Shown: positions 1 to 63,969, numbered from the whole stretch's first letter. The stretch is DNA of 63,969 bases, filler included, from Planctomycetota bacterium (GCA_026991575.1; 3 parts of 3 records of this genome joined end to end with filler, not necessarily neighbours in it); one strand, 5' to 3'. Notes: a model not told the origin generated them from the letters alone. Translations and numbers: made by a program.

Positions 1-153
1 CCATTGAAGCTCGCCCTCGCGGACGACTTGGGCCTGGATGTCGAGGTTTCCGTGGCCCCCCCGCCACGGCCCCATTGAAGCCTAGACGGAGTTTGGCACA
101 GAATTTTCGTGCATGCGGTTTCCGTGGCCCCCCCGCCACGGCCCCATTGAAGC
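1..153 (+). CRISPR. End of a CRISPR array with type I-G-like 36-nt repeat GTTTCCGTGGCCCCCCCGCCACGGCCCCATTGAAGC; continues beyond window start
   Basis: Partial repeat 1-10, full identical repeats 46-81 and 118-153, spacers of 35 and 36 nt. Internal stem CCGTGGC/GCCACGG. 3' ATTGAAGC end sets orientation. Adjacent to I-G cas genes. Confidence 0.95.
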
Positions 154-478
154 GCGTTCGGGTCCAGATCAACACCGCCCAGAAGAAGAGACACGCCGCC
201 GGCAGAGTACCAGCCAGGAGGTAGACAGTGCCCCCAAGGCGCTGAGCCAAACAGCTATCCCGGGCAGAACCAGCAAGAAGGGCAGACATCGACGTGCCGA
301 ACACGAGTCGACGGGCCTATGCGGATCGGCTCCGTTCGCTCCCGCGTCGCAACCATACGAGACCTAATCCCCCGATGCAGGCGATCGCCCACCACAGCAA
401 ATGGCACCCACCTCGATGAACTGGCCAAGGGTCCTCACGCATCCGGTAGGCCGGCAGCTAGCGCCGCCCGGCCAGCAA

Positions 479-1486
479 TCAAGGGGCAAACTCAGCAGCC
501 TCCGTTGACGCAAAGTAGTAATACCCCTTTCCCACCACCTGCCGACGCGCCACGAGAACCTGCACCACGTCCGCCGCTGCCGCCACGCCGCCGGCGTGAG
601 AGGGTTGCCACAGGAGCGTACGCACACCGTCCAGATCCAGAGCCCGCCGCCAGAGCGGGAACACCAGGGCACCGATTCCCCAGTTGTCTCCCGCCCGGTA
701 ACCCGGAACACGCACCCCCGCCGTAGCTAAGGCGACCGGGTACAACGGCAACGCGACCGACGCAAGCACGTTGGCCGCCAACTCACTGCCGCGGATCAAC
801 GTCCCGACTGCCGAACGCGACTCCCCGGCGTAGGCAACGCGATGGAACAGATCATCCCGGGGATGCCACCGCAGCGCACTGCTGCCACCGCCAGGAACGG
901 ATTGGTCGAAGCGCCATCGACTGAATAGCGCGCGCCTTACCTCGGCTTTCGGGTCCGACTGCGAAATGTGGCGTGTCAACTCCAACAAGGTCAGGTAGAA
1001 CGACTGCCGACCCGCGCCCGCGAACGCCGAAAGGGGCGTCACGGCCACCTTATCCTCGTCGTTCTCATCGACACGCTCACCCGTGGTCCATGCGGCCAGC
1101 TGAGCCCACGCCTCAGCCGCTGCCGCAGTCCCCAGCTGGTTGCTCGCGGAGCCAAGCTGTTGGAACAACCGCCCGATCCGTTCACGGTCGAACATGTTCT
1201 GAATGTCGGGCGTATCGCTCGTGGAACCGCCCTGGCCGAGCCACTGCACCGCAGGTGTAAAGACATTCGCCAGCCACCGCGCTATCACCTCACAGAAGTC
1301 GTCCTCCGTGTATCCCCGAGGACAGTACCAGACCGGCCGCCAGCCAACACCCAGCCGCCACGCAAGCCCAAACGTCTCCTCAGGCCGGGCCAGCGTCACC
1401 GCGCGCAACGTCCCCAACGCGCACAGGTACCCCAACAACGAGCCTGCATCCGGACCAACGCCCGGTAACTCAACCCAGCCGCTCAC
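479..1486 (-). CDS. csb3: Type I-G short large subunit (Csb3/Cas8g2-like), ~335 aa
   Basis: GTG at 1486 overlaps the cas3 stop (GTGA). N-terminal LPG...LLGYLCALGTLR resembles Cas8g N-termini. Position after cas3. Confidence 0.7.
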   Translation of the reverse strand: MSGWVELPGVGPDAGSLLGYLCALGTLRAVTLARPEETFGLAWRLGVGWRPVWYCPRGYTEDDFCEVIARWLANVFTPAVQWLGQGGSTSDTPDIQNMFDRERIGRLFQQLGSASNQLGTAAAAEAWAQLAAWTTGERVDENDEDKVAVTPLSAFAGAGRQSFYLTLLELTRHISQSDPKAEVRRALFSRWRFDQSVPGGGSSALRWHPRDDLFHRVAYAGESRSAVGTLIRGSELAANVLASVALPLYPVALATAGVRVPGYRAGDNWGIGALVFPLWRRALDLDGVRTLLWQPSHAGGVAAAADVVQVLVARRQVVGKGYYYFASTEAAEFAP

Positions 1487-4434
1487 AGCACTCCTCCCCG
1501 CGCACTGACCCAATGATCCGCTAGCCTCAGAATCGCCTCCAACCACGCCAGCCCATGCCAACCCAACCGCCGCTGCCAAGCCCAGAACCGCTGCTCCACA
1601 CCTTCCCCCAACTTACTCAGCAGATGTGGACGACGCACATCAGCCAGCCCTGGTAAGTCATCCGAAAGCATCAGCTCACCTTCTTCCACGTCCGGCACGA
1701 AGGCACCGTGGGGCCGAGCGTATCCGTGATGCGATTCGATCAGGTGCAGCACGAGCGTCCACCGCTCGCCATGATCATCATCCCGAACCAGCTGCTGAGC
1801 AAGCCACGACGACAACAGCTCGTGCCGCCAACCACGCGGCAGCCCCGCCTCGCGTCGACGCCGCTCCGCTGCCGCGCGCGTCCGCAGCGCGGGCCCCGGC
1901 GGCGACTTGGCCAGCGGACTGCCCGTCACGCTCCACCACGGTCGGCCCTGCAGCAAAGCCTGGAAGCGCCGTTCCGCCTTGCCCAAATCATGCCACCGCG
2001 CCGCCGCACGCAGCGCTTCAGCAATCTCCTCGCACAGCCCAAGCCGATCGGCGACCCCGGCAACCACCTGCTCAACCGCTCGCAAATGTTCCGCTAGCGG
2101 CACCGGCTCACGCGCATGGCCTGCCGCCAGATCGTCCTCTGTGGACGCTACCCCGCGCTCCGCCGGCGCCACCACCGCAAAACCTCCGCCCAGCAACGGC
2201 ACCAAGCGGAGTGAACGGCGGCCAGAGGCGGTCCTGAGCCGCCTGACGAGGTGCTGCGCCACTTCGTGGGCCCAGCCCGGAACACCGTCGCTCGCCACCA
2301 CTTTCTCCAACCACTGCAAGCATGCTTCGAAAACCTCCTCCGGCCCCTCTTCTTCACTGTCTGCATCGAATGCGGGTAAGGCTGCCCGCAATTCTGCCGG
2401 TGCCCACCAGGCGACCGTGCGTGGGTCGAGCCGCAGCACGGGGCGCCGTCGGCCCAGCCAGTTGGCCTCATCGCCCAGGTCGGGGACCGGATCTGCTGCC
2501 TCCGGATCCCAGTTGCCGTCGCGCAGACCACCGTAACTGGCCGGGACAACGATTGTGTCGTTGGGACGAAGCTCCCAGTCGCGAACCACACGCGGTGATT
2601 CGTCCGCACCCTGCCACCGCAACGCAAGCCGTCCGGCCGCAGCGCGGGACCGATCTTCCAGGGCCGCTTCTCGAGCATTGCCCTCCACATCGCTGACGTC
2701 GGCCGCCCCCGTCGGCTCGGCTTCTCTGCGCAGCCAGGCCCTGACCGTCGGCAAAGGCAGAGCGAGCGACTCCAGTGTGGACGGTGGCACTGCCGAGAGC
2801 TGTTCGTGGATCCGGTGAAGCGTGTCAGCGTCGCCCAGAGCCGCTCTCAGCATGTCCTCCTCAAGATCTGCCCGCCACACGACCTGAACCTCCGGCACGC
2901 CGCGCTCCCTGCCGTGCAACCAGGCCGCGACGTCGGGATCGGCAGAGGGGGGCGGGGAGGTACAGGACCAGAGATCGAGCGTTGCGGGAAACAGTACGGG
3001 CGGTTCTGGCGTTGGCGCCCAGTAGGCAGAGTCGCTCGGTGGGATCAGCGCCAATACGGAAAGGTCGGTAACGGAACGACGCTTGCTTCGGCTCAGCAGC
3101 TCAAACGTCGGGCGCATGCTGTTGCCGTAGACCGGGTCGGTGTAGCGGGCGGCGAGTTGGTCGGCGTGCGCGAGAACCACCACCGGGGCCGGTTTCTCGT
3201 AGTGGCCAAAGCGGTTCACCCGACCGGCCCGTTGCAGCAGTGCATCAAGACTGGCGCATTCGGTAACGAGCGCGTCGAAATCGAAGTCAGCTCCCACTTC
3301 GATACACTGCGTCGCCACCACGACCGCTTTCCATCCGGGGGGGCGATCATCGCGCCGTTGCAGGTGGCTGCGCCAACCGCTATCCAGCAGATGATCGCGG
3401 TCCAGCGGCCTCATGCGGCCGGTCAGAAGCAGGACTTCTAGATCGAGCGAATCGCGCAGCAGATCCGCCACCCGCCTTGCCGTGGCGACGCGATTCACGA
3501 CGACAGCAACCAGGTTGTGCTCTTCCAGTAGCTGCCGCGCGTGTCTTGCCGCGGCTCTTGCCACGTCTTCGCGGACCACCGCGGCCTGCACGGCGTCGTC
3601 GTCGGCCTTCTGCGACCGCGGCAGCTTCTCGGTCCGGACCGGTCGAGCCGCTCGGAGCCGCGGGGCCAGGGCCGGGTCTTGCGTCTCTTCGTCAGTGAGT
3701 TCAAAAAGGCGCTCTGCGTTCAGCCGACCGGGCGTGGCCGTCATGCGCACGATCACGAAGCGGTGTGGCAGATCCCCACGCACGGGTTCCAGCGACTGTA
3801 GCGCCGAAAGCGTTTCCTCGAAGGGACGCGACAGGTGCACTTCGTCGAGCAGAAACAGCACATCGTTTCCCAATAACCCGGCGTGAACCGGTCGCATCGA
3901 GTTGCTAACGCCGTAGCCGCGAAACAGCAGACGCGAACCTGCCTGATCAACCGTCGTCAGCAGAACGACCGGTTCGTCTGCTCGATTGACCCACGTCTCT
4001 TCGCGCGGCATCCCGCCGCGAAGCCGCGCAACATGCAGGGGGCTCTCCATCGGTTGCTCTCCGCTCAGTGCCGCTAACCGGCGGGCGACCTCGCCGACCA
4101 CCGACTCCGGCGCTGCTTCAGACAGTGCCTGCTGGATGCGGCGGGCACGTTCGTATGCCTGGTCAACGACCACACGACGGTCGATGACGTACACGATGCG
4201 CAGCGGGTGGGTGCGCGTGCGAAAGCGATCCGGACTTGCTGGATCGAGCTGTAGGGCGAGCGCGAAGAGGGCCACGTCGATTGCGGCGGTCTTGCCAGCG
4301 CCGGTTGGCACGACCAGCGCGTCGGGCCAACCACGGCAGACCACCTCGTTGAGCAATCGTTGTTGCCAGGCGAATGGGCGATAACCGTGGATTGCCTCCA
4401 TCCAGCTGGTGAAATCATCGACGGCAAGCTTCAT
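1483..4434 (-). CDS. cas3: Type I-G Cas3 helicase-nuclease with C-terminal HD domain
   Basis: PFAWQ, PTGAGKT, DRRVVVDQ, LLDEVH, ATQCIEVGADFD, QRAGRVNR helicase motifs. C-terminal WHDLGK...RHE...HHG...LRLAD. ATG at 4434 overlaps the csb2 stop (ATGA). Confidence 0.95.
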   Translation of the reverse strand: MKLAVDDFTSWMEAIHGYRPFAWQQRLLNEVVCRGWPDALVVPTGAGKTAAIDVALFALALQLDPASPDRFRTRTHPLRIVYVIDRRVVVDQAYERARRIQQALSEAAPESVVGEVARRLAALSGEQPMESPLHVARLRGGMPREETWVNRADEPVVLLTTVDQAGSRLLFRGYGVSNSMRPVHAGLLGNDVLFLLDEVHLSRPFEETLSALQSLEPVRGDLPHRFVIVRMTATPGRLNAERLFELTDEETQDPALAPRLRAARPVRTEKLPRSQKADDDAVQAAVVREDVARAAARHARQLLEEHNLVAVVVNRVATARRVADLLRDSLDLEVLLLTGRMRPLDRDHLLDSGWRSHLQRRDDRPPGWKAVVVATQCIEVGADFDFDALVTECASLDALLQRAGRVNRFGHYEKPAPVVVLAHADQLAARYTDPVYGNSMRPTFELLSRSKRRSVTDLSVLALIPPSDSAYWAPTPEPPVLFPATLDLWSCTSPPPSADPDVAAWLHGRERGVPEVQVVWRADLEEDMLRAALGDADTLHRIHEQLSAVPPSTLESLALPLPTVRAWLRREAEPTGAADVSDVEGNAREAALEDRSRAAAGRLALRWQGADESPRVVRDWELRPNDTIVVPASYGGLRDGNWDPEAADPVPDLGDEANWLGRRRPVLRLDPRTVAWWAPAELRAALPAFDADSEEEGPEEVFEACLQWLEKVVASDGVPGWAHEVAQHLVRRLRTASGRRSLRLVPLLGGGFAVVAPAERGVASTEDDLAAGHAREPVPLAEHLRAVEQVVAGVADRLGLCEEIAEALRAAARWHDLGKAERRFQALLQGRPWWSVTGSPLAKSPPGPALRTRAAAERRRREAGLPRGWRHELLSSWLAQQLVRDDDHGERWTLVLHLIESHHGYARPHGAFVPDVEEGELMLSDDLPGLADVRRPHLLSKLGEGVEQRFWAWQRRLGWHGLAWLEAILRLADHWVSARGGVL

Positions 4435-6128
4435 GAATGCCGCTCCCCCTCGGGCATACACAGACCCAGGCCCTGGTAACGCCCGGCACCCAGCACGACG
4501 GGGCCCTCCACGGGACAAGGAAAGATCAGCCGGGCATGGAGTAACACGCGACGGAAGCGGCCTGGGCCGTTCCGCCGCGGGAATGGTGCGAAGTCACGGG
4601 CAGGGCGCACGGCGGGCACGAAGCCGAAGCTGTCCAGCGTGACGTCCGCCGGTTCTGGCAGCCCGATGCGCTGGCAGGCTGCGCGCACGGTTGCCTCTGC
4701 CTCCTGCCAGGCTCGTTCGCGCTGCGCCGTTACGGGACTGAAGAGCTTACCCGGGTTGCGGTCCAGGGCGATCGGGGTCACCGTGACCCAGCGGCGCGCC
4801 GGACGGACCCAGGTCCAGGGATCCAGCGTTTGGAGCGTGGTCCACGCTGGACTGCGCTCCAGCAGCCAGACACCGAGCCGGCCCATGCGCAGTGGTGCAG
4901 CACCGTTGCCCCGATCGAGCCATCGCTGCAGAGCGGTCTCCAGTGCTGGTACGGCATGCTGGGCCTGCTGCGGCAAAACCAGAGCCACGCCCCGTAGCGC
5001 GCCATCCGCGTGACGGTGACCGACCCAGGGCAGCGGAAGCACAGCCAGGTGCGGCTGATCAAGCGGGCTGCCGTCAGGGCGGTGTCCGCTGAGGACGGAT
5101 GGGATCGGTTCGGGGGCATGAGCTAAGAGTGCGCGGCGCACGGCCTCGGCAACTTCCGGCGCACAGCAGGCAGGCAACCAGGGGCCGTCGACGCGGCAAA
5201 GGGAAATCCAGTAGCCGCTCAGCACGCTACGGACCGGCTCTCGTTCCCCCTCAGCCACGGCGACCTCCTGTCGGTACGGGTGCATGCCTGTGGGCAGGAT
5301 TCTGCCTTCCATGGCACGTTCTGTGTCGGTGAGGGCGGTCAGTTCTTGGAGCAGGCCCTGCGTGGGGACTCTCAACCAGACCTGCGTGCGCTGCTCCGTT
5401 GTTGGTTGCCAGCACCTGAACTGGGGATCGTCTCGGTACTGTGCAACCTTCTCTTCGTCCACCACGCGACATGCCACCATGCTGCTGGAGTGGCCCAGAC
5501 GGACAACGCGGGCGCATAGCGCAGCAAGTGTCGCGCGCAGCTCATCGTCTGGCTGCCACTCAGGCCAGAGATACAACACAGTTGGTTGAGACGGCACGAC
5601 CACCGGGAAAGAGCGAAGTTTACGTTCCTTGTGAGTGAGCAGGTCCGGGGCTTTCTGGCGAGTCGTGCGTTGCAGATAGTTGTCGAGTGCCTCGAGTGTT
5701 TCGAGCAACCGCTTGTGGGCTCGCTCAGCCGCCTTCGCTGCCTTCTGCCGCTCGCTGTCGTTGTGGGCCTCCTGCAAGCGGCGTTGAGCTTGCTCGACTT
5801 TGGTGATCGCCACCCTAACGGCTTGGACTTTCTTAGACACCCGGTGAACGTCGTGGGCGGCGACGTCGTTGGTTGGGACATACACCTCTGGCGCGACCCG
5901 GCGATGAGCGTCGGTGGCGGCAAACACATGGGGCGGCGGCTGCCGCTCTAGGGCGAGCAGCGCGCGGCGCTCGGACTGAGTGGACGAGCCGTCCGGTGTG
6001 CTGTACAGCGCATCGACCAATGCGTAGAACAGCCGCACCGGATGAGGGGGCCACTCGACGTCGCGGACCCGGCCGGGAGGCGACAGCTGCGCACGACCGA
6101 GCAGAAATTCGACCTCGATCGCCAGCAT
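4431..6128 (-). CDS. csb2: Type I-G Csb2 (Cas5/Cas6 fusion)
   Basis: EWPPHPVRLFYALV, LGHSSS, WVTVTP and C-terminal GPVVLGAGRYQGLGLC glycine-rich loop. Confidence 0.92.
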   Translation of the reverse strand: MLAIEVEFLLGRAQLSPPGRVRDVEWPPHPVRLFYALVDALYSTPDGSSTQSERRALLALERQPPPHVFAATDAHRRVAPEVYVPTNDVAAHDVHRVSKKVQAVRVAITKVEQAQRRLQEAHNDSERQKAAKAAERAHKRLLETLEALDNYLQRTTRQKAPDLLTHKERKLRSFPVVVPSQPTVLYLWPEWQPDDELRATLAALCARVVRLGHSSSMVACRVVDEEKVAQYRDDPQFRCWQPTTEQRTQVWLRVPTQGLLQELTALTDTERAMEGRILPTGMHPYRQEVAVAEGEREPVRSVLSGYWISLCRVDGPWLPACCAPEVAEAVRRALLAHAPEPIPSVLSGHRPDGSPLDQPHLAVLPLPWVGHRHADGALRGVALVLPQQAQHAVPALETALQRWLDRGNGAAPLRMGRLGVWLLERSPAWTTLQTLDPWTWVRPARRWVTVTPIALDRNPGKLFSPVTAQRERAWQEAEATVRAACQRIGLPEPADVTLDSFGFVPAVRPARDFAPFPRRNGPGRFRRVLLHARLIFPCPVEGPVVLGAGRYQGLGLCMPEGERHS

Positions 6129-6131
6129 CGC

Positions 6132-7472
6132 TTACCCCTCGAACCCTTCCTGGCGGATCTTCACGAGATTCTGGCTTAGCAGGTCGCGAAATGCGGGGGT
6201 CAGTTCAAGAGCTATCTCCAGAGGCGCGTCGTCGGGACGGTTCCTTTCCCAGTTCATCCCCACGCCGGCTGCCTCTTCCAGGGCCTGATCCAACAGCCCG
6301 TGCGCAGACTCAGTCGACAGCGTGTACGGGCCTTCGACCTGGCCGTCCGACGTGCGCAACAGCTCCAACTGCAGTTCATCCGTGGGGCAGAGCAGGCAGC
6401 GGCTGCGCAGCGCGTAGCCCGATTCACGCATGCGACATAGGGCCACCAGTGCCAGCGCAGCCAGCGCGGTGCGCGCCGCCAGTTCGGCCCGGGCGCGATC
6501 CGTGTGCGGTCGCCCGTCCAGCCGCTGCGGGAAGAACAGGCGGCGCAGGCCTGCCAGACTGAGCACCCAGGTGTGCAGGGCGTACTCGAGCGTCACACCC
6601 CCTGCTTCTTCATCAATCTGAGGGGCGACGTTGCCGTGGTTGATGACCGCGGGGGTCCCCTTTTCCCGCTTCCCCTTCCGCTGGTACTTGACCGGCTCAC
6701 CCTTTTCTTTCTTTGCTTCTTCCGGTTTGACCGTCCACGGAGTCCCGATCCGCTGCTGATGTGCCTCATCAGCCAGGTAGATATCTACCTTCTCGATGCG
6801 GAGCGGGTCGATTCGGCTAGCCACCTTGGCACCAAGCTGGGCTCCCACGCCCACAATCTCTGAGACTACGGAACGGGCAAACTTTGCGCCGAGTCCGCCC
6901 ATCTCGCCGGTGGAATCCCACACCCCGAAGATCAACGCCGTTGGACACCACAGATACAGCCCCGTTGCGTCCTGCGGGGACGACCGGGCAAAGGCCTTGC
7001 CCGGCGGCGAGTCGCGAAACGGCTGACCGTTCAAGAGACAATCGCGGAAGATCGCATCGGCGATCCGGTGCGGCGCATCCAGGACGGTGACGCGACCGTA
7101 GCTAAACAAGTCCCGGTCATTGCGCAGGTCAAGGTAGATCATTGGAATGCGCAGGCCGTCCTGCTGCCAGGCAGTGCGCAGCGCCTCCTCCATCCGATTC
7201 GCCTGCGATTGCACACTGTCCAGCAGGACGCACGGCTTCAGCTCGCCGTTAACCACCCGGTACTCGATGGCATACCGAGTGCGCACGTCCGCGGACGCCC
7301 GATTCCCGTCGGGCCAACGGAACGTCGCGGGCACGCGGATCGCATCGGAGAACGTTGGCGGAAACACCTTTGCTCCTGGTCCTTCCGCCGGCTGCAGCAC
7401 GAATCGGCCGCGAATCGCAACGTGCTTGCCCGCTACCGCATCCCTCAGCACACCGTAATCGAGCGACCTCAT
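6132..7472 (-). CDS. csb1: Type I-G Cas7 (Csb1)
   Basis: KVFPPTF, LLDSVQSQANRME, APHRIADA, PTALIFGVWDS, LRSRCLL motifs. Start reassigned to ATG 7472 after a GGGGGA RBS. Confidence 0.93.
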   Translation of the reverse strand: MRSLDYGVLRDAVAGKHVAIRGRFVLQPAEGPGAKVFPPTFSDAIRVPATFRWPDGNRASADVRTRYAIEYRVVNGELKPCVLLDSVQSQANRMEEALRTAWQQDGLRIPMIYLDLRNDRDLFSYGRVTVLDAPHRIADAIFRDCLLNGQPFRDSPPGKAFARSSPQDATGLYLWCPTALIFGVWDSTGEMGGLGAKFARSVVSEIVGVGAQLGAKVASRIDPLRIEKVDIYLADEAHQQRIGTPWTVKPEEAKKEKGEPVKYQRKGKREKGTPAVINHGNVAPQIDEEAGGVTLEYALHTWVLSLAGLRRLFFPQRLDGRPHTDRARAELAARTALAALALVALCRMRESGYALRSRCLLCPTDELQLELLRTSDGQVEGPYTLSTESAHGLLDQALEEAAGVGMNWERNRPDDAPLEIALELTPAFRDLLSQNLVKIRQEGFEG

Positions 7473-7697
7473 CGGCAATTCCCCCTGAAGCGTTTCCCAT
7501 GCTTGCAGTGGACCTGCAGCAGAGCGGTCCCCAAGCCGTGTGGCGGCACCCAGTGGCTGATAGCCTACTACATTGCCCGTCTGGTTGCAATCGCCTGCCC
7601 ACGTCCGCACCGATCTCGCCTTCCCTGCAGCGGCGTGAGCCGCTACAGTGGCCTGCCAAACAGGGGCACGTCTCCGTCGATGGGGAGCATCCGGACG

Positions 7698-8846
7698 ATG
7701 AACATCGCTCTCGTACACGACTGGCTGTTTCACATGCGCGGCGGTGAGCGGGTGCTGGAGCAGTTCTGCACCATGTTCCCCACCGCGCCGATCTACACCC
7801 TCTTCTACCGCCCCGAGAAGCTCAGCAACGTCATCCGCGAGCACCCCGTTCATGCCTCGCTGCTCAACATGCTCCCGGCCGTCCAACACTACTACCGCTA
7901 CCTGCTGCCCCTGTTCCCGGCAGCGGTGCAAACGGTTCGCATCCCGGAAGGCACGGAGGTGGTTCTTAGTGGCAGCCACTGCGCGGCAAAAGCCGTGCCA
8001 GTACCCCCCGGCGCCCGGCACATCTGCTACTGCCACAGTCCGATGCGATACCTGTGGCACCAGTTCGAGCTGTACTTTCCCCGCCGCCTGCGGGAATCGC
8101 CTGCCTGGGAGGTGCTCGGTCGTGTGATCGAGTGGCTGCGGGACTGGGACGTTGCCACGGCTGCCAATGTCGACACGTTCGTCGCTAACAGCTACACGGT
8201 ACGTGATCGGATCCGAGCCTGCTATGGCCGCGACGCACTGGTGATCTATCCACCGGTCGACACGGAGCGGTTCCGATCCCGGAACATGCCCAGGGAAGAT
8301 TTCTACCTGTGCGTCAGTGCCCTGGTGCCGTACAAGCGTGTGGACCTGGCGATTGCCGCCTGTCGGTTGTTGAAGCGCCGTCTGATCGTCGTGGGCGATG
8401 GCCCGCTTGCCCAGAAACTGCGCCGGCAGGCGGATGATGCTGGCGATCGGATTCGATTTCTGGGGTGGGTCGGTCAGGATGAGCTGATTGCGCTGTACAA
8501 CCGCTGCCGAGCAGTGCTGTTCCCGCCATTGGAGGACTTTGGGCTCGTGCCCGTGGAGGCCCAGGCGTGCGGCGCGCCGGTGATCTGCTTCGGCAAGGGA
8601 GGGGCGACCGAGACGGTGATTCCTCCGGAAAGCGGCGTGCGTCCGACGGGGATATGGTTCGAGACGCAGACGGTTGAGGCGCTGGCCGACGCGATCGTCC
8701 GCTTCGAACAGCTGCGGCGCTGGTTTGACCCGGCCGCTCTCCGCGCCAATGCCGAACGCTTCAACCTGGCCCGCTTCCGGGCGGCGTTCTACGATCTGGT
8801 ATACGGCGCCGCGTCGGAGCAACCAGCTCGAAGGCTCGCAGCATAA
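7698..8846 (+). CDS. GT4 family glycosyltransferase
   Basis: MNIALVHDWLFHMRGGERVL, YCHSPMRY, LVPYKRVD, EDFGLVPVEAQACG. Confidence 0.92.
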   Translation: MNIALVHDWLFHMRGGERVLEQFCTMFPTAPIYTLFYRPEKLSNVIREHPVHASLLNMLPAVQHYYRYLLPLFPAAVQTVRIPEGTEVVLSGSHCAAKAVPVPPGARHICYCHSPMRYLWHQFELYFPRRLRESPAWEVLGRVIEWLRDWDVATAANVDTFVANSYTVRDRIRACYGRDALVIYPPVDTERFRSRNMPREDFYLCVSALVPYKRVDLAIAACRLLKRRLIVVGDGPLAQKLRRQADDAGDRIRFLGWVGQDELIALYNRCRAVLFPPLEDFGLVPVEAQACGAPVICFGKGGATETVIPPESGVRPTGIWFETQTVEALADAIVRFEQLRRWFDPAALRANAERFNLARFRAAFYDLVYGAASEQPARRLAA

Positions 8847-8903
8847 CCGATCGCGGTGCGGGCAGCAGCCGGCGTCCCGGATGCGATCAACCTACCGGGC
8901 GAA

Positions 8904-11219
8904 TCATGGCTCGGCCGCTGCCTCTTGCTGCTGCATCGCCCGCCACTCTTCCAGCGTGATCAGTACTTCCCGTGCCTGACTGCCGTTGTACTCGCCCACG
9001 ATGCCGTCCTCGGCCATGTGGTCGATAAGCCGGGCGGCGCGGCCGTAGCCGATGCCCAGAGCACGCTGCAGCAATGACGTGGATCCGCGCCGTTCCCGCA
9101 GCACGATTTCCACGGCCTCGTCGTAGAGTTCGTCCCGTTCCTTGGCTAGCTGGGCACGGCGCCCGCCGTTCTTCGTCTTGCGGGCAAGCCCCATCAATTC
9201 CTTGCTGTACTGCGGTTCATAGCGGCTCTCGAAGAACTCCACCACCCGTTCGATCTCGTGGTCCGCGACGTAGGTGCCCTGGGCCCGAACGGTCTGGCTG
9301 GTGCCCGGGATCAAGAACAGCATGTCACCGTTGCCCAGAAGCTTTTCGGCGCCCATCTCATCGAGCACGACACGACTGTCGGAGCGGCTGGAGACCTGGA
9401 AGCAAATGCGCGCGGGCAAGTTCGACTTGATCAACCCGGTGATCACGTCGACGGTTGGCTTTTGGGTCGCGAACACCAGGTGGATGCCGACCGCCCGAGA
9501 CTTCTGTGCCAGTCGGATGATGTGCCCTTCGATTTCTTTCGGGGCGGTCATCATCAGGTCGGCCATCTCGTCCGCAAAGATCAGAATGTATGGCATGCGC
9601 ACCGGCACCTGAGCGCGTGCTTCGTCGTCTTCAACCTGCAACCGCCGATAGAGTTCCTCGGCGCCAAGCTTGTTGTACGCCTTCAGATGCCGGACGCCGG
9701 CGCGCGCGAGCAGGTCGTAGCGTTCCTCCATCTTGTCGACTGCCCAGGCCAGCAGGGCCTCCGCCTTCTTCATGTCGGTCACGACCGGGTGCATCAGATG
9801 GGGAATTCTCCGATAGGGGGACAATTCGACCATCTTCGGATCGATCATCAATAGCTTGACCTGGTCGGGGGTTCGCGTAAACAGCACCGACAGGATCAAC
9901 GCGTTCAAGCAGACCGACTTGCCCGTGCCGGTGCGGCCGGCGATCAGCAGGTGAGGCATCTGGGCAAGGTCGTAGACCAACGGATTCCCGCGTACATCCT
10001 TGCCCAGAAACAGCGGAATTTCCATTTTCCGCACGCAATCGGCCGCTGCGCGGATGACTTCTTTGAGCCGCACGTACTGGCGGTGCCGGTTGGGTACCTC
10101 AATGCCGACGGTGTCCTTGCCAGGAATCGGTGCCACGACCCGGACGCTGGCGGCCTTCAGCGCGATGGCCAGGTCGTCGGCGACGCTGTGGATCTTGCCC
10201 ACCCGCAGACCGGATTCCAGCGCCACCTCATACTGGGTGATCACTGGGCCGGTGTGGATGTCCCGCAGCTCGACGTGATAACCAAACTCCGCCAGAGCCT
10301 GCTTCAGTCGCCGTCCGCGCGCGACGACTTCCTCGCGGTACTTCTCATACGGGAACGGTTCCGGGTCATCCAGCAGATCCAACGGCGGCAGGCTGAAGCC
10401 GCTCTCACTGGCGGGGGTCGGCAGGCTCCGCACGGCTCGATCCGGCGCGCTTGGCGGCAGCTTCGGCACCGGCAGCTCGCTGTCAGCGGACGCCGCTGCA
10501 GGCTCTGCCCTGGTCGACTCCGCTGCGGCCGTCTGTCGCGTTTCCTGGCGGTCCGGACCGGAGAGCTTGGCATCGGCACGGTCCCGGTTTGCAGGCGGGG
10601 CCGGGAGCGCCGGCAGCTCCGATCGTAGCCGTCCGAGGCGAGCCGTGGCGGAGCGGACAGCTCGGGGAAGGTGACCGGCCAGTAGGCTCAGTACCCTCAG
10701 GGTCCAGACGACCGGCTTCACGAGCAGCGCTTCGCAGACCAGCAGCAGACCGGTGGTTAGCGCGGCCGACAGTAGCAGGTACATGCCCACGCTGGAGAAG
10801 TAGTTCACCAGCAGCCGGTGCAGGGTAACCCCGACCGTACCGCCAGGCAGCGGCAGCGGAAACGTGGGGACACGGCCAAAGGCAATGTCGGCCAGCGTCG
10901 CCGTGGTGGCCAGCAGCAAGAGCCAGCCTGCCATGCAGGTCAGAGGTTGACGGGGGCGGCGGCGTGCGAAGAGCAAGACGACTGCTACGGCGGCAGCAAC
11001 CAGCAGCAGCCAGGCCGCAGCGCCGATGGTGTCGTACAGCCCAGCTGCAAGCCAGGCACCGACACGGCCACAGAGGTTGACAGGGGGGTTGTTGAGCGGC
11101 CAGACCAGCGATGATGGTGGGTCGGCTGGGCTATAGCTGGCCAGGCTCACCGCAGTGAACACGGTGGCAATGAACGCCAGAAACGCAACGAGGTCGAGCT
11201 GGTACCTGGTGTTGCCCAT
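8904..11219 (-). CDS. ftsK: DNA translocase FtsK (start approximate)
   Basis: N-terminal TM segments, PHLLIAGRTGTGKS Walker A, IDPKMVEL, RLAQKSRAVGIH, gamma domain SLLQRALGIGYGRAARLID. Confidence 0.95.
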   Translation of the reverse strand: MGNTRYQLDLVAFLAFIATVFTAVSLASYSPADPPSSLVWPLNNPPVNLCGRVGAWLAAGLYDTIGAAAWLLLVAAAVAVVLLFARRRPRQPLTCMAGWLLLLATTATLADIAFGRVPTFPLPLPGGTVGVTLHRLLVNYFSSVGMYLLLSAALTTGLLLVCEALLVKPVVWTLRVLSLLAGHLPRAVRSATARLGRLRSELPALPAPPANRDRADAKLSGPDRQETRQTAAAESTRAEPAAASADSELPVPKLPPSAPDRAVRSLPTPASESGFSLPPLDLLDDPEPFPYEKYREEVVARGRRLKQALAEFGYHVELRDIHTGPVITQYEVALESGLRVGKIHSVADDLAIALKAASVRVVAPIPGKDTVGIEVPNRHRQYVRLKEVIRAAADCVRKMEIPLFLGKDVRGNPLVYDLAQMPHLLIAGRTGTGKSVCLNALILSVLFTRTPDQVKLLMIDPKMVELSPYRRIPHLMHPVVTDMKKAEALLAWAVDKMEERYDLLARAGVRHLKAYNKLGAEELYRRLQVEDDEARAQVPVRMPYILIFADEMADLMMTAPKEIEGHIIRLAQKSRAVGIHLVFATQKPTVDVITGLIKSNLPARICFQVSSRSDSRVVLDEMGAEKLLGNGDMLFLIPGTSQTVRAQGTYVADHEIERVVEFFESRYEPQYSKELMGLARKTKNGGRRAQLAKERDELYDEAVEIVLRERRGSTSLLQRALGIGYGRAARLIDHMAEDGIVGEYNGSQAREVLITLEEWRAMQQQEAAAEP

Positions 11220-11754
11220 GGTTGTAGCTTGCCGATCGGCGCGCACGTCATGCCACTGCCTCCTTATCGCCTCTGCGCGGTTGTCCACTGAAGCGTTGCC
11301 TCGCGCCTCAGGTGCCGGTAGGACGTCGTGGTCGGGCCGGTATGGTTGGGAGACGCGCGCAAACGAGGCAGGATAGGAAAATGAGCCGCGATGGCTGAGA
11401 TCCTGATTGTGCAGACAGTTGCGGTCGCGGTACGCTGCGCGTTGGCTGCCGTGGCTGGATTCGGTTGGCTGTTTGGATGAGGTGGCGAAGCAGGCGGACG
11501 GGGCGGCTCGTTTGACGTGCCCCACGGGCGGTTTTAGAATGCGTGGGAAGTGGGGCAGGCCAGGAAGTTGCCATGATGGGCCTTTCCTTTGAGTGGATTG
11601 CCGGGTTCGTGCGGGCTGAGCCCCGGCAGCAGGCGCCGGAGATCAGGCCGGTCGCTTCGGATCAGTTATCCTCTTCAGGTGGCAGGTGCTGCCTGTGGTC
11701 TGCGCAGTTCGGCTGACTGATGGCTACAGCCGACGGCTCGGGACGGGTTAAACG

Positions 11755-13404
11755 ATGAGCAAACACATTTTCATCACCGGTGGTGTGGTCAGCTCGTTGG
11801 GCAAGGGATTGACAGCGGCATCGCTTGGGATGCTGCTGGAGCGCATGGGGTTGCGCATCCGGCTTCAGAAGTTCGACCCGTACATCAACGTTGATCCGGG
11901 CACGATGAGCCCGTACCAGCACGGGGAGGTGTACGTGCTGGACGACGGCAGCGAGACCGATCTTGACCTCGGACACTACGAACGCTTCACCGACGCCCCG
12001 GTAACCAGCTCGTGCAACTACACGACCGGCCAGATCTACCTGACGGTGATCAATCGGGAGCGTGAAGGGGGGTACTTGGGGCACACCGTCCAAGTGATTC
12101 CGCACGTCACCGACGAGATCAAGCGGGCCATCCTGGAGCTGGCCACACCCGAGGTGGACGTGGTGATCACGGAGATCGGGGGCACGGTTGGCGATATCGA
12201 AGGGTTGCCGTTCTTGGAGGCGATTCGGCAGTTGGGGCTGGAGGTAGGCCGGGAGAACTGTCTGTACATTCATCTGACGCTCGTGCCGTTTCTGAAGGCT
12301 GCAGGAGAGGCCAAGACCAAGCCGACACAGCATTCGGTTCAGAAGTTGCGTGAGATCGGGATCCAGCCCGACATACTGATCTGCCGCACGGAGGTGCCGC
12401 TGAGAGAGGAGGAGCGGCGCAAGATTGCGTTGTTCTGCAACGTGGAGCTGGATGCGGTGATTGAGGAGCGGGACAAGGAGTACACGATCTACGAGGTGCC
12501 ACTCAGTCTGGCACGCAACGGCCTGCCGCAGCTTGTTGCCCGCAAGCTGCGGTTGGAGACCGGCCCGTTGGACCTGTCGGATTGGGAGGAACTTGTACGG
12601 CGGGCGATTCATCCGGAGCGTACGGTGACGATTGCGGTGGTGGGCAAGTACGTCCGTCACCAGGATGCGTACAAGTCGTTGTATGAAGCTCTGGATCATG
12701 CCGGGCTGGCGCACGAGACGCGTGTGATCGTGCGACGGGTCGAAGCGGAGGAGATCGAGGAGCGGGGGCCGGAGCCGCTCTTGAGTGCTGTGGACGGGAT
12801 TCTGGTACCGGGCGGCTTCGGTACGCGGGGCACGGAGGGAAAGATGCAGGCAATTCAGTACGCCCGGGAGCAGAAGATACCGTTCTTTGGCATCTGTCTC
12901 GGGATGCAGTGTGCGGTGATCGAGTTTGCGCGCAACGTGATCGGGCTGGCGGGGGCCAACAGCACGGAGTTTGATCCGGAGACGCGCTCCCCGGTGATTT
13001 GTCTAATGGAAGAGCAGAAGGCCGTGACCAATCTGGGCGGCACGATGCGGCTGGGGGCTTATCCGTGTGAGCTGCTGGCGGGGAGCCGGGCTCATCAGTG
13101 TTACGGCCGCGATCTGGTTCACGAGCGGCACCGCCACCGCTATGAGTTCAACATCGCGTATCGGGAGCTGTTCGAGAAGCACGGCATGGTGGTGACGGGG
13201 CTGAGCCCGGACGGCAAGCTGGTGGAGATTGTCGAGATTCCCGCGCATCCCTGGTACGTCGCGGTGCAGTTTCATCCGGAGTTCAAGTCCAAGCCGACGC
13301 GGCCGCATCCGTTGTTTGTCGGCTTTGTGGCGGCGGCGTTGGCCTATCGGGATCGTCAGGAGCCGACGGAGGCTTCGGCGGTGGCCGGCGGCAGCGAGGC
13401 GTAA
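11755..13404 (+). CDS. pyrG: CTP synthase
   Basis: [56 protein letters not shown]. Confidence 0.99.
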
Positions 13405-13454
13405 CGGTGCTAACTCGTGGTGCTACGGCATCTTATCGAGGCTGTGCCGTCGGG

Positions 13455-13482
13455 TTGCACCGGAGGAGGGGGCCGGTATACT
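13455..13482 (+). promoter_or_regulatory. Sigma70-type promoter of tRNA-Ser
   Basis: TTGCAC-16 nt-TATACT, 15 nt upstream of the tRNA. Confidence 0.65.
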
Positions 13483-13497
13483 ATGAAGGTGACGTTC

Positions 13498-13589
13498 GGA
13501 GAGGTGGCTGAGTGGCCGAAAGCGGCGGCTTGCTAAGCCGTTGAGGGGGTGATAAACTCCCTCCGCGGGTTCGAATCCCGCCCTCTCCG
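13498..13589 (+). tRNA. tRNA-Ser (anticodon GCT); CCA not encoded
   Basis: Acceptor GGAGAGG/CCTCTCC-G, D arm TGGCTGAGTGGCCGAAAGC, anticodon loop TTGCTAA, long variable arm, T loop GGTTCGAATCC. Confidence 0.97.
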
Positions 13590-13593
13590 CCTT

Positions 13594-13629
13594 GGCGGCG
13601 TGACCGACACGAGGCACGCCGCCTGTTTT
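13594..13629 (+). terminator. Probable intrinsic terminator after tRNA
   Basis: GGCGGCGTG/CACGCCGCC stem followed by TGTTTT. Confidence 0.55.
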
Positions 13630-13778
13630 CTGCGCGGCGTTGGCCGGCTAAAGGCAGGTACGCTGCCTGCCGATAGAAGCGATGCAGTAAACTGGCCTTG
13701 ACGCTGTTCGCCGAGCGCGGTACCTGCGGGGCGAACATATCCAGAGGAGACAGACCGAGGTTGGTCAGGGAGGATGTC

Positions 13779-15113
13779 GTGACGCGGCCGACGTTTGCTT
13801 TCGTTCTCTGTGCGGCAACGCTTGCCGTGGGCAGCCGCCTACCGGCTCAGGAGGCGGGCCGAGCCAAGGCGGTGAGCCTCTACGAGGCCTCGGAGGCCGT
13901 GGCCAGTGCGGAGCATGGCTCGATCCGCCAGGCCGTGCTTAGTTGGCTGCCCACCGATCTGACCGACGTGGCGCTGCCCAGCATGCCGTCGCTGACCGCT
14001 CCTGGAGGCGTGCGGATCGGCGGCTGGCTGCAACAGGGCTTCACCTGGAATCCGGACTCACCGGACAATCGCCTCAACGGCCCGAACCTCCTGAACTACC
14101 GCTCCAACGAGTACCTCTTGAACCAGCTCTACCTCTATATCGAGCGGCCGGTGAACAAGGAGGGCGGCATCTGGGACATCGGTGGCCGTGTCGGGCTGCT
14201 TTACGGTACCGACTACGCGTTCGTCGCCGTACCTGGGCTGGAGCTGGAACAGGACGGTACCCATCGATGGAACAGCGACAGCCATACCACGTACGGGCTC
14301 GCCATGCCGGAGCTGTATGTGGAGACGTTCGTGCCAATCGGCGGCGGCCTGACGGTCAAAGCCGGGCACTTCTTCACAATCACCGGCTACGAAGTGATCG
14401 CTGCTCCAGGCAACTTCTTCTACTCCCATACGTACACCTTCTCGTACGGCGAGCCGTTCACGCACACCGGCGCGCTGGCTAGCTATCAGCTCACGCCGGA
14501 CATCGTCATCCACAGTGGCCTGACGCTCGGAGCGGACAACTTTGACAACCCCAACGACAACTTGGGCTACCTCGGCGGGATCGAATGGAACCTGAGCCCG
14601 TCGACGAGTGTGGCGTTTGTGGTCCACTGGGCGGAACAGTCCTTCGGTGGGCGTCGTTTCGAGAACTCGGCGGAGTACATCCAAACCTTCGTGCTCAAGC
14701 ACGAAATCGCTCCCGGACTCCGTTACGTGTTCCAGAGCGACTTCGGCTACGGCGAAGACCAGGCGATGGTGAGCTGGGGACAGCTCGGGCACGCCGAGTG
14801 GTATGGTATGGTCCACTACCTCTTCTACGACATCAGCCCGTGCGTGACGCTCGGCGCCCGCTTCGAGTGGTTCCGGGACGAAGACAACGCGCGCATTGCC
14901 GGGTTGGACTTTCTGCTGGATGGCGACGAGTACTTCAACTTCACCGTCGGCTTGAACTGGAAACCAGTCGACTGGATCATCGTCCGTCCCGAACTGCGGT
15001 GGGATTGGTCCGATGTGGACAGCCCATACATCAGCGGTTTTCGCGGGATGTACGACGACCTGAGCGACAAGAACCAGTTCACGGGGGCCGTGGACGTGGT
15101 CATCACGTACTGA
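13779..15113 (+). CDS. Outer-membrane beta-barrel protein (planctomycete BBP2/OmpL-like porin)
   Basis: Signal peptide; GGWLQQGFTWNPDSP, NQLYLYIER, GHFFTITGYEVI, YGEPFTHTG, RPELRWDW; terminal aromatic Y. GGAGG RBS before GTG 13779. Confidence 0.85.
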   Translation: MTRPTFAFVLCAATLAVGSRLPAQEAGRAKAVSLYEASEAVASAEHGSIRQAVLSWLPTDLTDVALPSMPSLTAPGGVRIGGWLQQGFTWNPDSPDNRLNGPNLLNYRSNEYLLNQLYLYIERPVNKEGGIWDIGGRVGLLYGTDYAFVAVPGLELEQDGTHRWNSDSHTTYGLAMPELYVETFVPIGGGLTVKAGHFFTITGYEVIAAPGNFFYSHTYTFSYGEPFTHTGALASYQLTPDIVIHSGLTLGADNFDNPNDNLGYLGGIEWNLSPSTSVAFVVHWAEQSFGGRRFENSAEYIQTFVLKHEIAPGLRYVFQSDFGYGEDQAMVSWGQLGHAEWYGMVHYLFYDISPCVTLGARFEWFRDEDNARIAGLDFLLDGDEYFNFTVGLNWKPVDWIIVRPELRWDWSDVDSPYISGFRGMYDDLSDKNQFTGAVDVVITY

Positions 15114-15150
15114 GGCCCGGTTCGCTTAGAATGGGACGGTGGAACACGTG

Positions 15151-15192
15151 GCAGGGAGCGCAGAGCAGCCGCCTCTGTGCTCCTTGTCTTTT
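15151..15192 (+). terminator. Probable intrinsic terminator after porin
   Basis: GCAGGGAGCGCAGAG/CTCTGTGCTCCTTGT stem followed by CTTTT. Confidence 0.55.
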
Positions 15193-15220
15193 CGGCCCAG
15201 GGCCACACGAGGCGGAATCG

Positions 15221-15559
15221 ATGAGCGAAGCGAAGGAACGGATCACGATCGACGAGTTCAAGCGGTTGGACCTGCGGATTGCCCGCGTCGTTGAGGCGCG
15301 GCCGCATCCGAACGCGGACAGGCTGATCCTGCTACGCGTCGACGTGGGCGATGAAGTGAAGCAGATCGTGGCCGGCTTGCGGCAGTGGTATGAGCCGGAG
15401 CAGCTTGTCGGCAAACTGATCGTCGTCCTCAACAACCTGCAGCCGGCAAAGCTCCGCGGTGAGGTGTCCGACGGCATGCTCCTGGCGGCCACCTCAGGCG
15501 ATCAGGTCGTGATCCTGACGACGGAGCGACCGGTTGAGCCCGGCGCACCGGTGAGCTGA
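15221..15559 (+). CDS. Stand-alone tRNA-binding OB-fold protein (MetG C-terminal/Trbp111/CsaA-like)
   Basis: ITIDEFKRLDLRIARV, HPNADRL, QIVAGL, NLQPAKLRGEVSDGMLLAA. Confidence 0.9.
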   Translation: MSEAKERITIDEFKRLDLRIARVVEARPHPNADRLILLRVDVGDEVKQIVAGLRQWYEPEQLVGKLIVVLNNLQPAKLRGEVSDGMLLAATSGDQVVILTTERPVEPGAPVS

Positions 15560-15640
15560 GTTCCGTCGGTACCGTGCGCGCGGCGGAGGCTGGCGCGCGT
15601 GGCCGTTGACGCTGGGCACGATGTGGTGTGAACCTAAAGT

Positions 15641-15813
15641 GGCCGGGATGTGCGGTCGAAACTGAGCTAAGGCCGCGAAAAAGTCCTGCAGGAGCCCCCC
15701 CGGCTCGGTTGTGTGGGCCGTCGCTGCTGGGGGAAACGACGACCGAACGCGCTAGCGGGGGGGTCCTGCACGGACGTAGCGCTGGGAAAAAGACTTACCT
15801 CCGTGTCCTGGCT
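15641..15813 (+). ncRNA. ssrS: Candidate 6S RNA
   Basis: ~173-nt intergenic rod. Closing stem GGCCGGGAT/GTCCTGGCT, inner stem GTCCTGCAGGAGCCCCCC/GGGGGGGTCCTGCACGGAC, A-rich central bubble. Upstream TTGACG (15606) and TGnGAACCT. Confidence 0.55.
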
Positions 15814-15821
15814 GACCGTAC

Positions 15822-16292
15822 TCATTGCGTTAACGTTTCGAACAGGTCGCCAAACTCGGCCAGCGCCCGCTTCAGGTAGCTCCGCCAAGCCTTCGGGTGC
15901 CAAAGCTCCAGGCACACAGCCGCGCCCACGACCACCACGTCGTTTCCCGGCTCTAGCGCCAGGAATTCGCGAAAGCCTTCCGGAATCAGCAGTCTGCCGT
16001 TGCTGGCGATCTTCACCTCCCGGTACTTCGTGCTCAACAACCGGCCAAAGGTCTGCAGCTGATCGACCCGGTTCTTCATCCAGTTGGACCGGATCTTCTG
16101 CTCGACCAGCTGGATACCCGCCTCAATCCGTTGCTGCCACAGTCCCTTGGGCCATAAGCTCAGGGCGCCGTAACGTTCCTTGCCCAGGATGCAGTCCCGA
16201 GAGCCGTCGGGGCACAGGGCCTCGACGAGCTCCGCCGGCAGGGTCACCCGCCAGCGGTCGTCGATTGTCCGCACGTACTCGCCTTGGATCAT
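15822..16292 (-). CDS. mraZ: MraZ-family transcriptional regulator
   Basis: GEYVRTIDDRWRVTLP and second AbrB-like repeat NGRLLIPEGFREF...VVVVGAAVCLELWHP. Confidence 0.85.
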   Translation of the reverse strand: MIQGEYVRTIDDRWRVTLPAELVEALCPDGSRDCILGKERYGALSLWPKGLWQQRIEAGIQLVEQKIRSNWMKNRVDQLQTFGRLLSTKYREVKIASNGRLLIPEGFREFLALEPGNDVVVVGAAVCLELWHPKAWRSYLKRALAEFGDLFETLTQ

Positions 16293-16312
16293 CGCCCTCG
16301 GGACCGGCCACT

Positions 16313-16374
16313 CTGGGAAAGCTTCCCACAACCGACGCCGATTATACCGCCAATCTGGGAAGCTTTTCCACAAC
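16313..16374 (-). promoter_or_regulatory. Paired palindromic operators flanking a TATAAT -10 upstream of mraZ
   Basis: Two 20-nt repeats (16313-16332, 16355-16374) containing TGGGAA-N3-TT(C/T)CCA, 42 bp apart. TATAAT on the minus strand at 16341-16346. Confidence 0.6.
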
Positions 16375-16744
16375 ACGAAGGATACCGCGCGCCGGCACCA
16401 TCCGCAAGACCATCTGTGTCCGCGACCAGGGAACGCCGCCAGAGCACGATGACACCAAGCGGTCAGGTCCGCTGCGCCGGGGCATTCTGGCCGCGATGCC
16501 GCCCGATCTAGCACGGGCCGGCCACCGCGGCGGACGGTCCGAAGGCGGCCGTCTGAGCATCCGCTCAAGAGATGTGTCCGGAGGCTGACCTGGCACCGCG
16601 ATTCACTCATCGTGGCGCGAGCGTGCGCTGCGGTGTGCGTGTACGACCGACAGCCCCCGGCTTGACCCAGCCCCGCCACAACCTATGTTCGCATAGGGGA
16701 AAGCAGTGTCCGGCTAACGCATCTCAGTTTCTGGGGGTAGGACC

Positions 16745-18205
16745 ATGTCGGTTCCACGTCACAGGCCACCGTCTCGTCGGTCAATCGCCACAACGCGCAC
16801 CGGTGGCATCCTGCTGTTCGGCACCGTGCTGCTGGTAGCGCTCCTTGGCTTCGTAGCGCTGGCCATCGACGTCGGCTACATCTATGTTGCACGGCATCAG
16901 CTCCGTACCGCTGCGGACGCAGCGGCCCTGGCAGCTGCCGGGGCGCTGGGTGACGGCGGTGACATCGAAGCGGCCAAGCTGGCGGCCGTGTCCATCGCGT
17001 CCCAGAACGAAGTCGACGGCAGCCCGGTGACGATCGACCCGAACCAGGACGTAATCCCCGGCCGGTACGAGTACAGTGCGGAGACGGGCCAGTGGACCTT
17101 TGTGCCGTGGGCCGAGCCATACGACGCTGTGAAAGTGGTTGCCCGACGCACTGGCAGCGGCAGCAGCTTTGGTGCTTCGGCCGACGGCCCGATCGGACTG
17201 CTCTTCGCTCGCCTGCTCGGCTTCGACACGGTCGACGTTGCCGCGTCGGCGATCGCCAAGTTTCAGGCACGCGACATCGCATTGGTCATCGACCTGTCCG
17301 GGTCGATGACCTACGACAGCGCCCTAATCCACGAGAACAAGCTAGACATCAACATCGAGGACATCTGGACTGCCCTGGGCAAGCCGACGTTCGGCAACAT
17401 GACCAAGTTCAACAAGCTCTACTACTACTCGCCCTACTACTCGACGTCCAAGATCAAGAGCTTCCTTGGCCTCAAGGGGGTGCCATACCCGTATCCGAAA
17501 GGATCGTGGGACGAGTATATCTGGTACGTGCGCAACGCCTGGCACCTGGGCAAGGCGGGGTACCGGCACAAGTACGGCCTGAAGACCTTCATCGACTACT
17601 TGCTGATGTACCGCCGAAGCCACGCCAGCACGCCTCAGCTCGCAGACACCCCTGAGCAGCCGATTACGGCGGTAAAGCAGGCCGTGGAGATCATGGTGGA
17701 ATACCTCAAGACGCTCGACACCCCCGAATGGGCAGCCTTTGCCACGTTCGATACGTACGCCCGCATCGAGCTTCAACTGACCCCCGATCTGGACCAGATC
17801 ACGGCCGCCATGTGGGACCGTCAAGCTGGTCACTACTACAACTTCACGAACATCGGTGCCGGCATCAAGAACGGTCACGAGGCGCTGACGAACGAGTACG
17901 CACGGCCGCAGGCGTTCAAGGTCATGGTGGTTTTCACCGACGGCCGAGCCAATCGTCCCGGAGGGTGGACGACCGGGAAGCAGTATGCCATCGAGCGGGC
18001 TCAGGCCGCGGCGGCCGCTGGCATCGTGATCCACACGATCACGTTCGGGTCGGCCGCAGACAAGCAGCTCATGGCCCAGATCGCGGAGATCGGTTCCGGT
18101 ACGCATTACCACGTCGAAGGCTTCAACGTGCAGCAATACACCCAGGAGCTGCAGGAGGTGCTCCTGGAGATCGCTGCGAACCGCCCGGTTGTCCTCGTCC
18201 AGTAG
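16745..18205 (+). CDS. TadG-like pilus-associated protein with vWA domain
   Basis: N-terminal GG+hydrophobic LLGFVALAIDVGY...QLRTAADAAALAAA; vWA MIDAS DLSGSM, TNIGAG, VVFTDG. Confidence 0.88.
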   Translation: MSVPRHRPPSRRSIATTRTGGILLFGTVLLVALLGFVALAIDVGYIYVARHQLRTAADAAALAAAGALGDGGDIEAAKLAAVSIASQNEVDGSPVTIDPNQDVIPGRYEYSAETGQWTFVPWAEPYDAVKVVARRTGSGSSFGASADGPIGLLFARLLGFDTVDVAASAIAKFQARDIALVIDLSGSMTYDSALIHENKLDINIEDIWTALGKPTFGNMTKFNKLYYYSPYYSTSKIKSFLGLKGVPYPYPKGSWDEYIWYVRNAWHLGKAGYRHKYGLKTFIDYLLMYRRSHASTPQLADTPEQPITAVKQAVEIMVEYLKTLDTPEWAAFATFDTYARIELQLTPDLDQITAAMWDRQAGHYYNFTNIGAGIKNGHEALTNEYARPQAFKVMVVFTDGRANRPGGWTTGKQYAIERAQAAAAAGIVIHTITFGSAADKQLMAQIAEIGSGTHYHVEGFNVQQYTQELQEVLLEIAANRPVVLVQ

Positions 18206-18243
18206 GCTCGTAGGTCCGAGGGGATTGTGGGGAGGTGAGCGTC

Positions 18244-19194
18244 ATGTCGAATCGGAAGCAGAGGCCACAGAGACAGCTGCGGCTGCGCCGGCTTGCCGGC
18301 GCGACCGTCGAGTTTGCGATCGTGTTTCCCGCGTTCCTGGTGTTCATCTGGGGCATCATCGAGTTTGGCCGCATGCTGATGGTTGAGCAGGCGCTGCAAC
18401 GCGCTGCGACCGAGGCGGCGAGGGCTGCGGTGACGCCCGAAGGTACCGCGAGCGATGCCATCGCGGCCGCGCAACAGGTCCTTGCCGCGAACGGCATCTC
18501 CGGCGCCCAGATCACGATCACCCCCGCCGACCTGGCAAACATGGAGCCTGGCGAGGAGATCAAGGTCGAAGTGACGGTGGCGTCCAGCCAGGTCCGCTGG
18601 CTGCCCTTCTCCATCCTGGGAACCGACGCGCCGTTGGTTGGCAGGGCAAACATGCTGAAGGAGGGAAACATCGTCTTCTACGAGCCTCCGCAGGAGGCCC
18701 TGAACGCGGTCCAGCCTGAAGACGATCCGGACAGCGGCGGCGGCGGACCGGGCGGAGGCTCCGGCGGAAAGGACAAGGACGACGACAAGGACAAGGGGGA
18801 CAAGGATAAAGACAAAGACGGCAAGAAGGGAAAGAAGGACAAGAAAAAGGGGGACGATAAGAAAGACGACGATGACAAGGACGGCGACAAAGACAAGGAT
18901 AAGGACAAGGACAAAAAGAAGAAAAAGAAGAAGGGGAAGCACGGAAAGGACAAGAAAAAGAAGTGGCACAAGAAGAAGATCAAAGACCTGCTGTCCAAGC
19001 TGAAGGACAACCTGAAGAAACCGGCAAAGAGCACGAAGGGCGGCAACGGCGACAGCTGGAACAGCAGCAAGTGGAAGGATGCTGTGAACAAGGCCAAGAA
19101 TACGCTCGAGAAGAAGAAAGCGGGCAAAGGTAAGCAGCCTAAGAAGGGGTCCTCCGGAGGAACGGGCGGCGTAAATGTGGGCGACGGCACGTGA
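18244..19194 (+). CDS. TadE-like pseudopilin with Lys/Asp-rich low-complexity C-terminal tail
   Basis: RRLAGATVEFAIVFP...GIIEFGR...AATEAARAA; C-terminal GGKDKDDDKDK...KKKKKKK. Confidence 0.82.
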   Translation: MSNRKQRPQRQLRLRRLAGATVEFAIVFPAFLVFIWGIIEFGRMLMVEQALQRAATEAARAAVTPEGTASDAIAAAQQVLAANGISGAQITITPADLANMEPGEEIKVEVTVASSQVRWLPFSILGTDAPLVGRANMLKEGNIVFYEPPQEALNAVQPEDDPDSGGGGPGGGSGGKDKDDDKDKGDKDKDKDGKKGKKDKKKGDDKKDDDDKDGDKDKDKDKDKKKKKKKGKHGKDKKKKWHKKKIKDLLSKLKDNLKKPAKSTKGGNGDSWNSSKWKDAVNKAKNTLEKKKAGKGKQPKKGSSGGTGGVNVGDGT

Positions 19195-19288
19195 GGGGTG
19201 TGCCGCTGTGGAAGAGCGTGGCGGCACGGGCGAGGCTCGAGCGGCGCCCCGCCCGTGCCGCGCCTCCAATGCCGAGCGACCTTGGTGG

Positions 19289-19861
19289 TCAGCACGAGTC
19301 GCCTCGGCCGAGCGCGGCAAGAAAGGCTCGCATGAACGGCGCGTTATCGTGCCAGGTGCGGGCCGTTATGAGGTTATCGGACACGACCACCGGCTCATCC
19401 ACGTACTCGGCCCCACAGACCTCCGCATCGAACCGGCACTTCGCGACAGTGGTCACTTTCCGGCCACGGATGATACCCGCCGCTGCAACGATCTCGATTC
19501 CGTGGCAGATGGCTGCGATCGGCTTGCCAGCGGCGAACAGTGCCCGGACCGCCTCGAGGAGCTCCGGATAGTAGCGCAGGTACTCCGGTGCACGCCCACC
19601 GGTGATGACCATGCCAGCATACTCCTCAGGCACGATGTCTCGGAACGCGATCTCAGCCTGAATGTGGTAGCCCGGTCGCTCTTCGGTGATGTCCCAATCC
19701 GGTGGCCGTTCGTGGATGACCATGTGGTACTGCCGACCCTCCGGTCCTGCAACCACGACCTCGAAACCGGCTTCCTGCAGCCGGAAGTACGGGTACATGG
19801 TGTCGAGCACTTCGGCCCCATCACCGACGATCAACAGCACCTTCTGGGCCATGGGAACCAC
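19289..19861 (-). CDS. DJ-1/PfpI family protein
   Basis: GGRAPEYLR, AAICHG, VVSDNLITARTWHD. Confidence 0.92.
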   Translation of the reverse strand: MVPMAQKVLLIVGDGAEVLDTMYPYFRLQEAGFEVVVAGPEGRQYHMVIHERPPDWDITEERPGYHIQAEIAFRDIVPEEYAGMVITGGRAPEYLRYYPELLEAVRALFAAGKPIAAICHGIEIVAAAGIIRGRKVTTVAKCRFDAEVCGAEYVDEPVVVSDNLITARTWHDNAPFMRAFLAALGRGDSC

Positions 19862-19873
19862 CTCCGGAGATCA

Positions 19874-20725
19874 TCAGCCCACTGAACCGGGCGCCTCATC
19901 TGGACAGTAGACCGAGCGACCACCATCGACCGGTACAACCGCCCCGGTAACGAACGGATGCTCGTAGAAGTACACGACCAGGTCAGCCACATCGGCCGGC
20001 GATCCGATCGCCTTCACCAGCGTGCTCCGCCGCACCGTCTCGGCCTCTGCTTGGCCGGTTGCTTCAGGCAGAAGCACGGGGCCGGGCAAGATCGCGTTGA
20101 CCCGGACCTTCGGATTACGCGCGGCCAACTCCACTGCCAGCACCCGCGTGAGCGTGGGAATGGCACCTTTGGCCACGAGGTAGGGGGCATAATCGCGGTA
20201 GGGGCGAGCAATTGCCCAATCGCCGATCAGAACGATGCAGCCGCCTTCGTCCTGGCTCACCATGCGGAGTCCGCAAGCGCGCGCCGGCACATAGCTTGCC
20301 AGCACATTCGTCCGCCAGGCTCGCTCCAACGCCGCACCGTCGGCCCGTTCCAGCGGGACGCTTTCCCACTGGCTTGCGCAAGTGACCACCAGGTCGACCC
20401 GGCCAAACCGTTCACCCACGCGTGCCACCAACTCCTCGCCCGCCTCGGCCACGGTTAGATCCGCTCCGATCGGAGCCACCTCCACGCCGTACCGGCTCCG
20501 CAGCTGTTCTGCTAGCTCGCCAGCCGCCTGCCGCGACCGGAAGTAGTGCAGAGCTATTGTGAAACCGCGGGCTGCCAGGCACTCCGCCACAGCTCGGCCC
20601 ACGCGACGAGCCGCGCCGGTTACGAGAGCTACGGGTCGCACGATCGATCGGTCCGCTGCGTCCACCGCTACTGCCCCACGCTTCGACCAGGACGGTGCGT
20701 CCTGCTCGTTCTCACCGTGACGCAC
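19874..20725 (-). CDS. SDR oxidoreductase, pteridine reductase/FolM-like
   Basis: ALVTGAARRVG, LHYFRS, IGDWA...YLVAKG, VNAILPG, VDGG. Confidence 0.85.
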   Translation of the reverse strand: MRHGENEQDAPSWSKRGAVAVDAADRSIVRPVALVTGAARRVGRAVAECLAARGFTIALHYFRSRQAAGELAEQLRSRYGVEVAPIGADLTVAEAGEELVARVGERFGRVDLVVTCASQWESVPLERADGAALERAWRTNVLASYVPARACGLRMVSQDEGGCIVLIGDWAIARPYRDYAPYLVAKGAIPTLTRVLAVELAARNPKVRVNAILPGPVLLPEATGQAEAETVRRSTLVKAIGSPADVADLVVYFYEHPFVTGAVVPVDGGRSVYCPDEAPGSVG

Positions 20726-20731
20726 CGCTGC

Positions 20732-21742
20732 TTAATGAGTTCGGAACGAGTGCCAGCAAACGTCAGGATATACCTGGCCGAAGGTAAACATTCGGCCACT
20801 GCGGTTGTAAAACGTAACTTGGGCGGGACTGAAGATCATCGGATCGATGTCGTAGAAGTTGCCGCCAGCCTTGTCAAAGAGCTCTCGGAACAGGAGTCCG
20901 AAATCGCTCGATGAACACGACGGCACGTCCGGGCCCCGTTCCTCAAGAAGGTCGTCCGGATAGTCGGTCCAGAGCGTAACCTGAGCACCGTAAAGGATCG
21001 CATCGTTGGTGCGGCCAATGGCTTCCAGGTCATCGGCGCCCGGCGGCGGAATCGGCGCCACACCGCTCGCGCTACGCACCCCGTGCAAATCGAACCCCAG
21101 TTCGTACATCTTGTGCAAACAGGTCTCAACCGATCGAGCCACGACCTGGACCGTACCTGCCATGCTTGCCGTCCGGGCAACCAGCAGGACCAGTTGCCGC
21201 GGAGGCACGCCTGATTCGTCGGCGATGTATCGGATGACTTGCTCGGGGGGGAGCTTTCCGGCCTCCAAGACGCCCACGGCCCGTTCTGCCCGGTCACGCA
21301 GCGTCAACTTCGCAAGGAGCTCCTCCTTTTGAGCCAACAGCCGCATCGGGCCTGATCCCATTGCGAAGTAGTCGTCACGTTCAATTTGCCAGCCCGCGTA
21401 CTGGCAGCCCATACAGGCCAGCACCGGCCAATCGCTGTCTACCTGCACGTGCGGGACGGAGGCGTCGCCCAGGGGCAGACGCACCAGCCTGACAGTGGCC
21501 AGGTCTCCGAGGCAGACGCGGGCAAGCAGCAGCCCGGCCTCGAGTCCCCCGTGAGCTTGCACGCCACAGTCCACGACAATCGTGCCATCGGCACCGCTCT
21601 GCTCGGCCACGCGCAACTGAGCTGCTCGTGCCAGCATCCGCTGCACCAGCTGGTAGGCACGCTCATTCGGTGAGCCGACTGCCGCGGCGTTCGATTCTGC
21701 CTGGTTCACGGAATCCACCACCTCGCTATGTTCACCGTTCAC
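20732..21742 (-). CDS. mch: Methenyltetrahydromethanopterin cyclohydrolase
   Basis: GGLEAG, CQYAGW, FAMGSGPMR, AGTVQVVARSVETCLHK, GRTNDAILYG, FYDIDPMIFSPA. Confidence 0.95.
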   Translation of the reverse strand: MNGEHSEVVDSVNQAESNAAAVGSPNERAYQLVQRMLARAAQLRVAEQSGADGTIVVDCGVQAHGGLEAGLLLARVCLGDLATVRLVRLPLGDASVPHVQVDSDWPVLACMGCQYAGWQIERDDYFAMGSGPMRLLAQKEELLAKLTLRDRAERAVGVLEAGKLPPEQVIRYIADESGVPPRQLVLLVARTASMAGTVQVVARSVETCLHKMYELGFDLHGVRSASGVAPIPPPGADDLEAIGRTNDAILYGAQVTLWTDYPDDLLEERGPDVPSCSSSDFGLLFRELFDKAGGNFYDIDPMIFSPAQVTFYNRSGRMFTFGQVYPDVCWHSFRTH

Positions 21743-21750
21743 GGAGCCAG

Positions 21751-21850
21751 NNNNNNNNNNNNNNNNNNNNNNNNNNNNNNNNNNNNNNNNNNNNTTAATT
21801 AATTAANNNNNNNNNNNNNNNNNNNNNNNNNNNNNNNNNNNNNNNNNNNN
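21751..21850. other. Artificial contig linker/assembly gap
   Basis: N44-TTAATTAATTAA-N44 (stops in all six frames). Confidence 0.98.
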
Positions 21851-22769
21851 GGCGCGCTGCGAGCAGGACGGTGAGAAGTCCGAGGGCGGACAGGGCTGCC
21901 CATAGCCACAGGTGGCTTCCGCCCGACGGACGGGGTGCGGGAATGCCGAACGCCTCTGGTCGAAACAAATCCATGGGCGGCGGGGTCGGATCGAAGGAGA
22001 TTAGCCGAGCCTCAAGTCCGACGATGTCGTAGTGGGGCAGATACACCTTTGCCCATTCGACGATCGGGACTCCGTCAACCTCGCGGCCGTAGCGCAGGTC
22101 GCAGGCCCTGGCCTCCTTGCGGTACTCGCCGATCCACCAGGTCCACCCCTGAAGCGTCCAGTGACGCTCAGGATCGAACCGGAGCACCAGGTGCATCGGG
22201 TCATCCGTGCGAGGGACGGAGCGTGTGAGATGTACGAGGTATACCGAACCGCTCTCGTCCTGGCGGTGCCGCTCAGATTCCAGTTTCCACTGCTCCGAGG
22301 AAAGGATCTGCACGAGCGGCTGCCCTTGGAAGCTCAGTGCCATAAACGGAAGCAGGCCCCCGTCTTCCGCGACGAAGCCATAAGGTGAGCTGTTGTACCA
22401 GGCCCACACGTCGGACCACTCCCCTCTGCTCGACGTCCACCAACGGAGATAGTACGCCGCACCCTGCTCGACTCGCTTTATGCGGAACATGCCCGCAGGA
22501 GTGTAAATGAAGGCGCCCGTAACTCGTACCGTCGAGCTGTCTTCTTCGAGGCCATCAAGCCGAACCGCCGGCCAGCGGATGTAGAGACGCCTCCTTCCTG
22601 TTCTGCCCTCTCGGTCAGTCACGGAGTAGATCCACGTGCCACTGCCGTAGGCCTGCACGAGCCCGCGCCACGCCGAAGGGTACGTGTCCCTAATTGAGGC
22701 CATCTCGTGGATTGGGGCCTGTGCGCAGGCCGCCGTAAGAGAGGCGAGTGTCACGAGAAACGTGCCCAT
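21851..22769 (-). CDS. Family-A partner protein (signal peptide, C-terminal TM anchor), 3'-truncated by gap
   Basis: Paralog of 23238 and 24681 ORFs; G.GTW, RWPAVR.D, PPPMDLFRPEAFGIP, LWLWAALSALGLLTVLLAAR. Confidence 0.85.
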
Positions 22770-22816
22770 GGTCTTGTTACCCCCGTGCTAGCGACCGTCT
22801 AGGAGCCGAGTAGATC

Positions 22817-23101
22817 CTAAGGCATTGACATATCTATCTTGCAGACGCAGTCTGTTGTGCCGGGCGAAGAAGTGAAGTCGTGGCATCTGCATTCGGGATC
22901 GTTCCGGTCACACTGGTGTTTCCACACCCTTGGATCGCACTGGTTCGGCGAGATCGTGAAGCAGCGCAGGGCAGTAGGCCTGCACTGGTTCGGGGGCGGG
23001 GGCGACGGCTTGGCCTGAACGAGTCCTGTTACGACCGATGCAGCCAACTGCCCGACGAACAACCCCGAAGCGGCTGCGAGGACATGGCGTCTCGAGAGCA
23101 T
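22817..23101 (-). CDS. Exported 8-Cys peptide A3 with twin-arginine-like signal, 94 aa
   Basis: MLSRRHVL...VQA then KPSPPPPNQC-x6-C-x7-C-x8-C-x6-CxC-x11-CxC; GAGGAGG RBS; three paralogs. Confidence 0.85.
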   Translation of the reverse strand: MLSRRHVLAAASGLFVGQLAASVVTGLVQAKPSPPPPNQCRPTALRCFTISPNQCDPRVWKHQCDRNDPECRCHDFTSSPGTTDCVCKIDMSMP

Positions 23102-23237
23102 CGCAGCAACCTCCTCTCGCATTGCCGTCGGATAACACGTTGCCGCTAAAGGCGCGGCAAGGTCGTCACAAGGTGCTCAGCTCGATAGCCCATTGCCGTG
23201 TCCGCCGCGCCCGTAATGGCCCGCGTTGTAACTCAGC

Positions 23238-24224
23238 TCACCCTGGCGGTGAGCTCACGTCCCGTTCCGCCGCAGCGTGGCCTCTTTGCCTGCCGGCGAG
23301 CAGGCGCGCTGCGAGCAGGACGGTCAGAAGTCCGAGGGCGGACAGTGCTGCCCATAGCCACAGGTGGCTTCCGCCCGAGGGACTGGGTGTGGGAATGCCA
23401 AATGCCTCTGGTCGAAACAAATCCATGGGCGGCGGGGTCGGATCGAAGGAGATTAGCCGAGCCTCAAGTCCGACGATGTCGTAGTGGGGCAGATACACCT
23501 TTGCCCATTCGACGATCGGGACGCCGTCAACCTCGCGGCCGTAGCGCAGGTCGCAGGCTCTGGCCTCCTTGCGGTACTCACCGATCCACCAGATCCACCC
23601 CTGAAGCGTCCAGTGACGCTCGGGATCGAACCGTAACAGGAGGTGGAACGGCTCGCTAATGCCTGGCACCTGGTGCTCTAGTCGTACGGTGTATTCCGTC
23701 CTGTCGTCGTTCTGCTGGTACTTCTCCGCTCTAATGTGCCAGTCTTCCGATGAGAGGATATGAACGAGCGGTCGGCCGTCGAAACTCAGCGCCATAAAGG
23801 GGAGTGATCCGGTGTTCTCGGCGATGAAGGGACAGCGCCGAGAACTGTTGTACCGCGTCCACGGATCCGCGTTGTCCTCTTTGTCGTTCGTCCACCACGC
23901 CAGATAGTACGTGCCCGCGCGCTTGACACGTTCCAGGACGAACCTCCCGGAAGGCGTATAAATCCTCGAGCGTTCGGCAACTGCAGTACCGTCGCTGGCC
24001 GAGAGCCAGTCGATACGAACGGCCGGCCATCGTGTGTAGAGGCGCACGGCTTCCGTTCTGCCACCCCGGTGCGTGACGGAAATTACCCAGGTGCCGTGGC
24101 CGTAGACACGCATCAAGTCCTTCCATACTGTTGGGTATATATCTCTTATCGTGCCTCGATCGCCGTCTGAGTCAGGAAGGTGCGACATGAGTAGGACACA
24201 TAAGACCAAAGGACGCAATTCCAT
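23238..24224 (-). CDS. Family-A partner protein, 328 aa
   Basis: Hydrophobic N-terminus, same motifs, C-terminal TM plus basic tail. Confidence 0.88.
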   Translation of the reverse strand: MELRPLVLCVLLMSHLPDSDGDRGTIRDIYPTVWKDLMRVYGHGTWVISVTHRGGRTEAVRLYTRWPAVRIDWLSASDGTAVAERSRIYTPSGRFVLERVKRAGTYYLAWWTNDKEDNADPWTRYNSSRRCPFIAENTGSLPFMALSFDGRPLVHILSSEDWHIRAEKYQQNDDRTEYTVRLEHQVPGISEPFHLLLRFDPERHWTLQGWIWWIGEYRKEARACDLRYGREVDGVPIVEWAKVYLPHYDIVGLEARLISFDPTPPPMDLFRPEAFGIPTPSPSGGSHLWLWAALSALGLLTVLLAARLLAGRQRGHAAAERDVSSPPG

Positions 24225-24271
24225 GGTCTTTCATCCCCCGTTGGGCTCCATGCGGTGTTATTGTGACCTGA

Positions 24272-24544
24272 TTATGGGATCTCACACACGCAGCCGACAG
24301 TGCCCGGTGAGGATGTCATGTCGTGGCATCCGCATTGGGAGTTGTTCCGGTCGCACTGGTGTTTCCACACCCTTGGATCGCACTGGTTTGGTGAGATGGT
24401 GAAGCACTGGAGGGCGGTGGGCCTGCACTGGTTCGGGGGCGGGGGCGACGGCTTGGCCTGAACGAGTCCTGTTACGACCGATGCAGCCAACTGCCCGATG
24501 AAGAGCCCCGACGCTGCTGCGAGGACATGGCGTCTCGAGAGCAT
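24272..24544 (-). CDS. Exported 8-Cys peptide A2, 90 aa
   Basis: Same signal and Cys spacing; ends CGCHDMTSSPGTVGCVCEIP. Confidence 0.85.
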   Translation of the reverse strand: MLSRRHVLAAASGLFIGQLAASVVTGLVQAKPSPPPPNQCRPTALQCFTISPNQCDPRVWKHQCDRNNSQCGCHDMTSSPGTVGCVCEIP

Positions 24545-24680
24545 CGCAGCAACCTCCTCTCGCATTGCCGTCGGATAACGCGTTGCCGCTAGACATGCGG
24601 CAAGGTCTTCACGAGATTCTCAGCCCAATAGCCCGTTGCCGTGTCTGCCACGCCCGTAATGGCCCGCATTGTAACTCAGC

Positions 24681-25667
24681 TTACCCTGGTGGTGAGGCGA
24701 CGTCTCGCTTCGCCGCAGCGCGGCCTCTTTGCCTGCCGGCGAGCAGGCGCGCTGCGAGCAGGACGGTGAGAAGTCCGAGGGCGGACAGGGCTGCCCATAG
24801 CCACAGGTGGCTTCCGCCCGACGGACGGGGTGCGGGAATGCCGAACGCCTCTGGTCGAAACAAATCCATGGGTGGCGGAGTCGGGTCAAACGAGATTAGC
24901 CTGGCCTCAAGTCCGACGATGTCGTAGTGCGGCAGATACACCTTTGCCCATTCGACGATGGGGACGCCGTCAACCTCGCGGCCGTAGCGCAGGTCGCAGG
25001 CCCTGGCCTCCTTGCGGTACTCACCGATCCACCAGGTCCACCCCTGAAGCGTCCAGTGACGCTCGGGATCGAACCGGAGCACCAGGTGCATCGGGTCATC
25101 CGTGCGAGGGACGGAGCGTGTGAGATGTACGAGGTATACCGAACCGCTCTCGTCCTGGCGGGGCCGCTCAGATTCCAGTTTCCACTGCTCAGAGGAAAGG
25201 AGCTGCACGAGCGGCTGCCCCTGAAAGCTCAGTGCCATAAACGGAAGCAGGCCCCCGTCTTCCGCGACGAAGCCATAAGGTGAGCCGTTGTACCAGGCCC
25301 ACACGTCAGACCTCTCGCCTCCGCTCGACGTCCACCAGCGGAGATAGTACGTATCGCGCCTGCCGACATGCCTTACGTCGTAAATTGCCGCAGGCGTGTA
25401 GATCAATGCGCCTGACACGGTTTCGCTCGCTCCCTCGGATGTGAGTCCGTCAATTCGAACTGCCGGCCAGCGCGCATAGATCCGCGACTTGTCCGTTCTC
25501 CCCTCTCGGTCGGTCACTGAGAATACCCAGGTGCCGTTGCCGTACACGCGCAACAGATCGCCCCACACCGAGGTATAGATCCCCCTTATTGAGCTGCTCG
25601 ACTCGGCCGGGGTGGGGTCGGTGGTGAGCACTGCAGGTAAGATGCACAGAACCTCAAAGCTCGGCAT
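24681..25667 (-). CDS. Family-A partner protein, 328 aa
   Basis: Start reassigned to MPSFEVLC (ATG 25667, GAGG RBS); C-terminal ~200 aa nearly identical to the 21851-22769 copy. Confidence 0.88.
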   Translation of the reverse strand: MPSFEVLCILPAVLTTDPTPAESSSSIRGIYTSVWGDLLRVYGNGTWVFSVTDREGRTDKSRIYARWPAVRIDGLTSEGASETVSGALIYTPAAIYDVRHVGRRDTYYLRWWTSSGGERSDVWAWYNGSPYGFVAEDGGLLPFMALSFQGQPLVQLLSSEQWKLESERPRQDESGSVYLVHLTRSVPRTDDPMHLVLRFDPERHWTLQGWTWWIGEYRKEARACDLRYGREVDGVPIVEWAKVYLPHYDIVGLEARLISFDPTPPPMDLFRPEAFGIPAPRPSGGSHLWLWAALSALGLLTVLLAARLLAGRQRGRAAAKRDVASPPG

Positions 25668-25714
25668 TGTGACCTCGCCCTCCGCGATGTTCGGGGAGCG
25701 CCCGCTGCGGCCGC

Positions 25715-26002
25715 CTATGGCCGTGGCCTGGGCCCGTGTTTGCAAACACACCCTGTGGTCCCCGGTGACGACGTGAAGTCGTGGCAAGCACACTGGGGAT
25801 CGTTCCGGTCGCACTGGTGTTTCCACACCCTTGGATCGCACTGGTTTGGTGAGATGGTGAAGCACTGGAGGGCAGTGGGCCTGCATTGGTTCGGGGGCGG
25901 AGGCGACGGCTTGGCCTGGACCAGGCCATTCGTGACCGTCGCAGCCAACTGCCCGATGAAGAGCCCCGATGCTGCTGCGAGGACATGGCGTCTCTGGAGC
26001 AT
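25715..26002 (-). CDS. Exported 8-Cys peptide A1, 95 aa
   Basis: MLQRRHVL signal; same Cys spacing; ends CVCKHGPRPRP. Confidence 0.85.
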   Translation of the reverse strand: MLQRRHVLAAASGLFIGQLAATVTNGLVQAKPSPPPPNQCRPTALQCFTISPNQCDPRVWKHQCDRNDPQCACHDFTSSPGTTGCVCKHGPRPRP

Positions 26003-26424
26003 CGCAGCAACCTCCTCTCACAGCGCTACCGGACAACGCGCTCCCGCTCGGCGCGTCTTCGGATCGTGAGAAGTTTTTCAGTTCCAATGGGCCGTTTGGA
26101 CCATCTTTCCACGCGCGGCGAGCGCCGCCGGACGCCTTGCCACAATGCCTCGGGCCGGGGCCAGGCGCGGCAGGGGCGCAACCGCTGATCCATGCCTGCC
26201 GCACCACGGGACCAGTGCCGGTCGGCTTCCCCATAGACCAGTTCCCAGCGGGTGGCCGCAACGTGCTGCCGGGCGGCTTACTGGAGCCGGTGGCGCGCCA
26301 CGCAAGGCGGCGATCCGTCCGTAACCTACCACCATCGACAGGGGCCTGCGCCGCCCTGGATAGCCGCGACCAAGCACCGGGTCCGAAGCTCTCATCTGCT
26401 CCTCCTGCTGTCTTTGGTCCCTCG

Positions 26425-27372
26425 CTAGCTCGGGCCGTCAACGTCCGGGCCCACGCTGCCACGCAAGAGCATTCGCGCTAGCAGCAGGACGGTCAGGAGG
26501 CCCAGTGCGCACAGGACCGCCCAGAGCCACAGGCGCGTGGCCGGCGCTGACTGGCGAGGAGGAGGGATCCCGAACACCTCGGGTCGGAAAACATCTAAGG
26601 ATGGCTGACGCGCATCGTATGAGACCAATTCAGATGTCCATACGACCGAGCCGTCGCGGGCGCGCCGCCACTCGGCCCGCTCTACCAGTGGAACCCCTTT
26701 TGCAGGCGTACGGTACCAGAGTTCTATTACATCCCCCGACGAGGGGACGGAAACCAGGGAGGCGACATGCATCCGTCGCAAGACCCAGCACGGGCCCCTT
26801 TCGAACCAGAATCTGTTGCGGAGCACCCTGCTCCTACTCTTTTGCTCCTGTTCCAGGAGCAGCAATCGGCTTTCTTCCGACGAAACCCACTGCTCACGGA
26901 CGATTCGGACGTCGGAACGCTGACAGAGTTGCTCAGTCAAGGGGGTTCCGAACCAGCCGAGGGGGACGAAGGGCAGCCATCCGCGGTTGACCGCCGACAT
27001 CCAGAAGCGATCTCTATCGGGCAGTGTACCCGCGCGGTAGTACTCCAGGAGATATTGACCGGAGCCTTCGAGCCGCTTAACCCGGAAACTGGCCGTGCGC
27101 GAGAAAACGTACGCGGCCTCGACTTCGTCGTGCCGGCCAAGGAAGTCGACCCGTACGTCAGGCCAACGGGCCAGAACACGGATTCGCCTGCGTGTGGGCG
27201 TGCTTTCCGATGAGCCCTCGTGGTATGCATTGGAGAATACCCACGTGCCCTGACCGTAGACCCGGATCAGGGTACTCCACGAATACTGGTATTCGCGGCA
27301 GAAGCCGGCCTTCGGTGCTACGACCTCCTCTACCGGCGAGCACGCGATGAGCAGGAGGATGGCGATCACCAT
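26425..27372 (-). CDS. Divergent family-A partner protein, 315 aa; possible lipobox
   Basis: YGQGTWVFS, ARWPDVRVD, PSLDVFRPEVFGIP, RLWLWAVLCALGLLTVLLLAR; N-terminus MVIAILLLIAC. Confidence 0.85.
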   Translation of the reverse strand: MVIAILLLIACSPVEEVVAPKAGFCREYQYSWSTLIRVYGQGTWVFSNAYHEGSSESTPTRRRIRVLARWPDVRVDFLGRHDEVEAAYVFSRTASFRVKRLEGSGQYLLEYYRAGTLPDRDRFWMSAVNRGWLPFVPLGWFGTPLTEQLCQRSDVRIVREQWVSSEESRLLLLEQEQKSRSRVLRNRFWFERGPCWVLRRMHVASLVSVPSSGDVIELWYRTPAKGVPLVERAEWRRARDGSVVWTSELVSYDARQPSLDVFRPEVFGIPPPRQSAPATRLWLWAVLCALGLLTVLLLARMLLRGSVGPDVDGPS

Positions 27373-27431
27373 GACGGAGACTGTCCATCAGCGGCTCGGT
27401 TCATCAGCTCAGGCCCACACAGTCGGCATCA

Positions 27432-27580
27432 TCATGGGATGACGCACACGCATTCAAGGTCATGGTTACACTCGCAAACACAGCAGGGAGCTTGTCGTAC
27501 TCGCGGCCGGTTTTACAGGAGCCTTCGCTGCTGATGCACGGGTAACTCTCGACAAACACCCGACCGTAGCCTCGTCCTCG
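27432..27580 (-). pseudogene. Frameshifted remnant of a Cys-rich peptide gene (5' limit approximate)
   Basis: One frame reads YPCISSEGSCKTGREYDK, the next reads PCCVCECNHDLECVCVIP-stop, matching the CxC...CVCEIP end of peptide A2. It lies in the expected peptide slot. Confidence 0.5.
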
Positions 27581-27815
27581 TCAAATCCCTCTTGGCTGGC
27601 CCGCAGGCCACGTGGGCGAACACAGGCGGCTGTGCCCTGGCGTCCGCTTTGCGACCATGGCCTAGTGCGGTCGGTGCGTGTCGGGGCCGTCCCTTCTGCC
27701 CCTTGCTCCCGTTGGGGCATGCCGGCCGGGGGGCTCTGGAGACCCATCCATGCCCCGATACATCCTGCCTGTGTTTCCCGTCTCCCACACCTCCGCTGGG
27801 AGCCGTGCTACGGTG

Positions 27816-28787
27816 TTAGCCACGCCCCGGGCTGCTTGCATCGTTGGCGTCTCGGGGTGTGTCAACATTCTTGCCGGGTTCGGCACCTCCGAGGAAGCGG
27901 AACAGGAGGAGGACGGTTAACAGGCCCAGCGTGCCCAGGACAGCCCACAACCAGAACCGCGTGAGGGCGACACGCGCGGGCGTTTGGATTCCGAAAGCCT
28001 CGGGCCGGAACGCTTCCTCGGGCGGCGGCCTCAGCTGCACCTCAAGCACGTGAGCTTCCCACAGGGTGGGGCCACCCGGAACTGCGAACCTGCCGCGCTC
28101 TACTAGGGGTACGCCGACCGGCCCATCACGATATTCCAGCTCGCATACGCCGATGGGCCGGTCATCCGACTCCATGTACAGTCCCCATCGACGCACGATC
28201 CATGCCTTGTCGGGTGTAAACCAGAGCCGCAGGCGTGCTTGCTCCCGCCGGTACGTCGGCACACGAAGTTCAACCACCAGTTGGCGCTCGTCTCCCGCAC
28301 GGACCCACTTCTCGCCGAGCAGCGCGATACCGCCCGGCAGTTTGATCAGATCCACAAAAGCGCCGCCAAACCAACTGAGTGTGGCAAGGGGAAGCCATCC
28401 GCGGTTGCTCGGGATATACCAGAACTCGGAGGGGACGGCGGCCTTTGGCGACCACGATGTCAGGACAAAGATTCCCAGCTCACCCACGCGCCGGACGCGG
28501 AAACGGTGGCGGGGAGACCAGACTGATGCAAAAACTGTTGTTGCGCCGTCGCCGACCTCGTCGATCCTCACCGCAGGCCAGCGGGCCAGCAGGCGTATGG
28601 TCTCCTCCTCGCCAGACCGGCGCCGCACACGAATCGTCCAGATGGCGTTTCCGTACACGTCGACCAATCGCCTCCATGCGAACGAATATTCCTTGCGCCA
28701 GAGAGACTCTTCTCCGCCCGGAGCCTGGGCCCAGCCCAGACCCAGGAGCATCGGAAGGACCGTGAGCTTAGCGGCCTGCTCCGGCAT
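27816..28787 (-). CDS. Divergent family-A partner protein, 323 aa
   Basis: YGNAIW, ARWPAVRID, NRGWLP, PPPEEAFRPEAFGI, FWLWAVLGTLGLLTVLLL. Confidence 0.85.
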   Translation of the reverse strand: MPEQAAKLTVLPMLLGLGWAQAPGGEESLWRKEYSFAWRRLVDVYGNAIWTIRVRRRSGEEETIRLLARWPAVRIDEVGDGATTVFASVWSPRHRFRVRRVGELGIFVLTSWSPKAAVPSEFWYIPSNRGWLPLATLSWFGGAFVDLIKLPGGIALLGEKWVRAGDERQLVVELRVPTYRREQARLRLWFTPDKAWIVRRWGLYMESDDRPIGVCELEYRDGPVGVPLVERGRFAVPGGPTLWEAHVLEVQLRPPPEEAFRPEAFGIQTPARVALTRFWLWAVLGTLGLLTVLLLFRFLGGAEPGKNVDTPRDANDASSPGRG

Positions 28788-28808
28788 GCGGCCAAACTCC
28801 GTGCGATG

Positions 28809-29228
28809 CTATTCGCTACGCGCAGGCCCGACCGGGGGCCTGTGACGATTAATTTTTCGGATGGATGCAGCCACAGCCGAACCCCTTTGCTGATCAAAAG
28901 ACCTGCTTAGCGCCAGAAGTGCGAGAAGTCCATACAGACACGCGAACACTCGCAGCACGCGCCGCCGCCCCGCATGGGCCAGCCAGAGACCGGCCACAAC
29001 TTCAACCACTGCGATTGACGTCGCCAGCGGTGCACTTACGATCCCCACCACCGGCAGCCTCACGAAGCCGTGCTGGCCGATTGCCAGCAGCTTCGCCACA
29101 CCGGCAAACACCAGAAGGGCTGCTCCTGCGGGCTGAGCCACGCGGGCAAGGGCAGCAAACCCAGCACGCCAAACCGCCGCTGACGTGTCCCTGAACACGT
29201 CTGCAACCGCAGACAGCAACGCTGCCAT
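28809..29228 (-). pseudogene. MauE/DoxX-like membrane protein, frameshifted before its CGC motif
   Basis: LLVFAGVAKL...VVEVVAGLWL...LYGLLALLAL in frame. FGCGCIHPKN-stop appears only in a shifted frame near 28850-28885. Confidence 0.6.
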
Positions 29229-29295
29229 TCTGTCCTCTCCGTGCTCGGAGAGCTCGTTCCCTCCACAGCCCGGGTCCGGTGTCCAGACTTGCCCC

Positions 29296-29321
29296 ATTAT
29301 CCTCCTCCTCCTCCTTGTCAA
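29296..29321 (-). promoter_or_regulatory. Microsatellite-spaced promoter TTGACA-(AGG)5-ATAAT (14-bp spacer)
   Basis: Plus strand ATTAT-(CCT)5-TGTCAA; lies upstream of the family-A gene run. Confidence 0.7.
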
Positions 29322-30129
29322 GTCCCCGGATCCAGCGGTCTAGCGGGCGAAGCAGGGGCTCGCGGGCGGTGTTTGCCATGCGGATGGGGTGGCAGATTCA
29401 TCCCTCGGGAGCGCACGGCGGTGGCATGCCGACAGACCGTCGTTGGGTCGGCGCCGTGGCCGCGTGCACTTGCCTGCGTGAGGAGTGCGAATCCACCTGC
29501 GAGATGGCGAGCGGGCCGGCTCCCAGCCGAAGCCCTGCCGATGGGAATGAGGTGGTCAACCCGCCAGCTTGCTTCGGTGAGCGGGAGGGGGCTTCATGCC
29601 CCCCTCCCGCAAGGTTGATGGATAGCGCCGGCGCATCGCCGAGAAGATTTCTTCTCTGCCGAGCCGCGGGTGGGTCGATCCCGCCCGCGGCTCGGGCGGT
29701 GGGGTTTCCCTGGGCCGTCGGCGTGGGCGAGCAGATTTCGTTGTGCTTCGGGCGGGAGCGCGACCCCGCCGCGCCGACGCCGCGGGCGCCGGCCGCGGCG
29801 GCGGGGGGTTTTCCAATCGGCCGAAGAAAACACAACACGGGGCACCTCGGCGGCAGCCAACCGACCAGTCGGGACGGGACAGAAAGCCCCCGACATGACT
29901 ATCCGAGCAGGCGGACCGGTCTGTTAGCTTTCGAGTTCGCAAGACACCCCGCGGACAGGGCGAGCATCTCCATCATCGTCTGAGCGGCACAGACAGCGGG
30001 CCACTTGCCGGCAGCGCGATCGTGCAGCCGAAACCCACCCGTTGCGTGGTCCATCCGATCGTCCCTATCGGCTTCCATGGCATTGTCGGTTGAGTGCTCT
30101 ATGTCTTGCGAAGGCCGAACCAGGTTCCC

Positions 30130-31779
30130 CTACCGGCCGCTATCAGGCGGACCGCTGGCGGCGGCGCCGCATCCACAGCGTTGACGTTGGACTCTCATGC
30201 CCCCCTGCGGCACGGTAGTCGCCGTCGTTGAGTCCGATGCTCCTTCGGCCGTGGCGCGGTCCTGAAGTGTGAGGATGATGTGCCGCGTGTCTGCGCAACC
30301 GGAATCGTAGTAGACGGTTGCCCACGCGATGCCGTAGCCAGGTAGCTCTTTGACCAGCCATGCGTTCTGGTGAGAGCAGGCCAGCCACACACGCTCCCCC
30401 TTGACGTCGGTCAGGTGGGAGACGTGTTGCTCGCGCACGAGCGCCGGAGCGTACACGATGAGACGCCTGTCACGATCAGCCAGTTCCGGTGCGTAGACGA
30501 CCAGTTGCAGCGGCACCGGTGGATGTGTCAGGTAGTACTTCAGACGCAAGAAGCACTCGGCGTCGCCAACGAACACATCGCCGGGCTGGCTGTACTTTCG
30601 TACTTCCAGCGCTGCAAGCCGAGCAGCCTCGCGCGCGGGCACGCGATGCCATAGCGCGGCGATGGCCGAGAAGCTGACCGCGATCATGAACAGCGACAAC
30701 GCGACGCCGCGCCAGAATGTGCTCTCCAGCACGAACGCCTTACTGGCCAGCGTGATCATGGCAAGCGGGACGAGATGCACGAGGTAGCGTGCCTCGAAGA
30801 CACTCTGTTTCAGGATGACTGTGCCGAGCACGATTCCCAGCGCGTGAGTCAACGCGATGGCCAGGAACAACCACTCGAATGCAGCTCCGAACCAGGGCAC
30901 GATCAGCAGCAAGCCGAAGGCGGCAGCCAGCACGACGAGCCAGCCACTGGGAGGGGAACCCCACGTTATCGCGCTGATCGGCTCGCTGAACAGCTGTGCC
31001 CACGGACCGGCCAGAGCGTGCCAGCTGAGTGGCGGGATCCAGAACCCACCGCTGACGCGCTGAGCCTGGCCGACAAGCACGGGGACCCAAGGACCATAGG
31101 CTAGCGCCAGAAGGGCGACACTGACCACGCCGCGGCGTAGCAGCAAGTTTCGGACCGGCCGCTCAGCCGCCAGAGTCGCGCCCACGAGCCACAAGAGCTC
31201 TCCTGCAACGACGAACAACCCGTAGTTGTGGGAGTACACCGCGATCACACTCCCGGCCCACCATGCCAGCCAGGGGCCGAGCCGGTGCGGTGTACGGGCC
31301 ACGGCCAGGCAGCCGGCGACGCTCAACATCGTCCCGAACATAAGCATGGCATACATCCGTGCCATGTACGCCGTGCTCGCACACGCGGGATTGGCTGCAG
31401 TCAGCAGGAACGACACCAACGCGAGTTCCTCAGCCCGCTTGACCCGGGCGCTGAAGCCATACCATCCGGCCCAGAACACACACGCGACCGCAGCTACCGA
31501 AAGAATGCCCGACAGAAGGCGCATGCTGAAGATGCTGTCCCCGAGAAGCTCAATCCAGAAATGCAGCAGCAGGTAGTGGCCCGGGGGATGGGTATCCCCA
31601 GCGACCATGCGCAGCAGCTCGGGGACGGGTTGCGTCGCCACGGCCCAGCTGAACGCTTCGTCGTTCCAGAAGCAGACCTTGTCGGTCCAGAGGTTGATCC
31701 GCGCCAGCGTGGCCAGCAGTATGCCTGCCAGCAGGATCCGCCACGGCCGGCTTGTCTCTTGCCGGGCGCCCTGGGTCAC
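30130..31779 (-). CDS. GT-C superfamily integral-membrane glycosyltransferase (PMT/ArnT-like)
   Basis: FWNDEAFS, DTHPPGHYLLL, RLLS, ARMYAM, YSHNYG, PWVP, RYL; many TM helices. Confidence 0.88.
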   Translation of the reverse strand: MTQGARQETSRPWRILLAGILLATLARINLWTDKVCFWNDEAFSWAVATQPVPELLRMVAGDTHPPGHYLLLHFWIELLGDSIFSMRLLSGILSVAAVACVFWAGWYGFSARVKRAEELALVSFLLTAANPACASTAYMARMYAMLMFGTMLSVAGCLAVARTPHRLGPWLAWWAGSVIAVYSHNYGLFVVAGELLWLVGATLAAERPVRNLLLRRGVVSVALLALAYGPWVPVLVGQAQRVSGGFWIPPLSWHALAGPWAQLFSEPISAITWGSPPSGWLVVLAAAFGLLLIVPWFGAAFEWLFLAIALTHALGIVLGTVILKQSVFEARYLVHLVPLAMITLASKAFVLESTFWRGVALSLFMIAVSFSAIAALWHRVPAREAARLAALEVRKYSQPGDVFVGDAECFLRLKYYLTHPPVPLQLVVYAPELADRDRRLIVYAPALVREQHVSHLTDVKGERVWLACSHQNAWLVKELPGYGIAWATVYYDSGCADTRHIILTLQDRATAEGASDSTTATTVPQGGMRVQRQRCGCGAAASGPPDSGR

Positions 31780-33389
31780 GTGTCCCTCCCGTCGATGGAC
31801 TGCTCTGCGGTGCCACGTCGCTCGGCGGTCCGCTTGGCCTCGTGCCGCGACGCGCGCGAGCGAAAACCGCTAGCAGGCTCGATTCCGTCCCGTTTCCGAG
31901 CCGCCCAGGCGCGAACCGGTACCAGACAGCGGACGTCTACCCACTGTTCCAGGTGTAAACCGACAGTGCTTAGCAACTCGGCCAGTTCGTCCGACTTGGC
32001 GAAGTACACGGTACGCTCCAGCAGGCGAACGATACCGCCGTGGATGAGGCGACCGGTGAATGTGTCGACGTTCCCGTCGGCGAGGATCACGAGGCCTCCG
32101 GGTCGGACGACCCGGCTGATCTCGGCGACGGCCTGACCCAGCGACCGGAAATGGTGAGCGGCGTGCAAGCAGACAACGACGTCAAACACGCCACTCCTGA
32201 AGGGCAGGTGCTCGGCTTCGGACCGCACGACGGGCTGCCCGTGCACATTTCTAGGAAGTGGGTCCACGCCAACGTACCGTAGCCTCTGGTGTAAGCTGTC
32301 GGGCCACGCGTTGGCAAAGCCGCACGTGCCGCTGCCAACGTCCAGTACCCTTCCGGCACGCGGGCAGGGGATCAGTTCCAGGGCTGCGCAGTAGGTGGGT
32401 TGGAAAAACCACCGGTGCAGGAAGGCTCCGTCGTATAGCGGAGCGTAGCGGGCAAACAGGATCACATTGGAACGTCTTACCCGCCGGGCGGAATCTGGAT
32501 TCGGGCCGGCTGCAGTTGGTCGTCCCGGCCGGGAAGGCTGCGCCGCATGGGGCTGGAGAGCCTCGGCCATCCCACGGCCACGCAGCTGGGCCAACCGGAT
32601 CAGCATCCGCAAACCGTCACGCACAAAGCTAAGACGTGAGCCGGGACATTCCGTCCAGCGCACGGGCACGGCCCGGATCTGCTTGCCTGTCTTCCAGGCT
32701 AGTGTCAGCAGTTCCAGATCGAAGAGGTAGCCGGTCTCTGTTGTCCGTTCGACCAGCGGTCGCATGCGGTTACGGTCGAGCGCTTTGAAGCCGATTTGGG
32801 GATCGACGACGGGACAACCGGTTAGCCAACGGGCAGCGACGGCGAACAGACGGCTGCCCAGTCGCCGATACCAGAGCCGCTTGACCTTGCCTGCGGCGGC
32901 GCCGCGGACGCGGCAGCCGACCGCGAAATCGGCCCCCAGGGAGATGGCCTGGGCGAGTCGGAGTAGGTCTTCCGGTGGGGTTGCTCCATCGGCATCAGCG
33001 AACAGAACGCACTGCCCACGGGCGGCGAGGAACCCGGTCCGTAACGCCGCCCCCTTGCCCCGGTTCCGCTCGTGCCGGATCACACGCAGCGAGCCTGTTT
33101 GAGGCAGGACCTCCAGCAGTGCCTGCACAGGCTGGATGCTGCCGTCATCGACGATGATGACCTCGTGCCGATCCCCGAAAGCTTGCTCCAGAGCTGGCAA
33201 CAGACGCCGCAGGTGTGTCACCAGCCGCTCGTCCTCGTTGTAAGCCGGAATAACCACGGACACGGCGCATCCGGCGACGGTGTGCCGAGCGGAACGGGAA
33301 GCGGACCCGGCCAGACCTGGCCGGTCGTGCTTCTCGGCTTGACGTCCGGCGCAAGAAACCGCTGGCCTAATCCTGGTCCTACTCGCCAT
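31776..33389 (-). CDS. GT2 polyprenol-phosphate glycosyltransferase fused to class I SAM methyltransferase
   Basis: VVIPAYNE, IVDDGS, NRGKGAA, FADADG, DPQIGFK, YLFDLE; then VLDVGSGT, AEHLPF, FDVV, RVVRPGG. Confidence 0.85.
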   Translation of the reverse strand: MASRTRIRPAVSCAGRQAEKHDRPGLAGSASRSARHTVAGCAVSVVIPAYNEDERLVTHLRRLLPALEQAFGDRHEVIIVDDGSIQPVQALLEVLPQTGSLRVIRHERNRGKGAALRTGFLAARGQCVLFADADGATPPEDLLRLAQAISLGADFAVGCRVRGAAAGKVKRLWYRRLGSRLFAVAARWLTGCPVVDPQIGFKALDRNRMRPLVERTTETGYLFDLELLTLAWKTGKQIRAVPVRWTECPGSRLSFVRDGLRMLIRLAQLRGRGMAEALQPHAAQPSRPGRPTAAGPNPDSARRVRRSNVILFARYAPLYDGAFLHRWFFQPTYCAALELIPCPRAGRVLDVGSGTCGFANAWPDSLHQRLRYVGVDPLPRNVHGQPVVRSEAEHLPFRSGVFDVVVCLHAAHHFRSLGQAVAEISRVVRPGGLVILADGNVDTFTGRLIHGGIVRLLERTVYFAKSDELAELLSTVGLHLEQWVDVRCLVPVRAWAARKRDGIEPASGFRSRASRHEAKRTAERRGTAEQSIDGRDT

Positions 33390-35040
33390 TAGCTGTCCGG
33401 TCCTCTGCACGAGCCAGTGGGCGCAACTCGCGCAGCTCCGCGTAGCTCAGCTGCACCGTGCTCACCCCATCTCGGCCCACGTAGATCCAGCCCGGCCCGG
33501 CAGGCAGCTGGGCAACGATCTGGCCAGACGGGTCGACGACCGCAGATCCTCGATAGGCCTGTGCGGACAATTGCCAGCGCCGTGCCTGAATCCCCCGGCT
33601 CCGCAGTGCCCATCGATGTTCGACGAGTAGGCCCGGCGATGCGGCGAACCGTGATTCATCGCCTATGTGGATCACCGCGGCAATGTTGCTGCCCGGTGTG
33701 GCGTGCGCTCCCCAGTAGACGTACTTTTCCAGGCAGATCGCGACGCGAAACCGCATCTTGCGGCCATCGATGGAACAAATCATGGCTGGGCGCGGGGATC
33801 CGGGCATGAGCACAGGGGGTGGGGTGTGCCACAGCCCCAGAAGACGGCCTAGCTCCAGAAGCTCCGCCGGCGCTGTTTCCAAGAACCAGACTAGGGTCCG
33901 TTTCTCATACCACTGAAAGCTGCCGTCCGGGCCGACGCAGACAGCGCCATTAGTGCGGCGTCCGTTGGGGTAATGCAGTAGCAGGCCGATGATGAAATAG
34001 GTGTCCCAGCGTCTGGCAATGGGCAGGACGGTGTTTTCAAGATCCAAATTGCCCGGCATCTCCAGCAGACGCAGACTACCGTCCGAGGTTTCCTTGACGT
34101 ACGCTGTGCCCAACGTTGTCTCAGGCCACACCACGATGTTCGGACGATGCTCCTGCAGAGCAGCCAGTGTCAGTGCGGCCGCTGTCTCGTCGCGGCCTAG
34201 TGCGGGCACGCCTGCAATGGGCACAGCCGGCACGCCCGGTTGGACCAGAAGGACACCGGACACTGCGGGGGCAGAGCGGGAGCCGGAATGCTGCCAGGCC
34301 AGCCCAAGGAGGTTCGAGGCCACAAGCAGACTAACCCAGGCGGCGATGTACGCTCGCCGGGACGCACGTCTGGTCAGCCACAGGCTCAGTGCGGTCTGCT
34401 GGAACACATTCAGCCATGCCAGTCCCAGCGGCCCGAGGATGGACAGGAGTTGTCCCATTGGCAACGCGGACAGCGGGCTGTGGGACGCCAGTGTGGGCCA
34501 GGCAAACACCCACGCGCGTCCGTGCTCCAGGGATACGACGACCAACGGCCCAACGCACAGGAGGACGGCCGGCCAACGCGAAAGCAGGCTGTACACTTCG
34601 GCCACGATACCCAGCTGGATTCCGAAGAGAAGGCATGCCCCGAAAGCGGCACAGTAGCCGGCGGTTGAATCGGCTACCGAGCAGAGGTAGGGCGCGGCGA
34701 GCATTGCCGTGGTAGCTCCGACCACGGTACCCCAACCGAGGCCCCAGCGACCCAGCAGCGCGAAGCCGAAGAGCGGTACCCAGCAGAAGAGGGCGCCCAC
34801 AGTGATTCCAAACCGGTAGGTAACTACCCACGCACCTACCGTCACGGATACCAGTGCGGCGTTGAGAAGCAGACGGTACAGGGCGATCCGGAACCGTGAG
34901 AACCTTCGCGAGCCCGTGCTGCTGGACGATCCGTCGACGCTGACGGATGGCGTGAAGCGGCGCAGCGCGAGTGCGGAAAGTGACTCCAACCGGGTCCCTA
35001 GCAGTCTCAGCATTGGTCCGCCCGGTGCAGGACCGCGCAT
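33379..35040 (-). CDS. Apolipoprotein N-acyltransferase (Lnt)-like membrane nitrilase-fold enzyme
   Basis: N-terminal TM bundle, VQPG, VVWPET (E), YEKRTLV (K), AICLE (C), GSAVVDPSG. Confidence 0.78.
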   Translation of the reverse strand: MRGPAPGGPMLRLLGTRLESLSALALRRFTPSVSVDGSSSSTGSRRFSRFRIALYRLLLNAALVSVTVGAWVVTYRFGITVGALFCWVPLFGFALLGRWGLGWGTVVGATTAMLAAPYLCSVADSTAGYCAAFGACLLFGIQLGIVAEVYSLLSRWPAVLLCVGPLVVVSLEHGRAWVFAWPTLASHSPLSALPMGQLLSILGPLGLAWLNVFQQTALSLWLTRRASRRAYIAAWVSLLVASNLLGLAWQHSGSRSAPAVSGVLLVQPGVPAVPIAGVPALGRDETAAALTLAALQEHRPNIVVWPETTLGTAYVKETSDGSLRLLEMPGNLDLENTVLPIARRWDTYFIIGLLLHYPNGRRTNGAVCVGPDGSFQWYEKRTLVWFLETAPAELLELGRLLGLWHTPPPVLMPGSPRPAMICSIDGRKMRFRVAICLEKYVYWGAHATPGSNIAAVIHIGDESRFAASPGLLVEHRWALRSRGIQARRWQLSAQAYRGSAVVDPSGQIVAQLPAGPGWIYVGRDGVSTVQLSYAELRELRPLARAEDRTANGE

Positions 35041-35603
35041 TAGCTTCCCCCCTTTTCACGTTCGCCCGGGTCCGCGCGGCTGCTCGTTGCGCTTGCAGAA
35101 TGACCGGCGGAGCTAGCGACGGCGTGGGTCGGCAGCCTGACCGGTATGGTACCCACGTCGGGTCCTACGTAGAGCACAACCCACTCGTCGTTGGAAGCCT
35201 CACCGGTCGAGGGCCTGGCGTCCGGATCCGTGCGTACGCGAAAGACCAGGGTGATCGTCTGCCCGGGGGGGATGGACCGCGGCAGTTGGTCCGTGAGCAC
35301 GCAGTTGCAACTCGCCTGAGCGCCGTAGATAGTCAACGTGCGGCTGGTGAGGTTCTTGAGTCCCACGGGAACGCGGATCACTCCGTTGGACGTTGTCGTT
35401 GGCGCAAGGACGCTCACGGCGAGCTTTTCACCGCCCAGCCACGCGAGGAAATCGTGGAGCGATCCCTTCCAGAGCACACCTGCGCCGATCACGCCGAGGG
35501 CCAACAGCAGTCCCAGCGTGCTGCCCATGATCAAGGATCTAAACTGTGGCCGATCAAACGCCGCTCTAACCATGCCTGAGCGCGCTTCAGTCACCGCGTG
35601 CAT
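35040..35603 (-). CDS. DUF1573-like Ig-fold membrane-anchored protein (start uncertain)
   Basis: TM helix, then LKNLTSRTLTIYGAQASCNC...IPPGQ. Stop overlaps next start (TAATG). Confidence 0.72.
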   Translation of the reverse strand: MHAVTEARSGMVRAAFDRPQFRSLIMGSTLGLLLALGVIGAGVLWKGSLHDFLAWLGGEKLAVSVLAPTTTSNGVIRVPVGLKNLTSRTLTIYGAQASCNCVLTDQLPRSIPPGQTITLVFRVRTDPDARPSTGEASNDEWVVLYVGPDVGTIPVRLPTHAVASSAGHSASATSSRADPGEREKGGS

Positions 35604-36816
35604 CCCCTACGTCGAATTGACGCGATCGGCCCCAACTCCCCGCGGTGGGCTGTCGGGAGCCGACAGCCAGACCGGTCACAGAGGCCCGATCGACGACCGA
35701 CGGGGCCACTACTAGTGCCCGGGGCCGCCTGCCTTGCGCGGTGCGACCTGCACTGGACGTAGTCTTTTGTTTCGCTGCGGTGCGGTGCTGTGGGAGGGTG
35801 CCGTTCCGCACACCGGCACCATAGCCGCGCTTGCCGACGGCTGTGCTGTCTGGACGGGGAGAAAGGTGTCGCACTTCGACAACGATATCCTTGTGTACGC
35901 GGATGAGTAGAGGGGTCTGCCGGACCGATTTCGCCGGGGTCGGTAGCGCGACCACTTGCCAGCCGCTGGCCTGCAGCAAGGACTGCAAATCCTGGTCGGC
36001 GGACAGTAGGACGACCGTTGGCGGATTATCTTCGCCTGGCGGTGCGAAGAGCAGCGGACGCAGATGCTTCACTGAGCGTCGGCACTCAGAGCAAGTGGGA
36101 TCCAGTAGTAGCATGGAGTTCTTGCGGTGCTGGTTTTCCGTAACAGCGTGCAGCATACGAGGCACTGGTTGCCCAAGCCATTGATAGGGATCTACGAGGA
36201 CGCTGCCGCTTCTTGTGACAAGTACTCCCGAGTAGACCTCATGCACTGACCGAGCTGCGAGGGCGACAGAGACGGCGCTGACCGTTGCCAAGCAGGTAGC
36301 GATTCCGGTGCCCAGGGTGACGGACGTGGTGGTGGTGGCGTCAGACCCCGATCTGGTGGCTCGAACGAAGAGTAGTGTTCCAACAGTGAAGTCGAACATG
36401 CTGACCAGTAGGGGATGGATCTGGACGAACGGACCAAAGCAACCGCACGTATCGCGGCCGAGTCCCGCCATCGTTAGAGCGGCGGCTCCCAGAAGCCACC
36501 ACCACAGGGCTGCGAGTCGCTGCAGGGTTCGCCACTGAGGGGTGATGATCAGGACGGTGCCGAGCCAGAGCTCAACGGGAACGGCAGCGTAGCTGACGGT
36601 GGCGAGCCAGCCATCTGCGGCTACGACCCAGCCGAATCGCCACAGTGCTGCCAGCTTGAAGACACTCGCCGCGACAAGAGTGAGTCCAAGTACGACAGGC
36701 AGAGCAGCGCCGGACAAGCTAGCGACCAGAAGGTTCTTGACCGGGCTTTGGCCGCCTTTCGGAGCGCGTGCCGCGGTGTGTTCGGCTACGTTCGTCGTCT
36801 GGCGACTCGTTCTCAT
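35587..36816 (-). CDS. MauE/DoxX-family membrane protein with C-terminal thioredoxin-like CxxC domain
   Basis: LVAASVFKL, VELWLG, TCGCFG, then DPYQWLGQ...LLDPTCSECRR. Confidence 0.8.
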   Translation of the reverse strand: MRTSRQTTNVAEHTAARAPKGGQSPVKNLLVASLSGAALPVVLGLTLVAASVFKLAALWRFGWVVAADGWLATVSYAAVPVELWLGTVLIITPQWRTLQRLAALWWWLLGAAALTMAGLGRDTCGCFGPFVQIHPLLVSMFDFTVGTLLFVRATRSGSDATTTTSVTLGTGIATCLATVSAVSVALAARSVHEVYSGVLVTRSGSVLVDPYQWLGQPVPRMLHAVTENQHRKNSMLLLDPTCSECRRSVKHLRPLLFAPPGEDNPPTVVLLSADQDLQSLLQASGWQVVALPTPAKSVRQTPLLIRVHKDIVVEVRHLSPRPDSTAVGKRGYGAGVRNGTLPQHRTAAKQKTTSSAGRTAQGRRPRALVVAPSVVDRASVTGLAVGSRQPTAGSWGRSRQFDVGDARGD

Positions 36817-37213
36817 GGGTGGCTTCCCCTCAGGGACGGACTTTTTCGCCCGTAAGGCACCTAGTGCACTGCTTCAGTGCGTTCGGGGGTGCCGAACGCG
36901 CGCCGTTCCATCCGGCGCCTTGTCCGTGGTCGTGCGTCGGATCCGTGGTCGCGGAACCGCACCAGCGGCACGGCGACGCAGCCCCAAGGGAGGGTACCAG
37001 AGCCAAAGCCCCAATTGCCACGAGTTTCGCTGCGGGATCCCGGATGCGTGTCCCGCATGACACTTTCGCGTTTGGGTACTAATGGCACGTGGCCCTGGTA
37101 CCCTCGTCTAGCTCCTTGTGACGCCGAACCCCCCTGCCGTGCAGGGCTGCCACCGAGGGACCCACTGCCCGACGGAAACCCCAACGCGCTGGCTCGTGCC
37201 AGCGCGTCAGCCT

Positions 37214-38290
37214 CTAACCGCCGCTAGCCCTTTCCGTGGCACGTGCCCGGCGCAGTGCGAGCAGCGCAAGCAGCGCCAGGACGAGTGCGGTGACGGATCC
37301 TGCCGCCAGGACGAGCGCCCGACTACTGGAAGTCTGCTCAATCGCCGACTCGTCGATCCCGTAGTACGGCAAGTAAAACGCCTCAGCGGGATGGCGGCAT
37401 GCAGTACTGCCAAGGATGGTGTATTCCAACAAGTCGCGTTGGAGGATGGCAGGAGTTCCGTTCATGGTTTCTGCGAGGACCTGTTCAACGACGTACCTGC
37501 TGGGCTCAAGGGATGAACCGTCGGCGTAGAAGACTCTTGTCGTGGTCACGCACTGAACGGTGGGATGAGTAGAAACGACCCTAGCCGAGACGCATGCATA
37601 CTGCCTGGCTGGATCGAAAGAGATGTGCCACTGTCGGTTCGGTCGCGCGAACCAGCAGCGATGCGCGACCGTGGTGGAGACGACGGCCTTCACGCTACCG
37701 CCGGGCGTCCGGACACAGCGGGACGAGAAGCCTCGGGTGCCGGCAAGGGCCACCGTGGCTGGCAGCCCGCAGGCGACTATCGGTGACAATACGGCCATGA
37801 CGGCATCTGACAGCCGGGAACCGTGCTTCCCAACCGCATGGAAGTCCGGATATCGAGCGTACCAGCGGGGGTTTGCCAGGCCACGCCGCAGCGTGTAGTA
37901 GCCTTCTCCTATGCGTAGTACGCTAGCGGAGTACCGTTCGTTGAGCAGAACGACGTGTTCGTTGCCGTTAGAGAGTCGCCTGCGAATACGCAACCTTCGG
38001 TCGCGCAGTCGGAAGCACACCCAAAATTCGTTCGATATGCTGCCAGGAGGTTCTTCGGATGCGGATGCCTGAGGTACCTTCCACACGCGGCTCAAATGGA
38101 ACTCTCGGCCGTCGACGGCGTTCAAGTATTTCGCTTCCAAGGCCCGTACATGTGGCAACAACTGGCCGCACGAGCCGGCATTGTCTTTCTGGCTAGCCTG
38201 CTCGCGCGCATCCACAGCGCTGATCGCGCCCAAGGCCAGGGAGCACAAAGCCCCTATTGTGAGGTGGCTTAGTTGTCTATGCACTAACAT
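37214..38290 (-). CDS. Family-B partner protein B4
   Basis: Signal peptide; LEAKYL..DGREF, FWVCFR, WY..YPDF, CRHPAEAFYLPYYGIDES, TM plus RR. Confidence 0.85.
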   Translation of the reverse strand: MLVHRQLSHLTIGALCSLALGAISAVDAREQASQKDNAGSCGQLLPHVRALEAKYLNAVDGREFHLSRVWKVPQASASEEPPGSISNEFWVCFRLRDRRLRIRRRLSNGNEHVVLLNERYSASVLRIGEGYYTLRRGLANPRWYARYPDFHAVGKHGSRLSDAVMAVLSPIVACGLPATVALAGTRGFSSRCVRTPGGSVKAVVSTTVAHRCWFARPNRQWHISFDPARQYACVSARVVSTHPTVQCVTTTRVFYADGSSLEPSRYVVEQVLAETMNGTPAILQRDLLEYTILGSTACRHPAEAFYLPYYGIDESAIEQTSSSRALVLAAGSVTALVLALLALLALRRARATERASGG

Positions 38291-38511
38291 TCCTCTTCCT
38301 GGTCGTTCCACCTGCACTGCAGCGCGCCCTGTCGTTGGCAGTCGTTATTGCGGTAGGCGCACCTGGTCTTCTTGCTAGGAGTCCATCCGTCGCAGTGGAC
38401 GTCTAGGCTAGCCAGTGCAGGGCGTTCCACGGACCGAGCGGTTGCGAAAGCTAAGAGGAGGGACAGCATGCCGAGCGAGGAGGCAACGGCGACGAGCAGG
38501 GTCTGCTTCAT
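38284..38511 (-). CDS. Exported Cys-rich peptide B4, ending at an amber codon inside the terminal CxC
   Basis: MKQTLL signal; CDGWTPSKKTRCAYRNNDCQRQGALQCRWNDQEEEC-TAG-CIDN-TAA. Confidence 0.8.
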   Translation of the reverse strand: MKQTLLVAVASSLGMLSLLLAFATARSVERPALASLDVHCDGWTPSKKTRCAYRNNDCQRQGALQCRWNDQEEEC

Positions 38512-38686
38512 GGCCTGGCTCCGTCGTGATTGACCCGTCGCAGTTAGGGCTATCGGCACCGACTCTCCTTCTCCGCCGCCCCGTCGAGAGGCTGAGGCGT
38601 CAAAACTAATGTTTCCGGGCCGCGGCCCTGGCCGGGCCGCGCCATTTGGCCTTGGCCGTTGTCTTCGCACGGGCACCAAGTCCGGA

Positions 38687-39739
38687 TCAAGTGGCGGAGT
38701 TCGGACGGTTCCATGCTCGCCGCAATGCCAACAGGGCGAGCAAGGCCAGAAGCGCGGCAGCGGCCGATGCTGCCGCCAGCACGGCCACGCGCAGCGTTCC
38801 CAATGGCCTGATCACCGACTCGTCAATGCCGTAGTACGGCAGGTAGAAGGCTTCCGGGGGATGTCGACATAGCGTACTGCTAGCGATCGTGGATTCTGTT
38901 ACCAATTGTTGCACAACGTGGGTAGAGCTCTCGGACGATTCCCTAAGGACTTGTTCAACTACATAGCGACTCGGCTGGACCGGCGTGTGCCCAGAATAGG
39001 TGACAGTGGCGGTCACCTCGCTCGTGAACGAGTCGTGCGTGGACGTTACTCTAGACGCGATACACGCGAACCGCTGGCTGGGGTCGAGTGTCACCTCCCA
39101 TTGCTGACCTGTGCGCACCAACCACGATTGATGTTCGTGGATCGGGGTGGAGCGGATGCGCAGCAAACCCTCCTGGGTATACGCGCATCGGGAAGAGAAT
39201 ACCCTGTCATGACCGGCCAGCAGGGCAGTGACCGGTGGACCGCCGGCAACCACAGGAGCCAGGATGGCCAACGTAGCCTCCGCTGCCTGTGACCCGTGCG
39301 CCCCGATGGAGTAGAGATCGGGGTACCAGCCCTGCCATTGCGAGACGGCGGTATGCCGCTCGAGAAAGTATCCTCCAGCGGCGAGCCGCACGACGCGCGC
39401 GGAGTAGTACTCGTTCACGAGAATAATGCGTTCCTTGGCGTCCGGACGGCGCGGCCGCCAACGAACGAGTAGCTTCCTTTCCCGCGGCCGGAAGCAGATC
39501 CAGAAGTCATTCGGCGGTGACTGGACCGAGTCCTGACCGTCTTGGTTATCAACCGGTGCGACCAGCTTCCAACGCTGCACGACGTGGAATTCTCGGCCAT
39601 CAAGTTCGTCCAAGTAGCGGGCCTCAAGCTCCCGCACCTGCGGTAGCACCTCGGAGCACGCGGTACCGTCGGGATGTTGCTGAACCGGTGCTGGAGCCGT
39701 CGCCGCTGGTACCATGGCCAACAGCACTACCACCCACAT
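38687..39739 (-). CDS. Family-B partner protein B3, 350 aa
   Basis: MWVVVLLAMVPAATA signal; paralog motifs; C-terminal TM plus RRAWNRP. Confidence 0.88.
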   Translation of the reverse strand: MWVVVLLAMVPAATAPAPVQQHPDGTACSEVLPQVRELEARYLDELDGREFHVVQRWKLVAPVDNQDGQDSVQSPPNDFWICFRPRERKLLVRWRPRRPDAKERIILVNEYYSARVVRLAAGGYFLERHTAVSQWQGWYPDLYSIGAHGSQAAEATLAILAPVVAGGPPVTALLAGHDRVFSSRCAYTQEGLLRIRSTPIHEHQSWLVRTGQQWEVTLDPSQRFACIASRVTSTHDSFTSEVTATVTYSGHTPVQPSRYVVEQVLRESSESSTHVVQQLVTESTIASSTLCRHPPEAFYLPYYGIDESVIRPLGTLRVAVLAAASAAAALLALLALLALRRAWNRPNSAT

Positions 39740-39759
39740 GCGAACGTCTCCGCTGCGCG

Positions 39760-40011
39760 CTAGCCCCTGCACTCGCACTGGTTCATCTGATTAATCCACA
39801 TGCAGCGAAGTAGCCCCTGTTCCTGGCAACGATTGTTCCGAAGTGCACACCAGTTCGGATTGCTGGGCTGCCAGCCGTCGCACTGAGGGGGAGGGCCACC
39901 TTCTGCCCCCGGAACCGGTCGGTGCGCCGCTGCCAGCAAGGCCGCAACTGCCAACAGCACCGCTAGCACACTGGACGACGAGAACAGCGCCGCCAGGAGC
40001 GTTCGTTTCAT
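39760..40011 (-). CDS. Exported 6-Cys peptide B3, 83 aa
   Basis: MKRTLL plus hydrophobic signal; C-x10-C-x6-C-x7-C-x8-CxC; GGAGG RBS. Confidence 0.87.
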   Translation of the reverse strand: MKRTLLAALFSSSSVLAVLLAVAALLAAAHRPVPGAEGGPPPQCDGWQPSNPNWCALRNNRCQEQGLLRCMWINQMNQCECRG

Positions 40012-40072
40012 GGTCACGCCTCCGCTGAACGCTCGAACGGTGGCGTTGGTCATACAGCCCGATACCACCCCA

Positions 40073-40095
40073 ATTATCCTCCTCCTCCTTGTCAA
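40073..40095 (-). promoter_or_regulatory. Microsatellite-spaced promoter TTGACA-(AGG)4-ATAAT (11-bp spacer)
   Basis: Plus strand ATTAT-(CCT)4-TGTCAA, ~60 nt upstream of peptide B3. Confidence 0.7.
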
Positions 40096-40191
40096 GACCT
40101 CAGGCACGAAGGTCTCGGCCTCCTGGCCGCGGCCCTGGCCAGGCAGGGGCGGTGAGCCGGCTGACGTGTTGCCGCCAGCACAAGTGGTGGC

Positions 40192-41241
40192 TCACACGCT
40201 GGAATTCGGACGATTCCATGCTCGCCGCAATGCCAACAGGGCGAGCAAGGCCAGAAGCGCGGCAGCGGCCGATGCTGCCGCCAGCACGGCCACGCGCAGC
40301 GTTCCCGATGGCCTGATCACCGACTCGTCAATGCCGTAGTACGGCAGGTAGAACGCCTCGGGAGGATGCTGGCACGGTGTGGGCGGCCCAATGGTGTACT
40401 CGATCAGCAGGTGATGCACCACGCTTGGTGACTTGCCAGCCACAGACCTGACTAGCTCCTCCACAACATATTTGGCGGGAAGCAGGGACGTCGGAGCTCG
40501 CTCAATCACTTCTCTTCTCACTTCGCCGTGGAACGATCTCCACGTGTCGGTTGCCTTCGACCTGACGCACGCAAAGTGTCGGCTGGGATCAAGGACGACT
40601 TCCCATTGGCGGTCCGAGCGCGCGTACCAGGGCTGATGTTCCGCGCTGCTAGAGACCTGCAAATGTACAAGGCCTTCAGAGGTTAGGACGCAGCGACATG
40701 AGAATCCGTGTTCTCCTTTAAGCATAGCGGCGACTGGTGGCCCCCCTGCAATTATCGGCGAGAGGATTGCCAGAACGGGATCGGCTGCGCGAGAGCCATG
40801 GATGCCAATCGAGTAGAAATCGGGGTACCACCCTTCCCATTGCGGGGTGGCTGTGTGTCGTTCGAGGAGGTACCCGCCCTCGGCGAGGCGCAAAACGCGG
40901 GCGGAGTAGAGGTCGTTTACGAGGATGACACGCTGGTTGCCTTTCAGGCGGCTCGGCCGCTCGCGAATCAGGATCTTCTTGTCTCGCAGCCGGAAGCAGA
41001 CCCAGTAGTCGGTCGTTCGTGGTTGGGCCGACGCCACTTGATCGGGTGCATCAGCGGGTGTGTCCAGCTTCCAGCGCCGGGCCACGTGGAACTCCCGACC
41101 GTCGATCTCATCCAAGTATTGGGCTTCGAGCGCTCGGACCTTGCTTAAGACGTCTGAGCACGGAAGTCCAGCCGGCTGTTGGTAAAGGAACAGGGAGCCG
41201 CTAATCACAAAGGCTATCGGTAACAGGTTCGCCGGCCACAC
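40192..41241 (-). CDS. Family-B partner protein B2, 349 aa
   Basis: GGAGG RBS plus GTG; paralog motifs; C-terminal TM. Confidence 0.88.
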   Translation of the reverse strand: MWPANLLPIAFVISGSLFLYQQPAGLPCSDVLSKVRALEAQYLDEIDGREFHVARRWKLDTPADAPDQVASAQPRTTDYWVCFRLRDKKILIRERPSRLKGNQRVILVNDLYSARVLRLAEGGYLLERHTATPQWEGWYPDFYSIGIHGSRAADPVLAILSPIIAGGPPVAAMLKGEHGFSCRCVLTSEGLVHLQVSSSAEHQPWYARSDRQWEVVLDPSRHFACVRSKATDTWRSFHGEVRREVIERAPTSLLPAKYVVEELVRSVAGKSPSVVHHLLIEYTIGPPTPCQHPPEAFYLPYYGIDESVIRPSGTLRVAVLAAASAAAALLALLALLALRRAWNRPNSSV

Positions 41242-41262
41242 GTGGTCCTCCTCCGGAACACG

Positions 41263-41514
41263 CTATCGGTGGCATTCGCAGTGGCCCATGTCCATATTCC
41301 ACTTGCACTGCAGTTGTCCCTGCCGCTGACAGCTGTTGTTGCGGAACGCACAGCGCTTCGGATCGCTGGGCTGCCATCCGTCGCACTGAGGGAGACCGCC
41401 ACCTTTGGCTCCCAGAACCGGTCGGTGCACCGCTGCCAGCAAGGCCGCAACTGCCAACAGCACAGCGAGCAGACCGGATGATGAGAACAGCGCTGCCAGG
41501 AGCGTCCGTTTCAT
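41263..41514 (-). CDS. Exported 6-Cys peptide B2, 83 aa
   Basis: Same signal and Cys spacing; ends CKWNMDMGHCECHR. Confidence 0.87.
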   Translation of the reverse strand: MKRTLLAALFSSSGLLAVLLAVAALLAAVHRPVLGAKGGGLPQCDGWQPSDPKRCAFRNNSCQRQGQLQCKWNMDMGHCECHR

Positions 41515-41575
41515 GGTCACGCCTCCGCTGAACGCTCGAACGGTGGCGTTGGCCATACAGCCCGATACCACCCCA

Positions 41576-41598
41576 ATTATCCTCCTCCTCCTTGTCAA
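41576..41598 (-). promoter_or_regulatory. Microsatellite-spaced promoter TTGACA-(AGG)4-ATAAT (11-bp spacer)
   Basis: Plus strand ATTAT-(CCT)4-TGTCAA upstream of peptide B2. Confidence 0.7.
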
Positions 41599-41694
41599 GG
41601 CCTCAGGCACGAAGGCCTTGGCCTCCTGGCCACGGCCCTGGCCAGGCAGCGGCGGTGAGCCGGCTGACGCGTTTCCGCCGGCACAAGTGGTGGC

Positions 41695-42744
41695 TCACAC
41701 GCTGGAATTCGGACGGTTCCATGCTCGCCGCAATGCCAACAGGGCGAGCAAGGCCAGAAGCGCGGCAGCGGCCGATGCTGCCGCCAGAACGGCCACGCGC
41801 AGCGTTCCCGATGGCGTGATCACCGACTCGTCAATGCCATAGTACGGCAGGTAGAACGCCTCGGGAGGATGCTGGCACGGTGTGGGAGGCCCAATGGTGT
41901 ACTCGATCAGTAGGTGATGCACCACGCTTGGTGATTTGCCAGCCACAGACCTGGCTAGCTCCTCCACGACGTATTGACTCGGCAGTAGAGAGGGGGTGTT
42001 AGTGTAGGTGGTTTGGGCCGTTACTTCTCCTGCGAAGGAATCCCAGCGTGAGGTCACCCTTGACTTGGTGCAAGCAAACTGCTGGTTGGGATCCAAGGTA
42101 ACTTCCCATTGCCGGTCCGTGCGCACGAGCCATGGCTGGTACTGGGTGGTGGAAGAGGCACGGAGCCGGAGCAATCCTTTGGAAGTGAGGCCGCAGCGAG
42201 AAGTGAACCCATGCTCGCCCGCAAGCAAGGCAGCAATCGGCGGACCAAGGGCCACTACGGGCGACAACAGCGCTAACACCGGGTCGGCTGCCCGCAACCC
42301 ATGGATCCCTATCGAGTGGAAATCAGGGCACCACCTTTCCCAGGAGGGTGGGCCTGCGTGGCGCTCCAGGTAATAGCCACCCCCGGCCAGTCTCAGGACG
42401 CGGGCTGAGTAGGATTCGTTGACCAGGATGATTCGTTCTTGACCGTCTGGGCGCCCCGAATGCCAACGGATCAGCAGCCGCTTCTGACGCAGCCGAAGGC
42501 AAATCTGGAAATCGTTCGTTGGCGGTTGTGCCGACGCCACTTCATCACGGTTGTCCGTCGGCGACGCCAGCTTCCAGATCTGCCTAACCCGGAACTCCTG
42601 CTCGTCGATTGTGTTCAGGTACCGTGCCTCGAGCGTTCGAATGTGCGGCAACACCTGCGAGCATCCAGCACTGTTCGCCTGTTGGTGGGCAAGGTGGAAG
42701 TTGGCCAGAGCAGAGAGTGTGGCGAGGACCACCACCAGGCACAT
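41695..42744 (-). CDS. Family-B partner protein B1, 349 aa
   Basis: AGGAGG RBS, MCLVVVLATLSALA signal; paralog motifs; C-terminal TM. Confidence 0.88.
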   Translation of the reverse strand: MCLVVVLATLSALANFHLAHQQANSAGCSQVLPHIRTLEARYLNTIDEQEFRVRQIWKLASPTDNRDEVASAQPPTNDFQICLRLRQKRLLIRWHSGRPDGQERIILVNESYSARVLRLAGGGYYLERHAGPPSWERWCPDFHSIGIHGLRAADPVLALLSPVVALGPPIAALLAGEHGFTSRCGLTSKGLLRLRASSTTQYQPWLVRTDRQWEVTLDPNQQFACTKSRVTSRWDSFAGEVTAQTTYTNTPSLLPSQYVVEELARSVAGKSPSVVHHLLIEYTIGPPTPCQHPPEAFYLPYYGIDESVITPSGTLRVAVLAAASAAAALLALLALLALRRAWNRPNSSV

Positions 42745-42764
42745 GAACGCCCTCCTGCTGCATG

Positions 42765-43016
42765 CTAGGGAGTGCACTCGCAATGGTTCATCATCATATT
42801 CCACTTGCACTGCAGTTGTCCCTGGCGCTGACAGCTGTTGTTGCGGAACGCACAGCGCTTCGGATCGCTGGGCTGCCATCCGTCGCACTGAGGGAGACCG
42901 CCACCTTTGGCTCCCAGAACCGGTCGGTGCGCCGCTGCCAGCAAGGCCGCAACTGCCAACAGCACAGCGAGCAGACTGGATGATGAGAACAGCGCCGCCA
43001 GGAGCGTCCGTTTCAT
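42765..43016 (-). CDS. Exported 6-Cys peptide B1, 83 aa
   Basis: Same signal and Cys spacing; ends CKWNMMMNHCECTP. Confidence 0.87.
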   Translation of the reverse strand: MKRTLLAALFSSSSLLAVLLAVAALLAAAHRPVLGAKGGGLPQCDGWQPSDPKRCAFRNNSCQRQGQLQCKWNMMMNHCECTP

Positions 43017-43077
43017 GGTCACGCCTCCGCTGGACGCCCGAACGGTGGCGTTGGTCATACAGCCCGATACCACCCCA

Positions 43078-43124
43078 ATTATCCTCCTCCTCCTCCTCCT
43101 CCTCCTCCTCCTCCTCCTTGTCAA
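43078..43124 (-). promoter_or_regulatory. Microsatellite-spaced promoter TTGACA-(AGG)12-ATAAT (35-bp spacer)
   Basis: Plus strand ATTAT-(CCT)12-TGTCAA; flanks nearly identical to the n=4 copies. Confidence 0.7.
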
Positions 43125-43220
43125 GGCCTCAGGCACGAAGGCCTTGGCCTCCTGGCCACGGCCTTGGCCAGGCAGCGGCGGTGAGCCGGCTGACGCGTTT
43201 CCGCCGGCACAAGTGGTGGC

Positions 43221-43257
43221 TCAGACGCTAGAGTTCGGACGGTTCCATGCTCGCCGC
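43221..43257 (-). CDS. 3' end of a further family-B partner gene, cut by gap
   Basis: Encodes ...RRAWNRPNSSV-stop, identical to the B1/B2 ends. Confidence 0.7.
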
Positions 43258-43266
43258 AGATACAAC

Positions 43267-43366
43267 NNNNNNNNNNNNNNNNNNNNNNNNNNNNNNNNNN
43301 NNNNNNNNNNTTAATTAATTAANNNNNNNNNNNNNNNNNNNNNNNNNNNNNNNNNNNNNNNNNNNN
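43267..43366. other. Artificial contig linker/assembly gap
   Basis: N44-TTAATTAATTAA-N44. Confidence 0.98.
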
Positions 43367-44080
43367 ATTGAAGCAAGCTGCTGGGGCAATTCGCCCATCC
43401 CCTCGGCAGGGGTGCTGCACTCCATGCCCCCTCGCGAGAACGTAGGCTACCTTCGGCTAACAGGGTCCAGGCCAAACCGTGGTGACGACTTCCACCTCGC
43501 TGATCCAACGCGCTCCGACGCGCACCGGGCGGGGGGGCATAAAGCCCCCCGGCCCGCCGATTGGAGCAGGCTGCGCGGGGTGATTCGCCCATCCCTTCGG
43601 CGGGGGGCTGCTCTTACACGGCCCCTGACGAGAACGTGGGGAGCAACCGGAGGCGAACGAGTAGTCCGGACGAGAGGAACCCGATTCGGCCTGACGTCGT
43701 GGCGAGCGTGCTGAGGAGTGGCGAAGCGCAAGATGCCTTCTCGGAAGGCAAGGTCAGCATCCGGGGGGAGAGCAGGCCAATCCGGATGGCGACGTGGGGT
43801 GGTTGGGGCGGAACGCTTGGGAAGGTCCGACGACGTGAACGACGGAGGCCTGATGGGCACAGGACGCGAAGAACCTGCGGTACATCAGGGTATGCGGTGG
43901 GCCCTGAAAGATGTCCCCCGGCGGTCCGCTTGGTGCTCGGCGGACCGAAGCGAACCAGAGCACTGAACGACAGGAAAAGCGGCCCTTCATGAGTCAGGGG
44001 GGCCGCAAGCGTGCGAGTTTGCGGCACAGGGCGGCGGACGGACGGGCGCAGGAAGGGCGCGGCCCAATCGGTCGAACCAA
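43367..44080. mobile_element. Rearranged, ORF-less group II intron-like remnant (domain I pieces on opposite strands)
   Basis: Minus strand from 43525: GTGCGCGTCGGAGCGCGTTGGATCAGCGAGGTGGAAGTC...TAGCCGAAGG. Plus strand from ~43636: GTGGGGAGCAACCGGAGGCGAAC...GATTCGGCC...GGCGAGC...GCGAAGC. Resemblance is recalled, not searched; no domain V or RT seen. Confidence 0.5.
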
Positions 44081-44335
44081 AGCTTTGTGGCTTTCTCGAC
44101 ACGAGGGGCATTCCGAGAAGGGGGCCAGGGACCGACACGGTGTTCCCGAAGCACTCGATGCAAATCCCACGTGCCCTCCGTGACCGGTCACTTGCCGCGT
44201 CGAGCGGTTGCCGTCGGCGCCACCTGGATTGCCTGCTTCGCTACCGCCGGCTAACCAGGTAACATACACCCTGCGACTGGTCATGGCCCGCGAACGCGGG
44301 ACGAAGCCCTGTGAGCCCGGACGAAGAGCACGACC

Positions 44336-45451
44336 ATGCGAGACGCGCGGATCGACCGACTGGCCCAACTGTTGGTTTCCCACTCCACCAGGCTGCAAGC
44401 TGGCGAGAAGGTGCTCATCGAATGCTTCGACCTGCCCGGCCCCGAACTGCCGGCGGCGCTGGTGCGGGCCGCGGCCGAGCGGGGGGCTGTGCCGATTGTG
44501 GTCACCAAGCAGAATGCGGTGCTTCGCGCGATGTGGCTGCATGCTACCGAGGAAATGGTGCGCACGATCGGTGCGGTCGAGCGGCAGCTGATGGAAGAGG
44601 TGCAGGCGTACGTGGGTATTCGAGGTGCAGCCAACGTCAGTGAGCTGGCGGATGTGCCGCCGGAGAAGATGGACCTGTACCGCACGTACATCTGGCAGCC
44701 CGTGCACATCGGTATCCGGATCCGCCGCACGAAATGGGTCGTGCTGCGCTACCCGACGCCGTCGATGGCCCAGTTGGCGGGAATGAGCACGGAGGCATTT
44801 GAAGATTTCTACTTTGACGTGTGTACCGTCGACTATCCGGCCATGGCTCGGGCGCTTGAGCCGCTGGCGGAGTTGATGCGCCGTACGGACCAGGTTCGGC
44901 TGGTCGGGCCGGATACGGACCTGACTTTCTCGATCAAGGGCATTGGCGTCGTCCCGTGCGCCGGGGAACACAACATCCCGGACGGCGAGGTGTTTACGGC
45001 ACCGGTGCGGGACTCGGTAAACGGCTACATCACGTTCAACACGCCCACGATCTACGAAGGGGTCACGTTCGAAAGGGTGCGCCTGGAGTTCCAGGAGGGC
45101 AAGATCGTGCGGGCCACGGCCTCTAGCAACGAGCGGCGACTGAACGAGATCCTGGATGCCGATGAAGGGGCCAGGTACATCGGTGAGTTTGCCATCGGGT
45201 GCAACCCGAAGATTCGCGAGCCCATGAAGGACATCCTGTTCGACGAGAAAATCGCCGGCTCTATCCATCTGACCCCCGGCAACGCCTACGAGGAGGCAGA
45301 CAACGGGAACCGTTCCAAGGTGCACTGGGACATGGTCCTGATCCAGCGGCCGGAGTACGGCGGGGGAGAGATGTATTTTGACGGCCGGCTCGTGCGCAAG
45401 GACGGTGAGTTTGTCCTGCCGGAACTGCAACGCCTGAACGAAGGCTTCTAG
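44336..45451 (+). CDS. M29 family aminopeptidase (AmpS/AmpT-like)
   Basis: NIPDGEVFTAP, YIGEFAIG, ILFDEKIAGSIHLTPG, SKVHWDMV. Confidence 0.93.
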   Translation: MRDARIDRLAQLLVSHSTRLQAGEKVLIECFDLPGPELPAALVRAAAERGAVPIVVTKQNAVLRAMWLHATEEMVRTIGAVERQLMEEVQAYVGIRGAANVSELADVPPEKMDLYRTYIWQPVHIGIRIRRTKWVVLRYPTPSMAQLAGMSTEAFEDFYFDVCTVDYPAMARALEPLAELMRRTDQVRLVGPDTDLTFSIKGIGVVPCAGEHNIPDGEVFTAPVRDSVNGYITFNTPTIYEGVTFERVRLEFQEGKIVRATASSNERRLNEILDADEGARYIGEFAIGCNPKIREPMKDILFDEKIAGSIHLTPGNAYEEADNGNRSKVHWDMVLIQRPEYGGGEMYFDGRLVRKDGEFVLPELQRLNEGF

Positions 45452-45489
45452 CCGGGTCCCATGGCCACGCGCACAGAAGAGGCAGTGCT

Positions 45490-46728
45490 ATGGCAGTCGT
45501 GCTCATTGCCACGTTGGATACCAAGGGGGCCGAAGCGGCGTTTGTACGGGATGTGCTCACGGCGGCCGGACTGGAGGTGCTGGTCGTTGACGCCGGCGTT
45601 CTTGCCGATCCGCCGTTTCAGCCTGACGTCGGTCGGAGGCAGGTCTTTGAAGCGGCGGGGACGAGCTGGGAGCGGCTGCGTGAGGAGGCGGATCGAGGCA
45701 AGGCCATCGAAGCGGCAGCACGCGGCGTGAAGAGCCTGGTCAAGCAGCTCTATGAGGAAGGCAAAGTCGAAGGAGTGTTCGGACTGGGTGGTTCGGCCGG
45801 TACGACCATTGCAACCGCGGCCATGCGTGAGCTGCCGGTGGGGGTGCCGAAGGTGATGGTGAGCACGCTGGCCAGCGGCCAGACGCGTCCCTATGTCGGC
45901 GTCCGCGACATCATGATGGTCTACTCGGTCGTTGACCTCGCGGGCATCAACCGGGTCAGCCGCCGCGTGCTGGGCAACGCAGCCCGCGCATTGGTGGGCA
46001 TGATCAAGTACGGTGGCGATGTCGATGCGGCTGCCGACAAGCCCGTCATCACAGCGACCATGTTTGGCGTGACCACGCCGTGTGTGGAAGCTGCGCGTCG
46101 CCGGCTGGAGGCAGCCGGCTACGAAGTGCTCGTGTTCCACGCGACCGGCACCGGAGGCCAGGCCATGGAGTCTCTGGTACGCGACGGCCTGGTGGATGGC
46201 GTGCTGGACATTACGACGACCGAGTTGGCCGACGAGCTCGTCGGAGGGATCTTGTCTGCCGGTCCGGATCGTCTGACCGCTGCCGGCCAGTGCGGAGTGC
46301 CGCAGGTGATTTCGGTCGGTGCGCTGGACATGGTCAACTTTGGGCCGCCGGACACGGTACCTGAGAAATTCAAGGGGCGCCGCTTCTACCAGCACAATCC
46401 GACCGTGACACTAATGCGGACAACGCCCGAGGAAAACGATCAGCTCGGGTGGGAGATTGCTACCAAGGCTAGCGCGGCGAAGGGGCCGACGGCAATCATC
46501 CTGCCACTCGGCGGCGTCTCGGCAATTGATGCCCCGGGCAAACCGTTCTGGTGGCCAGAAGCGGACGAAGCCCTGTTTACGCGGATCAGCAACGAGGTCT
46601 CCAGCCGGGTAGAACTCATCAAGATGGACAACCACATTAACGATCAGCAATTCGCCGTGGCGGCGGCCGAGAAGCTGCTGGCGCTGATTGAGGCGAAGAA
46701 GTCGGGAGCGTATACGAGTCCGTCGTAA
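45490..46728 (+). CDS. Tm-1-like ATP-binding domain protein (UPF0261)
   Basis: [52 protein letters not shown]. Confidence 0.92.
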
Positions 46729-46748
46729 GCACAAGGAGAGCGGGATCG

Positions 46749-47588
46749 ATGGTCTGCGAACTGACCCGTGAGCAAATTCTCCGGAACCTGCGCTCCGAAG
46801 TAGCCGCCGGACGACCGATCATTGGGGGAGGTGCCGGCACCGGGATCTCGGCAAAGTGTGCGGAGGCCGGCGGCATTGATCTAATCATCATTTATAACTC
46901 CGGACGATATCGCATGGCTGGCCGTGGCTCGCTCGCCGGCCTCATGCCTTACGGCGATGCGAACCAGATCGTCGTGGAGATGGCCCGCGAGGTGCTGCCG
47001 GTCGTCAGACGGACGCCCGTGCTGGCCGGCGTCTGCGGCACTGATCCGTTCCGGATTATGAAGCTGTTCCTGCAAGAGCTGAAGGCGATGGGCTTCAGCG
47101 GCGTCCAGAACTTTCCCACCGTTGGCCTCATCGACGGCACCTTCCGGGTCGGGCTGGAGGAGACGGGCATGGGCTACGGCCTGGAAGTCGACATGATCCG
47201 CCTGGCCCGCGAGCTGGATCTCCTGACGTGCCCGTACGTGTTCAATGAAGAAGAGGCTAGGCAGATGACTGAGGCCGGGGCGGATGTGATCATTGCGCAC
47301 ATGGGACTGACAACCAAGGGAACGATCGGAGCGAAGACAGCTCTGTCGTTGGAAGAGGCAGCTGCTCGGGTACAGGCCATCCACGATGCGGCTAAGAGCG
47401 TCCGTGACGATGTGCTTGTGCTTTGCCATGGCGGCCCGATCGCGGAACCGGAAGATGCTGCCTACATCTTCCAGCACACGAAGGGCGTAGTGGGATTCTT
47501 CGGGGCCAGTTCCATTGAGCGGCTGCCGACCGAGGTGGCGATCACGGGGCAGGTGAGGAAATTCAAGAGCTTGAAGATCGGCCAGTGA
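46749..47588 (+). CDS. TIM-barrel signal transduction / PEP-hydrolase-like protein
   Basis: [51 protein letters not shown]. Confidence 0.92.
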
Positions 47589-48502
47589 GCACCAAGAGGA
47601 GCTTGCAGTCCGGCGGCCGCCGTGCTGCCGCGGAGGCGTTTGAGCCCGAGCGGATCAAGGTCGTAGTGTTCGACGCCGACGGGGTGCTAGTGCATGGCAG
47701 CACGCTGTATCCGGCAGGCTTGCCGGCATGGCAGTGGGTGCAGCGTTCCGGACGGCGCACCTACCTGCTGACAAACAATTCGATGCGTTCCCGGTCCGCT
47801 TATGCCCGCCGCTGGCAGCGGATGGGCTTCCCGCTGCGGCGGTCGGAGATCGTGACCAGCGGTTATCTGGCAGCGCTCTACTTGCGGCGCGAACTGGCCG
47901 GCGGTCGGATTCGCCCGCATATCTTTGTCGTCGGTGGGCCCGGGATTCCGGCCGAGCTGAAGGCCGTAGGAGTGCCAGGTAGCTGGACACGTGACCCGGC
48001 AGATGAACGGCCCGCCCACTATGTGCTCGTCGGGTTGGACAAGCAGGTGAACTATCGCAAGCTGTCGCGGGCGCTGCGTGCGATCCTGTACGACGGTGCG
48101 GTCTTCTTGGCAACGAATCGAGATGCGACGTACCCGACCGAAAGGGGGCTTTTCCCGGGAGCGGGTTCGATTGTGGCTGCGTTGGCAGCAAGTGCCGGGC
48201 GGGAGCCGGCCGCGGTGATGGGCAAGCCGGAACCGAGGGCGTTGGAGTTGATTGCGCGGGAGGTGGGATGTTCGTTAGAGGAGCTGCTGGTGGTGGGGGA
48301 CCGGCTGGAGACGGACATCCTCTGCGCCCGGCGGGCCGGCGCGTGGAGCGCTCTGGTGCTTAGCGGTGTGACGGATCGCAAACGGCTGCGCTCAGTGACT
48401 GATCCCGACGAGTTGCCCCACTTCGTGCTCCGCGACGTCGGCCAGCTCCCCGATCTCTTCGCCCACCCCGCTCGCTACCGCTGGGCTACGCCTGGCCCCT
48501 AG
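47585..48502 (+). CDS. HAD-IIA family hydrolase (NagD-like)
   Basis: [31 protein letters not shown]. Confidence 0.9.
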
Positions 48503-48651
48503 ATCGCTGCGGTCTGCGGTACCGCGTACGCGTGACTGGTCCCGATCACGCGAATCGGTCGATTGAGGCGATCGGTCCAGCGCGGTCTTCGCCTGCTGCG
48601 GACAATCCGCTGCACGGGCTGATCGAGGGGGGCGGCGTAGTGGGGGTGAAA

Positions 48652-49833
48652 TTAACGGAGACTCGCACCTGGCTCCGCCAGAACCTCGCGGATCTCCACA
48701 TCGTCCCATTCCACCGTGCCCGGGGGCCAGTACGCGTACAGCATAACCCGTGCCCACCGCGGCCGAAACTTGCTGTGCTTCGGCGTGAACTCCTCGACGT
48801 GCACATGCCACCGATTCGGCTCGCCCTTCAAGTTCGCCTGCAACCGATACACCTCACGGAGCTCCTCGTCCGAAGCGTTCACGCCAACTGGGTCAGGACG
48901 CCGCCGTTCACGGAACCGAGTCTTCAACGTGTCGTAGCACTTCACGAACACCTTCGCAGCCGTTCCCGTCGAACGCCAGCGCACCCGTAACAGGTACTTC
49001 TTGCCGGGCTCCACCCTGAAGTACGCGCTGTAGTAGAGCACTCCCATGGTTGCGGCTACTGGCTTCGGAATGTCAAAGCGGATGATCCGGTTGCGGCGAC
49101 TGCCCTCTTCCCAGGTCCAACTCACATGAGCCGGCAACGGGTCCCACCCGGACGGATGCTTCCTGCCACTCTCAAAATCGCCGCGCACCAGGTTCGGCCC
49201 CAGTTGCTTCGAACTGTACTGTGGCACTGGCCGCGGTCGGTCCGGCCGCGGTGTGCTTGTGCCGTACAGGGCATCCAGTGCTTCCCGCACGTAGACATGC
49301 GGGATCTCGCTGACTGAGCGTGTGCGCGCCTTCTTGTGATACACCACCCGCGGGGGGTCGTGGCGAAAGTCGACGATAAAGATTTCCAGGTCGTAGATGT
49401 CGTACCGTGCTCCCGGCGCGCGTTCGATCTGCCCCCAGATTGCGATGTGAGCAGCGAAGTCGCGTTGCACGATGACGCGCACCTTTTCCAGAGGTGTGTC
49501 GACCGTGACCGCAATGCCGTTCGACCGGCAGAAGTCGCGCACGTCCTGCACTGTCTCTGGCACGATGAACCGGCCCCGCCGGCTCAGCTTCTGCCAGAAC
49601 ATCTCCGCTAACTTCCGCCCCATCTTCCCGTCATCGAATGTGGATACGAAATCAAACGGGATGACCACCGCCTCGGTGTCGCTAACCTGGGCGACCGCAG
49701 GGGGGCCAATTGCCCCTGTGGCCACGAGTGCGCAGGCGAACAGTGCCGGCACCATCCTGCGTGGGACCGACCACTTGGCATCATCGACGCTATTTGACCC
49801 ACTGCTTTGTCCGTTTGTGGGCTTAGACGTCAT
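48652..49833 (-). CDS. Hypothetical exported protein with C-terminal carbohydrate-binding-like beta-sandwich
   Basis: Signal-like segment; NLVRGDFE...GW...VEWDDVEIRE pattern typical of CBM-like modules. Confidence 0.65.
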   Translation of the reverse strand: MTSKPTNGQSSGSNSVDDAKWSVPRRMVPALFACALVATGAIGPPAVAQVSDTEAVVIPFDFVSTFDDGKMGRKLAEMFWQKLSRRGRFIVPETVQDVRDFCRSNGIAVTVDTPLEKVRVIVQRDFAAHIAIWGQIERAPGARYDIYDLEIFIVDFRHDPPRVVYHKKARTRSVSEIPHVYVREALDALYGTSTPRPDRPRPVPQYSSKQLGPNLVRGDFESGRKHPSGWDPLPAHVSWTWEEGSRRNRIIRFDIPKPVAATMGVLYYSAYFRVEPGKKYLLRVRWRSTGTAAKVFVKCYDTLKTRFRERRRPDPVGVNASDEELREVYRLQANLKGEPNRWHVHVEEFTPKHSKFRPRWARVMLYAYWPPGTVEWDDVEIREVLAEPGASLR

Positions 49834-49838
49834 GATGA

Positions 49839-52800
49839 TTACTGGGCACTCCTGGTCAACTTGTCGAAGTAACGGCTGGTCAGGTCCTCCCAGCCCGGGG
49901 GCGCCGCCTTACGGAACGCGTTGACCATTTCCTTTCTCACCTCCGCGGGCGCGGCACCCGAGCGGTCACTCTTCACGCGCAGCTGGCCACCGGCGTACGC
50001 CTTCAGCTCACTCAGCCCCTTCAGCACCACCTCCCTGCGTCGCAGCGCCGCATGGACCCTGCCGGCCCGCAGATCGGCCTCAACCTGGGCCATCAGTTCG
50101 ATGAGTTGTTCCAGGTCAGTGCGGTGGAACTGCGTGACCTGGAATTGCAAACAGATTACTTCGGCCTTGTTCCGCAGCGCTGCCTGCTTTTCGGCCAACC
50201 GTTGCAGGACTTCTGGCGGCCGAGCCGGTGCCGGTCCCTCCAGCCCCTCGCCCCCCACGCCACTCTGTTTTCCTCCGCCTGTGGCCCCGCCGACCGGATC
50301 CTTGCTCTTGTCCTCCACCTGGCCCTCCACGTACGGATCGGGCGTTAGCCGTGTGGGCGTCTTCCGCCCGCCCTTGCCCACGGCTTCCTTCGAGACGAAT
50401 TCGCCATGCGACTTGCCGGACCGGCCTTCGCCGCTGCGGCCGCCGATTTCGTTGCTATTCGGCAGTCGATTGCCTGTGACGCCCCGGGCGCTCATATTCG
50501 AGATCGGGCCATCCATCGTGTCCCACCCGGCCCCTTTGTCCAGCGAATCGGCCCAGCTGCTGGAAACGTCTTCCATCTCCTCAAAAAGGTCTTCTTCCTC
50601 CTCCATGAGCTCGCCGACCAGGTCGTCTAGCTCGCCCGGCAGTTCTGCCATCGGAGCGGACTTGAACATCTCGTCGATCGGCTCCTCCTGCATCCACCGT
50701 TCGCGGTCCGGCGTATCCGGCAGCCATTTCTCGATGTTCGTGGTCATCTCCTCGGCCCGTTCCGCCCCGAGTTGCTCCAGCGGCACGGCCAGCTCCACGG
50801 CCTTCTTGGTCAGCGCGTCGGCGGCCATCTTCAGTTCGGTTTCGATCTCAACCAGCTCTTCAAGCAGCGATGGGTTCGCGAAGTCCTGCTCTGGCAGTCG
50901 GCTCAGATCGCTGTGCGTTTCCCCCATGAACCGCGCCCAGTCCTCCTCGACGGCGGCCAGCTCCTTGAGGAGCTTCTTGTCCTCCTCGGTGAAGTCCTCA
51001 ACTGGCTTCTTCGCGAGATTCTCGCTTGCCTCGATGACTTTCTTCTGCTGGCGCAAGAACTCGTTCAGCTTGTCGCGCAGCTCGCGCAGCTTGTCCTCGA
51101 GCGGATCCGTGGGTAAATCCCCCCCTTGTTTCCGCTCCGCTTCCGCCAGCAGTTGCCGCTCGGCCCGCCGGGCCAGCTGCAGGAGTTCTCTGAGCACGGC
51201 GATAATCCGGTCCTGGATTGCCATCAGCTCGCCAGTTGCCGTCTGCCTGGCCTGTGGCGTGCGCACAGTGCGAGCGCCGTGTGCAACTCGGACGGCCCGT
51301 GCCATCGGCCCGGCGTGCAGCGTGTGCAGCGATCGCTGCAGCGGCGCCAGCTCGGCGAGCCTTTCCTGCTTCTCCAGGTAGTCAAGGATCGTCTTCGTGT
51401 CCACACGCACCGAGTGCTGCAGCTGTGCGGTTGTCGTAGCGACGGACTCGTAGTCGGCCGAGCCGGCCAGCTCCCGGGCTCTTGCGGCCGAAGCTCTGGC
51501 TTTCAGCTGAGTCTGCAACACGGCAAACAGACGCGCCTTCAGGTCCGGTACAACACGGGCGAGCTGCTCGGACCGCTCCTGGCGGCTGACCACCCGGACG
51601 CGGATCCAGGCAGTGGCCGACCGCTGCGGCTTAACCTCCTTGCCCGGCAGCTTCACGCGGCGGTTGTCCTCAGTAACCGCTCGTACCAGAAGCTCGCTCC
51701 CCGAGGTGTACCGATCTGGCAGCCGCCAACGCAGGGTCTTGGTCACCTTCTGCTGAGCGTCAAAATGCCACCGTCCAAGCGTGACGATCGCCGACTCGGT
51801 CCGGGGGGGATCATCGGCTGCCGAGCCGGCCACCGGGGCCCGTTTCAGCTCGCACCACAGCTTCGTCACGCCGTAATCGTCACGGGCACGGACAACGAGC
51901 TCCAGCTCGCCCCCTTCGGGAAGCTCCAGCCCGTCCACTGGTCGGACAAGTCGGACCGCTGGCGGGCGATCCTCGATGACATCGATCCGGTGTAGCCGGG
52001 GCGACGGGTTCGCCAGATCGGCCTGGTTAGTCACGTGCACGGAGTAGGTCGCGTCGTGCACCAGCCACAGGCGTGCCTCGAGCGCGCGACGCGCGTCGCC
52101 GACAACGGCTCCCGGAACTCGGTTCCCGTTGAGCGCCAGGTAGCCGTGGCGCAGCGGAACCGTGGTGTGGAAACGAACGAGAGCTTCAGTGTACTGGGGG
52201 GCACGCAGGTCACCGTGACTCTGGCGCACGCGCTCGGGGGGCCTACCCAGATACGCCGGGTAGCGGTACTCGATTTCGACTCCGGTGATTTCTGGCGGCT
52301 CAGTGACCCGGATCCGGAAACGAGGTGACTGGGTGGTATGCACCTGAACGTAGTAGCGCGCATCTTGTTGCAGCGACGGAACCGTGCCGAGGAGCTCAGG
52401 GCTCTGGCCACCAACGGCCAGCAGAGCGTACTGCTGCTTTGTGCCGTCGGCCAGCTGGAGAAACAGGGTGCCGTCCGGGAGTGCAGTGCGTTCCACCGGG
52501 GCCAACCGCACTCGGACCTGGAACGGCTTGCCCTTCAGGTGGACCGTGTCCCCGGGAACGACTTCGACAATCTTCACCGTGCCTTCGTGCGGTACAAACC
52601 GCCAGGGTACCATGATGCGTGTCAGGGACGAGGACCAGCCGGGCGAGGCCGAACAGAGCACAGCAAGCAGGAGCAGGCAAACGCTGGCCGCCAGCCAACT
52701 GAAGGCCGCATCACGAGCGGTGGCCAGACCGAAGCGGATTCGATCACGCCAGGGAATCTGGCCAGTAACCTGCTGCAGTGGCTGGTCCGCCACGTGGCGG

Positions 52801-53174
52801 TACAGCGCGCGGACGGCCGTTAGCGAGAACGCGTCGTCGGCACGTGCCAGTTGGAGCAAGCCGACGAGCTCGCCGTCGATTTCCGGAAAAGTCGCTTCCA
52901 CCCGGCGCGCTGCCGCTTCCAGCGAACGCCGCTCACACAGCGAACGATAGAGCGCGACGGCCAACGGGCCGGTTGCCAACACGAGCCACGCGACAAACAG
53001 AAGCCAAAGAACAGCGGGTCCGTAAGGCAGAACCTGATCCACCGCCAGCACGATCAGCAACAGTAGCGTGCCGGCAGCAACCGCCAGGCCTGTCCGAGTC
53101 AGCAGGCTCCACAACCACCAGCGCTGGCGGAGCTCATCGAGCCACCGGGCGATTCTGAGTGCTTCGTCGGTCAT
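49839..53174 (-). CDS. Large membrane protein with Ig-like and coiled-coil regions (DUF4175-like)
   Basis: N-terminal TMs, YRYPAYLG, EDRPPAV, ARDDYGV, long acidic coiled coil; typical of MoxR-vWA loci. Confidence 0.7.
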   Translation of the reverse strand: MTDEALRIARWLDELRQRWWLWSLLTRTGLAVAAGTLLLLIVLAVDQVLPYGPAVLWLLFVAWLVLATGPLAVALYRSLCERRSLEAAARRVEATFPEIDGELVGLLQLARADDAFSLTAVRALYRHVADQPLQQVTGQIPWRDRIRFGLATARDAAFSWLAASVCLLLLAVLCSASPGWSSSLTRIMVPWRFVPHEGTVKIVEVVPGDTVHLKGKPFQVRVRLAPVERTALPDGTLFLQLADGTKQQYALLAVGGQSPELLGTVPSLQQDARYYVQVHTTQSPRFRIRVTEPPEITGVEIEYRYPAYLGRPPERVRQSHGDLRAPQYTEALVRFHTTVPLRHGYLALNGNRVPGAVVGDARRALEARLWLVHDATYSVHVTNQADLANPSPRLHRIDVIEDRPPAVRLVRPVDGLELPEGGELELVVRARDDYGVTKLWCELKRAPVAGSAADDPPRTESAIVTLGRWHFDAQQKVTKTLRWRLPDRYTSGSELLVRAVTEDNRRVKLPGKEVKPQRSATAWIRVRVVSRQERSEQLARVVPDLKARLFAVLQTQLKARASAARARELAGSADYESVATTTAQLQHSVRVDTKTILDYLEKQERLAELAPLQRSLHTLHAGPMARAVRVAHGARTVRTPQARQTATGELMAIQDRIIAVLRELLQLARRAERQLLAEAERKQGGDLPTDPLEDKLRELRDKLNEFLRQQKKVIEASENLAKKPVEDFTEEDKKLLKELAAVEEDWARFMGETHSDLSRLPEQDFANPSLLEELVEIETELKMAADALTKKAVELAVPLEQLGAERAEEMTTNIEKWLPDTPDRERWMQEEPIDEMFKSAPMAELPGELDDLVGELMEEEEDLFEEMEDVSSSWADSLDKGAGWDTMDGPISNMSARGVTGNRLPNSNEIGGRSGEGRSGKSHGEFVSKEAVGKGGRKTPTRLTPDPYVEGQVEDKSKDPVGGATGGGKQSGVGGEGLEGPAPARPPEVLQRLAEKQAALRNKAEVICLQFQVTQFHRTDLEQLIELMAQVEADLRAGRVHAALRRREVVLKGLSELKAYAGGQLRVKSDRSGAAPAEVRKEMVNAFRKAAPPGWEDLTSRYFDKLTRSAQ

Positions 53175-53207
53175 GACGTATCCCTTTATCCCGTTGGATG
53201 GCCCGTT

Positions 53208-54776
53208 TCAGTGCGTCACGGCGTACGCCAGCACGTTCGTACCGATCTGCAGCGCGTCCTCGTCCAGGTAGCCGTAGCTGTACGGGTGCGGGAACTGCTC
53301 CCAGCCGTTACCCAGGTCGAAGCGGCTGTAGACGACCGCCAGACGGCCGCCGATCGAGAGACCTTCCAGCGTCGGCGTCGTCAGATCGCCGAAGTCCTCC
53401 AGCGTCCGCGGCGTGTAGCGGACCGACTGGACGTCGAACATCATGTGGTAGATCGGATGGTCCAGGGGAACCGGTTCCAGTTTCGCGTCCGGGAACACCT
53501 TCTGCATCTCACGACGAAATGCTCGATCGAATCCCAACCGGCCGCAGCAGGCGTCGGCAAGCAACATGCCTCCGGCCTGCAGGTAAGCACGCAGCCGCCC
53601 AGCCTCTTCAGCGGACCAGACGAACTCGTCATGGCCGGTCATGTACAGCAGGGGGTGCCGGGCGAAGCGAGGATCGGTCAGCGGCAGGGTGACCTTCTTG
53701 AACTTGACCTCCAGCGTGGAGTTGTCCCGGGCGTACTTCAGCAGGTTGTAGACGGCCGACGGGTCGGGGTCCCAGTCGCCGGAGTGCTGGAGTTGGACCA
53801 GGACGAAGTCGTCCCGGGTCGGCGCCGTCGCTTCGTGATAGATCTTCGTCGTGCTCAGGAACCTAGCGAGCTGATAGGAAGCAATCAGGTAGGTCACGTA
53901 GTTAGCACCGATCTGGCGCGCCTGAGCGATAGCAATCCGCAAACCGCGCGGGTGCGTGTGCCCGTCCCAGCCGCAGGTCAAGTCGACCGGCGAGTAGACG
54001 ACGGCGAGCCGACAGCCGATCGTCACGCCCCACAGCTCCGGCTCGTCTCGATAGGTGCTCCCGTCTGCTTTCACATACTCCACCTGGCCGAGCTTATAGA
54101 ACGAGGCAAAGAGCGGTTCGTCCGGCGGCAGCCGCTTCAGCCGCGCGTCCGGAAGAATGCCTTCCACGGCGGCGCGGAACGCTTCATCGAAATCCTGCCA
54201 GCCACAGCAGGCGTCGCCGATGATCATGCCGCCGTCGAGCACATAGCGGCGCAGCTGAGCGTGCAGCGCGTCCCCAAGGGCGAACGTGTTGTGACCGGCA
54301 AATAACAGCGCCGGCAACTCGCGCGGATCAAAATCAAAATGCGCGAAGTCTGTTTCCACCGCCCGGTAACGGATGCCCAACTGGCGGTTGGTCCAGTCCA
54401 GCAAGGTCTGAACGTCGGACGGGTCGGTCATCCAGTCACGGTATGCGAGGCGCTTGCCGTTGCGCGTCATCCAGCGGACCGGGCCCAGCGCTGCTTTGCC
54501 GATCAGCGCGGGCGGGGCAGGTGGCCGCTTCCGCTCGCTGCGGCGTAGAGGTGTGACGGGCAGCGGCAACGGCGGAAACGCTTCGCCGCCCGTGCGACTG
54601 TGCGGTTTTGCCCGCGGCGGTGGCCCACAAGTGACCGGTCCTTGGGGCTGGAGCAACGCGGCCAGCCATGGCGTTTCGGCCAGCAGTCCCGGGCTCAGGC
54701 CCGCCAGCCAGTACGCGCCGAGCCGCTCGAGGAAGTCCCGCCGGGTTGTCCGATCGCCCGCCCGTTCGCGTCTCAT
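53208..54776 (-). CDS. Tat-signal protein with tandem DUF4159-like domains
   Basis: TRRDFL signal; two repeats of L..Y...GG...DACCG...FD.AF; GDWDPDPSA. Confidence 0.75.
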   Translation of the reverse strand: MRRERAGDRTTRRDFLERLGAYWLAGLSPGLLAETPWLAALLQPQGPVTCGPPPRAKPHSRTGGEAFPPLPLPVTPLRRSERKRPPAPPALIGKAALGPVRWMTRNGKRLAYRDWMTDPSDVQTLLDWTNRQLGIRYRAVETDFAHFDFDPRELPALLFAGHNTFALGDALHAQLRRYVLDGGMIIGDACCGWQDFDEAFRAAVEGILPDARLKRLPPDEPLFASFYKLGQVEYVKADGSTYRDEPELWGVTIGCRLAVVYSPVDLTCGWDGHTHPRGLRIAIAQARQIGANYVTYLIASYQLARFLSTTKIYHEATAPTRDDFVLVQLQHSGDWDPDPSAVYNLLKYARDNSTLEVKFKKVTLPLTDPRFARHPLLYMTGHDEFVWSAEEAGRLRAYLQAGGMLLADACCGRLGFDRAFRREMQKVFPDAKLEPVPLDHPIYHMMFDVQSVRYTPRTLEDFGDLTTPTLEGLSIGGRLAVVYSRFDLGNGWEQFPHPYSYGYLDEDALQIGTNVLAYAVTH

Positions 54777-54907
54777 CTGCTACCGCTCCCGGCCGTCTCG
54801 GCCTCAATGCACAGCGTCACAGTTTCGAGTGTGGCCGAACTGTTTATAGTCTACAAGAATAGTTGTGATTACGTCCATTTCGTGCCAGCCCAAACGTGCC
54901 GTGCCTC

Positions 54908-54928
54908 CGGCATGCAGCTTGCATGCCA
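54908..54928. promoter_or_regulatory. Overlapping divergent sigma54-type -24/-12 motifs
   Basis: Plus CGGCATGCAGCTTGCA and minus TGGCATGCAAGCTGCA, both GG-N10-GC, between divergent operons. Confidence 0.5.
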
Positions 54929-54967
54929 GGCACAGTGGCCACGCGGTGATCCCACGGAGGTGCCACG

Positions 54968-55615
54968 ATGCGACGCGTCCGGCTTAGCACGGCGATACCG
55001 TTGCTGGTGGCGGCCGTGGCCGTCGTTGCTGGCGGCAGGCGGGCTGCGGCGCAAGAACCGCAGCCCATCCATCCGTTCGGACCCAGACGCAGTGTGCCGA
55101 CGGAGGCACGTCCCGGTGTGGTTCGGCTCTCAGATGGCAACGCCCTCTACGGCCAGCTGTACCTGACGCCCGGCAAACGGTGGCGTTTCTACGACGAGAA
55201 GCTGAAGCGGTACATCGAGCTACCGCTGAGGGTGATTGAGCGGGTTGAGGTTACGGTGGCCAGGGAGTGGCTCGAGAAAGAATGGCGGTTTCGTGAAGCC
55301 GCCAGCAACGAGAAAGTGTACACGGGACGGAAGTATCCGGCCCGCGTGCTCCACTACAAGATCACGCTCATCAATGGCCGGCAGCTCGAGGGCAGAGGCT
55401 CAACCGTTCTGTACGCAAAAGTACCCGGCGCACGCCGTGCCCGGAAACTCATCCTGCGCGAACGCCAGAAGGGCAAACCGGGTCAGACCCTCAAGCAGCT
55501 TGTGTACGTGCGCGAAATCGACTTCCGCGCGGAGGCGGTGGAACGCTTCCGGCAACAACAGCAGCAGCGTCAACGGGCTACCCAATCAGACCATGACGTT
55601 AACCCACGAAAGTAG
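54968..55615 (+). CDS. Hypothetical exported protein
   Basis: GGAGG RBS, signal peptide, 215 aa, overlaps next gene start. Confidence 0.7.
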   Translation: MRRVRLSTAIPLLVAAVAVVAGGRRAAAQEPQPIHPFGPRRSVPTEARPGVVRLSDGNALYGQLYLTPGKRWRFYDEKLKRYIELPLRVIERVEVTVAREWLEKEWRFREAASNEKVYTGRKYPARVLHYKITLINGRQLEGRGSTVLYAKVPGARRARKLILRERQKGKPGQTLKQLVYVREIDFRAEAVERFRQQQQQRQRATQSDHDVNPRK

Positions 55616-57833
55616 CGTCAGCCCTTGGGCCGCGCTGCTGTTTGCGGCCGGTGCCGCAGCGCTATCCGGCTACACCTACTACCGGCTGCGCGGCCTGCTG
55701 GCCAGCCACCATTGGAGCCTGTTGGTCACGCTGCGCCTGACCGCGCTCATGGCTCTGCTGCTTCTGCTGGTCCGGCCGGTCGCGACAGTCTACACAGCAC
55801 CGGACTCGGCCCCTCAGCTGCTTCTGCTCCTGGACCGGTCCGCGTCGATGCAGGTGAGCGACGTGGCTGGGAACGAGGACCGGTGGCACGCCGTGCTTGC
55901 GCGGCTTCCGGGGTGGCTGGCAGCCGTGCGCAGTAGCTTCGCAACGCGTCTGGTCGTCTTCGATGCACAGACCAGGCCAGTGCGTGACCTGGCTGAGCTG
56001 CGGAGCGTTGAGCCCGACGGGCAGGCGACGTCGCTGGCTGCTGCAATCCGAGCGGTTGCTGAGGGTCGTCCCCAACTTGCCGTGCTTGTCAGCGACGGGA
56101 TCCATAACACGGCAGGCGACCCCCGGCGGCTGGCCGCGGAGCTAGGCGTGCCCATCTACACGGTGGGCGTGGGCAGTTCGCTGGAGGATCGAGCTGGCCT
56201 GCGCGACATCCAGGTTGTTGATATCGTGTTGCCCGCCGAACTGCCACTGCGGAACCGGGTGCAGGCTAAGGCGATGGTGGAGGCCGTCGGCTGTGAAGGG
56301 ACGGTCGTGGAGGTGAGGCTAACCGAAGACGAGACGGTCGTGGCGACAGCCACGCTGGAGCTCGATGCGCTGAAAGGTACCCATGAGGTGTTGCTGGAGT
56401 TCGTGCCCGAGCGGGAAGGGCTGCATACGTACACGGTGAGCATTCCGCCGGCTCCGTTTGAGTCGATTCCCCAGAACAACACCAAGACAGCCATGGCTCG
56501 GGTTTCCGCCCGGCGCATCCGCGTCTTTTACGTGGAGGGCACGTTGCGCGCCGAATACGGCGCGCTGGTTCAGCACTTTCTGGCACGCGATCCTGACATT
56601 GCCTTCCTGGCTATGGTCCAAATCCGTCCGAACCTGTTCATGAAGCGGACCACGATCCCGGAACTGCAAGCGGTCAGCACGCTGCCAGAGGGGGCCGATT
56701 TCTGGAGGAACTTCGACGTCGTCATCCTCGGTGACCTGGATGTCACGTACTGGCGAGGCGAAGCGCTGCGGGGATTGGTGCGGTGGCTTAGGGACGGGGG
56801 CGGGCTGTTGGCTCTGGGCGGTTACCACGCACTTGGCCCGGGGGGCTACGCCGACAGTCCGCTGGCCGCCGTGCTGCCTGTTGCGTTGTTGGACCGCAAC
56901 GCAGGTCAAGTAGAAGAGCCGTTCGTGCCGCAGCTGACGCCTGCTGGAGCGGCTCACCCGATCTTTGCCGGGATTACGGACTACTTCCCCACGGAGGCAG
57001 AGCCTGCGCGCGTGTCGTTACCCCCCCTGCTCGGCGCTACGCGCGTCGGTCCTGCTCGACCTGCTGCCACCGTGCTGCTGGTCTGTCCGGCTGCAAAGGC
57101 GGCCGGCGGCGACAGGCCGATGCCACTGCTGGCGGTCCAGCCGGTGGGTAAGGGGCGCAGTGCGGTGTTCGCGGCCGATACAACGCGCGTTTGGTATCAA
57201 GCAATGAAGACCATAGGGCGCGACTCGCCGTTCGTGCGGTTCTGGGGCCAGCTTCTCCGATGGCTGGCCAATCGGGACGTCAGTGGCCTGGGACTGAGCC
57301 TGACGGCGCGCACCACGAAGGCCTGGTACCGGCAGGGCGAACAGGTGGTGGTTGAGGCAGAAGTGCGCGATCAGGAGGGAGCGGGCACGGACGAGGCGGA
57401 CCTGACCGTGACACTGAGTGGCCCGACTGGTTCGCTGAAGGCTAAGTTGACGCCGGTGGGCGATCTGCCCGGGCGATATCAGAAGAGCTTCACGGGGCTC
57501 GAGCCGGGCCGCTATCGGGTGGTGGTGGCCGGCACGCTGGGGGGCGAGACGCTGGAGTCGGCCGAGCTTGAGTTTGAAGTAGGCCGCAAGAATCTCGAAT
57601 TCGACCAGCTTGCCCTGAACGAACCACTGCTCATAGAAATCGCCACCGCAAGCGGTGGTCAGTACGTCCATCTGACACTGGCCGATCGGCTGTTCCGCGA
57701 ACTACAGGCGAGAGAGCAGGGGGGGCGCATCGCGCGCCAGATCCAGCTGGCCTGGCCTCCGCTCATCTGGGCGCTCTTTGCAGCGGTGCTCTGCACGGAG
57801 TGGTACCTGAGGCGAAGGTGGCGGCTGCGGTAG
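55593..57833 (+). CDS. Membrane protein with vWA and glutamine-amidotransferase-like domains
   Basis: LLLDRSASM, VSDGIHN, FDVVILGD, GGGLLALGG, GKGRSAV, FWGQLLRWL, C-terminal EWYLRRR. Confidence 0.82.
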   Translation: MTLTHESSVSPWAALLFAAGAAALSGYTYYRLRGLLASHHWSLLVTLRLTALMALLLLLVRPVATVYTAPDSAPQLLLLLDRSASMQVSDVAGNEDRWHAVLARLPGWLAAVRSSFATRLVVFDAQTRPVRDLAELRSVEPDGQATSLAAAIRAVAEGRPQLAVLVSDGIHNTAGDPRRLAAELGVPIYTVGVGSSLEDRAGLRDIQVVDIVLPAELPLRNRVQAKAMVEAVGCEGTVVEVRLTEDETVVATATLELDALKGTHEVLLEFVPEREGLHTYTVSIPPAPFESIPQNNTKTAMARVSARRIRVFYVEGTLRAEYGALVQHFLARDPDIAFLAMVQIRPNLFMKRTTIPELQAVSTLPEGADFWRNFDVVILGDLDVTYWRGEALRGLVRWLRDGGGLLALGGYHALGPGGYADSPLAAVLPVALLDRNAGQVEEPFVPQLTPAGAAHPIFAGITDYFPTEAEPARVSLPPLLGATRVGPARPAATVLLVCPAAKAAGGDRPMPLLAVQPVGKGRSAVFAADTTRVWYQAMKTIGRDSPFVRFWGQLLRWLANRDVSGLGLSLTARTTKAWYRQGEQVVVEAEVRDQEGAGTDEADLTVTLSGPTGSLKAKLTPVGDLPGRYQKSFTGLEPGRYRVVVAGTLGGETLESAELEFEVGRKNLEFDQLALNEPLLIEIATASGGQYVHLTLADRLFRELQAREQGGRIARQIQLAWPPLIWALFAAVLCTEWYLRRRWRLR

Positions 57834-57855
57834 CGTGCGTGGCCGAGCGCGGACG

Positions 57856-58815
57856 ATGAGTGACCGAACCGGATACCGCTTCCTGGAACCGACGGCGGTT
57901 GCGCGCGTGCGCAACCTGTCACTGGCTGCGCGCAAAGTGGTGCAAGGCTTCATTGCCGGGCTCCATCGCAGCCCGTACCGCGGGTTCAGCGTCGAGTTTG
58001 CCGAGCACCGCGAGTACTGCCCGGGCGACAACCTCCGCTATCTGGACTGGAAAGTCCTCGGGCGCACCGATCGGTTGTACATCAAGCTGTTCGAAGAGGA
58101 GACGAACATGCGGGTCCAGCTGCTGCTGGACGCCAGCGGCTCGATGGACTTTTCCTCCGCGGGCAGACTGCCGAAGGTCGAGTACGCGGCTTACCTCTGC
58201 GGCATGCTTGCCTACCTGGCCTCACGCCAGCAGGACGCGGTGGGAATGACGATCTTCGATGAGCGCGTGCGGCTGAACATGCCGGCTCGGTCAGGGCCGA
58301 GACACATCGGCGAACTGCTCAGACAGCTGGAACGGTGGTGTGCCCGTGATCAGATCCTGCCTGAGCACCGGCCACGTCGCACGCAGATCGCCGAGACACT
58401 CCATCGCATCGCGTTCCAGTTGCGACGACGCTGTCTGGTGGTCCTCGTCAGCGACCTACTGGATGAAGCCGGCGACGAAGCCATAGCGCGCGCCCTGTAC
58501 CACTTCAAGCACCGCCAGCACGAAATGCTCCTGTTCCACGTGCTCGACCCCGCGGAGATTGAGTTCCCGTTCCGGGAGACGGCTCTGTTCGTCGATCTCG
58601 AAACCCAGGAGCGATTGCAGGTCGATCCGACCTACGTTCGCGACGAGTATCGTCGGGCAGTAGAGGAGTTCTTGGCGTTTCACCGGCGAAAGGCGCGCGA
58701 GCTAGCGGCAGACTACGTGCTGGCTCGGACCGATATCCCCTACGACGTGATGCTGGCTCGCTATCTGCGGGCGCGGCGCGATGCGCTGGTCCGAGGGCGA
58801 GCGGCCGTGCGTTAG
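57856..58815 (+). CDS. DUF58 (MoxR-associated vWA) protein
   Basis: GLHRSPYRGFSVEFAEHREYCPGD, DWKV, LDASGSM, VSDLLD. Confidence 0.93.
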   Translation: MSDRTGYRFLEPTAVARVRNLSLAARKVVQGFIAGLHRSPYRGFSVEFAEHREYCPGDNLRYLDWKVLGRTDRLYIKLFEEETNMRVQLLLDASGSMDFSSAGRLPKVEYAAYLCGMLAYLASRQQDAVGMTIFDERVRLNMPARSGPRHIGELLRQLERWCARDQILPEHRPRRTQIAETLHRIAFQLRRRCLVVLVSDLLDEAGDEAIARALYHFKHRQHEMLLFHVLDPAEIEFPFRETALFVDLETQERLQVDPTYVRDEYRRAVEEFLAFHRRKARELAADYVLARTDIPYDVMLARYLRARRDALVRGRAAVR

Positions 58816-58844
58816 CAGCAGGGTATGGAGGTGGTGGCGAGGCG

Positions 58845-61061
58845 ATGAGCTTCTTGGAGCCTTGGTTCCTGCTGGGAACGCTTGTGGCCCTGGTGCCCCT
58901 GATCCTGCACCTGATGCACCGGCAACGGGCACCGCGCCTGCCGTTTAGCACGCTCCGCTTCGTGCGCGCGTCGGTCCAGCGCACGCGGCGGCGGAAGATC
59001 GTGCAGGATGCCCTACTGCTGGCTGCGCGCATGGCGATCCTGTTCTTCCTGGCGGCGGGCCTGGCGCGGCCCGCCGTGCGCGCCCTGCACGGCCTGCTGC
59101 CAGGCCGCGGTGCCCTGGCAGTGGCCATCGTGCTGGACAACTCAGGAAGCATGGCCGCGCAAGATGCAACGGAAACGCGCTTCGAACGCGCTCAGATAGC
59201 CGCCCGACAGATCCTCGCATCCCTCAGTCCTGGCGACCAGGTCGCGCTCCTGACAACCGCTCCGGTGCGCCTACCGGCGCTCAACCAGCTGCTGACCAAT
59301 CACGAACTCATCTACCAGGCCGTGCAGCAATGCCCCGTTGTGCCAGGAACAGGCGATCTGGCACAGGCGATCGCTCGGGCGAGCCGGCTGCTGGCCACGT
59401 CGAAGAATCCCGTGCGGGAGCTGTACGTGATCACCGACTGTCAGCTACAAGACTGGCAGGACGTGGCAGAGCGGCTCGGATATGCGCTGACTGCGCCGCT
59501 TGTGGTCGTCGATGTGTACCGTTCGGTACCGCCGAACGTGACGCTCGCCGACGTTCAGTTCCTCAGCCCCGGGCCACTGGTCGGGTTGCCGGTAATGGCC
59601 ACGGTCGAGCTGCGCAATGGGGGCGCAACGGAGGAGACTCGCCGCGTGGAGGTGCTGGTGGCTGGTCGACGGGTCGCATCCAGCGACCCGGTCACCGTCG
59701 CCGCGGGCGGGCGACGCACGACGCATGTCAGATTCCGATTGGACCGGGCCGGCCACCGGCCGGTGCAGGTGCGACTTACCGGAGACGATGCCCTGCTGCT
59801 GGACGACGCGCGCTACGCGGCGCAGCCGGTGCACGAACAGCTGCGTGTCGCCCTGGTGACCGCTCCCGGTGAGGACCTCTCCGATCCATCAAGTGACGCC
59901 TACTACGTAGCCCAAGTGCTGCAACTGGATGAACCGGGCCGCTGGCCAATTCGTCTTAGCCGGTTCACGTGGCGTGAGCTGGCGGCCGAGCCGCTCCAGG
60001 AGTACGCGGCTGTGTTCCTCTGTGGCCTGCCGTCGGAAGATGAGCAAACGGTGAAGCGGACGCTGATGCGGTACGTCGGCCAGGGGGGACGTATGATCTG
60101 GCTCCCCACGAACACGGAAGGACCGGGCCAGTGGCAGCAGTGGTGTGCGGCTGCAGAGCAGTTGGTTCCGGGGACGGTTGCTGCCATGATGGCTGCCGTG
60201 GACGAGGGGGTCGGTGCTGGCTGGCGGATCGGTTGGCTCGATCTCGAGCGGCCTCTGCTGCGGCCGATCCGGATCGAACCGGCCGCGTACACAGAGATCC
60301 GCGTGTTTCGCTACTTGAAGTGGCGGCCAGCAGAGGATGCGATCGTCGTGGGACGATTGGAGACGGGAGATCCGCTGCTGTTGACCCGTGCGGTCGACAG
60401 GGGAACGACGTGGGCGCTGGCCACCGTACCCCACGTGGATTGGACGACGCTGCCCGTGGATCCACTGTTCGTGCCACTAATGACCCGCCTGGTGTTGGCT
60501 GCCGCTGAGCAAGAGGGGGGAGATTCGCTCAGCGTACTCTGTGGCCAGGCCTTTCGCTACCCGGTGGATGAGCTGGGGGGAACGGTCAAAGGATTGGTCG
60601 TGGTACGACCGGACGGTGAGTTGGTACGGCCGGCGATGGTGAACGATGAGGGGGGGCAGTTCGTCGAAGTGGTGGCGGATCGACCGGGGATTTACACGAT
60701 CCGTCGGCTGGATACGCGCGAAGCCGTGGTGCGATTTGCGGCCAATGCGGCGGCGGACGAGTTTGATCTGCGGCATGCGCCGGTGCGCAGGTTGCGGGAG
60801 CAACTTGACCGCCTGGGGGGTAGATACGTTGCCTCCGGCAGCGACCTTGGCGAGCAGATCGCGCGGCTGCGGCGCGGCACGGAACTGATGGAGCCGCTGC
60901 TGTGGTCAGTGCTGGTGCTGTTGGCTCTGGAAGCATTGGTTGCGAATCGTGTACCGGGCGGCCTGCCGCTGCCGGAGCCGCAGCAGAGCCGGGGGCGGAG
61001 CAGGATCCCGCGTGAGCTGTTGGCGGAGATGGACCGGATGCTGGCCGGCCATCGCCACTAG
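58845..61061 (+). CDS. BatA/aerotolerance N-terminal domain plus vWA membrane protein
   Basis: MSFLEPWFL...PLILHL...FSTLRF, LARP, VLDNSGSM, ITDCQ. Confidence 0.87.
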   Translation: MSFLEPWFLLGTLVALVPLILHLMHRQRAPRLPFSTLRFVRASVQRTRRRKIVQDALLLAARMAILFFLAAGLARPAVRALHGLLPGRGALAVAIVLDNSGSMAAQDATETRFERAQIAARQILASLSPGDQVALLTTAPVRLPALNQLLTNHELIYQAVQQCPVVPGTGDLAQAIARASRLLATSKNPVRELYVITDCQLQDWQDVAERLGYALTAPLVVVDVYRSVPPNVTLADVQFLSPGPLVGLPVMATVELRNGGATEETRRVEVLVAGRRVASSDPVTVAAGGRRTTHVRFRLDRAGHRPVQVRLTGDDALLLDDARYAAQPVHEQLRVALVTAPGEDLSDPSSDAYYVAQVLQLDEPGRWPIRLSRFTWRELAAEPLQEYAAVFLCGLPSEDEQTVKRTLMRYVGQGGRMIWLPTNTEGPGQWQQWCAAAEQLVPGTVAAMMAAVDEGVGAGWRIGWLDLERPLLRPIRIEPAAYTEIRVFRYLKWRPAEDAIVVGRLETGDPLLLTRAVDRGTTWALATVPHVDWTTLPVDPLFVPLMTRLVLAAAEQEGGDSLSVLCGQAFRYPVDELGGTVKGLVVVRPDGELVRPAMVNDEGGQFVEVVADRPGIYTIRRLDTREAVVRFAANAAADEFDLRHAPVRRLREQLDRLGGRYVASGSDLGEQIARLRRGTELMEPLLWSVLVLLALEALVANRVPGGLPLPEPQQSRGRSRIPRELLAEMDRMLAGHRH

Positions 61062-61246
61062 AGAAGCGGCTTGGCCCTTGCTGCCCGCTGGGCGCAAGGC
61101 CGCCGGGCCAGGGCTCCGGCGGGGGCCGGTGCCGATAGTTGCCTCGATAACCAAGAGCCGGCACGCATCGATCAACTCGGTATGTCCGAGCAGGCGGGGC
61201 ACGTGATCCGGCTGATGGCGGTGTCCCGGACACGCAGGGGGTTGGC

Positions 61247-63328
61247 TCAAGGGGCGGTGTTCAGCAGCTCGCGGGCACGGGGAACCAGAGGGCTGCCCGG
61301 GTAGTCTTGCACCAGGGTGCGGGCCGCCTGTGTGGCACGACGGCGATCGCCCAGCTTCAGCGCCGCCTGGACTTCCAGCCAAACCAACTGATCCGCGTAG
61401 CTTGAGTCGGGCGCGACGGCTAGCGAGTCAGCGACAACTCGCAGCACCTGGCGGTACTGCCCCCGGGCCAGCGCCACACGTGCGGCAGCCAGGTGCCAGG
61501 AGCCGTCCAGCTTCGATTCGGGAAACTCATCCGCCCACTGCGACAACGCCTCATACGCTGCGCGCAGCTGCCCTTCTTTCAGCAGCCCGGCCACTGTTCG
61601 TTCATATCCCCCCCGCCGTGCCACGGTCTCCGCCAGGGGTCGTTCGCGCAGGGCCGCAGCCTGCGCGTACAGCTCCCGTGCCCTATCGCCCTGGCCCATG
61701 CGCGCCGCCAAGTCCGCTTGCACCCGCAGCCAGAGCCGTCGCTCGTAAACGTGATCCGTTTTCTCTTTGGCCGCCATCCGCAGCACCTCGGCCGCCTGGT
61801 CCGATCGACCCACCTCCAGCAGCAGCTCGGCCAGGCGCACGCTCAGCCGGAACCGTTGCCGTCTCTCGCTACTGTGTCGCGCTGCGAGCCGCAACAGCTG
61901 TATCGCACGCTGGAGTTCGTCCAGATGAAAACGGGTCGCGTTCAGACCGAGCTGCACGAGCTCGTCCAGCTGTTCAGGACGAAGCTGTGGCTCAGCCCGC
62001 AAGCCGGCCAGCACCGTCTGAGCCAGCTGCTGCCAGTCTTCGCGGTAGCGCCACACTCGTGCCAGTGCCACGAGTCCTTCCGCGTCCAGTTTGGCCGGGT
62101 CATACTCGGCCAGGTACGGCACGTAGGCCGTCAGCGTGTCCTGTTCACTGGGTGGCGCGACACGAGCCGGCAACGGCCAGATCCGTACGCGGCTCGCTAC
62201 GGTCAGCTTGCCACGTCCCACACGGTGCCAGGACAGCTTCACGGTGTATTCCCCCGGATGCAGGTACACATGCACGGGCTCGGCCTGCTCCGCAACGCTC
62301 TGGCCATCCCCGAACTCCCACCGCACTCTCCCCTGCCGGGGCAGCGCCGGGCTGGCCTGCCACCGGAACACAACGCGCACCAGCGTGACCGGCGGATCGG
62401 GCAATTGGACCACGCCGAGTTGCTCGGGGAAGAAGTCCGGCAGGTCGCGACCACTTCGCTCTTCCAGCTGGCTGGCACGCACGGTAGCCATGCGGTCTGC
62501 ATGGAACGCCTGCGGCGGTACCACGGCCGGTCTGTCGGCCCCTGGCGGCTGCCAGGCGGCGACCATGATGGCCTGCGTCCCGGCCGCCGCATGCCAGTAC
62601 TCGAAGCGATGGGGACCGCGTCCCAGCTCCACGGTTCCGCCGAAGCGTGCGCGGGGCACGGCGCGGTGCCTCCCCGGGGCGGCCGCGACGACTCGGCCGT
62701 CAATCACCAGAAAACTGCAATCCTGGCTGGTCGTGAAGAATCGGTACCGGCCGGGGCGATCGATGTACAACGTGCCCACGTAGCGGCTCAGGAACGGGAT
62801 CGGTTCCGGAGCGCAGGGATTAGAGGCGTGGAAGACGCGATCGACCAAGGTGGCGCCCAGCGGTTCGGATCGCTCAAACGCCTCCTGTAGCGCCGCGAAG
62901 CTGTTCAGATCGAACCCGCGGAACCGGCGCGTTTCCAGGAGCAGGCCGGCCGATGGCCGGTCAAGTCGCCACCCGTGCTCGCTTGGCTTGCTGCTGTCGT
63001 TGGCATTGCTATCCTCCGACGCCACGGTGCCGAAATACACCCAGTACCGCCTCTGGCCGGCGATGGGGCGGAAGGCGAAACGGACCAGGTCATCCGGTCC
63101 GTGCTGCAGCAGGACGAAAGGCACGCGGCCGCGCCGGCCGTAGAGGAGAAGGGTTCCAGGCGAGCGGCCGTGCAGGAGCATTTCCACCTGGATGAGCTCC
63201 GCGGTGTCGTTGACAAGGACCGTGCGCCTGAGCGATCGGTCACGCGCATGCCACGGCGCCGACTGTGACCAACAGGTGTTGGCGACAAAGAAGACAATGC
63301 TAACTGGCAATAGTGACCTTCGTGGCAC
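61247..63328 (-). CDS. Exported PA14/PKD/TPR-like protein (start approximate)
   Basis: Signal peptide; [19 protein letters not shown] (PA14-like), WEFGDG...[13 protein letters not shown] (PKD), helical C-terminus ending DYPGSP. Confidence 0.72.
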
Positions 63329-63338
63329 GGTCTTTGCT
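63323..63338 (+). promoter_or_regulatory. Sigma54 promoter upstream of moxR
   Basis: TGGCACGGTCTTTGCT matches the TGGCACG-N4-TTGCW consensus. Confidence 0.7.
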
Positions 63339-63400
63339 CCTGTGCTGGTCTGAGCCGGTGGGCATGGCCGAGCTTGCCAGGTCGAAGGAGTGCAACCCTG

Positions 63401-63969
63401 ATGCCAGAACGAGCCGAGGGTGCCAAGTCGTCGCGCGTTGCGGAGGTCAGTCCCGAAGAGATTCTCGGCCGGGTCGCGCGGGCACGCAAGGCGGTGTTGC
63501 ATGAGCTGCACAAGGTGATCGTCGGGCAGGACGAGATGATCGAGCATATGCTGATCTGTCTGTTCGCCCGCGGGCACTGCCTGACGATCGGCGTCCCGGG
63601 CCTGGCCAAGACGTTGACCGTCGCTACTCTGGCCAGAGCGCTGCATTTGAAATTCAGCCGCATCCAGTTCACGCCGGACCTGATGCCCAGCGACATCACG
63701 GGCACGGAGATCATCGAGCAGGATCCGGAAACCGGCCGCCGCCGGTTCCGCTTCGTGCACGGTCCCGTGTTCGCCAATCTGGTGCTGGCCGACGAGATTA
63801 ACCGGGCACCGCCAAAGACCCAGTCCGCTCTGCTTCAGGCCATGCAGGAGTATCAGGTGACGGTCTCGGGCCAGACTTTCGAGCTGGACCAGCCGTTCCT
63901 GGTAATGGCCACCCAGAACCCGATCGAGCAGGAAGGGACCTATCCGCTGCCCGAAGCGCAGCTGGACCG
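63401..63969 (+). CDS. moxR: MoxR-family AAA+ ATPase (runs off window end)
   Basis: [74 protein letters not shown]. Confidence 0.95.

Follow-up and report, generated by a model that had tools for sequence, protein, structure and literature searches.

A tandem array of gene pairs for cysteine-rich peptides and predicted LolA-fold, membrane-anchored partners in a planctomycete

The window analysed here, i.e., the whole stretch of 63,969 nucleotides (filler included) joined from three parts of three records of a Planctomycetota bacterium genome (GCA_026991575.1), carries four small paralogous ORFs for cysteine-rich peptides. The original prediction described four defensin-sized peptides with six cysteines each and interpreted them as a three-disulfide scaffold with a variable specificity loop. 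The observation was partly confirmed and its interpretation partly supported by the present analysis. The downstream gene had been overlooked, and the peptide belongs to a conserved module whose other half is a partner protein with a predicted LolA fold.

The array is located on the minus strand, where a two-gene cassette is repeated four times in tandem. In each cassette a peptide gene is followed by a gene for a partner of approximately 350 aa:

42765..43016, minus strand, pepD: 83-aa precursor with a Sec-type signal (MKRTLL...LLAAA) and 6 Cys, ending in CECTP
41695..42744, minus strand, partner D: approximately 349 aa; N-terminal hydrophobic signal, LolA-like ectodomain, PEAFYLPYYGIDES motif, C-terminal TM helix, RR
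41263..41514, minus strand, pepC: 83-aa precursor with 6 Cys, ending in CECHR; the peptide copy used for modelling
40192..41241, minus strand, partner C: 349 aa; GTG start
39760..40011, minus strand, pepB: 83-aa precursor with 6 Cys, ending in CECRG
38687..39739, minus strand, partner B: 350 aa; predicted LolA/LolB-superfamily fold; the partner copy used for modelling
38284..38511, minus strand, pepA: 75-aa precursor with 5 Cys; the most divergent copy
37214..38290, minus strand, partner A: approximately 358 aa; its ATG overlaps the pepA stop
43078..43124, minus strand: TTGACA-(AGG)12-GATAAT upstream of pepD, inside an upstream block of 94-97% identity
43267..43366, no strand: artificial contig junction with N runs around ttaattaattaa, at which the array is cut

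The peptide-gene starts are 1500, 1503 and 1502 bp apart, exactly as first described, and a repeat search returned direct-repeat families with identical spacing. The reported periodicity of about 1.5 kb is thus real, but it reflects how long a two-gene cassette is and not how far apart isolated peptide genes lie. Since the array ends at the contig junction, there are at least four cassettes; a fifth, divergent one was found on another contig (C129) of the same genome, the peptide copy of which has 4 Cys, with both C1 and C6 missing, and no clear start. Each peptide start, MK(R/Q)TLL, is preceded by a Shine-Dalgarno-like GGAGG or GGAG (in pepD a GGAGG 8 nt before the ATG), and the partners in copies B, C and D start 20-21 nt after the peptide stop, each with its own Shine-Dalgarno site: partner D 21 nt past the pepD stop with AGGAGG ahead, partner C with its GTG 21 nt past the pepC stop with GGAGGAGG ahead, and partner B 20 nt past the pepB stop. 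In copy A the peptide stop and the partner ATG overlap (ATGTTAG), which suggests translational coupling, and we infer that peptide and partner genes are co-expressed. The cassettes thus consist of adjacent, co-oriented genes for a secreted peptide and a membrane-associated protein, the arrangement expected of bacteriocin-immunity pairs. At the position matching the (AGG)12 of pepD, copies B and C have (AGG)4, and positions 43073-43128 were flagged as a repeat when reads were compared.

Only three of the four peptides have the six cysteines originally ascribed to all of them. The cysteines of copies B, C and D are spaced C-x10-C-x6-C-x7-C-x8-C-x-C (in pepD within a predicted mature peptide of approximately 54 aa), and in copy A a TAG stands at the x of CxC (...EEEC-TAG-TGC), so that the ORF stops after the fifth Cys. 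Copy A and the C129 copy may be decaying. The motif was recovered as CDGW.PS....C..RNN.CQ.QG.L.C.W-x6-CxC, with four residues rather than the described three separating PS from the second Cys. Copy-to-copy alignment bore out that most variation lies in the last loop (NDQEEE / INQMNQ / NMDMGH / NMMMNH across the four copies). The notion of this loop as a locally hypervariable spot did not hold, however, since in the comparison of copies C and D the loop forms the 5' margin of an old block that has recombined (see below). The net charge of the peptides is about 0 to +2 (manual count from the sequences), i.e., they are not strongly cationic.

A structural model of mature pepC was obtained with AlphaFold2 from a 5-sequence alignment (pLDDT 72.1 overall and 69-86 beyond residue 12, pTM 0.49), in which a helix (H23-35) is followed by a beta-hairpin (E40-44, E49-53), with C1 placed in a loop at the N-terminus, C2 and C3 in the helix, C4 in strand 1 and CxC in strand 2. 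Of the 43 Foldseek matches listed for this model, at least 33 were titled as plant, insect or fungal defensins or scorpion toxins, but none was at or below 0.001 (best E 0.76), and the best Z in the wide VIA search was 2.6, for a model built from five sequences. The resemblance to CS-alpha-beta defensins lies in the predicted element order, the terminal CxC and the titles of the fold matches; no fold score is significant. As originally noted, CxxxC is absent, and C-x6-C stands in its place. The peptides consequently do not fit the CS-alpha-beta expression CX(2,18)CX(3)CX(2,12)CX(4,17)CXC as given in the accessible part of PMC11561630: CX(6)C replaces CX(3)C, the other four terms fit in copies B, C and D, and copy A lacks the last Cys of the pattern. 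None of the four peptides matched a Pfam family at E<=0.01, pepB matched no NCBIfam family, and no peptide homologue was found among 56 word-sharing candidates drawn from 5.8 billion clusters. In CS-alpha-beta peptides the final strand is tied to the helix by two parallel disulfides, and the connectivity is C1-C4, C2-C5, C3-C6. Judged from its cysteines, the C129 copy, lacking C1 and C6, would fit a C1-C6 bond better, but this copy may be decaying.

The partner begins with a signal, followed by a LolA-like ectodomain (approximately 290 aa) and, ahead of a membrane anchor at the C-terminus, a conserved FYLPxYG(I/F)xES motif; the juxtamembrane FYLPxYG, and not a variable pocket, is the most conserved element. 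The model of partner B (pLDDT 91.5, pTM 0.84) gave 46 Foldseek matches at E<=0.001, led by LolA-superfamily entries (NE2245, E 7.8e-7). In VIA the closest structures were Porphyromonas gingivalis LolB (Z 14.0, rmsd 3.9, 212 residues aligned), a DUF1329 protein (Z 13.3) and NE2245 (Z 13.0), the top three aligning over 208-214 residues, and Z ranged from 14.0 to 12.4 across LolB, DUF1329, NE2245, LolA3 and 3bk5. The predicted structure shows the beta-barrel that characterizes LolA and LolB, antiparallel and not closed, with a helix at the N-terminus or as a lid, and these high-confidence predictions show that the partner is modelled with a LolA/LolB-superfamily fold. The nearest named Atlas clusters were also of the LolA/LolB-superfamily kind, at a low score of 0.80. 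At the sequence level, none of 76 partner-family members matched a Pfam model at E<=0.01 (LolA, LolB, DUF1329, TP_0789-like and MucB_RseB included), and no NCBIfam family was found for the three members searched, although partner D matched the family's own profile with an E-value of the 1e-57 class.

The partner family was represented by 147 sequences at E<=1e-3 among 1.84 billion proteins. Of the 401 genomes (202 genera) sampled from the class, 123 (75 genera) carried it; in a phylum-wide sample of 301 genomes it was matched only in genome G000 and two genomes of the same class. Among 25 testable partner loci of other genomes, 15 have an ORF with a hydrophobic leader and at least six Cys that ends just upstream of the partner gene (17 if the threshold is set at four Cys), in comparison with 0/30 in antisense controls and 55/3108 frames genome-wide. 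These upstream peptides are unrelated in sequence, and in 19 of 26 a CxC falls among the last 8 residues (2.8 expected by shuffling). Throughout the class, the partner family is therefore associated with Cys-rich peptides that bear a signal, usually end in CxC and are unrelated in sequence, and this unnamed pairing, the partner half of which has no Pfam model, is widespread in that planctomycete class. At 8 of the 25 testable genes no upstream peptide was detectable, so the partner may also have a peptide-independent role; partner genes without peptides occur in tandem runs.

Both cassette genes are under purifying selection. Between old copies the dN/dS was 0.09-0.13 for the C1..C4 core of the peptide, from which it follows that the peptide frames are coding, and 0.19-0.26 for the partner ectodomain. 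Contigs of other metagenome runs, where the only runs holding the locus were labelled hydrothermal vent, had 32 listed differences in these genes, 21 synonymous and 11 not. Copies C and D are 97-100% identical up to the fourth Cys, 43-77% identical across last loop and partner ectodomain, and again 93-98% identical at the partner motif and TM helix; dS is 0.03-0.07 in the flanks vs. 1.18 in the core (last loop and partner ectodomain). The cassettes are thus mosaics, in which homogenised flanks surround old variable blocks made up of the C-terminal part of the peptide and the partner ectodomain. This pattern shows recombination of old alleles and not positive selection, and dN/dS is below 1 wherever it was measurable, except in tiny windows.

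Two further genes lie downstream of the array, the first of them, for a putative disulfide-forming protein, at a distance of approximately 400 nt:

35587..36816, minus strand: MauE-like membrane protein of 409 aa with a CGCFG motif and a C-terminal CSEC (CxxC)
35040..35603, minus strand: protein of 187 aa with a weak DUF1573 match (E 2.3e-4, 21.6 bits, below the cut-off of 26.1)

The 409-aa protein has no direct Pfam match and is tied to MauE (PF07291) only transitively, via a MauE-family protein of G000 (BLASTP E 2e-11, 28% identity over 207 aa, CGCFG and CxxC motifs aligned) that itself scores 24.8-27.1 bits on PF07291 (cut-off 27). MauE and MauD mature the Cys-rich small subunit of methylamine dehydrogenase. 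In G000, three of the five MauE matches at E<0.01 are encoded immediately ahead of genes of the partner family, and another genome has four cassettes of a MauE+DUF1573 protein, a protein with 23-24 Cys and a partner. MauE-type (DsbB-like) disulfide-forming proteins thus recur beside the module, and the accessible part of bioRxiv 10.64898/2026.03.05.709764 reports that MauE replaces DsbB through a CGC active site. Two loci of G000 have a PMT_2 GT-C glycosyltransferase gene directly after the partner gene; in the window a Lnt-like gene and a GT2+methyltransferase gene lie nearby, and the neighbouring 'Family A' peptides have an RR-containing, Tat-like leader. In the Pfam-based annotation of the contig, neither an outer-membrane export route, a bacteriocin-type transporter or a processing gene nor a metal transporter or sensor was seen.

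In the explanation we tentatively prefer, each of at least four tandem cassettes encodes a disulfide-bonded peptide for secretion and, anchored in the membrane, a cognate protein that binds it or confers immunity. The precursor would be Sec-exported, and its Cys-rich core of approximately 40 residues probably folds in the periplasm into a disulfide-stabilised mini-protein of helix and beta-hairpin, CS-alpha-beta-like but with C-x6-C in the helix. The neighbouring MauE-like/CxxC protein would make the disulfides. The partner, encoded directly downstream and presumably co-translated, would face the periplasm with its LolA/LolB-type half-barrel and sit in the inner membrane with its C-terminal helix. 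Each peptide may be bound specifically by its own partner; the block joining peptide C-terminus and partner ectodomain in copies C and D bears on binding only indirectly. The peptide would act as a defensin- or bacteriocin-like antagonist, sequestered by the partner at the producer's membrane in the manner of an immunity protein. Tandem partner genes without peptides fit orphan immunity genes, and if this explanation is true, the arrays and peptide-less partner genes represent accumulated specificities. Counted against it were the weakly charged peptides, the lack of an export or processing gene in the contig, the insignificant defensin fold likeness, the eight of 25 partners without a peptide, the perhaps decaying copies A and C129, and a mosaic that reflects old-allele recombination at dN/dS <1.

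That the LolA-fold partner is instead a membrane-tethered chaperone or carrier dedicated to the peptide, with no antagonism involved, is possible but doubtful. The partner would hold the nascent peptide for MauE-dependent oxidation, and perhaps glycosylation, before handing it to the envelope or surface, where it might be structural, adhesive or signalling for the producer itself. LolA-superfamily proteins are carriers or binders, and the strong predicted fold match, the recurring MauE-type proteins, the glycosyltransferase, Lnt-like and GT2+methyltransferase genes and the strongest conservation in the FYLPxYG motif rather than in a variable pocket all suit this role. With a general chaperone, however, one would not expect every peptide to have a paralogue of its own, or the peptide's C-terminal part to be inherited together with the partner ectodomain. 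Tandem runs of peptide-less partner genes speak against it as well, and there is no known target structure. A metallothionein- or copper-storage-like role in a metal-rich habitat, with the peptides binding metal by their thiolates in the periplasm and the partner as a membrane docking protein, appears unlikely: the Cys density, the CxC shared by otherwise unrelated peptides, the vent metagenomes and the adjacent peptides with Tat-like leaders would agree with metal handling, but the MauE-type neighbours argue for oxidised cystines, the model is a compact alpha/beta mini-protein of the disulfide-stabilised kind, and no metal transporter or sensor accompanies it in the contig.

The original framing as stand-alone defensin-type peptides, in which the downstream gene is unrelated and was simply carried along in the duplications, is quite improbable. 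It draws on the CS-alpha-beta-like predicted topology with its terminal CxC and on the existence of bacterial cis-defensins in Myxococcota, Actinobacteria and Acidobacteria (PMC11561630; PMC6989792); 'Planctomyc' does not occur in the accessible part of PMC11561630. It was already disfavoured by the translational coupling and the shared variable block, and the partner family follows unrelated Cys-rich peptides at 15/25 loci in other genomes vs. 0/30 control. A non-functional repeat, i.e., chance ORFs or a decaying pseudogene array, hardly deserves credence: the missing sixth Cys of copy A and the loss of two Cys and a clear start in the C129 copy point that way, but strong purifying selection on both genes, conserved Shine-Dalgarno sites, synonymous-biased variation in other runs and a class-wide family had already made it very unlikely.

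Several known systems resemble the module in part. With the mau-type logic it shares a MauE-family CGC membrane protein, here with an added CxxC or DUF1573 domain, encoded beside a small, very Cys-rich exported protein; it differs in the absence of methylamine dehydrogenase genes, in its unrelated substrate peptides, in its LolA-like third partner and in the window's own MauE-like protein, which is linked to the Pfam model only transitively. With the LolA/LolB superfamily (also DUF1329, TP_0789-like, the RseB/MucB N-domain and LprG) the predicted partner shares the N-terminal helix and long antiparallel half-barrel. It is larger in its ectodomain, matches no Pfam or NCBIfam family, has a TM anchor preceded by the family-specific FYLPxYG(I/F)xES, and is encoded after a Cys-rich peptide gene rather than in a lol operon; the anchor and the peptide-gene context argue for a role other than that of a LolCDE-linked carrier of lipoprotein acyl chains.

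Lantibiotic producers follow a comparable logic with their membrane-anchored LanI immunity proteins. Like bacteriocin/immunity pairs and polymorphic toxin-immunity arrays, the cassettes have a small secreted-peptide gene before a presumably co-transcribed gene for a membrane-anchored extracytoplasmic protein. The pairs have diverged and stand in tandem, second genes also occur as orphans, and one variable block covers both the peptide C-terminus and the partner. They differ in that no dedicated exporter or leader protease was found; the partner fold is also not one known for immunity proteins, which to our knowledge are not LolA-like. The accessible part of the polymorphic-toxin survey PMC3482391 does not mention LolA, cysteine-rich, disulfide or defensin. 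With CS-alpha-beta defensins and scorpion-toxin-like peptides, finally, our peptide shares a signal peptide, a 6-Cys core of approximately 40 residues and, in the model, one N-loop Cys, two helix Cys, a strand-1 Cys and CxC in the last strand, and it differs from them by C-x6-C instead of the defining CxxxC in the helix, by lacking a sequence-family match and significant fold scores, by being weakly cationic and by being encoded together with an obligate-looking, predicted LolA-fold partner.

The Family B array was located at the high end of contig C63, on the minus strand, and comprised four paralogous ORFs for secreted Cys-rich peptide precursors (pepA-pepD), each with a gene for a protein of ~350 aa, here called its partner, directly at its 3' side. 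The window was composed of contigs C60 (1-21750), C63 (21851-43266) and C70 (43367-63969) of a genome assembly of 191 contigs and 4.96 Mb, with spacers of N and 'ttaattaattaa' between the contigs. The original prediction had given distances of 1500, 1503 and 1502 bp between the peptide gene starts, which were right and were recovered as the same period by a repeat search; the repeating unit of ~1.5 kb was, however, a two-gene cassette of peptide and partner, the partner half of which had been overlooked. The cassette genes were the following:

38284-38511, minus strand, pepA, ending after the fifth Cys
37214-38290, minus strand, partner A, overlapping the pepA stop codon in ATGTTAG
39760-40011, minus strand, pepB, six Cys
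38687-39739, minus strand, partner B, 20-21 nt past pepB
41263-41514, minus strand, pepC, six Cys
40192-41241, minus strand, partner C, 20-21 nt past pepC
42765-43016, minus strand, pepD, six Cys
41695-42744, minus strand, partner D, 20-21 nt past pepD

Six Cys, expected for all four peptides, were thus present in three copies and five in copy A, where a TAG codon at the x of the CxC motif stops the peptide after the fifth Cys. The peptide genes started with MK(R/Q)TLL preceded by GGAGG or GGAG, and each partner gene had its own Shine-Dalgarno sequence. Since the array reaches the contig end, four copies are a minimum. A fifth, divergent cassette was located on contig C129 of the same genome, the end of which has sequence in common with that of C63, and a fragment of a partner C-terminus upstream (C129:6284-6403) shows that a former cassette decayed there. 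In the peptide of the fifth cassette (positions 1260-1457 of the fetched locus), whose start was unclear, neither the first nor the last of the six Cys remains (AVGGW..., ...RHCKK); unless the gene is a pseudogene, this loss would be consistent with a C1-C6 disulfide instead of the canonical CS-alpha-beta pairing.

Scans of positions 36500-43266 for promoters and terminators gave 1 and 4 sites, the same as shuffled sequences, and Rfam gave 0 matches over the same interval. An (AGG)n tract was observed between TTGACA and GATAAT upstream of pepB, pepC and pepD (copy D at 43078-43124). Copy D has n=12 and a spacer of 35 nt, copies B and C have n=4 and one of 11 nt, and a spacer of 17 nt would correspond to n=6. 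Translation of the tract from a GTG upstream of it yields poly-Arg. The tract may be a promoter spacer prone to slippage (phase variation), or its position may be coincidental.

The peptide precursors consisted of a long hydrophobic leader with AxA-like ends (LAAA/HRP, ATA/RS; judged by eye) and a core of the form C-DGW.PS-x4-C-..RNN.-C-Q.QG.L.-C-.W-x6-C-x-C. No match to the peptides was found in Pfam or NCBIfam, and a homologue search of 5.8 billion protein clusters (56 word-sharing candidates) returned none. The predicted structure of mature pepC, based on a 5-row alignment (pLDDT 72.1, pTM 0.49; residues 13-54 at 69-86), contained a helix (residues 23-35) carrying C2 and C3 and then a hairpin of strands 40-44 (C4) and 49-53 (CxC). 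Foldseek searches with this model gave 0 matches at E<=0.001 (best E 0.76, TM 0.35-0.5); among the matches listed below significance at least 33 of 43 were, by title, plant, insect or fungal defensins or scorpion toxins. An independent fold search retrieved only four chains at Z>=2 (best 2.6), three of which had a toxin or defensin scaffold. Structure prediction and fold search, as proposed for checking the peptides, yielded a helix-hairpin and a defensin-dominated list, but with all scores below significance.

The expression used for mining bacterial cis-defensins is CX(2,18)CX(3)CX(2,12)CX(4,17)CXC (PMC11561630), and 74 bacterial defensins from three phyla were reported there, the available part of the text making no mention of Planctomycetes. 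The original remark that the terminal CxC recalls CS-alpha-beta defensins while CxxxC is absent was borne out, as the Family B peptides have CX(6)C in place of CX(3)C and fit all other terms of the expression. It is plausible that the Family B peptide resembles, or works like, a CS-alpha-beta peptide; its membership in that family is not established.

The four partners shared a short N-terminal hydrophobic segment, a domain of ~290 residues, an invariant PEAFYLPYYGIDES motif and a C-terminal hydrophobic helix followed by RR. The AlphaFold2 model of the partner, built on a 76-sequence alignment (pLDDT 91.5, pTM 0.84), showed an N-terminal helix, a long antiparallel sheet, two short helices at FYLPYYG and a C-terminal transmembrane helix. 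LolA-superfamily entries ranked first in Foldseek (3buu, E 7.8e-7), and VIA-align matched the model to LolB of P. gingivalis (Z 14.0, rmsd 3.9, 212 aligned), a DUF1329 protein (Z 13.3) and NE2245 (Z 13.0). In Pfam none of the 76 partner-family members matched (0/76) and NCBIfam gave no partner match; a homologue search with the partner profile returned the proteins of the window itself and two fragments, everything else being annotated only as 'hypothetical protein', and the best 30 Atlas clusters were all unnamed (30/30) and mostly from Planctomycetota. A sortase- or PEP-CTERM-like sorting signal at the C-terminus (motif, transmembrane helix and RR) was considered and rejected because the motif was modelled (pLDDT 96-98) within the folded domain and lies ~13 residues from the transmembrane helix. 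Assignment as a lipoprotein was rejected by eye because of polar residues between the h-region and the conserved Cys. The ectodomains of partners A-D (37214-42744) had five invariant Cys in common, an odd number, one of them 5 residues before FYLPYYG and one right after the signal; these five were not conserved in the wider partner family, and one of them might be free to form a mixed disulfide with the peptide. A complex prediction for partner B (residues 22-312) with mature pepB (5-row alignment), run twice and without controls, returned no answer (score 0.00), which is evidence neither way.

Sliding identity between copies B, C and D was 90-100% over the partner 3' end (motif and transmembrane helix), the intergenic region and the peptide leader, just 43-75% over the C-terminal part of the peptide and the entire partner ectodomain, and again 93-100% at the next end encoding the transmembrane helix. 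Copies C and D differed in the flanks by a dS of 0.025-0.07 and in the ectodomain by 1.18, with saturation of dS across the last loop of the peptide. This loop, in which most variation had been placed, was indeed diverged; these identity and dS zones make it the border of an old block of alleles, which runs into the partner gene and spans its ectodomain, so that the C-terminal loop of each peptide is genetically tied to the ectodomain of its own partner. Recombination has homogenised the flanks or swapped the blocks, and this mosaic pattern is no evidence of positive selection. Between old copies dN/dS was 0.09-0.13 for the peptide core and 0.19-0.26 for the partner ectodomain. The array was also compared with contigs from three metagenome runs, of which the best covered the unique parts of all four cassettes at a similar depth (41-47) and may be the source sample, while the other two contained related sequence. 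None of the runs found for the locus was an RNA run. Among the differences listed in the metagenome contigs 32 fell in peptide or partner genes, 21 of them synonymous and 11 not. Both the peptide and the partner genes are constrained.

The pairing of peptide and partner was examined at loci from other genomes by searching for a same-strand frame of at most 220 aa that encodes a hydrophobic stretch free of charged residues and, after it, six or more Cys, and that ends within the interval -450 to +150 relative to the partner start. Such a frame was present at 15 of 25 testable loci, and at 17 when at least four Cys were required; the antisense control beyond the partner 3' end gave 0/30, and the genome-wide rate for frames of at least 300 aa in the genome of the window was 55/3108, true cases included. 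Eight of the 25 partners were without a detected peptide, and partner genes also occur in peptide-free runs. The paired peptides were unrelated in sequence and contained 6-24 Cys; 19 of 26 distinct peptides had CxC within the last 8 residues, compared with 2.8 expected when each mature part was shuffled, which makes the terminal CxC noted in the original prediction the sole feature common to the whole peptide assemblage.

A 7-sequence partner profile searched against 1.84 billion proteins retrieved 147 representatives at E<=1e-3 (64 at <=1e-10), mostly of 320-370 aa, and a related-locus search with a 7-row alignment found four loci, from Planctomycetaceae, Isosphaeraceae and Schlesneria. The 76-sequence profile detected the family in 123 of the 401 genomes sampled from the class, and in 75 of 202 genera; the family was frequently multicopy and tandem in positive genomes and had at least 14 members in the genome of the window. 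When 301 genomes were sampled across the phylum, matches were confined to this genome and two others of the same class, with none among the 284 genomes of other families or classes.

The remainder of contig C63 contained the following features near the Family B array:

35587-36816, minus strand, 409-aa membrane protein with the motifs CGCFG and, C-terminally, CSEC, separated by ~400 nt from the downstream end of the array
33379-35040, minus strand, Lnt-like CN-hydrolase membrane protein, between the two cassette arrays
31776-33410, minus strand, GT2 and methyltransferase fusion, between the two cassette arrays
30130-31779, minus strand, 549-aa multi-pass protein of no family, between the two cassette arrays
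28809-29321, minus strand, membrane protein of 170 aa, weakly matching MauE (Pfam E 0.014; genome search 19.3 bits)
27816-28787, minus strand, partner-like gene near the Family A array, directly downstream of the 170-aa protein gene
26425-27372, minus strand, partner-like gene near the Family A array
21851-26462, minus strand, second cassette family, probably the one named Family A originally, at least three copies

The Family A peptide had eight Cys and an RR-containing, Tat-like leader (MLSRRHVLAAASG...QCRPTAL.CFTISPNQCDPRVWKHQCDRN...C.C), and its partner of ~325 aa was tail-anchored with the motif FRPEAFGIP. By hhalign the Family A and Family B partners belong to the same superfamily (probability 97.8%, E 1e-12).

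The 409-aa protein had no direct Pfam match and its homologue search returned only itself; it resembled, with both motifs (E 2e-11, 28% over 207 residues), a protein of the same genome whose match to Pfam MauE scores at the cut-off. Three of the five MauE matches in this genome (E<0.01) lay directly upstream of partner-family genes. Contigs C28 and C118 each encoded, in this order, a MauE-family protein, a peptide of 11-12 Cys (C..C.RDCTL...GGC.TE...C.DC.C...CVCEL), a partner-family protein and a PMT_2 glycosyltransferase, and a similar peptide occurred upstream of a partner in another genome (L051/L022). A further genome (G293:C176:52600-68300) carried four consecutive cassettes of ~2.6 kb, each encoding, in this order, a MauE+DUF1573 fusion, a secreted Cys-rich protein (162-176 aa, 23-24 Cys) and a partner-family protein; the arrangement follows the same principle, and its Cys-rich product is far larger. 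A 2026 preprint reports that MauE proteins substitute for DsbB in E. coli by means of a CGC motif on the periplasmic side, and that fusions of these proteins with thioredoxin-fold domains are common (10.64898/2026.03.05.709764). Given these neighbours and the DsbB replacement, disulfide formation in the peptides is likely.

The 549-aa protein, a paralogue of which adjoins the fifth cassette, had no link to PMT_2 by Pfam or BLASTP. The Lnt-like and GT2 genes (31776-35040) resemble the two-domain polyprenol-phosphate-mannose synthase of actinobacteria, and together with PMT_2 after the partner genes of C28 and C118 they are hints that exported products are glycosylated.

We tentatively favour a role of the cassettes in which the product is a secreted antagonistic peptide and the partner its cognate self-protection protein. 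The peptide would be exported by Sec, oxidised in a MauE-dependent manner and specifically bound by its own membrane-tethered LolA-fold partner, with arrays and orphan partners representing accumulated specificities. The main rival takes the partner for a dedicated chaperone or carrier of an envelope or signalling peptide used by the cell itself; this corresponds to the usual job of LolA-fold proteins and suits the PMT_2, GT2 and Lnt-like neighbours, and we consider it rather unlikely. Binding of metal by the peptides is improbable, the MauE context arguing against it. Extended beyond the window, the antagonistic reading would describe a class-wide recognition or antagonism system of Planctomycetia, in which hypervariable Sec- or Tat-exported cystine mini-proteins, oxidised by dedicated MauE-type enzymes and unified only by the C-terminal CxC, are matched with private C-tail-anchored LolA-fold receptor or immunity proteins, the cassettes being shuffled between homogenised flanks and possibly controlled in expression by (AGG)n; as a whole this is doubtful.

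No account of the module in print was found in the literature search, and in 300,000 characters of PMC3482391 there were 0 occurrences of LolA, cysteine-rich, disulfide or defensin. If such a system is real, Family B would be a new cis-defensin scaffold variant (C-x6-C helix) in a new phylum with a new kind of cognate partner. A functional pairing would define a large protein family that has no name, with 147 representative clusters and members in ~31% of the Planctomycetia genomes sampled. It would also define a highly diverse counterpart set of disulfide-rich mini-proteins that defensin screens based on patterns would overlook, since these peptides lack CxxxC. The LolA fold would gain a new role, binding a small cystine peptide while tethered to the membrane, and the recently proposed MauE oxidative-folding pathway would gain natural substrates. 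The peptides would then offer compact, stable scaffolds with built-in cognate binders for studies of peptide-receptor specificity, possibly antimicrobial leads, and would bear on competition and communication in the poorly studied Planctomycetia.

Among known systems the peptide is nearest to the cis-defensins, whose defining CxxxC Family B lacks. The partner is closest in predicted fold to LolA/LolB, and is set apart by its unique tail anchor and motif, with no described sequence family fitting it. In gene logic the cassettes are closest to bacteriocin-immunity pairs, and likewise to the MauE/MauD/small-subunit logic of mau clusters.
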